Positions 1 to 64,000 of a stretch of 64,000 bases of DNA are shown here, piece after piece. Source of the DNA: Malacoraja senta (Eukaryota). The translations under genes were made by a program, and so were the position numbers. The stretch spans positions 808,001 through 872,000 of the forward strand of contig CM075993.1 of assembly GCA_038087875.1 (NCBI GenBank), read 5' to 3'. Within the stretch, counting starts at the first letter, position 1. The number at the start of each line of letters is the position of its first letter. The notes under the pieces were generated by a model. That model was not told where the DNA came from. It searched no databases and saw only the letters and a program-made list of their open reading frames with translations.

Positions 1-449
1 TGCAATGTCCTTAGATCCTTTTGTGTTTCCATTTCTCATTCTTCTTTGTCCGTATAGTGACCTTCAAAGCCCACAGTAGTGGATTCCTGTGAAAGCGTGT
101 TCCAAAACCTACTGACTCCAGATCAGCTCTTGTAGTCTGAATGGGAGCAAATGTATAGAAAGAAGAGTGAGAAGAGGCAATGACAGAGAAGGGTCACCAC
201 CCGATATGTCACCTATTCCTTCTCTCCAGAGATGCTGTCTGACCCGCTGAGTTACTCTAGCTTTTTTTGTATATCTTCGGTTCAAACCAACATCTGGTTC
301 CTTCCTACATGACTGATCTGTTCTGTTCCTTGAGAATGAGGAACTTCCTTCCTCTCTGGCTTTGTGGGTTCTGAGGTGACCCATGAGACCAATGAGGGAA
401 CCACAGAGCCTACCACAGATGGGTCTAAGTGTCGTTAAATATTGTAATT

Positions 450-860
450 ATATCTGCCTCTACCACTTCCTCTAGCAGTTCATTCCATAAATCCTGCACC
501 CTTTTTGTGAAAGAGTTGCCTCTTGGGTCTGTTTTAAATGTTTCCCTTCTCACCTTAAACTTACGCTCTCTAGTTTTAGACATTCCTACCTTAGGGAAAA
601 CATGTGGCTGTTCACCTTAGCTATGCCTCTCCTGATTTTGCATACCTCTATAAAGTCTCCCTCAGCCACCTATGTTCCAGGAGAAAAAGACACAGCCTAT
701 CAAATCCTCCAGACCTGGACATCCTATTGAATATTTTTGGCATTCTTTCCACTTTAATGACATCCTTCCTGTACAAGGCTAACCAGACTCCTACACATTA
801 GTGCCTTTCCCAATGTCCTACACAGCTACTGTATAACATGGAGTCCAAACCTCTGTACTC
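450..860 (-). mobile_element. Degenerate CR1 ORF2 3' fragment
   Basis: Reverse complement of the CR1 C-terminal signature (tctgcctctaccacttcctctagcagttcattcc...cccttctcaccttaaac). Confidence 0.65.
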
Positions 861-1729
861 ACCCAAATAGGTTAATTGGCCTGTTTCCATGTTGTGTGAT
901 TTTGACTCGAAAAGAATGCTATTAATCATTGTTCATCTGGGAATTGATGCTATTAATATACTGAGGATATAATGTCATCTAGTACTCCAAAAATATATAC
1001 ATTCTCTAATACACTTATGAGAGATGGGTAATATTCCAAAGCAGCTTCAACCACTTAATATTCTGACAGTATACTTTGTCCATTAATACTTCTGTACACA
1101 ATACAGAATATGTACAGAAGTATTATTTATTTATACAGAAATTATACAGAAATTATCCATGCAGTCTATTTATACTCCATTGGGCCTGGAAATTCTAGAG
1201 TGCTTTAAAAGATTATATTCCTTCGTGTAACACACAAAAATTGTTGAGCCACAAATTGTGAGCTCCTTGTTTTAATGATCTAACTCAACTGATGTTTACT
1301 CTGGACATTATTATGAGTAGCCTGTTTAATGACTGTAGACTAATGGGCCTGCGGTTTGAATAGATTCCTACATTTGTAGTCCCATTTATGAGTGGTCTCG
1401 GTATGTTAATGACGGATATTATCGAAGCTGCTGTATTTTGGAAAAGATTTCCCATTGCCTCTGATGCTTACACAAAGCTGTAACCTTTGTTCTCACAACA
1501 CTCTCTTTATTAGACTGTGACTAAACACTTACGCTGTAGTGTCGACAGTGGGGTTAGGAGGGAGAGATAGATCAGCCACGATTGAATGGCAGAGTAAACT
1601 TGATGGGCCAAATGGCCTAATTCTGCTCCTATCACTTATTAACATGAACTATCCACCAAGGGCTGCTGCATCTCCCGGTTGCAAACCATATCACCTTCCC
1701 TTCCCATTCCCATACCCACCTTTCTAAAC

Positions 1730-2180
1730 AAAATACACAGCGCTGGGGTTACTCAGCCTGACCCCCTGAGTCAGTCCAGCACTTTGTTTATTTGCTCAAG
1801 ATTCCAGCATCTGTAATTCCTTGTTTTAACCTGGGCCTCCTCCGTTGCCAGAATGAAGACACACGCAAACTGGAGGAAAATCACTTCATATTCCACTTGG
1901 GTGGCTTATAACCCAACGGTGTGAACATTGAATTCTCCAATTTCAAGTAATCCCCCACCTCCTCACGCATTCTGATACCAGTCCTGACCACCCTAGTCCC
2001 AACGCATCTCCCTCATTATCTCCCCAGGCGCTGCTCCTTTCCCTTTCTTTGTACATTCACCTCCTTCCCAAAGTCCCCCATTTCCATTTTCCCCTTGCTC
2101 TTTCCCCTCCCGCCTCTGTCCACCCACATCCATTGCATAAGCTTTACATTTCACTCCTCTTCTCTCATTATCTGACATCC
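1730..2180 (+). mobile_element. Penelope-like element 3' fragment (GIY-YIG C-terminus and pyrimidine-rich 3' UTR)
   Basis: 1847-1950 reads CQNEDTRKLEENHFIFHLGGL*PNGVNIEFSNFK*, matching the PLE C-termini at 36140-36232 and 43385-43500. Confidence 0.7.
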
Positions 2181-2486
2181 TCGTGGAAGGGATAAGAGTA
2201 TGATAGTCATCCACATTTTTATGGACCATGCTTTTGCTAAGAAGGTCTGGATGAGTCTTGGCTGAGGTTGATCCTGAGCAGCTGTGTAACACAGGAGGCT
2301 ATGGTCTCCGGCCTGTTTCCAGGGCTGTACACTGAGACACACATCAGCATTAGGGCAGATGGTACAGCCGGCTGTGGTGGGGCAATTAAACTAGCCGGGA
2401 GCGAGATGACTGTGGTGCTGATGTCTTGACTGGGGGTTGAGGGGCTGGGGTTAAATAATTTAACTGTCTTCTGCTCCTGTTCCTAG

Positions 2487-2685
2487 ATGTGGGAAAGCAG
2501 CGAGGCTGAGATTTCCCTGGATTTGCTGTACACTGAGGACCTCGATAGCCCTGCGGATGAACTGGTGTATTCTGTCAGTCCTCCATCCAATGGAAACGTG
2601 GCACTGAAGTCATCGCTGGATGTCAGCATCCTGCAGTTTAGCCAGGCCGCGATCAATGCCGGGCAGGTCACCTTCGTGCACCACG
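2487..2685 (+). CDS. CSPG4: Chondroitin sulfate proteoglycan 4 (NG2), internal exon (CSPG repeat region); upstream exons lie outside the window
   Basis: Acceptor tcctag at 2481-2486 and donor gtaag at 2686. 199 nt, ends phase 1. Translation MWESSEAEISLDLLYTEDLDSPADELVYSV...FSQAAINAGQVTFVHHG is a typical CSPG repeat. Confidence 0.9.
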
Positions 2686-3169
2686 GTAAGGCCACAACTG
2701 TCTACCCCATCCCAAAGGCTGGCAGTGATGGCACAGAGAGGGGTGGTGGGCAGGGAGGTCCCACCATTAAAGTACGCTGCAGAGTGTCAAATCAGGGTAG
2801 GATACAAAGTGCCCTTGGTTGATCCTGGTTTAAACCAAAGATAGACACAAAATGCTGGCGTAACTCAGTGGGACAGGGAACATCTCTGGAGAGAAGGAAT
2901 GGGTGATGTTTCGAGTCCAGACTGAGGTGATACAAGGTGTCTTCTTTACATTGCCTTTTCCTGGATTCTTGTCAATATGGGCGAAGAAACATCAGGCCAA
3001 CAACTGTCCTGTTAATATTAATAAATAATAACTTAATTTCCAGATTTGATATTTTTGGATCAAGCCCTACATCAGACAAAGATCTTGGGTTGAGAATCAC
3101 ATTCACCACCATCTGGGATCAGAAATTTCTATCCTGAATGGTGAAACTTATTTTGAGACAGTGACCTAG

Positions 3170-3605
3170 TCATAGAGTAATACAGCGTGGAAACAGGCCC
3201 TTCGGCCCAACTTGCCCACACCGGTCAACATGTCCCAGCTACACTAGTCCCACCTGCCTGCACTTTGTCCATATCCCTCCAAACCTGTCCTATCCATGTA
3301 CCTGTCTAACTGTTTCTTAAATGTTGGGATAATCCCACCTCAACTAACTCCACTGGCTGCTTGTTCCGTACACCCACCACCCTTTGTGTGAAAATGTTAC
3401 CCTCAGATTCCTATTAACTCTTTTCCCCTTCACCTTGAACTAATGTCCTCTGGTCCTCGATTACCCTACTCTGGGCAAGAGATTCTGTGCATCTACCCGA
3501 TCTATTCCTCTCATGATTGTATACACCTCTAGAAGATCTCCCCTCATCCTCCTGCGCTCCAAGAAACCCAGTCTAATCAACCGCTCCCTATAGCTCAGAC
3601 CCTCT
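3170..3605 (-). mobile_element. CR1 3' fragment
   Basis: Same tail family (acagcgtggaaacaggcccttcggcccaacttgcccacacc) as 22340-22665 and 41875-42020. Confidence 0.75.
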
Positions 3606-3607
3606 AG

Positions 3608-4130
3608 GTGAGAGGGCAGAGATTTAAGAGGGACTTTTTACATAGATGGTAGTTTGTATTTGGAATGAGCTGCCAGAGGAAGCTATCGAAGCGTATCTCT
3701 GGAATTCTCTGCCACAGAAGGTAGTTGAGGCCAGTTCATTGGCTATATTTAAGAGGGAGTTAGATGTGGCCCTTGTGGCCAAAGGGATCAGGGGGTATAG
3801 AGAGAAGGCAGGTACAGGATACTGAGTTGGATGATCAGCCATGATCATATTGAATGGCGGTGCAGGCTCGAAGGGCCGAATGGCCTACTCCTGCACCTAT
3901 TTTCTATGCTTCTATGTTTCTATGTATACAATTACAGGTTGTGATAGGCTGGCTGGTCTCGCTGGTGTCTTTAAAAGATATTGGAACAGATATCTGGATA
4001 GGAAGGGTATACAGAGATATGGGCCAAATGCAGGTAAATTGGACTCTGCTAGTATGCCAACTCGGATGCCATGCTCAAGGTGGGCTGAAGGGCCTGTTTC
4101 CATGCTGTACAGCTCTACGACTTTATGACT
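3608..4130 (+). mobile_element. Older CR1 3' fragment carrying a nested young CR1 3' end (about 3692-3923)
   Basis: The inner piece is nearly the exact reverse complement of 7618-7845 and ends in tttctatg repeats. Confidence 0.75.
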
Positions 4131-4221
4131 ATGCAGTACCACAAGTGGACATCGAAACAGGAAACTCATGCAAATAAATAGCATATTCTAAACTGCTTCC
4201 CCCCCCCCCCGTGTCTCTCAG

Positions 4222-4356
4222 GGTCATCATCGTCCGGAGGGTTCCACTTTCAGGTGTCTGATGGGATTAACCACACACCCACCCACTTCTTCAAAGTCAG
4301 GGCCAGATCCCTCAATATTCAGATCAAAACCGAGGAGACTCTTTTTATTTATCCAG
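4222..4356 (+). CDS. CSPG4: CSPG4 internal exon
   Basis: Acceptor ctctcag and donor gtaag at 4357. 135 nt, phase 1 to 1. Reads GSSSSGGFHFQVSDGINHTPTHFFKVRAR...FIYPG, resembling mammalian GGFRFRLSDGEHTSPGHFFRV. Confidence 0.9.
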
Positions 4357-4635
4357 GTAAGGGCAAGGTTGGTGTGGGTTGCATCAGACTCAGGACTCGG
4401 GGTCTCTCGCCCTCACTCTGCTGCTCCAGAACCCGGAGGGAAGCGAGGCGTGAGACTCTAGTTTTGTGGCTCAGTGTTCAGCACCGCACTGAGGTGTGTG
4501 GCATGGTGGGGTGGGAATCGGTGCATGTTTTGAGTGGGGAGTGCAGACAGAGTGAATGGCTCAGACATGGCATGGAGTGGAGATGGAGCTGACATGAATG
4601 GTTCACTCTTCCTTTCATTTCACCCACCCACCCAG

Positions 4636-4808
4636 GGACAATTCAGCCAATCACAACCCGGCACCTAAAGGCAAGAACCAATGATGACAGCAGAGCAAAC
4701 AGCAGACCAATCCTATACACGGTTGTGACTCCTCCTGCTTTGGGGCAACTGATCACAGTTGACACAGGGAATGTGACCAGGATCGTTTCCAGCTTCACTG
4801 AAGAAGAC
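4636..4808 (+). CDS. CSPG4: CSPG4 internal exon
   Basis: Acceptor cccag and donor gtgagt at 4809. 173 nt, phase 1 to 0. Reads GTIQPITTRHLKART...ILYTVVTPPALGQLITV...SSFTEED. Confidence 0.9.
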
Positions 4809-6542
4809 GTGAGTTTAATTTCACTCCGCATTGATTCCTTGAAGAAGGGTGCTGGAGAGATTTCCAGCTGGGAGCTGAGCTTTGAGCACCAAGTTTGGTG
4901 CAATCACAGAGTCTTTGGGCGGCGTGACTGGGTGCGGACAGATGCAAGCTGAGCAGTGATGCAGTTCTGCTCACGCTCACTGCCAATGCCATGGGGGAGG
5001 GGAATGTGGTGCAGGAATGATCAGAGTATGGACAGTGATGACATGTTCAAGATTGGCTCGGGGCAAATCATCCAGTCTAGGTGGGAAATATCAAACTGAA
5101 AAGCTGAAATTGCAAATGCTGTCATTCTAAACTAAAATATATAAAATGCTGACAATAGCAGGTTGGACAGCCTTTGTGTTTAGTTTAGTTTATTATTGTC
5201 ACATGTACCAAAGTACAGTGAAAAGCTTTTGTTGTGCTATCCAGTCAAGAGACTATAGCCGTCCACAGTGCACCCACAGATAAAGGGTAAAGGATACAAC
5301 ATAGAGTGCAAGAAGTCTCCAATGAAATAGATGGGAAGTCAGGACTGCACTACAGCTGGTGTGAGGATGGTTCAGTTGCCCAATGACAGCTGTGAAGAAA
5401 CTGTCCCAGAAGAGAGAAACAAAGTCAATGTTTCAGGAAAATGATCCTTCATCATAACACATCCTTTCCCAGTTGCCTTTGGAAGCGTCCAATCTTGTGG
5501 TGGGTTGAGATTGCACAGACTTCACTCCAGTTACCCAGAGCTCCATGGAATTAGGTGTGCTGCTAATGTTACTCCCTGTGTGCAAAATGGGAACAAGTTA
5601 AACAGAAAACAACAGATGCCCTGTGATGGGGTAAAGATCAACACTCAGGCAAAGTTCATCATTACTTCGAGCACCAAGGCAAATTCCTTGTATGTGAATA
5701 CTTGCCCAATAAACTTACTTACTTACTTGGAAAAATAGCTATAGATGGCTGCCTTTGTGAATTAAAACTAAACCATATTTAATTAACTTGTGTTCTTTGT
5801 TTCAGGGAGAAGATTGATAAGGGTAGTGTGGTTAATGTTGTACATGTGGTATTTCAGTATGCATGGGATAAGGAGCAACAAAACGTCAGCATAGGTGAAG
5901 CCCATGGGATTGCAGAGACTGGATACAGTATTAGATATGGGATAGAAAGCAGAGAGAATAGTGGCAAGCAGTATTGATTTAGACCTGAGACATATATTGT
6001 TCCCCTGGAATTGATATTGAAAGTACTGTCATTTTGATGTATAGCACTGTCATAAACTAAGTTTGATAGGGCATGAGTACAAACTTTGTATAGGTCACAA
6101 AATAAATAGTGAGGGCAATCACAGACTACATAATACAGACAGACTGGTGAAAGTGTGGACATGGGCCATGTGCTATTTAATGTGGGGAAGTTAGTGGGAA
6201 GCAATATTAAATGTTAAAAGTTGACACAGGAAGCTGGGCGTAATAAATTAGGGCATCAATTTCATACACAAGAACGTTAGATTCATCGTGGAATTGTAAA
6301 ATGAGCAAGGTTTGACCCCAGTTGAAGTACTGTGTTCAATCTGGGGCCCATGTTTCAGGCAGGATGTGAGGGCCTCAGAGAGGGTGCAGAGGAGATTTAC
6401 TGGAATGAGGGGATGAGGGCTCCGGGGATAGACTGGAGCAGCTGAGATCGTTCAATGGGACCTGCATTGGAGCCATCCACATTCACCATGCCTGTTCCTG
6501 AGGCAACCAGAGCATCCAGAGTTGAACGAGCCAGTGGCTACA

Positions 6543-7166
6543 AATGGGTGGTTGGTGATGTGTAACTCTCCAGTGTCAGGGGAGATGAATGAGGTTCTGA
6601 AATCACATTGCTCATACTTCATGATGGAAGAATGTAATTAATATCCAGAGTGAAGATAATGCCAGACTGTAGGCTGCATTTATATATCTCCAATCAGAGG
6701 GAAATGACACAGACAAATCCAGCCTACAGATTCAGTCATAAGTTTCAAATGAAAATTGTGGATATGCTTGAAGGGTTTTCAAGGCTCTGGGAAGAGTGAG
6801 GGAGTCGGACAAATGGAGAGCAGAAATGAATGTCAGAATGGTCTCCCTTGCTGTTCTGCAGAGACTGGTCCATGAGGAAAAACTACTTGGCATAGCAGTG
6901 AACGAACGGCTGACGGGACCTTCAGCAGAGTGCAGGGGAAAACAAGACAAGGAAGATATCAGATAAATTCACTTGTAATGTGAAGATTGGCGTTCTAGTT
7001 TAATGGGTTGTTGCTGATGTGTAACTCTCCAGTGTCGGGGGAGATGAATGAGGTTCAGAAATCACCTTGCTCATACTTCATGATGGAAAAATGTAATTAA
7101 TATCCAGAGTGAAGATAATGCCAGATTGTAGACTGCATTGTTATATCTCCAACCAGAGGGAAATGA
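6543..7166. repeat. Two ~165-bp direct repeats (6543-6707 and 7002-7166) separated by about 295 bp
   Basis: Aligned by eye at offset 459 with scattered substitutions. Confidence 0.85.
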
Positions 7167-7389
7167 ATGAGCACCATTACCTGATCTGTCAGATTATTGT
7201 GAAACTCATTCACACACTGCTCACTGAGCAATTCTCTTCAAGGTTCCTTAAACTGTCCAGGTCCTAGATGATAAAATGTCTATGCTAAGCCACCTCTCAA
7301 AGAACAGCTGCAGGGTAATGCATAAAAGTAAAAAATCTCAGTTAACGCTCCTGCACTTGTGTCTGTGTTTGACCAATCAATTAAAGACT

Positions 7390-7617
7390 TAGTGGACACT
7401 GTGTAAAATCATGAGGGGAACAGATAGAGTGAATGCATTGTCTTTTTCCCAGGATAGCGAATCAAGAACCAGAGGACATAGATTTAAGTTGAGAGGGGAA
7501 AGATTTAATTGGAACCTAATGGGTGGTGGTGGGTCAATCATGGAACGAGCTACCATTGGAGGTAGCTGAAGCAGGTACTGAAATAGCATTTAAAATACAT
7601 TTGAATGGGTACATGAG
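7390..7617 (+). mobile_element. Older CR1 3' fragment, left half of the host interrupted by the young CR1; it resumes at 10818-10935
   Basis: CR1 ORF2 C-terminal signature (aaccagaggacatagatttaag..). After the insertion it continues with gtttagagggatatgggcc...cctgtttccgtgttgtatgactgtgact. Confidence 0.75.
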
Positions 7618-10600
7618 TAGAAACATAGAAACATAGAAAATAGGTGCAGGAGTAGGCCATTCGGCCCTTCGAGCCTGCACCGCCATTCAATATGATCATG
7701 GCTGATCATCCTACTCAGTATCCTGTACCTGCCTTCTCTCCATACCCCCTGATCCCTTTAGCCACAAGGGCCACATCTAACTCCCTCTTAAATATAGCCA
7801 ATGAACTGGCCTCAACTACCTTCTGTGGCAGAGAGTTCCAGAGATTCACCACTCTCTGTGTGAAAAATGTTTTTCTCATCTCGGTCCTAAAGGATTTCCC
7901 CTTAATCCTTAAACTGTGACCCCTTGTCCTGGACTTCCCCAACATCGGTAACAATCTTCCAGCATCTAGCCTGTCCAACCCCTTAAGAATTTTGTACGTT
8001 TCTATAAGATCCCCCCTCAATCTTCTAAATTCTAGCGAGTACAAGCCGAGTCTATCCAGTCTTTCTTCATATGAAAGTCCTGACATCCCAGGAATCAATC
8101 TGGTGAACCTTCTCTGTACTCCCTCTATGGCAAGAATGTCTTTCCTCAGATTTGGAGACCAAAACTGTACGCAATACTCCAGGTGTGGTCTCACCAAGAC
8201 CCTGTACAACTGCAGTAGAACCTCCCTGCTCCTATACTCAAATCCTTTTGCTATGAATGCTAACATACCATTCGCTTTCTTCACTGCCTGCTGCACCTGC
8301 ATGCCTACTTTCAATGACTGGTGTACCATGACACCCAGATCTCGTTGCATCTCCCCTTTTCCTAATCGGCCACCATTTAGATAATAGTCTACGTTCCTGT
8401 TTTTGCCACCAAAGTGGATAACCTCACATTTATCCACATTATACTACATCTGCCATGCATTTGCCCACTCACCCAGCCTATCCAAGTCACCTTGCAGCCT
8501 CCTAGCATCCTCCTCACAGCTAACACTGCCCCCCAGCTTCGTGTCATCCGCAAACTTGGAGATGTTGCATTCAATTCCCTCGTCCAAATCATTAATATAT
8601 ATTGTAAATAGCTGGGGTCCCAGCACTGAGCCTTGCGGTACCGCACTAGTCACTGCCTGCCATTCTGAAAAGGATCCGTTTACTCCTACTCTTTGCTTCC
8701 TGTTTGCCAGCCAGTTCTCTATCCACATTAATACTGAACCCCCAATACTGTGTGCTTTATGTTTGTATACTAATCTCTTATGTGGGACCTTGTCGAAAGC
8801 CTTCTGAAAGTCCAGATATAACACATCCACTGGTTCTCCCTTATCCACTCTACTGGTTACATCCTCGAAAAATTCTATAAGATTCGTCAGACATGATTTA
8901 CCTTTCGTAAATCCATGCTGACTTTGTCCAATGATTTCACCACTTTCCAAATGTGCTGCTATCCCATCTTTAATAACTGACTAGCAGTTTCCCCACTACC
9001 GATGTTAGACTAACTGGTCTGTAATTTCCCGTTTTCTCTCTCCCTCCCTTTTTAAAAATGGGGGTTACATTAGCTACCCTCCAATCCTCAGGAACTACTC
9101 CAGAATCTAAGGAGTTTGGAAAATGTATCACTAATGCATCCACTATTTCTGGGGCTACTTCCTTAAGTACTCTGGGATGCAGCCTATCTGGCCCTGGGGA
9201 TTTATCGGCCTTTAATCCATTCAATTTACCTAACACCACTTCCCGGCTAACCTGGATTTCACTCAATTCCTCTATCTCATTTGCTTTGATACTATCCCTG
9301 ATTTCCCTTGTTATCCACAGATGCACCACCTTCCCTGATTTATTCTTTTGCCAAACTGGGATGAACAATTTTTGTAGTTCATCCATGCAGTCTTTAAATG
9401 CCTTCCATTGCATATCCACCGTCAACCCTTTAAGAATCAATTGCCAGTCAATCTTGGCCAATTCACGTTTCATACCCTCAAAGTTACCTTTCTTTAAGTT
9501 CAGAACCCTTGTTTCTGAATTAACAATGTCACTCTCGATCCTAATGAAGAACTCAACCATATTATGCTCACTCTTGCCCAAGGGGCCACGCACAACAAGA
9601 CTGCTATCTAACCCTTCCTCATTATTCAATACCCAGTCTAGAATAGCCTGCTCTCTCGTTGGTTCCTCTACATGTTGGTTTAGAAAACTATCCCGCATAC
9701 ATTCCAAGAAATCCTCTTCCTCAGCACCCCTGCCAATTTGATTCACCAATCTATATGTAGATTGAAGTCACCCATTATAACTGTTTTACCATTGTTGCAC
9801 GCATTTCTATTTTCCTGTTTGATGCCATCCCCAACTCCACTACTACTGTTAGGTGGCCTGTACACAACAACCACTAGCGTTTTCTGTCCCTTAGTGTTTC
9901 GTAGCTCTACCATATCGATTCCACATCCTCCAAGCGAATATCCTTCCTTTCCATTGCGTTAATCTCCTCTCTAACCAGCAACGCTACCCCACCTCCTTTT
10001 CCTTTCTGTCTATCCCTCCTGAATATTGAATATCCCTGGATGTTCAGCTCCCAGCCTTGGTCACCCTGGAGCCATGTCTCCGTGATCCCAACTATATCAT
10101 AATCATTAATAGCTATCTGCACATTCAACTCATCCACCTTATTACAAATGCTCCTTGCATTGAGACACAAAGCCTTCAGGCTTGTCTTTACAACGCTCTT
10201 ACCCCTTATACAATTATGTTGAAAAGTGGCCCTTTTTGATTTTTGCCCTGGATTTGTCTGCCTGCCACGTTTACTTTTCACCTTGTTACCTATTGCTTCT
10301 ATCCTCATTTTACACCCCTCTGTCTCTCTGCTCACACATTTAAGAAACCCACCACCTCTTATTCTCTGTTTATTATTTTTTTCTTCTTTCCCCCCTACCT
10401 GTTGGGTCTGAGTGCTTTCCTTCTCTGCCTCCTGCCTCACACACTGTCTACAAGCTTTCTCTATTTGAGTCCCTCCCCCCAACCGTTCTAGGTTAAAGTC
10501 TCCGCAGTGGCCTTTGCAAATCTCCCCGCCAGGATATTGGTCCCCTTCGGGTTCAAGTGCAACCCGTCCTTTTTGTACAGGTCACACCTTCCCCAAAAGA

Positions 10601-10817
10601 GGTCCCAATGATCCAGAAACTTGAATCCCTGCCCACTGCACCAGTCCTTCAGCCACGCATTTATCCTCCACCTCGCTCCATTCCTACTCTCACTGTCGCG
10701 TGGCACAGGCAGTAATCCCGAGATTGTTACCTTTGCGGTCCTTCTCCTTAACTCTCCTCCTAACTCCCTAAATTCTCCTTTCAGGACCTCTTCCCTTTTT
10801 CTACCTATGTCATTGGT
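7618..10817 (-). mobile_element. CR1-clade LINE, 5'-truncated and disrupted: ORF1 SGNH-esterase C-part, ORF2 APE endonuclease and RT, (TTTCTATG)n 3' tail
   Basis: ORF1 TNDIGRK...DGLHLNPKGT (10488-10817). Endonuclease [61 protein letters not shown]. 8-bp tail repeats at 7618-7640. Contains frameshifts, stops and an apparent internal deletion near 9281. Confidence 0.95.
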
Positions 10818-11529
10818 GAGGTTTAGAGGGATATGGGCCAAGCGCGATCAGGTGTGACTAGTGTAGCTATAGCATCTTGATCGTCATGGGCAAGTTGGGC
10901 CAAAGCACCTGTTTCCGTGTTGTATGACTGTGACTGCTCTGAAATCCTTTGTAATTATCCTCTGTCAGTGCAGGAGTTACAGAGTTGGGGCGAGTATGAG
11001 AAACCTTGGTGTACACAGCCTCCTCCCCAGGATCACCAAGCCCTCCCTCCCTCCACCAGTAGAGATTAGCTTGACGGTCTGCACTCAGATTTAAACTTGC
11101 TCTACTTTCCTGAATGCTGATTCCTCTTAAGAAGTTCTTCAAAGTAGGAATAATCTGGTTGAGGACAATTTAGATTGCCAGCTTTATGGTGGCTTCAGAA
11201 AGTCCAAGCATGTTCAACACAGAGCTCACTCTTGCAATAAGATACAGTGACATTCCTTGACCTTCAGGACCAAGGTTATACTGATGCAAGGCTTCAAAGA
11301 ATGGTTAATTCTAGCAACCATGAACCAGGCAGCAACATTAACCGGGTTCTGGACTGTCACCAAATCCAGACTCGTTGATAGTAACCAGGTCTGTGTGTAT
11401 AGGCGGTGATGGGATCTGGGTTAGTGGTGTAATGGTGCTGAGCTATGTGATCCTCTGCAGTAAGTTCCAGAGTGAAGGAGAGTGATCTTTGTCCACTGTG
11501 TTCACAATGACTTCTCCTTCCACCCATAG

Positions 11530-11713
11530 CTGGAGGCTGCCAACATTTTCTACCAACATGATTGGCCCAAGGAGCCCCTGTGGAAGAGCCAGGATTCATT
11601 CCAGTTTACGGTCTCATCTCTGCCGGCAGTCACGCAGACGCACAACCTGACCCTCTGGATCTCCTTTGAAAATGGTGGGCCTGAGCAAGGCAGCCAGCTC
11701 TGGAGGAATAAAG
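11530..11713 (+). CDS. CSPG4: CSPG4 penultimate coding exon (missed by the ORF track)
   Basis: Acceptor ccatag and donor gtaggc at 11714. 184 nt, phase 0 to 1. Reads LEAANIFYQHDWPKEPLWKSQDSFQF...SQLWRNKG, resembling mammalian GNILYEHEMPPEPFWEAHD...LWKNKG. Confidence 0.9.
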
Positions 11714-13659
11714 GTAGGCACAAACAGCTCTCTCCCCATCCCCAGCTCCAGGAGATGCTCGGGATATGTTTGCATGGGCATTCAGTGCTCTGGGTTACTG
11801 AGCAATCAGGGCAATCGCTCCTAAAAGGTTTTCCAGTCGACTAATTTCTTGTCATTTCTATTTTTTTGATCCTGGCTCCAGTTTCATATAATAAAAAAAT
11901 CTCCAAATGCCAAATGCAGCTGGAATAAGGCAGATAAAGCAGAACCAGTTGATGTGCTATGTTCACAGATGGTCTTTGATAAAACATGACTTCAAAGGTT
12001 ATTGCAGAAAATAAAAGCTTTTCAGGAACGATGCAACACATTGGCACGGACAGGCTCGTGGCATCTGGAGAGAAGGCACCAATAGGTCCCATTGTTTGAT
12101 GGGAAGATGTAATGAGTGGAGTGTTGAGGGAGCAGTGGCAGCACCTCAATGTTTACAACTAACATGATAATCTGAAGGTGTGGTGACAAATATAAAGTGG
12201 GAATATCTGAAATTGCCCCTGTTGGAAGGAAAAATCTAAACGTTGTGAATTGCCGAGTTCTGAGATGCAGAGGTCCCGGCTGTCTGTATTCAAGATTCAC
12301 AAAAGATTGGTATATAGAGTTTGCAAGTAATCAGGAAAGCTAACAACAAATTTATTGCAAAGAGAATTGAATACAAAAGTAAGGAGCTTGCACCAGTTAT
12401 ACAGCGCACCATGAGATCACACCTGGGGTATTGTGTACAATTTTAATCTCCTTGTTGAAGGGTTTTTAAAGCAATGGAAGCAGTTCCGAGGTTTTCCTAG
12501 ACTAATACCAGGAATGGAAGGATTGTCTGATAAGGAATAGTTATATAGACAAGGGGTGTATCCACTGGAGTTCAGAGGAGGTGACTTGAATGTGGAGTTG
12601 AAGTTACTGTCAGAGCAGCCATGATTGTATGACATGGCAGAGCAGGCTGGAGGGGTGGGATTCACCTGCTCACGTTCTATCTCAGTAATCTCCTTCATCC
12701 TAACATTCCCGTTTCTTATTTCCCTGATGTTACTTGCTGCTGCATTGGTGGCAGTGCTTACAACTTGTGATCTGGTGACCTGCGGTGATGGGGGGAGGTT
12801 ACAGGCGATGGCAAAGCATCACCACAGGATTTTCACCACATTCTGATGTTCAGTAAAACTCTGACACTTGGCAACAAATTACAGTAAATGTAGAAATTAA
12901 AACAGAAAATGCTGAGAGCACAGTTGTTGTGGAGCAGTGAACACATTGTGGATGATGCTCAGTGATGCACTGAAAGCAATGAGAAGCTGGCTCCATCCAC
13001 TCTGTTCACTTTAATTAATCAGAACCGTTTCACCTCAACGCCTACACCTCACAATGCATTGTCTTTCCCCCTCTCACCCCCTCTCCATTCCTGCATTCAG
13101 TTTGGCTCCAGTTGGATGTCATGATAGTCTGCAGGACATGACTTGTAAAACAGTCAGGAGGAGCGAATGAATAACTTCCAGCGAGTCAGTAATGATGGGA
13201 CTATTGTAAACGTCGTGCAGTTTACAGAGAGCAAGTCCCAACCTCAAAACTGAATTACATCAACAAAGTAATGCTTCTGGTCAGTGATGGTGTGTGTAGA
13301 ATCATTGCTCCTCCAGCCCACCTCTGGTGGTCAACCTTTCTGTTTTGACTTCTTCTATACTTGCTGGAGTGATAGGCTGAAAAATCAGAGCACCACAGTC
13401 TTTGAGGAGTTGCTGAGATTGTTGTTGTGCACAATTGCTCAGGGGTCTTGAGCAACAGGTTGTAGATACAGGTGTGAGAGAGCAGAACCAAATGTACGAA
13501 GGCTCTAAGTCTGTGTTGGTTAGTGAGTGGAGCAGATGGCAGCAGTACTGGAAGGCAGCATGATGGCTGAAGCCTGAAGTGGAGCCGGCTCATGGTGGAC
13601 AGGGCAGATGAGTTGTCTCCAGCTGCACAATCAACAACATGTCTTTTTTTCTTCTCCAG

Positions 13660-15503
13660 GCCTTACTCTGCTTCAAGGTCAAAGTGCCACAATTGACCAG
13701 TCTGCACTGGATGCCTCCAACCTTCTGGCCTCAGTGCCCAGGTCCAGCCGTTCCCGCTACGAGGTGGTGTTTGAGGTGACCGCTCAGCCTGTCCATGGGT
13801 TTCTCTCGTTGGCCGGTGTCAGGAGGGTACGCCGCTTCACTCAGTCTGACTTGTTGGTGTCCACACTCGAGTACACACACTCCCGGTCAGGGGCACTGGA
13901 GGACAGCTTCACCTTCCGAGCTCGCTTGGGTCCAAGGAGAAAGCGGCTGTCACGGCCTGGAGATGACAGAATGGCCATAGTTATTTCTGAGCGTTTTAAC
14001 ATCACGGCGGTGCCGGTGAAAGGGTATCCGCCACGGATTGTCACCACGGGACTAGCGCTCCACGCTCCGCAAGGCTCCCGCTTGGTGTTGTCTCCTGACC
14101 ACATACGCTCAGTAGACCCAGACAACATGCCAGAAGAAATCCAGTATGTAATTGTCGCAGGGCCAGACAATGGCTTCTTTGTGCATCTGGCTGACAGCAA
14201 CACGGCCATAACACAGTTCACACAGGCGGATGTCAATGCTGGCACTGTGCTGTTCCAAGCAGTGGGCCCACCAGCCACCAGCACTGTCCACTTCACAGTC
14301 TCCGATGGGACACACTCAGCGGCCATGGGGTCTGTCACTGTTGAGGTTGTGCCAGCCACTGTCAGCGTGATCCACAACAAAGAGGCTGTGCTACTGCAGG
14401 GGGATCCAGCAACACCCATAACCAGAGAGCAGCTTGTGGTAGAGACTGGGGCAAACGGAGGAACACTCTACAGAATAACCCAGCTGCCAATGCACGGCCA
14501 GGTGACGATGAACCAGGTTGTGGTGACGGAGTTCTTGCAGAAGCAGATTGACAGTGGAGAAGTGAAGTACCGGCTGACGGATTTATCTGTTTACCAGGAC
14601 AGCTTCCAGGTTTGGGCGCTGAGCCGTAAGGGCAACATGTCAGGCACGGTGAACATCACAGTGCGGCCACTAGTGAGAGTGGCCCCACATCTGCAGTGGC
14701 CCAAAGGTACCACTGTTTTGATCGACACGGATGTTTTGGATGCAAGTGAACTGGGCAATAAGACCCAAAGCGTTCCCACCTTCCACATCACCCAACAGCC
14801 CAGAGCTGGGAAACTCATCAAGGTGCACAGACAGAATGGTACACAAAGTCTTCTGGGCAGTAACTTCACCCAGACTGACCTGGAAGACGGAAGCATTGCC
14901 ATGGAAGTATTTGATTCCGCTGAGGCTGGACTATTCCCAGAGTTGGATAGCTTCCAGTTTCTCTTAAAAGCTGATGGAGTGCCACCTGGCAGAGGAGCTT
15001 TAGAATTTCAGACTGTGCCATACATACCCAATCACCATTACAATGCCACACTGCTCAACCTCGCCTCTCTGAGTAGTACAAAGGCACCAGATTCCAGCAG
15101 TAGTCCATCAGCCCAGGATGGAGGAGAGATGGACATGGATTACCCAACGGTAACGTGGAGCCCCTTTGGAAGTAGTGAGCCTACATCGGGGGGTGTATCT
15201 ACAGAGTTCCAAGCAACAGCAGTCAATGAGGCAGCTCTCTCTTCTGCCGGCAACAATCTAATCACCATCATCATTGCTGTCATCCTGGTGGTTTTGCTGT
15301 TGCTGATTTTCATAGTGATTGTGATCTGCGTTACCAAACGCCACAAGATGGGAAAGCACAATGTGCAGGCCCCTCCGCCCAAGCCCAGGAATGGTGCAGT
15401 GGAGAAAGAGACCTTCAGGAAAACAGATCCTGTCCAGTCCATGCCTCTGGTGAATGTCCAGCCTCACAATGGTGCACAGGTACAGTGGCCACGGTATTCC
15501 TGA
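13660..15503 (+). CDS. CSPG4: CSPG4 last large coding exon: CSPG repeats, Ser/Thr-rich stalk, transmembrane helix and cytoplasmic tail
   Basis: Acceptor ttttttcttctccag. Contains ALDASNLLASVP, the TM segment LITIIIAVILVVLLLLIFIVIVICV, then KRHKMGKHNVQ..KPRNG..ETFRK as in NG2. The exact C-terminus is uncertain (see findings). Confidence 0.93.
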
Positions 15504-15979
15504 GGTGAAGCAGGTCCGCCAGGCTAGCAATCACTACTAGGTATGATCCCGGTCCCAGTCTCTTCGTCATCCTCACAGAACACACACTATCACACCGTTA
15601 CTGCACCCTATCAACCCGGGACAGGAAGGTTCCCACTGTACCTGCAGGATTACACCACAATAGAGATGGTTCAGCCCCAGCTGAAAGAAAATCTTCCGCA
15701 CTGGATAGCATTCTGCTGCATCTAACCGTCCCGTGGATGAGAATGGACCATTCTGTAAACCAATACCTTAGTAGTTGCCAGACTTCACCTGTTCCACATT
15801 CCAAAAATTGAAATAACTGACTTTAAAAAAAGAATATATTGAAATAATCTTGATTCCAATTTCCAGCAAGGCCTCGGAGATGCTGCCTTGTTGAGGTGCT
15901 GCTCCTGTTGGTGACGACAGACTGGTGGTCAGCTTGTGATGGGATTTTGGCCGTGTTTGTTGTATGCTGCAACAGGGTT

Positions 15980-15985
15980 AATAAA
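15980..15985 (+). promoter_or_regulatory. Candidate polyadenylation signal for CSPG4
   Basis: AATAAA about 480 nt downstream of the stop. Motif only. Confidence 0.3.
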
Positions 15986-16835
15986 AGTTTGTGACTTAGT
16001 GGGACATTGCTCCAGTTCAGAATGTTTTCCATGGTAGGCCAAGATTTGCAGAATGACAACATCCATTTCCTTTGGATTGAAACACTTACAAGGCTTTCTG
16101 AGTGGTGGTTACATTGCTTTTGATCATTTCCTTGTGTTTTCTGGCTTGTTTCATATGTTGTAGTTTCCAATCCTACTGGCTTTTGGTTCTGGATTCTTGA
16201 TTCCATCTGGTCCTGTCCTGATCCCAAGTTGCAGCTGCGGTAACACACTTTGTACACAATGTGTGGTTCAGCCTTCCTGAGAAACATGGTTTACTTGCCC
16301 GGAGCTGTTGACCACCCAACAATCCTGACCTAACCCAGCTGACTGGTTAGCTTCAGTTAGACTATTCCAACACTCTCCTGGCAATCCACACCCTTCATCT
16401 TTCTCCCTACTGTAGCAACCCCAACCTGCCTCTGCCTAGTACCCCTCATTCCTTCCACTCCACCACAGTCACCTGGCCTGCTGTGGTATTCCTTCCTCTC
16501 TTTCAAAAAGATCTCTTTTTAAAATTAAATCTCCTCTTTGTCGCTGGCTGTGTTCCCCTGGATGGCCTCAAGCTTCTCTTCTATGCTGTATGGTCATGGA
16601 CCATGGTCAGGCTGACATAGTGGCAATAGGGTATAACTTGCAGCAGTTACATCAGTGATCGTGTTGCTGGGCCCTCGGATCTGTAGGTTGCATCTTAATC
16701 ACCCATTCCTAGGCTTTGGGAACATGAGCCGCACACAGCTGTGCCTCTGTCCACTATGGAGGGAATGGGCACAGCAGGCTGCTTCTTGCAGCTGGTGCTG
16801 AGGCCTGGATGTCTCACGGCGACTCCACGCCGACC

Positions 16836-17080
16836 AGCGATCACCCCTATATTAGCACTATCCTGCACACTAGGAACAATTTACATTTTTTACCAAAGCC
16901 AATTAACCTACAAACATTTACGTCATTGGCGTGTTGGAAGAAACCGGAGTACCTGGAGAAAACCCATGGCATCACAGGGAGATGTACAAACTCCATACAA
17001 ACTGCACCCTTACTCAGGATCGAACCTGGGACTCTGGTGCTATAAGGCAGCAACTCTACCGCTGTGACACCGTGCCACCC
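16836..17080 (-). mobile_element. tRNA-derived V-SINE (HE1-like)
   Basis: Minus strand: gggtggcacggtgtcacagcggtagag (A-box-like), ggttcgatcc (B box), then V-domain ggagtttgtacatctccctgtg...ggttttctccaggtactccggtttc. Confidence 0.8.
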
Positions 17081-19180
17081 CATATCGTACCGTACCTCTC
17101 TGTAAATATTGCTGCATTATGACTGAATGCCTTTCAAAAGCTTCCCTTGTCTTGATGTAATGAAACAATCTGAGTGTTACATTCTTTGAACAAAATGCAT
17201 CTTACTGTTAGTTTGGCATCTGCACTCTTTGATGTCAGTGCATCCAGAGAGTGCAAGATGGCACTCTTGTGTATGGACTCAGAGACGTCTACTGTCTAAT
17301 ACTCTTGTATTTAGTATGATTGTGCCTAATGTATCACAGAATTGTCACTGAACTGATGCAAGGAAAGAATGTCACTGTACTTGGGTATAGGTGACAATAA
17401 AGTACAATTGAACCATTGCACTGGGGCCCAGCCCATGGTTGTGGACTTTGCTGTGTGAACGAGTGGGGGAGTGTGCCAGTGTAATCCCAGTCCTAGGTCT
17501 GCCTCACATCACGTTACAGCCCAGCAGAGACTTCTTCAGTTCTCGTTGTTCCTCAGGAGAAAGGTACGAACTTACCATTCATGCCCCGCCCACCGGAGTG
17601 AGGAGAGGTTGCCTCTTGGTGTTGATGTTGGCGTATTATTGTCATGTGTAGTGTACCAAGATACAGCGAAAACCCTTTGTTTATGTGCTATCTAATCAGA
17701 CAATACAAAGCATGAAATCCACCTGTAGAGCAAAATGTGGTTGAGGCAGATTGGGAAATCGGGACTGATCTCTATCGTATGGAAGGACCGTTCACAACTC
17801 TGGAAACAGAGGGGAGGAAGCTGCTGCTGAGTCTGCTGATGCGGGCCTTCAATCACACGACTGGGGCTGGGCCTCCAGCTCCAGCTCACAACCCCCCCCC
17901 CCCCACCCCCATTCTCTGTTCATTATCCTGCTCCATCCTGTGACCCCTCCCCACCCCACCATGTAAACACCCCCCACCCCAGCCTGTAACCACTCCCCAT
18001 GCTCTGTCCATTCCCCGGCTGCATTGTCTGACACCCCCCCCCATCCTCTGACCACCTTCCTACCCCATCGTGTATCGCCCTCTGCTCCAGCCTGTGACCC
18101 CCTGTATCGTGTGTGACCCCCCGGTGTGAACCCGGCTGTGGCTCGCTGCGGTCAGTGGGAACTCCCAGAAACATTGGAACTCTGCCCAGCCAGCTTTGCC
18201 TGCCGGGCAAATCAGAGCGACAATCACTCACTCTCCCTGTGAATATGTTAAAATTAACCCCGTTAAGACATGCGCTGCTGAGAGTTCAGTTTGATGAGGT
18301 TGAAAGGAATCTGCAATTCATCGTTCAGAAAAACAGCTAAAATTCAACTAAGCGCAGGAAAAACGTTTATATAAAACTTTCTCCTGTCCTCACCAGAAAT
18401 GTTATCAAGTGCAACGGATACTGATTGTGGTGATGATCAGCCATGATCACACTGAATGGCGGTGCTGGCTCGAAGGGCCAAATGGCCTACTCCTGCACCT
18501 ATTGTCTATTGTCTATTGATAACGCTGGCTGCCGGATGTGTGCGGTTCTGGTGAATCTTGTGTCTGGATCCTTGCAATGTTTGCGGGCTTCTCCCCGAGG
18601 CGTCTGGACCAACTGACGAGACTGGGTCCTTCACACCAACACTGAAGGTCCAGGCACACACAGGCATTGTCGGCAACTGTCAGACTCCAGTATTGTGTGT
18701 AAACCAGCATCTGCAGTTCATTCCTACTCATTCCTTCTTTCCAGAGATGCTGCATGTCCCTCTGAGTTACTCCAGCATGTTGTCTCTCTTAGACACATTA
18801 TCAGTGTTGGGCTGGATATGTTGTTCTTGTCCCAGTGTAGAGTTTAGTTTCGGTTATTGTCACGTGTACCGAGGTACAGTGACAAGCTTTTGTTGCGAAG
18901 TGCCGAATGGCCTACTCCTGCACCTATTTTCTATGTTTAACCAGTCAGCAGAAAGACAATACGTGATTCCAATTGAGCCGTTCACAATGTACAGTTAGTT
19001 ACTTGATAAGGGAATGGCGTTTAGTGCAAGGTAAAGCCAGCAAAGTCCGATCAAGGGAATTCCTAGGGTCACCAAATAGGTTCAGCACTACTCTCTGGTT
19101 GTGGTCGGATGATTCATTTGCCTGAGAGCGTCTCTCAGCAACTCTGTCAAAGAATCAAGCAACGTCCCAGTTGAAACAAG

Positions 19181-19407
19181 CAACTGCAGATGCTGGTTTA
19201 AACCGAAGATAGACACAAAATGCTGGAGTAACTCAGCGGGACAGGCAGCATCTGTGAGAGAAGGAACGGGTGACGTTTCGGGTCGAGACCCTTCTTGAGT
19301 CTGAAGAAGGGTCTCAAAAAGTCACCCTTTCCTTCTCTCCAGAGATGCTGCCTGTCCCGCTGAGTTACTCCAGCATTTTGTCTATCTTCAGTGTAAACCA
19401 GCATCCT
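19181..19407. mobile_element. Head-to-head fold-back pair of the Penelope-associated hammerhead-motif repeat
   Basis: The two ~110-bp arms are reverse complements, centred near 19297-19300. Confidence 0.75.
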
Positions 19408-20972
19408 ACACGTTTCTGGGTGTGACGGACAACAGCGCCAATCACTGCAGGCTCCACAGAGACAGTAGCTTCTCACTGTTCCAAGCGAAGCACAACCACT
19501 TTCCATGTGAATTTCGCTATTCCCGAAGAATGTAACTTGTCATCAAAATTCCCGCCAGGCTTTTGGATACAGTGTTGGCAGGAACGTGACAGGAAATAGC
19601 AGATGTTTTAACTGAATTCATTGCATCAGTTTCCATGAGTGAACTGGAAAGCGGCGGCATACAACAGGGCGTACAACACGGCTCCCGGTTGATGCTGTGG
19701 GTGACTACAAGCCCACATACACATGAACACCAGCTGTAAATACTCTGGAATCCCTGAGGCAATCAGGGAAATTCTGATCGATAATCCATTAATTCAAAAA
19801 AACTGCCTACAGGTTTGTTTTGTGGGCGGCTGACTTGTCTCCAATCGGATTTGATACATGACTCCGTGAAGTGCAAAGTCTGATTGTAACTTAATACCCG
19901 CCTGAGGAAAGCAAGGGTGTGGAAGGGTTAATCCAGTTTGCAAGGCAGCGGTTGAGGGCCATTGAGCCTTTCTTCATAAGTGGAATTAGGACATTCGGCC
20001 ATTCAATCATGGGTTAACTATCTTTCTCTCTCAACCCCATTCTCCTGCCTTCTCCCCATAACCCCCGACACCCGTACTATTCAAGAACCCAAGATAGACA
20101 CAACAAGCTGGAGTAACTCAGCGGGACAGGGTCTCGACTCGAAACGTCACCAATTCCTTTTCTCCAGCGATGCCTGTCCCGCTTAGTTACTCCAGCTTTT
20201 TGTGTCTATCTTCGGTTTAAATCAGCATCTGCACTTTCCCACATTAACCAAGAATCTATCCATATCTGCCTTAAAAAATATCAATTGACTGATTGCCAGA
20301 TTCGCCACCCTCTGGCTAAATACTTCTTGTTAACCCAGGTCTGGGGTTATTTTTGTCCCAGAATGATGGAATGGAAGCTTCTTCTCGTGGGGTGTGTAGC
20401 TATGAAGTGGGATGTTTGTCCGGCCTAATCTGTGTATACAATCACCCACGGCTCTACAAGCAGGGACAGAAAAAACAAGATTTCACAGACACCCATATAC
20501 GTCACAAACAAAACCCAACACGAACCATCACATTTCCAGTAACTCCTGTATTTTTTCTTCGGCACGTATTGCTGTTCGCCAAGATCACGCATAAACTGGA
20601 CAGTAACCACGCAATGTAGAAGAGTCGAGATAAACAGGGGTCCAGAACCCTGATGTAATCCACTCTCTTGTCAACTCTCAGACACGCGATTTCACAGTGC
20701 TTAGAAACATTTAAAAAATAGGTGCAGGAGTAGACCATTCGGCCCTTCGAGCCAGCACCGCCTTTCAATATGATCTTGGCTGATCATCCAAAATCAGTAC
20801 CCCGTTCTGGCTTCCCCCCCCCATATCCCTTGATTCCTTTAGCCCTAAGAGCTAAATCTAACTCTCTTGCTCCCACCCGCTTTGAGATAAGATTGATAGA
20901 CACAAAAAGCTGGAGTAACTCAGCGGGTCAGACAGCATCTCTGGAGAAAATGTGTAGGTGACGTTTCGGGTC

Positions 20973-21017
20973 GGGTGAGTCTGAAGAAGGGTCTCGAACC
21001 CGAAACGTCACCCACTC
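20973..21017 (+). ncRNA. Putative minimal type I hammerhead ribozyme (best-folding copy)
   Basis: Stem I GGGTGAGT/ACCCACTC (7 of 8 pairs, including one G-U). CTGAAGA at 20981-20987. Stem II GGGT/ACCC. GAAAC at 21002, GTC cleavage triplet at 21007-21009. Palindromic ACGT stem III. Confidence 0.55.
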
Positions 21018-21139
21018 CTTCTCTCCAGGGATGCTGCCTGACACGCTGAGTTCCTCCAGCATTTTGTGTCTGTCATATCGCTGATAGCCGATCACAGGCT
21101 CAACCAGGGCCCTTGGAGCCGATAGTTGAGGCACTGTCT

Positions 21140-21515
21140 TAGATTAACTACCCTCTGACTAAAAAAGTTCCTCCTCACCTCCTTTCTAAAAGAGCGTCCT
21201 TTAATTCTGAGGCTATGACCACTGGTCCTAGACTCTCCCACCAGTGGAAACATCCTCTCCACATCCACTCTATCTATGCCTTTCCTTATTCTGTAAGTTT
21301 CAATGAGGTCCCCCCCTCAACCTTCTGCACTCCAGCGAGTACAGGCCCAGTGCTGTCAAACGCTCATCATATACTAACCCACTCATTCCTGGGATCATTC
21401 CTGTAAACCTCATCTAGACCCTCTCCAGAGCCAGCACATCCTTCCTCCGATATGGGGTCCAAATTTGCTCACAGTACTCCAAATGTGGCCTGACCAGCGC
21501 CTTATAGAGCCTCAG
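21140..21515 (-). mobile_element. CR1 ORF2 3' fragment
   Basis: Reverse complement of CR1 RT C-terminal motifs (ggtcctagactctcccaccagtggaaac, tactccaaatgtggcctgacc). Confidence 0.7.
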
Positions 21516-23769
21516 CATGTTTGGTGTTGGTAAGGGCCCGCTGTGCCGAATGGCCTGTTACAGTCAGTAGTATCGCCTGCCTCAGTCACTCCCCGCGTTT
21601 CCTCCACGCGGTCCTGGACACTGGGACCAGGGGTGGGTGGCAGGTTTTTGCCCAACTCCCGCCGCGGGAGGCCACTCGGCCCACCCAGCCCATGCCAATA
21701 CAAGCCCGCAGAGGGGGAAGAATGGCCCTGAGCGTGCCTTTAAACTGTCTGCAAGGCGGGGCGCGCCTCGTTGTCCACACACTGACAGACACTGTGTTGT
21801 TTTTCCATTTCCTGTACACTCTGCTCTCGTTAACTCTCCCGTCCAGTTCAGCCTCCGCATTCTCTCCGACTCTCTGGCTGCGATCCTCGACCTCCCTCCC
21901 GGGACCTGAAGCCGGCTCCAGGAATGTCTACACATCGTCCCGGGGAAAGGGGCAGAGAGAGAGGGAGCGCCGCACTGTGTGTGTGTGTGTGGGGGGGGGG
22001 CAAGAGTAAGGAGATGCCAGTGGTTCACCCCCTCACCCCCGCCCCTCCCACAGTGCGGCGCTCCCTCACCGCCCCTCCCACAGTGCGGCGCTCCCTCATA
22101 GTCAAGAGTGGGTCCAGGATGGGGTAAAACTTGGCCGGCTATTGTCAGCACTGCCCGCTGACAGAATCAGGAACGAAACACAAAGTACTGACAGACTTAG
22201 TGTTTTGCTCCAGACTCCAGTATCGGCAGTTCCCCGTTTCTTGCTTTTACCACAATTTCGTGTTTTATTGCAGCTTTCTGGAATGTTCCTTTCCCGGAAT
22301 GTTAGACACATGATTAGACGGGGTAAAGGCCTGACAGTCACAGTGATACAGCATGGAAACAAGCCCCTTTGGCCCAACTTGCCCACACCGGCTAACATGT
22401 CCCAGCTACACTAGTCCATATCCCTCCAAACCTGTCCTATCCATGTACGTGTCTGTTTATTAAACGTTGTGATAGTCCAGCCCCAACTACCTCCTCTGGC
22501 AGCTCGTTCCATGTCCCCACCACCCTTTGTGTGAAAAAGTTACCCCTCAAATCCCTTATTAAATCTTTTCCCCTTCACCTTAAGCCCATGGCCTCTGGTT
22601 CTTGATGCCTCTACTCTGGGCAAGCGACTGTGCATCTACCCGATCTATTCCTCTCATGATTTTGTACACAAATGCTGGAAGGTCATTAACATTTTTCAGA
22701 GAATTGGTTTAGATTCCTTTGGGACAGTTACATAAACGTCTGGTTTTGTTCCGTGGTTCAGTGTAACTGCAACAGGCGGCACCATTCCACCCTTCGAATC
22801 CTGAGCAAATACATGGAGGGACTCAGTGGGTCGGGCAGCATCTGTGGGGAAATGGGACCTTCAGACTGATGGAGTCGAGGGGCAGAGAGCTGAAAAGAGG
22901 TGATAGACACAGAATGCTGGAGTAACTCAGCAGGACAGGCAGCATCTCTGGAGAGAAGTAATGGGCGACGTTTCAGGTCCAGAGGTGGGCGGGCTACAGA
23001 AGCGGGGAGCAGGCCTGGACCGATCAGCAATTGAACGTCCGGGTAGGTTGGAGGGGCTGAGTGGCCTGCTCCTAGTGTCTGGTTAGCTCGATGTTCCCGG
23101 TGTAAAGGGGGTGGACAGGGTGAATGCAGAGTCCTGTGTCCAGGGTAGAGGCATGTAGAACCAGAGGTCATGGGCTTAAGGTGAGGAGGGGAGGAGATTT
23201 AATAGGAAACTGAGGGGCAATCGTTTCACACATAAGGGTGGTGGGGTGTATGGAACGAGCTGTCAGAGGAGGCATGTAGGAGGGAACTGCAGATGCTAGT
23301 TGAAACCGAAGATAGACACAAAATGCTGGAGTAACTCAGCAGGTCAAGCAGCATCTGTGGAGAGATGGAATATGTAACGTTTTGGGTCGAGACAGTCTGA
23401 AGAAGGGTCTCAACCCATAACGTCACCTATTCCTCCAGCACTTTGTGTGTTTTTGTAAAGCGGTTCCTGCAGTTCCGTGTATCTGCAGCATCCTGTTTCC
23501 ACCCATTGACCTTCTGCGGAAAGTGCAGAACTCCGCGTTCCCGTCTCCAGCGTTATCACCCGGGCCCATGTTACATGTTCAGCTGATTAATGAACAAAAT
23601 AAAGAAGAGTTGTTTTGATTTAATTTCGTGGCGTCAGGCGATTTTAAAGGGGGGGGGGGGGGGGGGACGGCGCTGGAAGGAGCAGGGTAAATCCCGAGAG
23701 AGGCATACTCAGTTACTGTTGCCCTCAATACCCCTGGATACCGCAGTCTCCCCGGGAGCTGCCCCCCAC

Positions 23770-24120
23770 GTGGAGTGGATGTGGAGAGGATGCTTCCACT
23801 AGTGGGAGAGTCTAGGACTAGAAGGCACAGCCTCACAATTAAAGGACGTTCCTTTGGGAAGGAGACGATGAGGATTTTCTTAATTCAGAGGGTGGTGAAT
23901 CTGTGGATTCTGTGTCACAGAAGGCTGTGGAGGCCAAGTCAGTGGATATTTTTAAGGCAGAAGTAGATAGATTCTTGATTAGTGCGGGTGTCAGGGGTTA
24001 TGGAGAGAAGGCAGCAGAATGGGGTTAGGAGGGAGAGATAGATCGGCCATGATTGAATGGCGGAGTAGACTTGATGGGCCGAACGGCCTGATTCTGTTCC
24101 TATCACAGATGAAGTTATGA
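23770..24120 (+). mobile_element. CR1 3' fragment
   Basis: Reads VERMLPLVGESRTRRHSLTIKGRSFG..QRVVNLW, followed by the CR1 tail. Confidence 0.8.
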
Positions 24121-25536
24121 ACATATAAAACTGACCATTAAACAAACTTTATATCCATAATATTAAATATTACAGAGAGCACTGTTCTATGCTGCCGTCT
24201 GTGGGAAGTGTGCAATGGAAGATATACAACACACAGTGGAGCAGTTTTACAGAGTATCTACAGTGCACCAGGGCACCCCTCGCTTGGACCCCCCTTGGAC
24301 GGCCCACCACCCCTGGGGAACAGGAGAGGCGTGCTTCAGCCTTGCCCATTGTCACTGCTCCCCACCCACCCAGTAGCATGGACGGCACTCACCCCCTCCC
24401 CTCCCCTCTCATCCCCCCCTCCTCTCATCCCCCCCACACCTCTCTCATCCCCCCTCCCCTCTCACTTCTCTTACCTCCGCACCTCTCATCCCCCCACCTC
24501 TCTCAACCACGCCCCCTCCTGCAGCTCTCCCATCTCCTCTGCTTTCTCATCCCATCCCCTTTCATCCCCCTTACCTCTCCCCTCTCTCACCTCCTCAGCT
24601 TCCAATTACAAGTGGGGCCCCTCTAACACCCCCCCCCCCACCTGGAGCAGAGCAAGCCCCACCCACTGTGGTGTCCAGCAATCGCCAACGCCAACCCTTC
24701 CCACAGTCACACGCACACTGCAAAACTCCTGCATGGTTACAGGTCTCCTGTACGGAGGGTTAACTGTGCCACTAATTAGAACACTGTCTAGGACACCCCT
24801 CACTGCCACAGTCAGAGGCCTGGTGATGGCTCCTGAGGGGCAGAGTGAAGTCACCTCATCTGACAGAGAACAAATGTAAACTTTGTAACTGGAAGAAGTG
24901 ACCTCTATTGAACAAATGCTATTCCCATCCCCCCATTTAGTGAAACAGCCTGATGCATGAAGTGTGAAGGTAAAGGTGGCCAGAATCAGGTGGTGGACAT
25001 CTTGTACAGCTCCGTGCCACCAGTCCCGGCCACCATTGTATCCCAGTGGTCCACGATGGCCACAGGGCATGGCTGACCGGTGCTCCGTGTTCCTGCTTCT
25101 ACCGTAGTGTCCACTGTCCAAGCAGAGGGTGTGAGGCTGATGGATCCTTACAGCCCAGCTCACGTTGCACTGGTCAGCCCAAGGGCCTCCGTCGGCCCAC
25201 CCTGCCACAGCCACATGCTACCTGGAACCAGCGGTCAGCAGATGTAGGAAGGGTCGAGGGGGGCAGCAATGGTTGGGGGTGGAAAGGATGCAAGGGATTT
25301 AGAAAGGTCAAAGTCACAAAAAATATATCAGAGATTGTTGGGGTTACTGTGGGGGAGGAGCTGTAATAGAGGGGTTGTTGCGGTTACTGTGGGAGGGGGT
25401 TTGTAATAGAGGGGTTGTTGGGGTTACTGTGGGAGGGGGGTTGTTGGACGTGTTGTGGGGGAGGGGCAGAATGAGGGTGGTGGGGATCGGGGAGGTATCT
25501 CAGCCACGTTCTGCCACAGGGTGACGGAGGTCCCGG

Positions 25537-25790
25537 TCACAGAGTGTCGTACAGGTGTAGAGTCTGCTCCAGGTGCTGGCTGATCCTCTGGTAGAAGAGG
25601 ATTTGTTGCTGGAGGTAGGATTGCATCATGTGTTTGAAGTCGATGATCCGCCGTTTGTGGAAATGGTTCATCTCCGCTTGGAGTGCAAAGCCCACCACCC
25701 GGCAGCGCTGCTTGATGCCGTCCACCTGCTCCTGGTCCATCTTGCCCTCCTCATTCATCCTCTGGCTGTCCTTCACCTTGGCAAAGGCAC
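25537..25790 (-). CDS. SNX33: Sorting nexin 33, exon 2 (BAR domain C-terminus and stop)
   Basis: Minus-strand acceptor cacag at 25795-25791. 254 nt reading GAFAKVKDSQRMNEEGKM...GFALQAEMNHFH...LEQTLHLYDTL*. Phase matches the exon 1 donor. Confidence 0.93.
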
Positions 25791-26169
25791 CTGTGGCAAT
25801 ACACACCCAGTCAGTCGTGTCCCCAAATTACCGCCCCACCCTATCACCCCTCAGCCACTGGACCTCAGCTTACATTGCACTGGTCAGCTGGTCAGCCCAG
25901 TGCCTCTGCCCCCAAATCACCACCCCACTCTATCACCCCTCACCAACTACCCATTAGCCACATGGCTCAATGCTTGGTTCTTCCACGCCACCAGTTAAAC
26001 GCTCAGTTATGGCATCCTCTAAGAACAATTGTTTTATTATTTGCCTCTCCAGCCCCTTCTTCACAACTTCAGTCCTGAATGCACTCTGCTTTCACAGAGA
26101 GATCACACTCTCAGGGGGTGAGAGAGACCACACTATGATCAAGCCTCATAGGGGTTAAGGTGGAGCAGG

Positions 26170-26470
26170 GAGACCGGGGGCAGGGAAGCCAGGGGTTGGG
26201 AAACGGAGGGGGGGATGGGGGGAGGACGACACCTGGGGCAGGGAAGCCAGGGGTTGGGGAGACCGGAGGGGGGGTGGGTAGGGGGGGATGGGGGGAGGAC
26301 GACACCTGGGGCAGGGAAACCAGGGGTTGGGGAGATAGAGGGGGGGTGGGGGGGGATGGGGGGAGGATAAAGGGGGGGACGACACTTGGGGCAGGGAAGC
26401 CAGGGGTTGGGGAGATGGAGGGGAGGTGGGTGGGTGGGGACGACACCTGGGGCAGGGAAGCCAGGGGTGA
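26170..26470. repeat. G-rich imperfect tandem repeat (~60-75 bp, about 5 units) in the SNX33 intron
   Basis: Recurring ggacgacacctggggcagggaagccaggggttggggaga. Confidence 0.85.
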
Positions 26471-28850
26471 GGAGCTGCTTTACTCCCTCACCCCTCCACA
26501 AATCCACACTGACAGCTCCAGCCTGTCACTCTTTGACACATCTGATATGACATCTTTTATTGATTCCAGTCTTTCCCTTCACTGACTTTGGGCCAATAAG
26601 TGAAACATTCCCTTGTTGTCTCTTCCTCCTTTGTGAATTACTGGGGTCACATCTGCGCCCCTTCAATCCAGAGCAACAATTCCAGATGTAACGAGAAAAG
26701 TCACCACGTCTAAAGCCACCTCATTCAAAACCCAAGGCTGTGGATCATTGATTTCCTCGATTCATCAACTGTCCGATCCACCAATGTTTCAGTATGTTCA
26801 TTTAAAAATACCAGTGTCCCCACTCTCCCAATCCACTCTCTGCTGTTTTCTGGCAGGTTTTGTGACTCCGTGAAGATGAGACAAAGTTGTAATTTAATGT
26901 CTCCAGCATTTCCTAATTCCCATTCTGAGGCTGCGCCCTCTGGTCCTAGACTCTCCCACTAGTGGAAACATCCTCTCCACATCCACACTATCCAGGCCTA
27001 TCACTGTTCAGTACTTTTCAATGAGGTCCCCCCTCATCCTAATAAACTCCAAATCTGAATGGCTCACATTTGTCCTCACTCACCTTCTCCTGTTTATTTG
27101 CAGACACAAACACCTCCTGCCTGTTTTTGTGTTCCTTGAGGTCTACTCAGAGATGTTACCTTGCTTTTCCTCATCAATGTCTCAGCCTCCATTGCTGTGT
27201 TCTGAAATGCTCCCAATTGTTTAATCTATTGCTATTTCTGGCATCTTCATATACCTCCTCCATGGACCTAATGATATCTTTTATTTCTGTTGTCAGCTAT
27301 GTTCACTGTTCACTTTTTGTACCTTAATGGAGTTTATTTTATCTGCAAATTATTTAAATGGTGGGCAATTCCTACCCACTGTTACACCCCGATCCACAAC
27401 AGCAAACTCTCCCCTCCCTCCTGCATCGCTTGAATGAATGAATGCTTTGTCACATGTGATATTCTTGGCTTGCTGACCCAAGGTATGCAAAGAGACACCA
27501 CATAAAGAGCGCTGACATAGTTACAAAGTATCCCATGCCAGGCTCCCCTTTGTTACCCCCCCCCCCCCCCATCGTGGTGGTCCCCACACACCAGGCCCTC
27601 CTTTCCTCCCATTAGATTTCAGACTCTGTTCTGCATTGAACATCACCCTCACACACAATGTACAATTCCATCACACTCTGCTCACTCTTCCTTCAGGACC
27701 CAACAACGAGATTGTCAACTAACCCTTCCTCAGAAAACAAGACCTAAAATAGCCTGCTCCCTCCTTGCTGTCTAGAAAATCGCCTCATATATAATTTCAT
27801 GAATTCAGCATGCGTCTTACAGCCTTTAATTTGCCGTGTCCAGTCTACATGAAGATTAAAGCCAGCCCTGATGTCTGCACCATCCCTGTTACACGTCCTC
27901 CAATCTGCTGGCCATGCCGTCCCACTGAGAGCAACTCAGACCACACTGTGACGATCCTCTACACAGCACCAATCTCCCTGAGAAACAGCACTGCCCAGCC
28001 TCCTCCTCACAGCCCAGTACCCTGGAACAGTCAGCCTGTGGTCCACTACCCCCGAGCACCGTCAGTCACATCAGGGTGGTCACGCCACAGTCACAACGGC
28101 AGGCAGTCTTGTCATGATCACACCAAGTCCACGCCACGGCACCATCATGTCACGCCACGGCACCATCATGTCACGCCACATCACAGTCATGTTATGCCAC
28201 GTGATTGTGGTCATACCACATCACTGTCACACCGGGGTGGGAGATTGCATTAGTTGAAACAGGGTGGACCACGTGAAGGTTGCAATCAACCCAACGTCCA
28301 CAAACAAGTTCAAATAGAACAAGTTGACCAACAACTTTATGCTGTGCATGCCATACGCAAGAAGAAGAAGACTGTCACACCACTGTCACATCATGGTGGT
28401 CATGCCACATCACAGTCTCGTCACATCACTCTCATTCATTTTATTTCTACCTTCATTCATTTATTTGCAAGCCATAGTCATACAGCACAGAAACAGGCCC
28501 ATCGTATGTAATTCTGGAAAATTACATAGTGACAAATGACTCTGCAAAGGGCAAAGCAGCAACCCGAGCAAACGCTGATCAGTGTGGATGGAGACAGGGC
28601 TGTGTGTGGACACAGACACAGACAGACACACACACACACAGACGGACGGGAAACACAAACACACACACAGCTGAGTGACAGGTGTCTCCAGGTAACGGGT
28701 GTCTGTGACCTGTGTGGATGGAGCTGTAACCGGATCTCCCTCCCCAGCTGTCACGCACACCTGAGTTTTGGTTTAAATTTCAAACACGAATTAAGTTGGC
28801 AATGCAGTGGGCCTGGAGATTGTTTCAACAGGAGTTACCAGAATGAAGTC

Positions 28851-29381
28851 TGTCTGTCGCTGTATAACACTGGGGTACAGTACCGGTGGGGACGGGTCTG
28901 TGTGTATAACACTGGGGTACAGTACCGGTGGGGACTGGTCTGTGTATAACACTGGGGTACAGTACCGGTGGGGACTGGTCTGTCGCTGTATAACACTGGG
29001 GTACAGTACCGGTGGGGACTGCTCTGTGTGTATAACACTGGGGTACAGTACCGGTGGGGACGGGTCTGTCGTTGTATAACGCTGAGGTACAGTACCGGTG
29101 GGGACTGGTCTGTCGTACAACACTGGGGTACAGTACCGGTGGGGACGGGTCTGTTGTTGTATAACACTGGGGTACAGTACCGGTGGGGACTGGTCTGTTG
29201 TTGTATAACACTGGGGTACAGTACCGGTGGGGACTGGTCTGTTGTTGTATATCACTGAGGTACAGTACCGGTGGGGACTGGTCTGTGTGTATAACACTGG
29301 GGTACAGTACCAGTGGGGACGGGTCTGTGTGTATAACACTGGGTACAGTACCGGTGGGGACTGGTCTGTCGTTGTATAACA
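28851..29381. repeat. Minisatellite, ~36-40 bp unit, about 14 copies
   Basis: Unit tgtataacactggggtacagtaccggtggggac(t/g)ggtctg plus a short variable linker. Confidence 0.95.
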
Positions 29382-30624
29382 TCAGGTTGTAGGTGCAGGT
29401 AGATCTGCTGCCTGTACTGCACTGAGTGTCTGAGCTGCAGTTGCTTCTGGGCCTACTGGAACAGGCTGTGACAACAGAGGGTGAAATGTGAGCCCCCTCA
29501 CCTTAACCCTGTGCCCTTTAGTGAAATGTGAGCCTGTGAGGATGGGCCACTACACCAGCTGACGTCAGAGCACGGGTTCATGAATGGCCATGTCTCCACC
29601 CCCTAAACCGGTTGTCCCAGTCTGAGCTCCACCGATGGCTCACTGACAATGTGTGAGGCAACTCCTTGCTGGAGCAGTCAGATACAGGGCCGTCCTCTCC
29701 CCACCCCACCCCACGCCTAGTCTTCAGGTTCCCAACACTCCGTGCTGTGAGACTCCTCTCCCCCCCCTCCACCAACCCATCCCCCTCACCCCACCAACCC
29801 CTCACCTTCCCTTCCCACCAACCTCTACCACCCCACCCGCACACCCCACTCCCCTCCCTCCATCCAGGTGGACACTGCCCAGTGGGCAAGATGCCCCCTG
29901 GGTTCCACAATCTGCCAGCTGACCCGAGGCACAGTCTGTATGCCAGAGCTGGAACAGAATGATAGAACCGTACAGGCCCTTCGGCCCACCTAGTCCATGC
30001 CGACCAGGTTGGCATTCTGCGCATGTCCCTCTTAACCCTTCCTCTCCATATATCAGTCCAACTGGTTTAAAAGTCATAATTGTATCCACTTCCTCAGATA
30101 TGGACTACCCGCTGAGTGAAAAGGTTGCCCGAGGTCCTGCTTAAATCTCTCCCCCCTCACCTTAACCCTGTGCCCTTTAGTTTTGGAATCCTCTACCCTG
30201 GGAAATTGATTGAGTGTTCACTTTATCCATGCCCCTCATGATCTGGTCACCCCGTCCATCCCTCAACTTCTTGCACATCTCTCGGGCCAGACCCTGCCTG
30301 CAGTTGCAGCAGTGTGGACATGTTACAGAGGTAGGGGCCGCGGAGAGCGAGGGGCCACTGGAGCGAGGGGCCGGGTATGCACGATCATCGCTGGTGTTAG
30401 ACCAGCCGCTGCCCACAGCAGCGGGAGGAGCACAGACTCCATGGGCTGTGGACCAGGGATCATTTACTCGGATCCGGCCTCCCTTCCTGAGGCAGGGACG
30501 CGAGGTTCCACACTGTCTTTTTGCAGCCTCAGCACATTCCAAACTGTTTTACAATCTGCTGCAAGCTAACAAAACAAGTCCAGTAACCGTAGTAATGTGG
30601 GAAACACTGCAGCCTTCACTTAAT

Positions 30625-32480
30625 ACTGTGCTCCCTTACCCCCGCCCCCCCCACACAGTGCAGAGCTCCCTCACCCCCCCACAGTACGGTGCTCCCTCAC
30701 CCCCCCCCCCCCACAGTGCGGTGCTCCCTAACCCCCCCCCCCCCACAGTACGGTGCTCCCTCACCCCCCCCCACAGTGCGGTGCTCCCTAACCCCCCCCC
30801 ACAGTACGGTGCTCCCTCACCCCCCCCCCACAGTGCGGTGCTCCCTCACCCCCCCCCCCCACAGTACGGTGCTCCCTCACCCCCCCCCCACAGTACGGTG
30901 CTCCCTCACCCCCCCCCCACAGTGCAGAGCTCCCTCACCCCCCCCCCCCACAGTACGGTGCTCCCTCACCCCCCCCCCCACAGTACGGTGCTCCCTCACC
31001 CCCCCCCTCACAGTACGGTGCTCCCTCACCCCCCCCCCACAGTACGGTGCTCCCTCACCCCCCCCCCACAGTACGGTGCTCCCTCACCCCCCCCCCCCCA
31101 CAGTACGGTGCTCCCTCACCCCCCCCCCCACAGTACGGTGCTCCCTCACCCCCCCCCCCCACAGTACGGTGCTCCCTCACCCCCCCCCCCACAGTACGGT
31201 GCTCCCTCACCCCCCCCCCCCCACAGTACGGTGCTCCCTCACCCCCCCCACAGTACGGTGCTCCCTCACCCCCCCCCCACAGTACGGTGCTCCCTCACCC
31301 CCCCCCCCACAGTACGGTGCTCCCTCACCGCCCCCCACAGTACGGTGCTCCCTCACCCCCCCCCTCCCCCCAGTACGGTGCTCCCTCACCCCCCCCACAG
31401 TACGGTGCTCCCTCACCCCCCCCCCCACAGTATGGTGCTCCCTCACCCCCCCCCACAGTACGGTGCTCCCTCACCCCCCCCCCACAGTACGGTGCTCCCT
31501 CACCCCCCCCCCCACAGTACGGTGCTCCCTCACCCCCCACAGTACGGTGCTCCCTCACCCCCCCCCCACAGTACGGTGCTCCCTCACCCCCCCCCCACAG
31601 TACGGTGCTCCCTCACCCCCCCCACAGTACGGTGCTCCCTCACCACCCCCCCACAGTACGGTGCTCCCTCACCACCCCCCCCACAGTACGGTGCTCCCCT
31701 CACCCCCCCCCTCCCCCACAGTACGGTGCTCCCTCACCCCCCCCACAGTACGGTGCTCCCTCACCCCCCCCACAGTACGGTGCTCCCTCACCACCCCCCC
31801 CACAGTACGGTGCTCCCTCACCCCCCCCTCCCCCCCAGTACGGTGCTCCCTCACCCCCCCCTCCCCCCACAGTACGGTGCTCCCTCACCCCCCCTCCCCC
31901 CCAGTACGGTGCTCCCTCACCCCCCCCCCACAGTACGGTGCTCCCTCACCCCCCCCCCACAGTACGGTGCTCCCTCACCCCCCCCCCACAGTACGGTGCT
32001 CCCTCACCCCCCCACAGTACGGTGCTCCCCCCCCCCCCACAGTACAGAGCTCCCTCACCCCCCCCCACAGTACGGTGCTCCCTCACCCCCCCCCCACAGT
32101 ACGGTGCTCCCTCACCCCCCCCCCCACAGTACGGTGCTCCCTCACCCCCCCCCCACAGTACGGTGCTCCCTCACCCCCCCCCCCACAGTACGGTGCTCCC
32201 TCACCCCCCCCCTCCCCCCAGTACGGTGCTCCCTCACCCCCCCCCCCCACAGTACGGTGCTCCCTCACCCCCCCCCCCACAGTGCGGTGCTCCCTCACCG
32301 CCCCCCACAGTACGGTGCTCCCTCACCCCCCCCACAGTACGGTGCTCCCTCACCCCCCCCCCTCCCCCGCAGTACGGTGCTCCCTCACCCCCCCCCCCCA
32401 CAGTGCGGTGCTCCCTCACCGCCCCCCACAGTACGGTGCTCCCTCACCCCCCCACAGTACGGTGCTCCCTCACCCCCCCC
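30625..32480. repeat. C-rich minisatellite (~28-33 bp unit, about 60 copies), resuming at 33415-33818
   Basis: Unit cacagtacggtgctccctca plus poly-C of variable length. Confidence 0.97.
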
Positions 32481-34541
32481 AGTGCTGTGCCCCCTCAGTA
32501 CTAGCAGCCAGTGATCATTAGCTGAGCTGTTTGAGTCAGGGTGACAAGTGAAGATTAATAAAGAAGAAATAGATTAAATACTCACAAGGTGATTGAACCA
32601 GCATATTTACCTGGTTGATGGAATCAATAACTGGGCGCAGAATTAGCAAGCATGGAGCTGTGTGGATCAATTAGAGGAAGCCTGCATGGATTTGTTTAAG
32701 GCAAATCCCATCTAACCAACCTGATAGAATCTTTTAATGAAGTAACAAGGTCGATGAAGGAAACACAATTACTGTGGTGTGTGTCGACTTTTAAAAGGCA
32801 TTCGATTCAATGCCACGATCGTCATCAAGGCAATGGAGTCAAAGGAGCAAAGCAGCTCGTGTGGAAACCAAGCTGAGTAACTGGTGCCATTAGAGCTTGT
32901 CGCTCTGGCGGGGGCGTGGGGGGGGGGGGGGAGTGGGGGGGCTCCCAGATCTATGACCTGGACCACTGCTTTATGTTACAGATATGGACGACTTGGACAT
33001 TGCCCGGTTTTTATATTTGTAGACACTTGGAGCAATCGTTAGCTGTGAGGCGATGGGAATGGACTGCAATACGATACGGATGAGAGATGGAATGGGCTGA
33101 TGGAATGTGATGTATTGTATTTTGGTTGGAAGAACGAGTGGAGGCAAAATAATCAAGGAGCCTGAGATCAGAGAGTTGCAGCGCTGTGTGTACATAGNNN
33201 NNNNNNNNNNNNNNNNNNNNNNNNNNNNNNNNNNNNNNNNNNNNNNNNNNNNNNNNNNNNNNNNNNNNNNNNNNNNNNNNNNNNNNNNNNNNNNNNNNNN
33301 NNNNNNNNNNNNNNNNNNNNNNNNNNNNNNNNNNNNNNNNNNNNNNNNNNNNNNNNNNNNNNNNNNNNNNNNNNNNNNNNNNNNNNNNNNNNNNNNNGGG
33401 CTACAGGCTATGTACAGAGCTCCCTCACCCCCCCACAGTACGGTGCTCCCTCACCCCCCCCCCCCACAGTACGGTGCTCCCTCACCCCCCCCCCCCACAG
33501 TACAGGTGCTCTCCCTCACACCCCCCCCACAGTACGGTGCTCCCTCACCCCCCCCCCCCACAGTACGGTGCTCCTCAGCCCCACACCCCCCCAGTAGCGG
33601 TGCTCCCTCACCCCCCCCCCCCCACAGTACGGTGCTCCCTCACCCCCCCCCCCCCACAGTAGCGGTGCTCCCTCACCCAGGTCGAGTCCCCGCCCCGCCC
33701 ACAGTACGGTGCTTCCCTCACAGACGTCCCCCCCGCCCCACAGTGCGGTGCTCCCTCACCGCCCCCCACAGTACGGTGCTCCCTCACCCCCCACAGTACG
33801 GTGCTCCCTCACCCCCCCAGTGCTGTGCCCCCTCAGTACTAGCAGCCAGTGATCATTAGCTGAGCTGTTTGAGTCAGGGTGACAAGTGAAGATTAATAAA
33901 GAAGAAATAGATTAAATACTCACAAGGTGATTGAACCAGCATATTTACCTGGTTGATGGAATCAATAACTGGGGCGCAGAATTAGCAAGCATGGAGCTGT
34001 GTGGATCAATTAGAGGAAGCCTGCATGGATTTGTTTAAGGCAAATCCCATCTAACCAACCTGATAGAATCTTTTAATGAAGTAACAAGGTCGATGAAGGA
34101 AACACAATTACTGTGGTGTTGTGTCGACTTTTAAAAGGCATTCGATTCAATGCCACGATCGTCATCAAGGCAATGGAGTCAAAGGAGCAAAGCAGCTCGT
34201 GTGGAAACCAAGCTGAGTAACTGGTGCCATTAGAGCTTGTCGCTCTGGCGGGGGGCGTGGGGGGGGGGGGGGGAGTGGGGGGGCTCCCAGATCTATGACC
34301 TGGACCACTGCTTTATGTTACAGATATGGACGACTTGGACATTGCCCGGTTTTTATATTTGTAGACACTTGGAGCAATCGTTAGCTGTGAGGCGATGGGA
34401 ATGGACTGCAATACGATACGGATGATGAGATGGAATGGGCTGATGGAATGTGATGTATTGTATTTTGGTTGGAAGAACGAGTGGAGGCAAAATAATCAAG
34501 GGAGCCTGAGATCAGAGAGTTGCAGCGCTGTGTGTACATAG
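32481..34541. repeat. Near-identical ~720-bp segment on both sides of the gap (32481-33197 and 33819-34541), containing an old CR1 RT remnant
   Basis: The copies differ essentially by 1-2 nt indels. They contain HGFV*GKSHLTNLIESFNEVT..VDF*KAFD. Confidence 0.9.
33198..33397. other. Assembly gap (200 N)
   Basis: Run of N. Confidence 1.
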
Positions 34542-34804
34542 CGTGCTGAACTAGCGAGCAGAGAAAGTGTTTAAAGCCCAGCCTTCTATAAACAAGCACA
34601 GAGGACAGCGGCAAGGAAGTGGTGAGAAACCATCCCACTGGCTGAGACACAACCTGGAGCGTGCCCAGCTCTGGGAACAATGTGAAAGCTGTGGGTGAAC
34701 GTGCTGGCCTACAGGGACGAGCAGAAACATTGGGGCAGAGTTGGTTGTGGGGGGTCTGATGGAAGGATTTAAAAGTAGGAAGGCTACAAACCATGGATAG
34801 AGCG

Positions 34805-36235
34805 TTAACCATGTTAGTTGGAGGAACAGCACCTCATTTTCTGCTAGGGTAGCTTACTCTAATTTTAGATAACACCCCGCTCCCTCCACTGCCCCATCTG
34901 GACATGCACCTATTCCCCCACCTCCCACCCCCTCAACATACATTCCTTCCTCTAGCTTCACAATTCGTAACTCTTCAATCCTTTTGTCCCACACCTTCTG
35001 TCTGTCTCTGACCTCTACGTAACCATCTGTCTAGAAATCCTCCCTCAGCTGTATCAACCTATGACCTGTTACCCTTTGTCCTGCCTGGATTTGTTTAAGG
35101 CAAATCCCATCTAACCAACCTGATAGAATCTTTTAATGAAGTAACAAGGTCGATGAAGGAAACTTCTCTCTCCCAGATTTACCCCCCCTCCAACCCCTAC
35201 AATGAATCTGAAGATGGATCATGACCCGAAACGTCACCTATCCATGTTCTCCACAGATGCTGCCTGACCCACTGAGTTACTCCAGCACTCTGTGAAACGT
35301 CACCTATCCATGTTCTCCACAGATGCTGCCTGACCCGCTGAGTTACTCCAGCACTCTGTGAAACGTCACCTATCCATGTTCTCCACAGATGCTGCCTGAC
35401 CCGCTGAGTTACTCAGCACTCTGTGAAACGTCACCTATCCATGTTCTCCACAGATGCTGCCTGACCCGCTGAGTTACTCCAGCACTCTGTGAAACGTCAC
35501 CTATCCATGTTCTCCACAGATGCTGCCTGACCCGCTGAGTTACTCCAGCACTCTGTGAAACGTCACCTATCCATGTTCTCCACAGATGCTGCCTGATCCG
35601 AGTTACTCCAGCGCATTGTGTTGCCCTCAAATTCACTCGGACTATCTCTAACACTTCTCTTCCCTTTATTGATCTCTCTGTCTCCATCGCAGGAGACAGA
35701 CTATCGACTGACATCTACTGCAAACTTACTGACTCCCGCAGTTTCCTGGACTACACCTCCTCCCACTCTGCCTCTTGCAAAGAAGCTATCCCTACTCTTC
35801 ATCTCTGCTCCGAACTCAAACCAACCCGTCCCCAGGTACTTTCCCCTTTCAACCACAGGAGATGTAACACCTGTCCCTGTATGTCCCCCCTCACCTCTAT
35901 CCAGGGACTCCAGGAATCCTTCAGGTGAGACAAAGGTTCACGTGCACCTCCTCTAACCTCATCTTCTGCAGCTGGTGTTCCCAACGTGACCTCCTCTACA
36001 TTGGCGATACCAAGTGTAGACGCAGCGACCATTTCATCAAACACGTGCTCAGTCCGCCAAGGCCTGCTGAATCTCCTGGTTGCCAACCATTTTAACTCCT
36101 CTTCCCATTCTCATACTAACTTTCTGTCCTGGATGTCTCCATTGCCAGAGTGAGACTACATGCACCTCGTGTTCCCCTTGGGTAGCATCACAACCCAACA
36201 GTATGAACAATGAATTCTCCAATTTTAGGTAACTA
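34805..36235 (+). mobile_element. Penelope-like retroelement remnant in partial tandem: ORF end, 3' UTR, hammerhead motif, six 66-bp repeats, then RT C-terminus and GIY-YIG endonuclease
   Basis: LEEQHLIFC at about 34819. ctgaagatggatcatgacccgaaacgtc at about 35207-35235. KFTRTISNTSLPFIDLSVSIAGDRLSTDIYCK..FLDYTSSH at 35629 onward. LLYIGDTK at 35991. Confidence 0.8.
35228..35612 (+). repeat. Six tandem 66-bp copies of the PLE-associated repeat body
   Basis: Units start at 35228, 35294, 35360, 35425, 35491 and 35557. Confidence 0.95.
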
Positions 36236-36571
36236 CAAACTCCTTGCCTCCTTCTTCTCCTACATCCCTCCCCCAGCATCTGCAGTTCCTAGTGTCTACA
36301 TGGATAGACGTTTGCTCCTGTTGGTCAAGGTTTCACAGAATGCATGTTATTGGCAAAACGGGCTGAAGGGACAGAGTGTGTGTGTTTGGGGTCAGTGTAC
36401 TGCTGGGTAGTGCTGGACTCAGATTCCATTGCACCCTTCCATTGGAGAAGTATCTGAAAGGACAGAGCCTGCAGGGGGCTCTGGGAGAGAGCTGGCTACA
36501 TGTAGAACTGGTGTAGACCAACAGCCTGCTTCCGTACTGTAACCACATGATTTGTTTACAACCTCAGAACC

Positions 36572-36850
36572 AGGGTGGCACGGTGGTAGAGTTGCCTCCT
36601 TACAGCGTCAGAGACCTAGCTTTGATCCTAATCACGGGTGCTGTCTGTACGAAGTTTGTACGTTCTCCCTGTGACCGTGCGGGTTTTCTCCGGATGCTCC
36701 GGTTTCCTCCCACATCCAAAAGAGGTGCTGGTTTGTCGATTAAATTGTCCCGCGTCTGCAGGATAGCACTAGTGTACAGGTGATTGCTAGTCGATGCGGA
36801 CTTGATGGGCCGAAGGGCCTGTTTCTATGTTGTATCTGTAATCTAAACTA
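36572..36850 (+). mobile_element. tRNA-derived V-SINE with CR1-type tail
   Basis: gggtggcacggtggtagag..., V-domain gtttgtacgttctccctgtgaccgtgcgggttttctccggatgctccggtttcctcccacatcc, and tail gggccgaagggcctgtttc. Confidence 0.8.
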
Positions 36851-38049
36851 GATCCCACACTGAAATGAATCACCTGTATTTGCAAGGAAGGTGCCAACCA
36901 CAGGCATAGTGAACACAGGAACGGAGAACACGGGGGAACACCAGGGCACAGGGGGTGAATCTGGGGAATTCTTTGCCACAGAAGGCTGTGGAGGCAAAGT
37001 CAGTGGATATATTTAAGGCCGAGATAGATAGATTCTTGATTAGAATGGGTGTCAGTTATGGGGAGAAGGCAGGAGAATGGGGTTAGGAGGAGAGATAGAT
37101 CAGCCATGATTGAATAGCGGAGTAGACTTGATGGGCCGAATGGCCTAATTCTATTCCTATCACTTATGATCACCTTTGCCACAGACAGACCCTGCAGGAA
37201 TGGGAAGATGCCGCAGGTAAAAAGTGTGTTTGAAGTTTCAAGTTTCCGCTGTAGTGAACAGGCAGGTGGAGCCAGGAGTTGTTCACCGTATATCACTGGG
37301 CCCTCCAGCCATGCCCAGTGCCCAACAGTATCTCCACTCCAACACCTTGCCCGGCCTACACTCCTCCTCCCCGTACAGTTTCTCACCACCTAGTGAATTA
37401 TTCTGCTACAAAATTACACACTGCCCACTTTGTACAGCTGTTCCTGTGTGACTCACTCACTGGTCCTGCCCATATGTGATACAACGCACAACCCAAATGG
37501 CTCTGGACGCTGGGATGTTGCAATCCACACAACCTAGTGGACTATTCACTCAACATCATCTAAACACCAGCATTCCACAGTTTGCTATTTAACCCTCAAT
37601 AATAGGAGAAGAGGAGACATTACACTTACTGACTTCTGAAGGGCAGGAATAAAGCGAATGCTTACATTCTCAGGGAGAGGATTCTAAAATTAAAGGGCAT
37701 AGTCCTAAGGTGAGAGGGGATAGATTTGATGACTTCAGAGGCTACTTTTCCCTCAGCCGGAAGTCTGTATCTGGAATGAGCGGCCAGAGAAAGCTACAGA
37801 ATCAGATACAATTATGATTTTTTAAATCTGGACAGATATAAATTGGGTTTAGAGAGATATGGTTCAGATGCAGGCAATCACTGAGTTTTTAAACTATTGC
37901 CATGTCTGCTCTGGACCTAACATACATAGTGGTGAACCCCCATCTTTCCAGACAGATGGAGGAGCAGCCACCACACCGGGACCTCTGGTCAGATTGGTCA
38001 GGAGAGGCGAGATCATGGGCCAAGGAGAGAGGGGTTGGGAAATGCTTAC

Positions 38050-39427
38050 CTTTCTGGACATGGATGATGTCGGGGAAGTTGGAGAGTAGACCCTGGTACA
38101 GAGACAACATGTCCAACATGTGGAAGAGGTCGTTCTTGGGCTGCTGAGCAAAGAGCTCGCCAATGGCCTCGTAGGTCCTGCCGGTGATGGAAATGGCCCT
38201 GTTGAGGGAGACAGCGAGGTGGGGCTGGTCCATCTCGAAGGCCTGACTGATGGAGCTGAAGGCGTTGCCCAGTTTCTGGAACTCTTTCCTGAAGCCGCCG
38301 GCATGCTTGCGGCACAGCTCGGCGGCCACGTTACTCAGCTGCAGCACGCTGTCGTCAAGTCTCTTGGAGAAGGCCTTGAAGAGGTCCACCCTCTCCTCCA
38401 CCCGCTGGAGGTCCTGGTGCTCGGGCGGGTGTGGATGGTGAGGAAGGAGTTGGCTCCCACCAGCTCGTCTCGCTCGGAGCGCCGCTTGCCTGTTTCCAAG
38501 CCCGGTCGTCGGAGCAGGTGAGGAAGTGTTGGAAGCCGGTGTATTGGGACAGCACCGGGTGGCTGGTCATATGCTCCATCCACAAGATCAGGCGCCTCCG
38601 CCGCTTCTCGATGAAGTCGTCCTCGAAGCGGCCGGTCGCCTGTTTCTCGGGCAGGTGAGGGCACCGACACGACGGGGAACTTGTGCAGCAGGCGGTTGTG
38701 CAGCCAGTCGAAGTGTTTGTAGCGGCGGTACACGGGCACGTTGGTCAGGCTGGGAGTCAGCTTGTAGGACATGTAGGTCTTGATGCCCTTGAACTTGGTC
38801 TGCTTGGTGGGCTCCTCGATGGTGCAGTGGAAGGGCCGCGGGTTGTCGCCCCCACTGCGGCCCCTCGGGGCCCATGGTCACCCCGTACGTCTCGCTGGCC
38901 GAAGGGCAGCAGGAACCTCGCCCAGGATGAACGCCTCGCCGCCGGAGCGCACGAAGCTGGAGAAGCGGTTGAAGCTCTTCCCCACGGCGCCACTGCGGCC
39001 ACTCGGCCGGCCGGCCGTGCTGTCCTGTCGCTCGGCAGCGCTGGGCCGGTGGCGGGCCCCCGGGTACAGGCCGTTGGAGGAGGCGCACAGTCGGGCTCAT
39101 CCACCACCGTGGACGCGTCGTCCCAATCGTCCCAGTCATCATCGTCGTCGTCGGGGTCCGGGTCGGGGCCAGGGGTGGGATGGGGGTGGACATGGGGATG
39201 GACATGGGGGTGGACGTGGGGCCCGGTGGCGAGCACTGGCCCCCGGACACGATCTCTACGTACGAGGCGGGGAAGAGGCCTCGGTGTCCGCGGCTGTTGG
39301 TTCCCTCCAGCCAGCCGTCCTGCGAGGTCTGGTGGAAGAGAAGCAACTCCTCGTCCTCCTTGATACTGATCTCCTCCGGGTTCTCGCTCTCGAAGCTGTA
39401 CAGCGCCCGGGCCCTGATGCCCGACAT
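38050..39427 (-). CDS. SNX33: Sorting nexin 33, exon 1 (SH3, low-complexity DDWD motif, PX domain, BAR N-part); about 7 apparent frameshifts
   Basis: ATG at 39427 gives [23 protein letters not shown]...[10 protein letters not shown] (SH3). Then [33 protein letters not shown] segment [36 protein letters not shown], and BAR segment ...[14 protein letters not shown]. Donor gtaag at 38049-38045. The pieces are spread over all three minus frames. Two-exon layout and the CSPG4 neighbour favour SNX33 over SNX18 or SNX9. Confidence 0.9.
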
Positions 39428-40270
39428 GGCGGGGGCTGGGGTTGCGGGGGCTGGGGCTGGGGTTGCGGGGGCTGGGGCTGGGGTTGCGGGGGCTGGGGCT
39501 GGGGTTGCGGGGGCTGGGGCTGGGGTTGTGGGCAAGCGCTCCCCTCTCCCTAGCGCATCTTGCCCGGTGCCCGCTGCAGGGCCGCTCGGTGTCCGGGCCC
39601 GTCCGTCCGTCCGTCTGTCCGCTCCCGGGACGCTGCGAAAGTTTTGCTGCAAAGTTTCGTTTCGAAGTTCGCGGCTGCCTTTTAGCTCGGATTCCGACCC
39701 CCTCCCTCCCCCCCTCGGCGACCGTCTGCGGCCCGATCTCACCCCCCTGCTCCACCGAGACAGATCTCCACTCAACTTCTGCCCCTTGTTTGCAAACCCG
39801 CCCCGGCCTCGCCTCGCCCCTCCCCGTCTCCGCGGCTCCCAGCTCCCTGAACTCCTCATTTCCGGCCTCAGCCCCATCCCCGGGACCGGGAGCAGGCGGC
39901 CCAGACTCCGGGAGGCTCCCGCAACTCTCCCCCCCTCTCCCTCTCCCTCTCCCTCTCCCCCACACACTTCTTCCTCCCCCCCACTCCTCCTTCCCGCAAC
40001 ACTCACCTCTCCTGCTCACATCTCCCCGTTACCCAACCCACCCCCACCCCACACACTGCCCTGTGTACCTGCACCCCACCACCCCCACACACTGCCTTGT
40101 GTACCTGCACCCCACCACCCCCACACACTGCCTTGTGTACCTGCACCCCCCCCCCCTCCTCCCCTCCCCTCCCCCTCCCCCTCCCGGGCTCCACAGCACT
40201 GCCCCACTTGTGGGTCCGGGGTTGCGCGGTACATTTCCATTTGGGGTTGTGTGTATCATTGAGCGCCGCT
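38400..40270 (-). promoter_or_regulatory. CpG island covering SNX33 exon 1 and its promoter/5' UTR
   Basis: Very high GC and CpG content compared with the flanks. Confidence 0.65.
39430..39530. repeat. 21-bp G-rich tandem repeat immediately upstream of the SNX33 ATG
   Basis: (gggggctggggctggggttgc) about 4.5 copies. Confidence 0.9.
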
Positions 40271-40277
40271 GAAGCGA

Positions 40278-40395
40278 GAGACAGAGACAGAGGCAGAGAC
40301 AGAGACAGAGACAGAGACAGAGGCAGAGACAGAGGCAGAGACAGAGACAGAGACAGAGACAGAGGCAGAGACAGAGGCAGAGACAGAGGCAGAGG
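40278..40395. repeat. (AGAGAC/AGAGGC)n hexanucleotide microsatellite
   Basis: Seen directly. Confidence 0.95.
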
Positions 40396-40511
40396 CGGCC
40401 CACCTGTGGTGTCACTCCGGGAGCTGCTGTGGGCAGCATATTAGGTCTGCAGCTCGGACACTAACAGCGACAACCAGCCCCAGAGATGCAGCAATCCTGG
40501 CATCTCTCCGT

Positions 40512-40640
40512 CTGAAGAAGGGTCTCGACCCGAAACGTCACCCATTCCTTCTCTCCAGAGATGCTGCCTGTCCCGCTGAGCTACTCCAGCATTTTGTGTT
40601 TATCCTCGGTGTAAACCAGCATCTGCAGTTCCTTCCTACA
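40512..40640 (+). ncRNA. Penelope-associated repeat with an intact hammerhead core
   Basis: CTGAAGA-A-GGGTC-TC-GACCC-GAAAC-GTC at 40512-40539, followed by the conserved ~100-bp repeat body. Stem I is weak. Confidence 0.5.
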
Positions 40641-40789
40641 CATACTGGATAACTGTAAACCGGCTACATGTGACCAGGGCGATGAGAGAAATCACCTCTG
40701 GGGGTACATGTTTGTAGATACTTTCTCTTTAGCCACAAGTAGTCACAATATCAGACTAGTAATCCTTGGTTCAAATACTACTCACAACA

Positions 40790-41645
40790 GCAGGGCAATT
40801 TACATTCACCATGTTTAATAGTCTGATGGGGAAGCAGCTGTTCCTGAACCTGGATGTTGCATATTTCAGGCTTCTGTACCTTCTACCTGATGGCAGCGGA
40901 GAGATGAGTGTGTGGCCAGGATGGTGTGGGTCCTTGATGATGTTGGCAACTTTTTTGAGGCAGCGACTGCGATAGATCCCTTCGATGGTAGGAGGTCAGA
41001 GCCGATGATGGACTGGGCAGTGTTTACAACTTTTTGCAGTTTTTTCCACTCCTGGACGCTCAGGATCCCGTACCAAGCCACGATGCAACCGGTCAGCATG
41101 CTCTCTACTGTGCACCTGTAGATGTTCGAGAGAGTCCTCCTTGACATACCGACTCTCCGTAATCTTCTCAGGAAGTAGAGGCGCTGATATGCTTTCTTTA
41201 TGATTGCATCAGTGTTCACGGAACAGGAGAGATCTTCGGAAATATGCATGCCCAGGAATTTGAAGTTCTTGACCGTTTCCACCATCGACCCATTGATATA
41301 AACGGGACTGTGGGTCCCCATCCTACCCTTTTCCGAAGTCCACAATCAGTTCCTTGGTTTTGCTGGTGTTGAGAGCCATGTTATTGTGCTGGCACCATTT
41401 GGTCAATTGGTCGATCTCACTTCTATACTCTGACTCATCCCCATCCGTGATACGTCCCACAACAGTAGTGTCGTCGGCGAACTTGATGATGGAGTTTGCA
41501 CTATGACTGGCTACGCAGTCATGAGTATAGAGTGAGTACAGCAGGGGGCTGAGCACGCAGCCTTGAGGTGCTCCCGTGCTGATTGTTATCGAGGATGACA
41601 CATTTCCACCAATACGGACAGACTGTGGTCTGTGAATGAGGAAGT
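40790..41645 (-). mobile_element. Rex1/Babar-like non-LTR retrotransposon RT 3' fragment
   Basis: Reads STGAPQGCVLSPLLYSLYTHDC..IIKFADDTTVVG..LNTSKTKELIVDF and KAYQRLYFLRRLRR..IYRCTVESMLTGCIVAWYG. Related degraded pieces lie at about 44590-44780, 46230-46960 and 51140-51310. Confidence 0.85.
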
Positions 41646-43065
41646 CGAAGAAGATCATAAGAGATAGATCATAGGAGCAGAATTTGGCCTTTCGGCCCAT
41701 CAAGTCTACTCCGCCATTCAATCTATCTCTCCCTCCTAACCCCATTCTCCTGCCTTCTTCCCATAACCTCTGACACTCATACTAATGAAGAATTGATTTC
41801 TGCCTTTAAAATTATCCACTGCCTCCACAGTCTTCTGTGGCAAAGAATTCTACAGATTCACCACCCTGGTGTGAAACAATTAGACAAGTACATGGATAGG
41901 ACAGGTTTGGAGTGATATGGACCAAGAGCAGGCAGGTGGGACTAGTGTAGCTGGGACATGTTGGCCAGTGTGGGCAAGTGAGGTCGAAGGGCCTGTTTCC
42001 ACACCGTATCACTCTGACACAGGGAGAATTGACCAGGCTTGAGCACCCGGCAGCAACCTCAGGCACACGAGGGTCAACTGCTCACTAATATCAAGTGGCA
42101 GATTGGGAGAACAGCCCCACAGTCTCACTCCCAGCATCAAACTCCTGCAGCCAACACACCACACTCTGCCATCACATCGCTGTGTATTTCCCTGGGCCTG
42201 CAGTCAAGCACTGCGCTCAGTGTTATAAACAAACAACACACGAGAGATGTGGACTGGAACTCACTCACACGCTGTCCAGCCTCAGTCTTATCCATGTAAA
42301 GTGCTGCATCCCAACGTCCACACACACGCTCTGGATGCTGCTTCTGTGAATTCTGGTCACTGGCTCTGGGCATGTTTGGACAATGTAATCTGAGGCTTGT
42401 ATGAAGGCACCATCTGCTGGCACAGTGAGGAGCAGCAAGCACTGCAGGAGGGGGGATGGGTAATGGGGAACATTGATTGCAACACTGCTGGGCCTCTGCT
42501 TTCACAGGACACACACCAAACATGCAGCACGTGTGAGAGAGAACCAAGGTGATGAGAACCAGGCACTGAAGGAACTGACTGTCAGTCCAAAGTAGTCCTG
42601 TCGGAGGTAGACAAAAGTGCTGGAGAAACTCAGCGGGTGAGGCAGCATCTATGGAACGAGGAAATAGGCAAACGTTTCGAGCCGAAACCCTTGGTCCCAA
42701 GGATCTGGTGATCCAAAGGTGGACATGTTTGTAGGTTAATTGGCTTGGTATAAATGTAAACTGTCCCTAGTGTGTGTACACGATAGTGTAAGTGTGCGGG
42801 GATCGCTGGTTGGCGTGGACTCAGTGGCAGGCAAGGGGCCTGCTTCCACGCTGAATCTCTAAACTAAGTCTACATCTGTGGGGTGGCTCCTGAGAGAGGA
42901 TGATGTGGTTGATCAACCTGCAAGGTTCTCTGCTTTCTGCAATTGTTCTTGTGGATTAGAGGTTATCAAACACAAACCTACTAATAAAGATGGGAAAGAG
43001 AAATCAGGGAACAACAATCCTCAGTGGTTGGGAAATTATTGGAATCCATAATGTAGGATATCATA

Positions 43066-43555
43066 TGTAGGAAAGAACTGCAGATGCTGGTTTAAATCGA
43101 AGGTAAACACAAAATGCTGGAGTAACTCAGCGGGACAGGCAGCATCTCTGGAGAGAAGGAATGGGTGACGCTTTCGGGTCGAGACCCTTCTTCAGACTGG
43201 TTAGGGATAAGGGAAACAAGAGATATAGACGGTGATGTGGAGAGATAAAGAACAATGAATGAAAGATATGCAGAAAAGTTATGATGATAAAGGAATCAGG
43301 CCATTGTTAGCTGTTTGTAGGGTGAAAATGAGACGCTAGTGCGACTTGGGTGGGGGAGGGATAGAGAGAGAGGGAATGCCGGGGCTACCTGAAGTGAGAG
43401 AAATCAATATTCATACCACTGGGCTGTAAGCTGCCCTAGTGAAATATGAGACGCTGTTCCTCTAATTTGCATTTAGCCTCAACGCTGGCAATGGAGGAGG
43501 CTGAGGACAAAAAGATATGTGTAGGAATGGGAAGGAGAATGAAAGTGTCCAGCAG
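43066..43555 (-). mobile_element. Penelope-like 3' end: GIY-YIG C-terminus, ~190-nt UTR and hammerhead-motif repeat
   Basis: Minus strand reads KCKLEEQRLIFH*GSLQPSGMNIDFSHFR* (stop 43387-43385), then CTGAAGA at 43195-43189, GGGTC/GACCC and GAAA(G)CGTC. Confidence 0.8.
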
Positions 43556-45464
43556 CGGCTGTCTCGCCATCAGTCTGTCTCGTCCTTTTCCTGCTTTGTT
43601 TTAATTTTAATACGTGTTAAATGTATGTGTTAGTGTTCTTTAGCTTTGTTTTATGTCGGTGGTGGGGGTTGGGGGAAACTTTTTTCAATCTCTTACCTCG
43701 ACGGAGATGCGATTTTTTCCCGCATCATATCTCCGTCCGCACTGCGGCCTAACATCATGGAGCTGGCAGTCCCTGTCCGGGATCAACCTTGAAGCTCCAA
43801 CCGTGGGAGCCTGCGGAATTTAACATCGTGGAGCTCGCGGTCCATGGTTAGGGAGAGACTTCGGAGCTCCAGGCCGCATGAGCTTCGTCCGCCCTGACGC
43901 GGGAGCTTCGATTGCGCCAGCTGTGGGAGCTTCGATTGCGGATGGTTTGACTGCTCCTATCGCGGGAGAATAAGAGAAGGAAGAAGATAAATCTTTATTG
44001 CCTTCCATCACAGTGAGGAATGTGGGGAATCCACTGTGGTGGATATTTATGTTACTTTTATGTAGCTGTGTGTCTTGTTGCTTTTTATTTAGTATTGCTG
44101 TATGGTAACTCAAGTTTCACTGTACCTTAATTAGTACACGTGACAATAATAATAATAATAAACGTTATTTCGGACTCAAGGTCCAGACAAGGGACAACGT
44201 TACATAAAAAATACATTGCATATTAAAAACATCATAAAGTACATATAAAATCTTAGTATATCACTTTCAATTCAATTCAATTCCTTTATTGTCATCTTGC
44301 AAGCAACAGTTGTGCAGTGCAAAACGAAAAGACGTTTCCCAGGGAATACCGGAGCATCGCACATGAAGTTTAAAACATTTCACACATAATAATAATAATA
44401 ATAACAACACTAAAACAATCCAGTCCCTGATGGAACAGTATAAGTTAAAATAGATACAAACAACGTTAAAATACAGTAAGACCAATCATAAACATGTCCG
44501 GGGTGGCTGATTTGAGTGGCCAGTGCCAGTTATTGAAGTGGCCAGTGCCAGTTATTATAGTGTCCGTGCCAAGCCGCAGAATCAGGTGACTGTGAGTACA
44601 GAGTGGCTGTTTAGCAGCCTCACAGCATATGGCAGGAAGCTGTTTAGCAGTCTTGTAGTCCGGGCTTTGATGCTGCGATATCTCTTGCCTGATGGCAGGA
44701 GATCCAGGTGTATGTGGAGGGGGTGCATTTTGTCCTTGGCAATTTTTTGAGCTTTTTTCCGACAGCGGCTCAGGAACTTATAAAAGCATCATAAGTTATA
44801 TATTAAAAAAAACACAATTCATGAATTAAAATCCAGAATAAAAAGAATGATCAATGTCCTACAATGAGACAACGATACCAGTGTCTCCACAACTGGGAAT
44901 TGGTAGCGTGTAGTGCTAAACCTTATGTTTGTCAAGGCACAATAATTACATTTTTAGAGTCATTTATCCTGCAGATGAATTTATACATATGATTTCTTAG
45001 GGTAGCTTCTAAAGTACTGACTCCTGCAGCACAAACATGTTACTAGCACCACACCACCAGGTACAGGAGCCTGAAGACTGCAAGGACCAGGTTCAGGAAC
45101 AGCTACTTCCCCACAGCCATCAGGCTATTAAACCTGGCTCGGACATAACACAACTTTACTAGCCAATACTGTTATTTGCACTTTATCAGTATATTGACCA
45201 TTGTGTATATATTTATAGAATGCCTTGTAGTAAATGCCTACTATGTTCTGTTGTGCTCATGCAAAGCAAGAATGTCATTGTCCTACCAGGGACACATGAC
45301 AATAAACTCACTTGACTTGACTTGACTTGACTTGACCATCTAGGTTTCCCCAGCAGTGTTGTCTTTCCATAGTTCCACCACAGGGGGGCGCAATATGCTC
45401 TAAACAGCCACATCTTCACCTTTTGACCTTTGAAATTACCTTTGAACCTTTTTCTTTGCAAGGA

Positions 45465-46000
45465 GCAGCGGCGGCGTGGTCACGCGTAGCGCCGGGCACG
45501 CGCACGTCAGCGGGCACGCGCACGTCCAGCGGGCACGCGCACGGCCAGCGGGCACGCGCACGGCCAGCGGGCACGCACACGCACCCCCCCCTCCTGCCGG
45601 GGAACAATAAAGCACTGTTGAGGGGCGTGACGGGAACAATAAAGCATCATTGAGGGGTGCTGGGCACGAAATGGCGGCGGAGCGGCGGCGGCCGGAGCTG
45701 GAGGTGGACACGGAGACAGAGACAGAGACAGAGACGGACACGGAGACCGGCAGCGCCGGGCTGGAGGGAGAGGACTTCTTCATCGGCAGCGTGAGTGCGC
45801 CGACCCGACCCCCTGCCCGACCCTGCCCGACCGCCGGCCGGCCCGGAGCTCCGGACACAGGGAAGACGGTCCGGGCCTGGCCTTGGACACCGGGAGAGCC
45901 GGCCCATCCCCGTCCCATCCCCATCCCCATCCCCATCCCCATCCCGGGCGTCTCCGCTCCCACCGCCTTTCACCGGTCCCCCGGCTCTCTCTACACCCCC
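45465..46000 (+). promoter_or_regulatory. CpG island and promoter of SNX1, with a 19-bp tandem GGGCACGCGCAC repeat
   Basis: CpG-dense stretch around the ATG, with about 5 copies of cagcgggcacgcgcacg(g/t)c at 45493-45585. Confidence 0.7.
45671..45790 (+). CDS. SNX1: Sorting nexin 1, exon 1
   Basis: ATG in gaaATGG context inside a CpG island. Reads MAAERRRPELEVDTETETETETDTETGSAGLEGEDFFIGS (cf. SNX1 EGEDIFTG). Donor gtgagt at 45791, phase 0. Confidence 0.8.
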
Positions 46001-49000
46001 CCCCCCCCCCTGTCCTTTAACCCCCGATCTCGGTCTGATTGCGTTGATTTCTTGTCAAGGCAACCGAGGTTCAGTGTAAACTCTGCCGTGAGTGCTCTCC
46101 AGGCAGGTCGTCACCTGCAGGAGTTACCTCGGTGAAAGTAAACAGTGCAGAACATAGTTTGACAGCTGCAGGAAAAGTGCAAGGGCAGCAACGAGGTTGA
46201 ACTTGTCCCTAGCCTCTGCAAGGACTGTCCAACAGTCTGATCACAGCTGTCATCCTATAATCTGGGGAGAAGCTGTTCTTTAATTAATGCATGTGCTTTC
46301 CCACCTTTGTATCTTCTGCAGAGTGGAAGAGGAGAGAAGGGAGTAACTGGCTGGTTTGTGTATCTGTCTGCGCTGCTTTCTCAACTCTTCAACACAGTTT
46401 TGGGCAGACCAGTTGCTATTCCTAGCTCTGATGCACGATACTTTCCACGGTGGGTCTGTAGCTGTTAGTAACAGCCGCTGACAGTATTGTGAATTTCCTT
46501 GGCCTCCTGAGGAAGTGGTGTTGTTGGTGTGCTTTCATGGATGTATTAAAGTGTTTAGACTGGACAAATGGTTGGTGATGTTTACACCTGGGATCTTGAG
46601 CTCTTGACCATCATTACTTTAGTACCATTGCTACAGACTGGGGTGTATGCTTCACTCTGATTCCTGAAGCTGATGACAGGTCCTTTGTTTTGCTGACATT
46701 GAGGGAGAGGTTGTTGTTTTGACACCGTGTCACCGTACAGAGAGGGGAGTAAGGAGCTGAGAACGCATCCTTGCGGAGCACCAGTGTGATAATTATAGTG
46801 GAGGATGTTTTGTTGCCTATTCTCATGTTTGCGATCTATGGATCAGGAAGTTGAGAATCACTGAGTTCCAGGTCCAGGCTCCTGGAGATGACTGGTTACA
46901 GTTGAAGGCAGAGCTGTAGTCAATAAATAGTCTGGTGTTGGTGTCCTTGTTATCCAGATGTTCTGGTGTGTATTATACAGCGCAGAGAGCCAGTTTGGTG
47001 CTTGCTGCCGTTTCCTGGTGTGAAATATTTCCAGTCTGCGTTGCTTGTGGAGTTTTGGGTCTCCTTGGTCTTTGCTTTTTATGAGAAGTTTGGCAGAGTA
47101 TTTTACTACAGTGTTGTGTTGCGTGTAAACCTAATTCTCATTTGCTTAATTAGTGTTTGCACTTTCAGTTTTTTACAAAGCATAAGACTTGGGGCACGAG
47201 TGAATCTCCAAACCTGCTCTGCCATTCACTATGGCAACAGCTGTCAGTTCCCTATAACTATTTCATGAATTTTCAGAACTTTATCTACTTCCTCTTTAAA
47301 TACTGAGAACCTTCTTGAGTGGAGAGTTGTGGAGGTTTGCATCCTCTGCGAGAAGTGGCTCTGTTTTGAATGACTTTCCTGATGTGGCAACTCAGTGCCT
47401 TCGTTTGAGGTTCTCATCGTGGAAATGCTGTTTCCCCCTATGTTTCAATATGAGCAAACCGCGCGCGCTCTTCTAAACTCCAAAGAATTTGGATCTCATT
47501 TCTTTAGCTGCCTTATGAAGCTAGACCTCTAGTGTTAGGAAGTAGTCCAGTGAATCTCTTTTAGAAACTACTTCCTATCTCTAGACCAACCCTTTTGTAA
47601 TAAAGACCAATTTGCCAGATAGTGCTGTTTGTTTCTTTGACACGTACTGCTTTGAACGTTTCAGTGATTAAATTGCCTGAATCTACTGTTGTATGTCAAG
47701 TTTTCTGCTTATCTAATTAAAGATTAATGCTACTTTAAATTGGATCTCTGTTCCAAAAGCTTACTTCCTGAACAGGTTAGCATACCAGATGGCATGTCAC
47801 ATGGTTAGTGTTTTATGTAGGAGCATAATGTTAGTTGACAGTGTGGTGGAATGTTGCTGTTCTAGTGTAGGTGTGCTTGTGGGAATCTTATTCCTCATTG
47901 TAACTGGATACCTATTGCGATAGTGCTGAGTGTAGCAAGGATGTTCACTTGGCCGCTGTTAATAAGTCTAGTTCCTCTGGTGCTGAAATGTTGGTATCCT
48001 AGTTTGTTATCAATAGCCTCTGGGAAATTAACTAAATGGACCACTGCTTTAGATGACTGTGGTGTTTGAGACAAACCCTTGTGTTTGACTGAAGATAGAC
48101 ACAAAATGCTGGAGTAACTCAGCGGGACAGGCAGCATCTTTGGATAGAAGGAATGAGTGACGTTTCTGGTTGAGACCCATCCTCAGACTTTTTTTAAATC
48201 GTGTTGCCTGAATGTTTTAGGTTGCTACTTTCATTCTCTCCCACCTTCCATATATCCCTAGCTCTCATCTTGCCCATTTGAGCTCAGAGACTCCTTTCAG
48301 ACTGCTCTCTGATCTGCAGTTTCCTTTTATTTGGTGTGGCATTGTTGGTTTGTGCAGTGGTGCCACATGCTGGCAGACATGCTCGCGTTATTGCTTCGTG
48401 CTTGCTTTTTGGGTGTTTATTCCTTGTGCTTCAGCAACTGCATTACTTGAATGTTGCAAATGTCTTTGCTAAACATTCTAGTAAATAGCTGTCTGTCCCC
48501 CTGAGTTACTCCAGCTTTTTGTGTCTATCTTCTGTTCAAACCAGCATCTGCCATTCCTTTCGACACATTGTAAATAGTCGGCATTGGGACTCTTTCTGCC
48601 TCAACTCTGCCATTGTAGTGGCTAGAACACAGTGAAACTACTGAGAATGAATCTTCAGTAAATGCTGCCTGCATGATGGGTGGTTGTGGAGACAGGATAA
48701 AAGGTTGTGCTAGAAGGTTACAATTTGTGGCAGTCTCGAACTAGAGTGGTAGAGGTTGTAGATCTGAGAGGTTGTGTCAAGTAGCTTTGTTGACTAACTG
48801 CATGCATTTTGTAGACGGCCTGCAGTACTTCAGTGATGAAAGAAGGGCACGGGTAGGGAGATGACGTTTAAGTCGAGGAGCGAGTTACTTGCTGCTAATC
48901 CAGTATTTGTGGCTGCACTAGTACCTTTAGAATGGAGATGAGGAAGAATTTCTTCAGCTAAAGGGTGAATTTATTGCCACGGGCGGCTGTGGGGGCCAGG

Positions 49001-49096
49001 TCATTGGTAATTTTAAAGCAGAGATTGATGGGTTTTTTGATTCGTATGGATGTCAAAGGTTCTAGGGAGAAGGCAGGAGAATGGCGAAGAGCCTAA

Positions 49097-52062
49097 AAGC
49101 CCTGTTACACTGTGCGAGCTGACCCACGAGGTACACCGAGTGAAAGACTCGTGGTTGCGTACGAGACTACAAGTTTATGATGCAGAGTTTAACCGAGTTC
49201 CCACGGGTATGTCTAAGTTTGCCGTTTACTTCTCATTTCTGCGATGTTCCAAGTTCGTCTCCCGAGTGTACCAAGTTCCTCTCCCGTTAATCTTGAGGCA
49301 ACAATGTATATCGACGTGTTGAAAAATCATATCATGTTGAAAAAATGATGTCATGCTTTTTTTTTACATACTATAAAAAGCCTGCCTTGTTTAAATTGGC
49401 TGTTGAATCTCCTGTTGTATCTCCTGTTGCCTCTCCTCCTCCTGTATGACTATAGCCTCCATGGCAGGTTTTTTGTAAGGCTCTGCTCTTCCCTTTCGTC
49501 GAACTTTTCTGGGAGCCATCTCTAGCAAGCTTCTTATCAAAAAGATTCACCAGCAATGAGGTGAAACGCCCAAGATTGACTCGGGTCACATGCTGATGTT
49601 GAAGTCACCTTTTTTTTACTCACCTTTTTTTTTCCTCTGTCCAGCTGACGAGTTCAGAGTGCACATGAGAGTCACCGGAGTCATGTCTGATTGCCTGGGC
49701 AGCCTACCAGCTTCCACAGTCTACATTGTACAAAGCATCATATTGTGATGCATCAATACCTGTTTTGGGAGCAGCTTTGCCCTAGAGCGCAGTATATATT
49801 ACAGAGACTTGCAAATGTAGTGCAGTCTATTACACAGGCCAGCTTTTCCCCTATCAACTCAATCTACACTTCGACCTGCTTCGGGAAGCAGCCAACGTAC
49901 CATTCCTTCCTCTCCTTTCACCCCGTGAGCAGATAATACAAACGCTCACATACATGTACTACCTGATTCAGGGACAGCTCCTTCCTCACTGTCATTAGAT
50001 TGCTGAAACTGAAGTTTTTCGGTGTGTGAAGAAGGGTCTCGACCCGAAACGTCACCCATTCTTTCACTCCAGAGATGCTGCCTGTCTCGCTGAGTCCAGC
50101 ATTTTGTGCCTATCTTCTCATAACTGAAGTCCTGATCTCCTGATATACCCCATTACAGCTCTTGGACAAAAAAACTGGAAACTTTGTTGTGTTGTATCTG
50201 CACGCTGGTATTTTTTTCTCTTTGTGCTAGCTATTTATTGCACTTATGTACGGCTTTATTTCAAAACTCGCAAACATTCAGGTGACAAAATAACCCAATA
50301 TCAATACCATGTCCGCCTCATCCAGTTTATGGGGGGGGGGGGGGGTAGGATCATGATATGAATCTGTGCCAAGTTGTAAAACTCCAGCCGGGATACCGTC
50401 GTCTCCGGGTTCGTGATCATACCAGTAATATTGTGAGGATCGACATACTGTTGGCACTCGCAATATTACTGGCATTATCACTAATCAATTATTACATCTC
50501 AAAATTTGTGTAACAATATTTCATGTTCCCCGGGAACATTAGCACTTTAACACTGCACTTTGGGATCTTATTTGCCATCGGGTAAAAGATTGTGATTATG
50601 GTCATGTTAAGAATTAAAAGTCATAAAATCAATGTGTGAAAATGATTCTTATTTTTCAAAGTCTCTCATAGGAAACAATGAGCGTATAGAGCCCAGGGAG
50701 AGGGGGAGAAAGGGACGTACACTCACAGAGGCAGAGTCTCTCAGCCTGTGTGAGAGGGAGGGAGGGAGAGAGAGACACACACACACGGGTGGATGTGAAA
50801 TCTCACCTACCCGTTTCAGTGACAGGCACCCGCAGCCAGTGAATGAAGACACCCCCATCTGTCTCTCCCTCCACTCTCCACCCCCTCTCCTCCACCCCAC
50901 CCCCATCACCCCCCCCTCCCCCAATTTGGAAATGTCATCCCATCACCCATTCCTTCTCTCCAGAGATGCTGCCTGCCCGCTGTTAAAGAGTTCCCACTTG
51001 CAGCAGCATAACAGGCCAGTAAACACAATACATAGATAATATACTAAACAAAGAAAATATATATTAAAAAATCCAGTATTATTGCAAAAATCCCAAAGTC
51101 CTTAGTGCAACCAAGGCAGTTTGTAGTTCATAGTTTAGTTAGCATTTGTAGTGTTCAAGAGCCCGATGGTTGTTGGGAAGAAGCTGTTCTTGAACCTGGA
51201 GGTCATGGTTTTCAGATTCTTATACCTTCTGCTCAGCAGGAATGAAATGAGAGCATGGCCAGGGTAGTGTGGGTCCATGACAATGCTGGCTGCCTTTTTG
51301 AGGCAGCACCTCATATAGAACCCTTTGATTCAGTAAAGTTCAGTAAAGAGATCGGGAATCTGGCATCATGGCTTGAGAATAAAACCCAGCCTTTAACATC
51401 CGCATAATGAAAGAGTTGGTGTTGTCCTACGGAACAGGGGTACAGGAGAGGTGAACACAACCCTGTCTTCTTCAAAAGCACTGGTAGAGATGGCTTCTGG
51501 ACGTGACTGGCAAACCTCAGATTAGGCTGCCATGAAGTGTCATAAAATGTTCTCACGCTGTTCCTCAATACTGGTTTGTCTTAAGGTTGTGAGCTTAGTC
51601 CCAAATACACAAAATCTATATATAAACTTCAAGCAATTTTTTCTTTTCAACCCACTCTGTCACCTTATCAATAACTTTTACTTTGTTAAGCAGAATTTGT
51701 CTTTAAAAAGTCTAAGTAACTGATATTTCTGTCCCTGATTATTGTTTCTAAAAACAGTTCCCACGGTAGAATCACGAGTCACAAAGGTAAACGCACGGGC
51801 CACTACGTTCTTACAACGAGTTGAAATGTTTCAAATTTTAACCTCAAGAGTACATTTTACTCGTGGAAAAGTTCAAACATGTTTGAACTTTTTCAAGAGT
51901 TAACAAGTTTCACGGGTACCTGCCGTTAGCGCCACGAGTCGCTAAGTTGCGTCCACGAGTTCCGACGTTCCCGCTACGTTAATTGTACGTGATTACCACG
52001 AGTTAAATTTGTTTTAAACTCAGGGTACCTCGTGGGTCAGCTCGCACAGTGTAACAGGGGTT
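49097..52062. mobile_element. Non-autonomous PIF/Harbinger-type DNA transposon with ~38-bp TIRs and TAA target-site duplication
   Basis: Left end aagccctgttacactgtgcgagctgacccacgaggtac; right end gtacctcgtgggtcagctcgcacagtgtaacaggggtt (one mismatch). TAA at 49094-49096 and 52063-52065. Confidence 0.8.
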
Positions 52063-52724
52063 TAATACTGCTCCCATGTCGTATGATCTTGTGGTTTAAA
52101 TGTCTGCTTGTTGGTAAGGCCCCCCTTTATTCTCCCACCTCCTCTGTCAAAACATTAGCATGTTTACATCTGGGTTTGGTCCCAGAGTGAGAGGGAATTT
52201 GCTGCCACCTGTTGGTGACCTCGGGTCGGGGGGAGTTCTCCCCCCCCCCCCCCCCCCCCCGCCACGGGTACCATGTAATCCCGTGCTACATGCTCCATGG
52301 TCGGATAGTCGGCGAGTAAACCGTCTCCCCTACCTGGTTTGCCAGGTGAGGAGGGGGCTGTGGACCCCCAGCAGGACCAAAAGCAAGACCTGTCAAAGGG
52401 CGGATGAGCTTGTAGCGAGCCAACGGCCATCCACACTTCAGTAGAAGTTGCGATCACTGTCCTACACAGCATTGTAAGGAATGATGATAAAGCACATGCA
52501 CCAAAATCCTTTACTTCCAGCGGCGGAAGTCCGCAGGAACTGGAGGACAGAGATGTGTGGTGCGTCCGTCACTGTTCCTGTCGGAAACCAGCACCACTGT
52601 GTCGCTAATGTTTTCAATGATGATGAATTTTGGTTCTCCTTATGTGGCCTAATGATTGGGTACTGTCATGCACCATAGGGATAGGCAGTAGAAATAGGAC
52701 TGTTGCAGCAGTTGGGTGTAGATG

Positions 52725-52985
52725 TAGAAACATTGAAACATAAACAATAGGTGCAGGAGTAGTCCATTCAGCCCTTCGAGCCAGCACCGCTGCCATTCAT
52801 GGCTGATCATCCAAAATCAGTACCCCATTCCTGCTTTCTCCCCCTATCCCCTGAATCCGTTAGCCCTAAGAGCTATATCTAACTCTCTCTTGAATACATC
52901 CAGTGAATTAGCCTCAACTGCCTTCTGAGGCAGAGAATTCCACAGATTCACCACCCTGGGTGAAAAAGTTTTTTCTCATCTCAGA
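52725..52985 (-). mobile_element. CR1 3' fragment
   Basis: Same tail family as 7618-7900 (taggtgcaggagtag..cccttcgagcc). Confidence 0.75.
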
Positions 52986-54056
52986 TTGTGGTAACTATGG
53001 AGTGTACACAACGTGGCTTGTGATACATCTGCCCTCTGCATACAGTTGCCCCACGAACAACCAATGGAAGCATTGAACAGGAAGCAATGTCCGGTTGTAT
53101 TTAAGGAATATGTTCATTGCTTCAGTATATTTCTGACTTTCTAATAAACTCCGTGCAGAGTATCCAGCACTAATGCCAAATTAATTAACAGTTGGCAAGG
53201 ACATTGTGTCTACAAAGAGTTACACTTTCTTGCCTTGCATAGCACCCATGCTACTTTGGAGATGATTTGTTTGAATAAACTCCGCCGTACTTTCTGTCCC
53301 AGAGACTGGAGCCAACGGAGAAATGTGGCCCAGCTTGCCTGAGGCTGCCGGCTGTGGGTGTGTCTAGTTGCAGGAATGCTGCAGGTTGAAGCTTGCTGGT
53401 ACAACTGCTGTACTCTTCCCTTTCTGAACGTGGCTTCACTTTTCAGGGCAAGCCAACTCTAAAGGCATTTAACATAACCGTGCTGGAGATCCAAATCCGC
53501 CTTGTGGGTGGCTGATGAAAGGGTTCCTGTGGTTGTATTCCGTATTGGGTTTGATAGTGAATTATTAATCCTTAGTTATTAATCAACTACCGTGGTACAG
53601 GATCCTTCCCTCAGAATAAATGCAGCTGAAGCTCATTATCTTGAATTATTTTAACACACAGCGGGTGTTACAGACGGGCATCCTGATCGCCCTTTGGAAG
53701 GTGATGGTGAGCCACGACCTAGAACATCTGCATTCCTTTGAAACTCTCTCATGGTACTGAACAATTGCAGTGCTAATGGAGGAATTGTGATATACGTACT
53801 GCATTTCCACGTTGAGATGGTGTGTTGCGAGTCGGGTAGTGTTCCCATACACGTTGGCTCTGAATGATTGAGGTGCTGACGTAACGTACACAAGGTACTC
53901 CAGTTGTGGTCTCGCCAACCTCTTGAACAGTTGTAACACAATGTTCCAACTCTTATACTTAATTGCCTGACCAATGAAGGAAAGCACGTCAAATTCTGTA
54001 AGCTATCTTATCCTTCACCAAGCTGTCTGTGCTGCTGCAAGTCAGAATTTAATTGT

Positions 54057-54282
54057 GAAGATAGACACAAAACTCTGGAGTAACTCGGTGGGACAGGCAG
54101 CATCTCTGGAGCGAAGGATTGGTTGACACTTCGGGTCAGGACCCTTCTTTGGACCCGAACGTTCTCGACTTGAAACAACACCTATTTCTTCTCTCCAGAG
54201 ATGCTGACTGTTCCGCTGAGTTACTCTGGTGTTTTGTGTCTATCTTTGGTTTAAATCAGTATCTGCAGTTCCTTTCTACATA
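54057..54282. mobile_element. Degenerate fold-back pair of the PLE hammerhead repeat in SNX1 intron 1
   Basis: gaagatagacacaaaactctggagtaactc... is mirrored by ...gagttactctggtgttttgtgtctatcttt. Confidence 0.7.
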
Positions 54283-56238
54283 AGAATTTCATTGTTCTGT
54301 TTTGGGACATCTGATAATAACACACCTGTGATTGGTGTCTTGACTATCTGTCGCCACTTTCAGGAAACTATGTAGCTGTACTCAGCCCCTCTGTGTGTAT
54401 CTACACTCTCCAGGGCTCTACCATTTACCATGCATATCCTTGTTTACCATGCCAAAATGTACCACCTAATTCTATCTGCTATTCCTTTCCCACTTCTCCA
54501 GTTCGTCTAGATCTTGTTGCAGCCAGAGACAACCTTCAGTGTTAGCCATGGCAGCTACATCCTCATCCAAATTATGTATCCATTTGGTCTAGTTCCCCCT
54601 CACAAGCCCTGCCATCAACCACAACCTGGTGCTAGACTGAACCTGCCATCTTCCTGGTTTGAAATTCCAGACATTCTTTTGAGGATCGCAGTGCTCTTCA
54701 AAATGTGGCCACAAATGCTCCTCACTCCAACGTCAATCCGGTCCTGGTACTGAACACATTGTTCTTGTTGTCCCACCTGACTAGTCTGCTGACAGTACCT
54801 CGGCTTCATGCTCTGGTGTCCCTGTGGTCGTGATCAAGGCCACTGTTCCCGCTGCTCTGGTTATACCACAAGATTTCCATGTATTTTTACTCTGAAGTCT
54901 GCTGACCTGGCAGTCCATGTACATGTAAGTTGTGGAACAAGTGAATCATTCAATCCCAAGAGCCTGTGCTGCCATTTAACAGAGCATAACTGTTCTTCCC
55001 ACGACTCCATCTGCGTGCCTTGACCCAGCCACTGAGAATCTATATCCTGTCTCAGGAGATTTGAATTCTCCCTGCTACGTTTTTTTAAAGTGATTTATAC
55101 ACATCTCGTATGTGCAGGAAAAGAAAAGCTAATTTTATGATTGAAACCCTTTGTACCAAACACTAGCATCAGTACTTTGGTTATTTCATAGTCCCAGCAA
55201 TTTAAATTTCTTTAGAAATACCTGTACTCCTATGGCTTAAGCCACAATTTTAAACTAAATTATATTTGATAGTAATTTCAATTAAACAATAAAGAAATCC
55301 AAGTGGGTATAGATTGTTTCAACAAATTGAATTTGGTATTGAATGGAGCGACTGGTAATGGAGCAGAGGTCAGTGGGAAGGAGGTTCCCTGGAGTTGAGT
55401 TAGGAGAAGAGATTAATGAAGTGCAGCTGTCTGCTGCCAGGTCTACGACATCATCCTCAATACCTCTCCATGGCTCTGTCGGATGCGATTGGTTTCTGTG
55501 TTTGATTCCATTTGCCTGTGGAGCTTGCATTGGAAATAGTGAAAGCCTTGAACTGGATACTTCAATACTGCAGCTGCAGTTTCTAGCAGATGAACTATTT
55601 GGAATCAATTGTCATCCTGGGAAGGTGTAAGAATCCTAGTTGTCTGTGTTTGGGTTTGGAGCTTGGTGTATCCATCACTGAGCTTGGCCACAGTCTCATG
55701 ATCTTTGTAGAGGTGTACAGTGGGGAATGCCGCTCTCCCCCTGGCATACATTGCTTCAGTCCATTGTGATTGAATGGTTTTGTGTGCTATGTTTTCCCAG
55801 TTTGTGCAGGACACTTGTACTTGCCTGCAGTAATCACCTGTGGTGCTTTGGCTGTTTTTTCAGTGGGAAATGTTTCTGAAAAAAAGAAAACCTTGTGGAA
55901 TATTTGTACTGAAAATGTATAATTTGTAAAGTCTGACTGAGCCATTCTGAGCTGCTGTCCCTGTAACCAGGATGTGACCACTGCTTCCTCACTGAGAAAT
56001 GTCAGCCTTTACTCTGGGAAAATGAGTGGGCAGAGGGTTTGGAGTGAACTGCTGAGTGGTAACTTAAGAAAAAAGTGTCCACTTTGATGCAGACTGTTGC
56101 ACCAATAATTGCCTAGAGGCTAATTAAGCCTTGACTTCAAACTTTACATTTCACATGAAATTAAAGTTGGTTAAAAAGTTTAAACTTATGCTGGTGATTG
56201 TCAGTTTTGCCTAATTTTTAATGTCCATTTATATTTAG

Positions 56239-56335
56239 ATCAGTCCTTTAGATATGGATTCCTCAAAGACATTCAGCAGCAACTCCAAGACAAATGGAAT
56301 ACATTCCGATGATGAAGAGCAAGATATTTTTGCAG
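56239..56335 (+). CDS. SNX1: SNX1 exon 2
   Basis: Acceptor tatttag. Reads ISPLDMDSSKTFSSNSKTNGIHSDDEEQDIFA (cf. KENGIHEE..QDLFA). Donor gtaag, phase 0 to 1. Confidence 0.85.
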
Positions 56336-57913
56336 GTAAGGATTGTGACTTCCAGACCCCCCCCCCCTGCTTTTCCTGGTGTTATCGCCAGGTTTGGCCG
56401 TTCAATGTGTTTGTGGGGAATGTCTGGCAGTTCTTTGTGAGGTTTACACAGGTGCCTGTGGATGCTGTGATTTTACATTGGAGGACAAACTGTCGGTGAG
56501 GAGATGACCAGATTTTTTAATGTTTGAAGTCGGGGCCACATGTCTGCCATTGCCGTCTGCAAACCTGGAGCCATGTTGGCTGGAGATCAGCTGCCTCTGG
56601 GTTTTTAATCCCCAGTAGTGATGCTGTCCTCACGCTCCCAATATAAAGATGGCTGAGCATTCTGTTCTTCAGATTCCTGCAGGTTCACATGCAATGTTTT
56701 ATATATTGCAAATTTAAAGGCAAAGGATAAAAACACAGATGTAATACGATTCCTTTTATAACCTGTTCAAGCAGCTAAACAGTCATCCAAGTTGAAGCAT
56801 AAATTTATAGCCACTTGCACTGAAGTGCGTTGCATTTGATGGTCGTGCTGTGGTTTCTCCTGCACTGGAGATGCTAAACGTTATTGGGTGATCACTCTAC
56901 AAGTTACCTCCCTTCAATGCACAAGGGTAGTCCCGCGCTAGTCACTTTGAATTTCCATCCCATTCCCACGCGGTTCCAACAAAGCCCAGCGTAACCTCAG
57001 CCAACTTTGGTCGTACTGTGTTCTCGGGCTCTCAACATTGAATTGTAGCTGTTCCTGTTTGTGTCGTGACTAGTCTGTTCTGTAAAGAGAGCTACCTGTA
57101 ACATTAGCTCTATTTGCTCCACAAATGCATGCTAATTCCTGTATGTTTCCAGTTCGGCATTTGACATTTGCATTGTTTTTCTACAACTTTCATTCATCTC
57201 CCATTTACATCCTACTTTAGGATTAACAAGCATTCCACAGCCTCTTAAATTGTGCTTCTCTGTGTCGTTCTGGTGGATAAACTATTGACTTGCAACATTA
57301 AGTCAGTACCCCTCTCCACAGATGCGTCTCAGCATTTCCTGTTTTTGTTCTAAAATTATAGAATTTGCTTTCAGTCTGCGACAAAGAAACACTATATTGA
57401 CATTTGTGGCATTACTTCGACAATCTATGTGGTTTCCCTTGCCTTAAAAATGTTTTTTAAACAATGAGTATCGTACTTTTTAGTTACAAGCTCTGTTAAT
57501 CTGCCCAGTAAACCACTCACCAGGCGTGGTTCCCAATGCCAACAACTCTGCCCCAGTAATGAGTGAATGCTGCGATCCAGAGAACAACACCAGTGTGTGT
57601 ATGTGTCATGGACTCCATGTGCTCCCAACAAGTCCCGGGAGCGATGTGCTGGGTTGAGACAGCGACTTTCTAAGTGAACACTCAGTGCTTTGCGTAACTG
57701 CGACCAAAGGCCAATCCTAGGGTAAATAGTTGTGGGGCTTGTTACGAGCTGCACAATATTGGATGGAATGACCCAGCCTGCTGCGCGGTGAGTTCTGTAC
57801 CTTGTATGTCATGACGGCACCCTTCATTTGTCAAAGGTATTATGTTCCATTCATTGTGGTTACACTTGCTGAGTGTGGCTCCACCAAGTTAGATTGCATG
57901 AATCTTGTTGCAG

Positions 57914-58038
57914 AAGCCACTGTGGAGTTATCCCTGGATGGCCTTCCAAATGACAAGAGCAAGCCGTCCACTACAGGGCCATCAATAAAGTCTCCACCCA
58001 ACGCTGTTCTGCAATCCAAGAGCAAAGTCAGTCAAGAG
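57914..58038 (+). CDS. SNX1: SNX1 exon 3
   Basis: Acceptor ttgttgcag. Reads EATVELSLDGLPND...KVSQE (cf. DATVELSLDS). Donor gtgagg, phase 1 to 0. Confidence 0.88.
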
Positions 58039-60114
58039 GTGAGGATCCGGTTTAAAGTGTTATTACAGAAAACTTAAGTGAAGTATTAGTGCACTTCCCT
58101 CTGCCACTCGGGTTGTGTGAGGTTTATATTGTCCCTGTGGTAAGCACACTAGGCACAGTGCTGCATCTGTACAATGAGGTCAGCAGTGCAGGACTTGCAT
58201 CATAAATCTTGCACAAGTTTCTGACTGCAAGGTGGATAAACAGGGTTGCTCTTTGAGTGAATGTTCACCATCCAGTTAATGGTGAACAGCAAGAATCTCT
58301 GTTTTTAACACATTTTTCTGTGTGAGTGCTGATACCATTCACTTAGTGTCGGCTAGATATTTGATCCAACTTGCCACTAAGTAGAGTCAGTTTGTCCCTG
58401 TTTAAACTGCTGTCCAGTTGGTACTCTGCACTGTTGGCGGTTGTGTTAGCTTTAAGCTTGGTGGTTAACTAGCTGTCATGTTCACTGCTCAGTTGCCTGC
58501 GGAAGGTTAAAAGGAGCAGGTAATTAGATGTATTTGATTCTTGAAAGAGCTGTACATATCTGTCGGCACTGTAGATTCTATGATTCCAACACCATTGATG
58601 TGCTTCCTTTACTTTCAAGTCATTTCCCACAGAGGGGCCTGGTATGGCCCAGATAGGATTCCTTGCTTTTTATTCTTTCTTCTTGACTGTAATTGGCAAA
58701 TTTGCATTAGTTGGAATGTTTCAGGCCAGTAATATTGCTTTGTTCTATCTTGGATGCTGTAGGCAATACCACTGCCAATGACATCATCAGAAACTTAGCA
58801 TGAAAAAGCTGGACCAGACCATCTAGTCTTTCTGTAATCACAGGAGAATATTGCTGCATTCTGAATCTTGCTGTTCCTGATCCTGCTTCATGTGCTGGAT
58901 CTGAGCTGCACTTCAGCTATCTGCTGCTGTTAACACATCATCTGGAAAGATGTTGTGCATATCCCTATGAAAATAGATCCTTTCCCTCCATACATCCTAG
59001 AGTTGTCCCCAAAAGTGAGCTGTGTGTGTTCTTGGAACGTTCAGTTGGGATATTGGATATCACGGATCGCAGTTTCATATCTACGCTGCCAACAGAGATG
59101 AGCAGGGTCTGCTATCCCTCTAGTGTGTAGGTGTTGGGGGTGGGGGGCTGTGCGGTGAGGCCGAGTTGTCAGAGCGGGAGGAGAAGGCAACAACGGAGTG
59201 GAAAGCGACGGCCAACAGGGAGAAACTGGTGAGAGGGGAGGGAGCTCCATGGTGATGGTGGTGGCAGCAGCCTGAAGAAAGTGCAGTTCCCTGGGGCTAC
59301 AACGTGAGCTGCAACAACAGCTGCATCAGCCGGACCGTGCTTTGGGTGAAGGGATTGCTGGTGAATCTTGCGAGCTGGGGGTGGTTTCGACAGGTCTGTC
59401 CTCTGTAACCGAGATTCATTATAAAAGGGGTGTTAAAACAAGGGTTTACTGTATTTGAAAGGAGGAACCAAGTTATTATTATTGGTGGACTGTCCCAGTG
59501 CTGTAGCTAGCAACACAGTGGTGTGGTACTGAGGCAGTGGTACATGGCTGGAGATGTGAAAGACATTGCTCAGATCACATTGGAATGTCTTCTTTCATTT
59601 GAAGACCAAGGAGTTTCCTAATGTCCTGTGAGCAGTTTCACCATCTCAATTCCAGCAATCTTTATCTCATGTAATTTGCTGTTTGAGAAATGACTCGTTG
59701 GACTGACGTACTTCCAGGTGAACAGTGCAATCCTAACGTGGACCTTAGACTTTAAGACTTTTGCCTCCATCACAGTGAGGAGGTACCTGGTGAACTCACT
59801 GTGGTGGATGTTAATTTGTGTTTATTGTGTGTTTTGTCATTTATTATTATATGTATGACTGCAGGCAACGAAATTTCGTTCAGACCGAAAGGTCTGAATG
59901 ACAAATAAAGGAATCTCTAATCTCTAATCTCTAGGTTGTTCTAGAAAGCAGAAAGAGAGTAACTACTGATTCACTCGGGGAAGTAGTTGCCCAGTCACAT
60001 GACTACGTTTGCTAAAGGCTGTGTAGAAGCTGGGCGCTTTGTTCTACAAGGACGTCTAGGTGCATGTGGTTTGCTGACAGTGCAGATTGATGCATTATTT
60101 AATTCCTTCGGCAG

Positions 60115-60190
60115 CTGTTTGAAGAAGAAACGGAGGAAGACGAGGATCAATTTGATTTGAAGGTTACAGTTACAGAGCCGGAGAAAGTGG
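60115..60190 (+). CDS. SNX1: SNX1 exon 4
   Basis: Acceptor cttcggcag. Reads LFEEETEEDEDQFDLKVTVTEPEKVG. Donor gtaagt, phase 0 to 1. Confidence 0.9.
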
Positions 60191-61007
60191 GTAAGTAAGT
60201 TTGATGCTACGGTCATGAGGGGTTTGTGTCCGGGTGCAGTGATTCACACAAGGACAAGGGCTGGAGTAACAGCAGGTCAGGCAGCATTCTCGGCAGAACA
60301 TGCATAAATGACGTTTCAGGCCAGGATCCTGCTTCACACTGATTGTAGGGTCCTGATCTGAAACGTCATTATCCGTGTTCTTCAGAGCTGCTTCTCCGCT
60401 TACTAAGTTACTCCAGCACTTTGTGTCCTTTTGTGTAAACTAGCACCACCAGTTCCTTGTGTCTACAGTGATTCACCTTTTGGTCAGTGTTCTGCTCAGT
60501 ACATTTTGGTTCTGGGCGACAGCATGGTATGTGTGTGATTATTATCTGGCAGTGTCTGCCATTACATTTCCCTGAAGTTATTCTCTTGAATCCTGCCAGC
60601 ATTTGACTGTGTGAGGTCTCCAAGTAGTGATGGTGGCACATGAGATGAGCAGTCATGATTCCACTGTGGGTGAATCTGACCACGCTGGCTGGGCTTGGAG
60701 TCTGGCCACTTGCCAATGACTGGGGAAACGCTATCTTCCTGGCCTCTCAGCACAGCATTGCGAAAGCAGAGAGTCATCTCTTGGCATTCAGCTGTGGACC
60801 ACGAGGAGGAAGTAGGTTTGGGGAAGAGGAACAAGTGCTGTTTGGAGTGAACTTTCAGAGTTGCATATTGTAGTGAGTTATCTGGGTTTAGAGAAGCGAC
60901 CAGTCGAGGGATTGTTTAGTGCATTGTTTACAGATTAGTTGCATTAATTTGTGCTGTTAGTTTTCTGTGTTGGTGACGTACACATTGCCACAGCGCTTGA
61001 CACGTAG

Positions 61008-61323
61008 TTCTGTACCCGGCCGGGTCTTTCCAGCACCACGATGTACAAAGATCTGGTGTTTCTGTACCCGGCCGGGTCTTTCCAGCACCACGATGTACAA
61101 AGATCTGGTGTTTCTGTACCCGGCCGGGTCTTTCCAGCACCACGATGTACAAAGATCTGGTGTTTCTGTACCCGGCCGGGTCTTTCCAGCACCACGATGT
61201 ACAAAGATCTGGTGTTTCTGTACCCGGCCGGGTCTTTCCAGCACCACGATGTACAAAGATCTGGTGTTTCTGTACCCGGCCGGGTCTTTCCAGCACCACG
61301 ATGTACAAAGATCTGGTGTTTCT
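61008..61323. repeat. Perfect 52-bp tandem repeat, 6 copies, in SNX1 intron 4
   Basis: Unit ttctgtacccggccgggtctttccagcaccacgatgtacaaagatctggtgt. Confidence 0.97.
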
Positions 61324-63082
61324 CACGACTGGAATTTGCTCTTCATGCATGGGATGTAGACCCCATTGATTCATCTTCCATGCCTGATGTGAGGAGGCAG
61401 CTGAGCTGCTGCTGGATGGGTACTGGCAGATGGTAGACATCCTCTCCTGGAGGTCACTGGTGAACTGGCTGGGGTCTACAGCAGTCTGCTACATTACCAT
61501 CACAGCAAAGAGCTTTTCAATTCCAAGTTCATTTAATTACCCAGATTTAAACTCAGCAGTCATGATGGGATTCAACATTGTTTCTGAATTAATGGTCCAG
61601 AACTCAGGCTGTCAGTTAACTATTAGGTTGCTGTACCCCATTAGACAGGTGAAGCTGCAAATCAGCCTGAATATATGCCACTTTTCTCAATCACCTGGTT
61701 TATCTAGGCAGGAAGTAGACCCCTGGGATGATAAGCTCTTGTGTTAAAGGCTCCTTCAATTAACATGAGGTGGAAGTAGCTAGGCTAAGGTAGTAACTGC
61801 TTTTGAAGGGGAGCGGTATGGGGAACTGCAGTAATGAGACAGTGGGTGGGTGAAAATGCCAGACTTTCCAGTCCATAATTAAAGAATTAACTGAAGGAGT
61901 CATTGCAAGTTGGTCGTTATTCAGTGGGGGACCCAGCATGTTAGAGAAGTGTTGGTTGATGATGTGATTACTCAGTGTTGCTTGCTGAGCTACTGTCCAT
62001 GGCAGGTGGATAAGTGTAAATTGTTTTCAGAAAATAACCTGACCAAGGAAGGAGAAAGAATGAGGAATGAATACAAAGCATTGTGTTACTTTGAGCAGAG
62101 CATTAGTCAGTGTAGCTTACAGAACAAATGTGCTTGCTGGTGGAGAACTGGTACATAAGAACATCAGGAATAAGATTGGGAGGAGGCCGTATGTCCTTTA
62201 AAGCCTGCTCAACAGTTTAATAAGATCCTGGATAATCTGATCTTGTCCTCAGCTGCACTTTCCTAACCATTCCTCGTACAGGCCAAAGTTGTGTCTGATT
62301 CTGTCTTGAATATATTCAGTGACTCTGCCTCCACTGGGGTGTAAAATTGCAATCATCCTCAGTCTCTGAGACAATGTGTCTCTATCTTAAATGGGCCACC
62401 CTTTGTTCTGAACCTATGTAGCTTGGTTCTGATTTCCTGCACAAATCATTACTGTTCCTCATGCCGCACAACATCGAAAGCCAAGACGTCTCGGCATCTA
62501 CCCTGTTGAGACCATGCAGTATCTGGTGTTTCACTAAAGCTATCTCCCATCTAAACTCCAATGAGTACAATCCCACGCTGAGTGTGAGTGTTGGTCCCAG
62601 GTTGAGAGAGAGTGTGAGTGTTGGTCCCAGGTGTCCCTGCCTCGTACTGATTGCACTGCCACCCAGTGCCTCCATATAACCGGAGTTCAGTGACAAGAAG
62701 CCAAAGTGTGTGTTTTTCTCTGGCTTTAAAATGTGACGTTCCACAAGAACTTGAGGCTCATGTCCTAACCAAAAGCCCTGGGGGGGAGGGGGGGTGGGAG
62801 TGAGAGAAAAAGACACAACACCTAGCTTGCTGTTCCTCCTCTGCAGCTGAGGGGCTTGCACATGTTCACTGTGTGGGCAGCCATGTCTCTGTGTGTATAT
62901 TGACAGTGGGTCGAGTCCGCTTCTGCCCATTCCCCCAGGGGGCAGATGTCCTCACAGTCATGGTGAGATTGTCAAAACCTATCTGTGGTACTGTGCTCCT
63001 GCCCAAGCTGGAATATAGCTCCTCAGGAATTTACATAAAACAGCAGCAATGTATTTGAGTAATGTTTTATTTCTCTTTTTAG

Positions 63083-63126
63083 GTGACGGCATGGGTGCAT
63101 ATATGGCATATAAAGTGTCTACGCTG
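63083..63126 (+). CDS. SNX1: SNX1 exon 5 (start of PX domain)
   Basis: Acceptor ctctttttag. Reads GDGMGAYMAYKVSTL. Donor gtatgt, 44 nt. Confidence 0.92.
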
Positions 63127-63408
63127 GTATGTATCGGTACATTGGCACTTGTTACAATAGGGCACAGCTCTGGTGTAAATTACTTGTTGTGAACGTTACC
63201 TGATTCATTGGAACAAAGTCTCGTGTTCAAGTATTTAGATTGTAAGCCTTTGCTTATTTTAATAATGCTGCTTTGTGCTATGATATATGTGCAGATTTTC
63301 TAGCTTGGTAAAATGCTGGGCAATGTAATTCTTTTTGCAGCACTGCATTGTTTTTTTTAGTGTTTTTTAGCATTGGCTAATATATTTATGCATTGTTTTG
63401 CTTTGCAG

Positions 63409-63550
63409 ACCAGCTTAACAATGTTCAAGAGGAGAGACTTCAGTGTAAGGCGAAGATTTAGTGATTTTCTAGGATTATACGACAGACTTTCAGAAAAACA
63501 TTCTCAAAATGGCTTCATAGTTCCTCCACCTCCTGAGAAGAGTTTAATAG
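63409..63550 (+). CDS. SNX1: SNX1 exon 6 (PX domain); the gene continues beyond the window
   Basis: Acceptor ctttgcag. Reads [48 protein letters not shown]; the [21 protein letters not shown] segment is SNX1-type rather than SNX2-type. Donor gtacag. Confidence 0.93.
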
Positions 63551-64000
63551 GTACAGCAGCTGGACATTAGACTCAAGCCCATTCCACTCACTGTCATAAT
63601 GTTTACTGCAAATGGCCATTTTAAGAATGATAGTTTAGGAAGATGAAAACATGTTTTGTTCAATAAGGAGTTCCCAGAGTGAATTATCCCCAAAGTTTAT
63701 CTCGGTCCATTTGTTCTGGTTCTTTCCAAGTAACTGTTCATGTCCTTGAACAGCGTTATTTCTTGCCTTTATTTCCCCCCCTTTTTTCCACGCATCTGCA
63801 TGAGGCTCTTGTCCCATGTTTGCATGGGGATTTTGTGGATTTTGCTCATGCCCTTCTCTGCAAGAGGGGAGGATGCACAGAGGGCACGGAAAAGATGGCT
63901 CTGCTTCTCTCTGGTGTTTAAGTTGCTCTGAGCCTATTACACTGTGCACTAACTTCTAGCACCAGAGGTTTCTCTTATGAGTGTGGTTTAGACCTTCCTA

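Follow-up and report, generated by a model that had tools for sequence, protein, structure and literature searches.

A dispersed repeat of Malacoraja senta, very probably the pseudo-LTR end of a Penelope-like element with a minimal hammerhead motif, and a telomeric family with junctions at its predicted hammerhead cut site

We propose that two families of Penelope-like elements (PLEs) in the genome of Malacoraja senta probably represent both fates of a hammerhead in these elements. In a young, two-ORF telomeric family the RNA would be cut in vivo and the cut end would be the RT start that builds partial tandems, whereas an abundant dispersed family would be copied from uncut RNA, its short stubs mapping the RNA 5' end. 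The dispersed repeat, which had been noticed in a stretch of 64,000 nucleotides (contig CM075993.1, positions 808,001 to 872,000; hereafter the window), is very probably the pseudo-LTR (pLTR) end of an endonuclease-bearing PLE that carries the published minimal hammerhead, its short copies being decaying products, likely of uncut RNA, and the motif of its 20973 copy being predicted to be locked in a hairpin. If the proposed contrast is true, the genome itself would document that a PLE hammerhead cleaves in vivo, and a vertebrate would have a telomere-targeted retrotransposon.

Within the window, nhmmer found a match to the dispersed repeat of about 130 bp at all 15 places named in the initial annotation, on both strands. 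When the 40501-40625 copy was used as query, 34 matches were obtained at E<=10 and 31 at E<0.01. The density had been underestimated as one copy per 4-5 kb; the actual figures are about one piece per 2 kb for the window and 3.3 pieces per 10 kb for the whole genome. All of the named copies are present, but many of them lie on the minus strand or belong to head-to-head pairs (Table 1). The longer copy at 43063-43589 links the repeat to a PLE inside the window itself.

Table 1. Coordinates of the features described (window positions unless a contig of the assembly, G000, is given)
Feature	Position	Strand	Remarks
5'-truncated copy with tail	186..296	+	
5'-truncated copy with tail	2821..2922	-	
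Head-to-head pair	19174..19405	both	
Head-to-head pair	20087..20231	both	
Fold-back left arm	20895..20975	-	copy of pLTR end, 5'-truncated within stem II
Junction piece GGGTGA	20973..20978	+	reverse complement of 21008-21013; origin of the apparent long stem I
Fold-back right arm	20978..21076	+	pLTR end starting at the hammerhead, no tail (nhmmer)
Minimal hammerhead motif	20981..21009	+	CUGAAGA 20981-20987, extra A 20988, predicted cut after 21009
Stems of the same motif	20981..21009	+	stem II 20989-20992/20998-21001, GAAA 21002-21005, palindromic ACGU 21005-21008
Two truncated pieces	22806..22983	-	
Head-to-head pair	23290..23441	both	
Copy with damaged stem II, then five 66-nt tandem units	35206..35623	+	units begin at GAAAC, without CUGANGA
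Decayed PLE coding remnant	35593..36230	+	RT (late part), linker and GIY-YIG; tblastn E 8e-20 to 9e-6
Solo copy, motif intact (C3 at 40512), 35-nt tail	40502..40643	+	nhmmer, descriptor
Truncated copy	42608..42701	-	similar to younger subfamily
Longer 5'-truncated copy	43063..43589	-	GIY-YIG frame end 43589-43391, 3' UTR, motif at 43197, tail
Solo short copy	48084..48188	-	
Solo short copy	50023..50117	+	flanking 9-nt direct repeat, 11 and 6 nt off the ends
Head-to-head pair	54056..54265	both	
Head-to-head pair, older	60245..60446	both	11-nt direct repeat near the ends
Telomeric PLE loci	G000:C17:1-10000 (L049), C15:13.71 Mb, many small contigs		C17 copy at the very contig start
Telomeric PLE loci	G000:C14:18.24-18.41 Mb		L047, L048, L211-L227, L262

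The 66-nt array at 35206-35623 is derived from the portion of the repeat behind GAAAC, and comparable arrays are found at loci L007 and L054, the latter with 50-nt tandem units that include the core. The window also contains host exons, namely Cadherin_3 repeats plus a membrane segment at 13578-15503 (+), which we take to be CSPG4-like, and a sorting nexin of the SH3-PX-BAR type at about 37889-39500 (-), presumably SNX33/18-like. Other features are a CR1/L2-type RT remnant (RVT_1) at 7634-9767 (-), a repeat-derived frame that matches ALKBH8_N at 40866-41781 (-), and a C-rich 30-nt minisatellite that adjoins a 200-N gap at 30600-34200.

The proposal that the repeat is a ribozyme-bearing PLE terminal repeat is borne out by its linkage to RT and GIY-YIG sequences and by the direct pLTRs found on units of 3.8-4 kb. 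The 30 best genomic matches have a common 3' end and extend upstream to varying degrees, some of them entering a GIY-YIG frame. When loci were picked by the GIY-YIG protein alone, 26 of 30 had the repeat 100-125 nt behind the stop and on the same strand, and picking by the N-terminal part led to a younger subfamily whose units have long RT plus endonuclease frames (926 and 792 aa) and end in the repeat. At L159, L162 and L164 the 3.8-4 kb units are bounded by direct repeats, which measure 248 bp, 302 bp and 1.2 kb. The Pfam matches of the 926-aa frame (L152) are below cut-off for both RVT_1 (E 5e-6) and GIY-YIG (E 1e-3), and the GIY-YIG domain of another locus, L033, scores above it with 30.5 bits; a PDB search with the RT-endonuclease sequence gave no match. 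In the alignment the protein shows a DKG motif and a C-X4-CxxC linker, and it has 32% identity over 737 aa to that of the telomeric family. As expected for endonuclease-bearing (EN+) PLEs, the RT is followed by a C-terminal GIY-YIG in one frame, the pseudo-LTRs come from partial tandems, and both a tail of 30-40 bp and an inverted 5'-truncated copy are present. The linker fits the CX2-5CxxC mark of the Neptune clade, to which the element may belong, and also that of Nematis (Craig et al. 2021, PMC8557442). The family is also found in contigs of other organisms from four sequencing runs, which are uninformative on starts, ends and expression. In the young dispersed family, at about 1260 of L159, the sequence AAG/GTATG resembles a splice donor and runs across the first likely ATG, some 165 nt behind the core.

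For the hammerhead motif we use a scale on which 0 is the first C of CUGA and the predicted cut falls after +27. The core described for the 20973 copy is indeed there: 20981-21009 reads CTGAAGA, A, GGGT, CTCGA, ACCC, GAAA, CG, TC. Stem II is present too, but it has 4 bp and a 4-nt loop (5 nt in the 20981 copy) and not the 5 bp first assigned, because 5 bp with a 2-nt loop would be unable to close. The loose pattern CTGANGA..GAAAC occurs four times in the window against 1.16 expected. A strict minimal-hammerhead descriptor that we built was run on 1.36 Mb (205 stretches comprising the window and fetched sequence, many of them chosen for the dispersed family) and gave 65 matches, all in the dispersed family, and none in reversed sequence; the only window copies that pass it fully are those at 20981 and 40512. 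The motif has the published features of a minimal type I PLE hammerhead (CUGANGA, an extra nucleotide, a G-C-closed stem II, GAAA, a palindromic 15.2-16.2 and UH) except for a stem I of 4-6 bp, which is reduced to 2 bp in 55 of the 65 descriptor matches, in agreement with the caveat of the initial annotation. We also looked for an older subfamily whose stem I has 5 bp, but too few copies were obtained. In a tandem dimer the double-hammerhead fold reaches -4.0 kcal/mol versus a minimum of -18.8 kcal/mol.

Rfam covariance models, which had been proposed as a check, gave no hammerhead hit in the window or in 40480-40580, but the test is insensitive, since the scan also missed the complete hammerhead of the telomeric family. 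Conservation was examined in the 132 of 265 mapped copies that span +3..+82, which were clustered on the downstream part alone into three to four subfamilies. The subfamily majorities differ at 0 of 11 core, 1 of 8 stem II, 2 of 4 loop and 12 of 56 downstream positions; the stem II difference, U-A to U-G, keeps the pairing, and the invariance of the core with respect to the downstream part is not significant (0/11 vs 12/56, p=0.09). Mismatch within subfamilies is 0.081 in the core versus 0.078 downstream (p=0.81; CpG 0.219), so that the core is no better preserved than the remainder. Core conservation across genomic copies had been proposed as a test of the ribozyme, but it would mislead, as it gauges neutral decay after insertion and not selection. 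CUGANGA, GAAA and UH are all kept in 50 of the 132 copies. As for covariation in the stems, there were no two-sided changes in 14 aligned copies, the subfamilies being too close, and the changes seen were one-sided only, U-A to U-G and G-C to G-U.

The 7/8-bp stem I that had singled out the 20973 copy pairs on paper, but it is a by-product of a head-to-head junction, where GGGTGA departs from the upstream majority sequence of the family. Furthermore, GGGTGA favours a register that engulfs the cleavage triplet, and its pairing as the hammerhead stem I has a probability of only about 0.01, the shortest construct included. The two arms of this copy form a hairpin (-127.7 kcal/mol for 20890-21080, z=-15). 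Folding gave probabilities of 0.00 for both stem II and stem I in the native context and in the 20960-21030 construct, and in the 20970-21020 construct stem II forms (0.79) without the hammerhead stem I (0.01). We predict that the motif of this copy is buried in the long hairpin and inactive, and the use of 20960-21030 as a cleavage construct would mislead because it folds as a hairpin. No target-site duplication was found for this pair, the longest common word being 6 nt.

To describe the copies genome-wide we sampled 80 evenly spaced 10-kb stretches with round coordinates, 798,600 bases in all, which contained 267 pieces; by extrapolation this corresponds to about 0.65 million pieces and roughly 4% of the genome. 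No piece was found in the reversed sequence of the first 40 stretches. Solo pieces account for 162 of the total, pieces paired head-to-head for 96 and tandem ones for 9. The 3' ends of the 265 copies that could be mapped fall at +79..105 (143 copies), at +115..135 (85) or elsewhere (37), and the two main classes, about 35 nt apart, are the PLE tail. The 5' ends accumulate at the front edge of the motif (111 at -6..+5), with 8 at +24..32 and 29 upstream of -30, and they are sparse upstream of -6. This peak is about 12 nt wide, has side peaks near +10, +21 and +37, and is common to solo (63/162) and head-to-head (44/94) copies; in the young subfamily 6 of 23 short copies start at -6..+5. Pairs are oriented head-to-head in 48 cases and tail-to-tail in 4, and in 30 of the 46 head-to-head pairs that could be classified one arm carries the tail and the other lacks it. 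A common upstream flank was seen in none of 80 short solo copies. In a set of 55 well-kept short solo copies, for which flanks were also drawn from other loci and the window, 20 have flanking direct repeats of at least 7 nt versus 1.4 in shuffled pairs, and many of these repeats abut the 5' junction. Target-site duplications together with unshared flanks indicate that the short copies are whole insertions, and the pieces decay neutrally thereafter. We also considered whether the 5' ends derive from a 3' splice site, given the pyrimidine tract and a CAG ending at -2 and the D. virilis intron that ends at helix I; this idea was dropped in view of the many target-site duplications that lie directly at the 5' junction and of the unshared flanks.

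Copies of this kind are readily mis-annotated as SINEs, MITEs or miRNAs when they form hairpins. It is hardly credible, however, that MITE-like DNA elements or miRNA precursors underlie the hairpin copies: in spite of the long near-perfect hairpins and some weak Rfam miRNA matches, the arms are unequal in the PLE fashion, most copies are single arms, the Rfam scores are far under gathering, and the linkage to RT and endonuclease, with sequence running on into GIY-YIG, refutes this origin. The possibility that the minus strand is a tRNA-like Pol III unit, the short copies being SINE-like copies of an antisense transcript, is very unlikely. Judged by the A and B box patterns, the 40512 copy (40509-40640, minus) matches the A box with 0 mismatches and the B box with 1; the two boxes are separated by 52 nt, and the B box covers part of stem II. 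An equally good arrangement was obtained in 0-1 of 1500 shuffles, although the test was post hoc. Such box-like matches are confined to the older subfamily. The young autonomous subfamily, in contrast, has 2+2 mismatches (about 5-7% of shuffles are equal) and yet produces similar short copies. Moreover, the 5' peak is also present in tailed copies (29/85), which reach about 38 nt past the would-be start, no tRNA was detected by ARAGORN or Rfam, and none of 70 inspected flanks had poly(A) at the would-be 3' end. An antisense template has nonetheless been proposed for head-to-head PLE structures (PMC3846280).

If the dispersed motif were cut before copying, copies should carry a footprint at the cut. 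Only 8 of 265 copies have their 5' end near it, and of the 8 copies that diverge from the element, among 124 whose front half is intact, none breaks off at the cut and all continue beyond it. There is no excess of base changes at the cut either, as exact-pattern counts of transversions were 125 at +28 and 166 at the control position +30, and in an unbiased count only 2 deletions among 491 spanning copies could begin at +28. Among 30 loci of a set that was enriched for such breaks, one (L276) is a tandem junction precisely at the cut and five have deletions of 8-12 nt that begin at it, and cleavage may occur rarely in the dispersed family. Since copies begin at the front edge of the motif and not at the cut site, the templates were likely uncut RNA. 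The same data bear on the suggestion that the repeat is a retrozyme-like non-autonomous derivative, actively self-cleaving as a dimer and spread through cleaved or circular RNA. Very high copy number, the status of short copies as whole insertions with target-site duplications, the 50 copies that keep the three core elements and the L276 junction would all suit this, but we consider it very unlikely: solo and head-to-head pieces predominate over the few in tandem, the units end off the cut site, and the window's own tandem array lacks CUGANGA after the first unit. Retrozymes are defined by tandem units with a hammerhead in each (bioRxiv 10.64898/2026.07.22.740005).

We propose instead that the RT of the element would start at one of two internal sites of the tail, by analogy with the in vitro precedent of an anole element. 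When starting in the upstream pLTR, it would copy about 100 or 135 nt before the template ends at the RNA 5' end, and this strong-stop-like product would be inserted alone or after fold-back. There is about an even chance that the RNA 5' end is a start site at a TCAGT just ahead of the core, which we take to be initiator-like; an RNA starting there would explain why stem I has only 2 bp. One subfamily has TCCGT in place of TCAGT. The 5' junctions, on the other hand, showed no excess of a cap-G, and therefore a stall, a fold-back or a nuclease cut at the TCAG-T-CTGA palindrome is a near-equal rival for this step. The motif itself would probably be kept in master lineages as a slow ribozyme, dependent on a dimer or a protein, and inserted copies would not be shaped by it.

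With the PLE origin unchanged, the whole 5' pile-up could also result from copying or integration, through RT stalling or fold-back at the palindrome or at the edge of a C-rich tract, or through an endonuclease cut. We hold this to be a real possibility, if a less likely one. It agrees with a peak that is broad, has side peaks and is shared by solo and head-to-head copies, and palindromes at inverted junctions are known in rotifer PLEs (PMC3846280). Against it, ends become sharply fewer upstream of -6, and a stall caused by structure would be expected where RT first meets the motif (+30, its 3' border) and not once the motif has been passed.

The footprint that is missing in the dispersed family was found in a second one, located outside the window. 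Searching the genome for GIY-YIG returned mostly this other PLE family, in near-identical copies: five of them differ by 3-7 bases in 2277. The family sits in and beside CCCTAA arrays and had no match in the 80 evenly spaced 10-kb stretches. It has a first open frame of about 597 aa with a weak match to GDSL/SGNH esterases (Pfam E 0.004; best PDB 4c1b, E 0.03) and, behind it, a 759-aa frame with RT plus GIY-YIG. A related sequence, P0001, is 94% identical, and teleost relatives are about 48% identical. We found no description of the family in a literature search that covered article listings and passages of some papers. Its hammerhead is a complete type I (L049:1978-2036) with stems I, II and III of 6, 4 and 5 bp; it is the minimum-energy fold of a 76-nt stretch, weaker in a 250-nt context, and its core has 81 exact occurrences.

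Junctions were followed in 50 of these occurrences, taken from 40 stretches that cover different contigs plus 7 earlier loci. In 33 the element reads through, in 16 it breaks exactly after GUC, and in one it breaks at +4 with a 4-nt microhomology. The breaks represent 9 distinct landing sites, 8 of them exactly at the cut, with a left microhomology of <=1 nt, and one junction, present in two copies, begins exactly at the cut. On the sequence evidence, these junctions look like the genomic footprint of in vivo cleavage, and the simplest reading would be that the RNA is cut in vivo and used from its cut 3' end; alternatively, the fold could fix the RT start at that same base without cleavage. 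The other main 3' break of the family is an internal CCTAACC, where it joins telomere repeats with 5 distinct continuations, in an orientation that would fit priming on the G-rich strand. On C14, tandem deleted units of the family, of about 1.56 kb and 1.44 kb and each ending at the cut, occupy G000:C14:18.284-18.312 and 18.349-18.359 Mb; these arrays are retrozyme-like satellites, and the strand flips near 18.313 Mb.

Taken by itself, the window's repeat is an already-known motif in a known element class. Minimal hammerheads have been described in fish PLEs (Neptune, Poseidon, Xena), mostly as single motifs and opposite-strand pairs and with low in vitro activity (Cervera and De la Pena, PMC4209133). 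The present motif shares with them CUGANGA, the extra nucleotide before stem II, G10.1-C11.1, the palindromic 15.2-16.2, the absence of a loop III, the pLTR position and the occurrence as mostly single dispersed motifs plus opposite-strand pairs. Stem II, in contrast, is 4 bp long here and 7-8 bp long in the schistosome motifs; for stem I the corresponding lengths are 2 bp and 4-5 bp, although D. virilis also has 2 bp; the copy number is far over the 4,000-9,000 of coelacanth and Xenopus, with pieces lacking an intact core included in our count. The DKG RT, the C-X4-CxxC linker, the C-terminal GIY-YIG, 5' truncation, partial tandems, the inverted 5' copy and the 30-40 bp tail are all as in EN+ PLEs of the Neptune/Nematis type (PMC8557442). 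The dispersed family departs from these in that about nine tenths of its pieces do not exceed the pLTR end in length and about four tenths start within 12 nt of the core. Poseidon PAc of Anolis is copied mainly from uncut RNA, with RT starting at two sites inside the tail (Frangieh et al. 2024, PMC11167929), and the dispersed family resembles it in its two 3' end positions, its probably uncut template and the lack of ends at the cut; PAc belongs to a different clade, however, and its ORF starts in stem II, whereas the first likely ATG lies well behind the core here. Internal pLTR promoters have been reported for D. virilis and suggested for rotifers. Non-LTR retrozymes (bioRxiv 10.64898/2026.07.22.740005) are likewise PLE-derived, carry a type I hammerhead and have been reported in one chondrichthyan, but they consist of hammerhead-bearing tandem units and the dispersed family of solo or inverted ones.

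Finally, the telomeric family resembles Terminons, Athena and Coprina (PMC6431247, PMC8557442) in its head-to-tail arrays within telomeric repeats, the orientation expected for G-rich-strand priming, the hammerhead and the GDSL esterase-like ORF. It differs from them in having the RT fused to GIY-YIG, in its vertebrate host, and in that the telomere is joined at an internal CCTAACC about 2.5 kb from the hammerhead, with further ends at the hammerhead cut. PMC4209133, PMC8557442 and PMC11167929 all describe the in vivo role of PLE hammerheads as open. Comparing the positions of copy ends with the predicted cut site amounts to a cleavage test from genome sequence alone; its outcome is negative in the dispersed family, whereas the telomeric one gives a sharply positive signal. 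The window's repeat alone is a minor result, and the main lead is the telomeric family, a young and intact element for biochemistry. The contrast between two families within one genome makes the role of PLE hammerheads testable.
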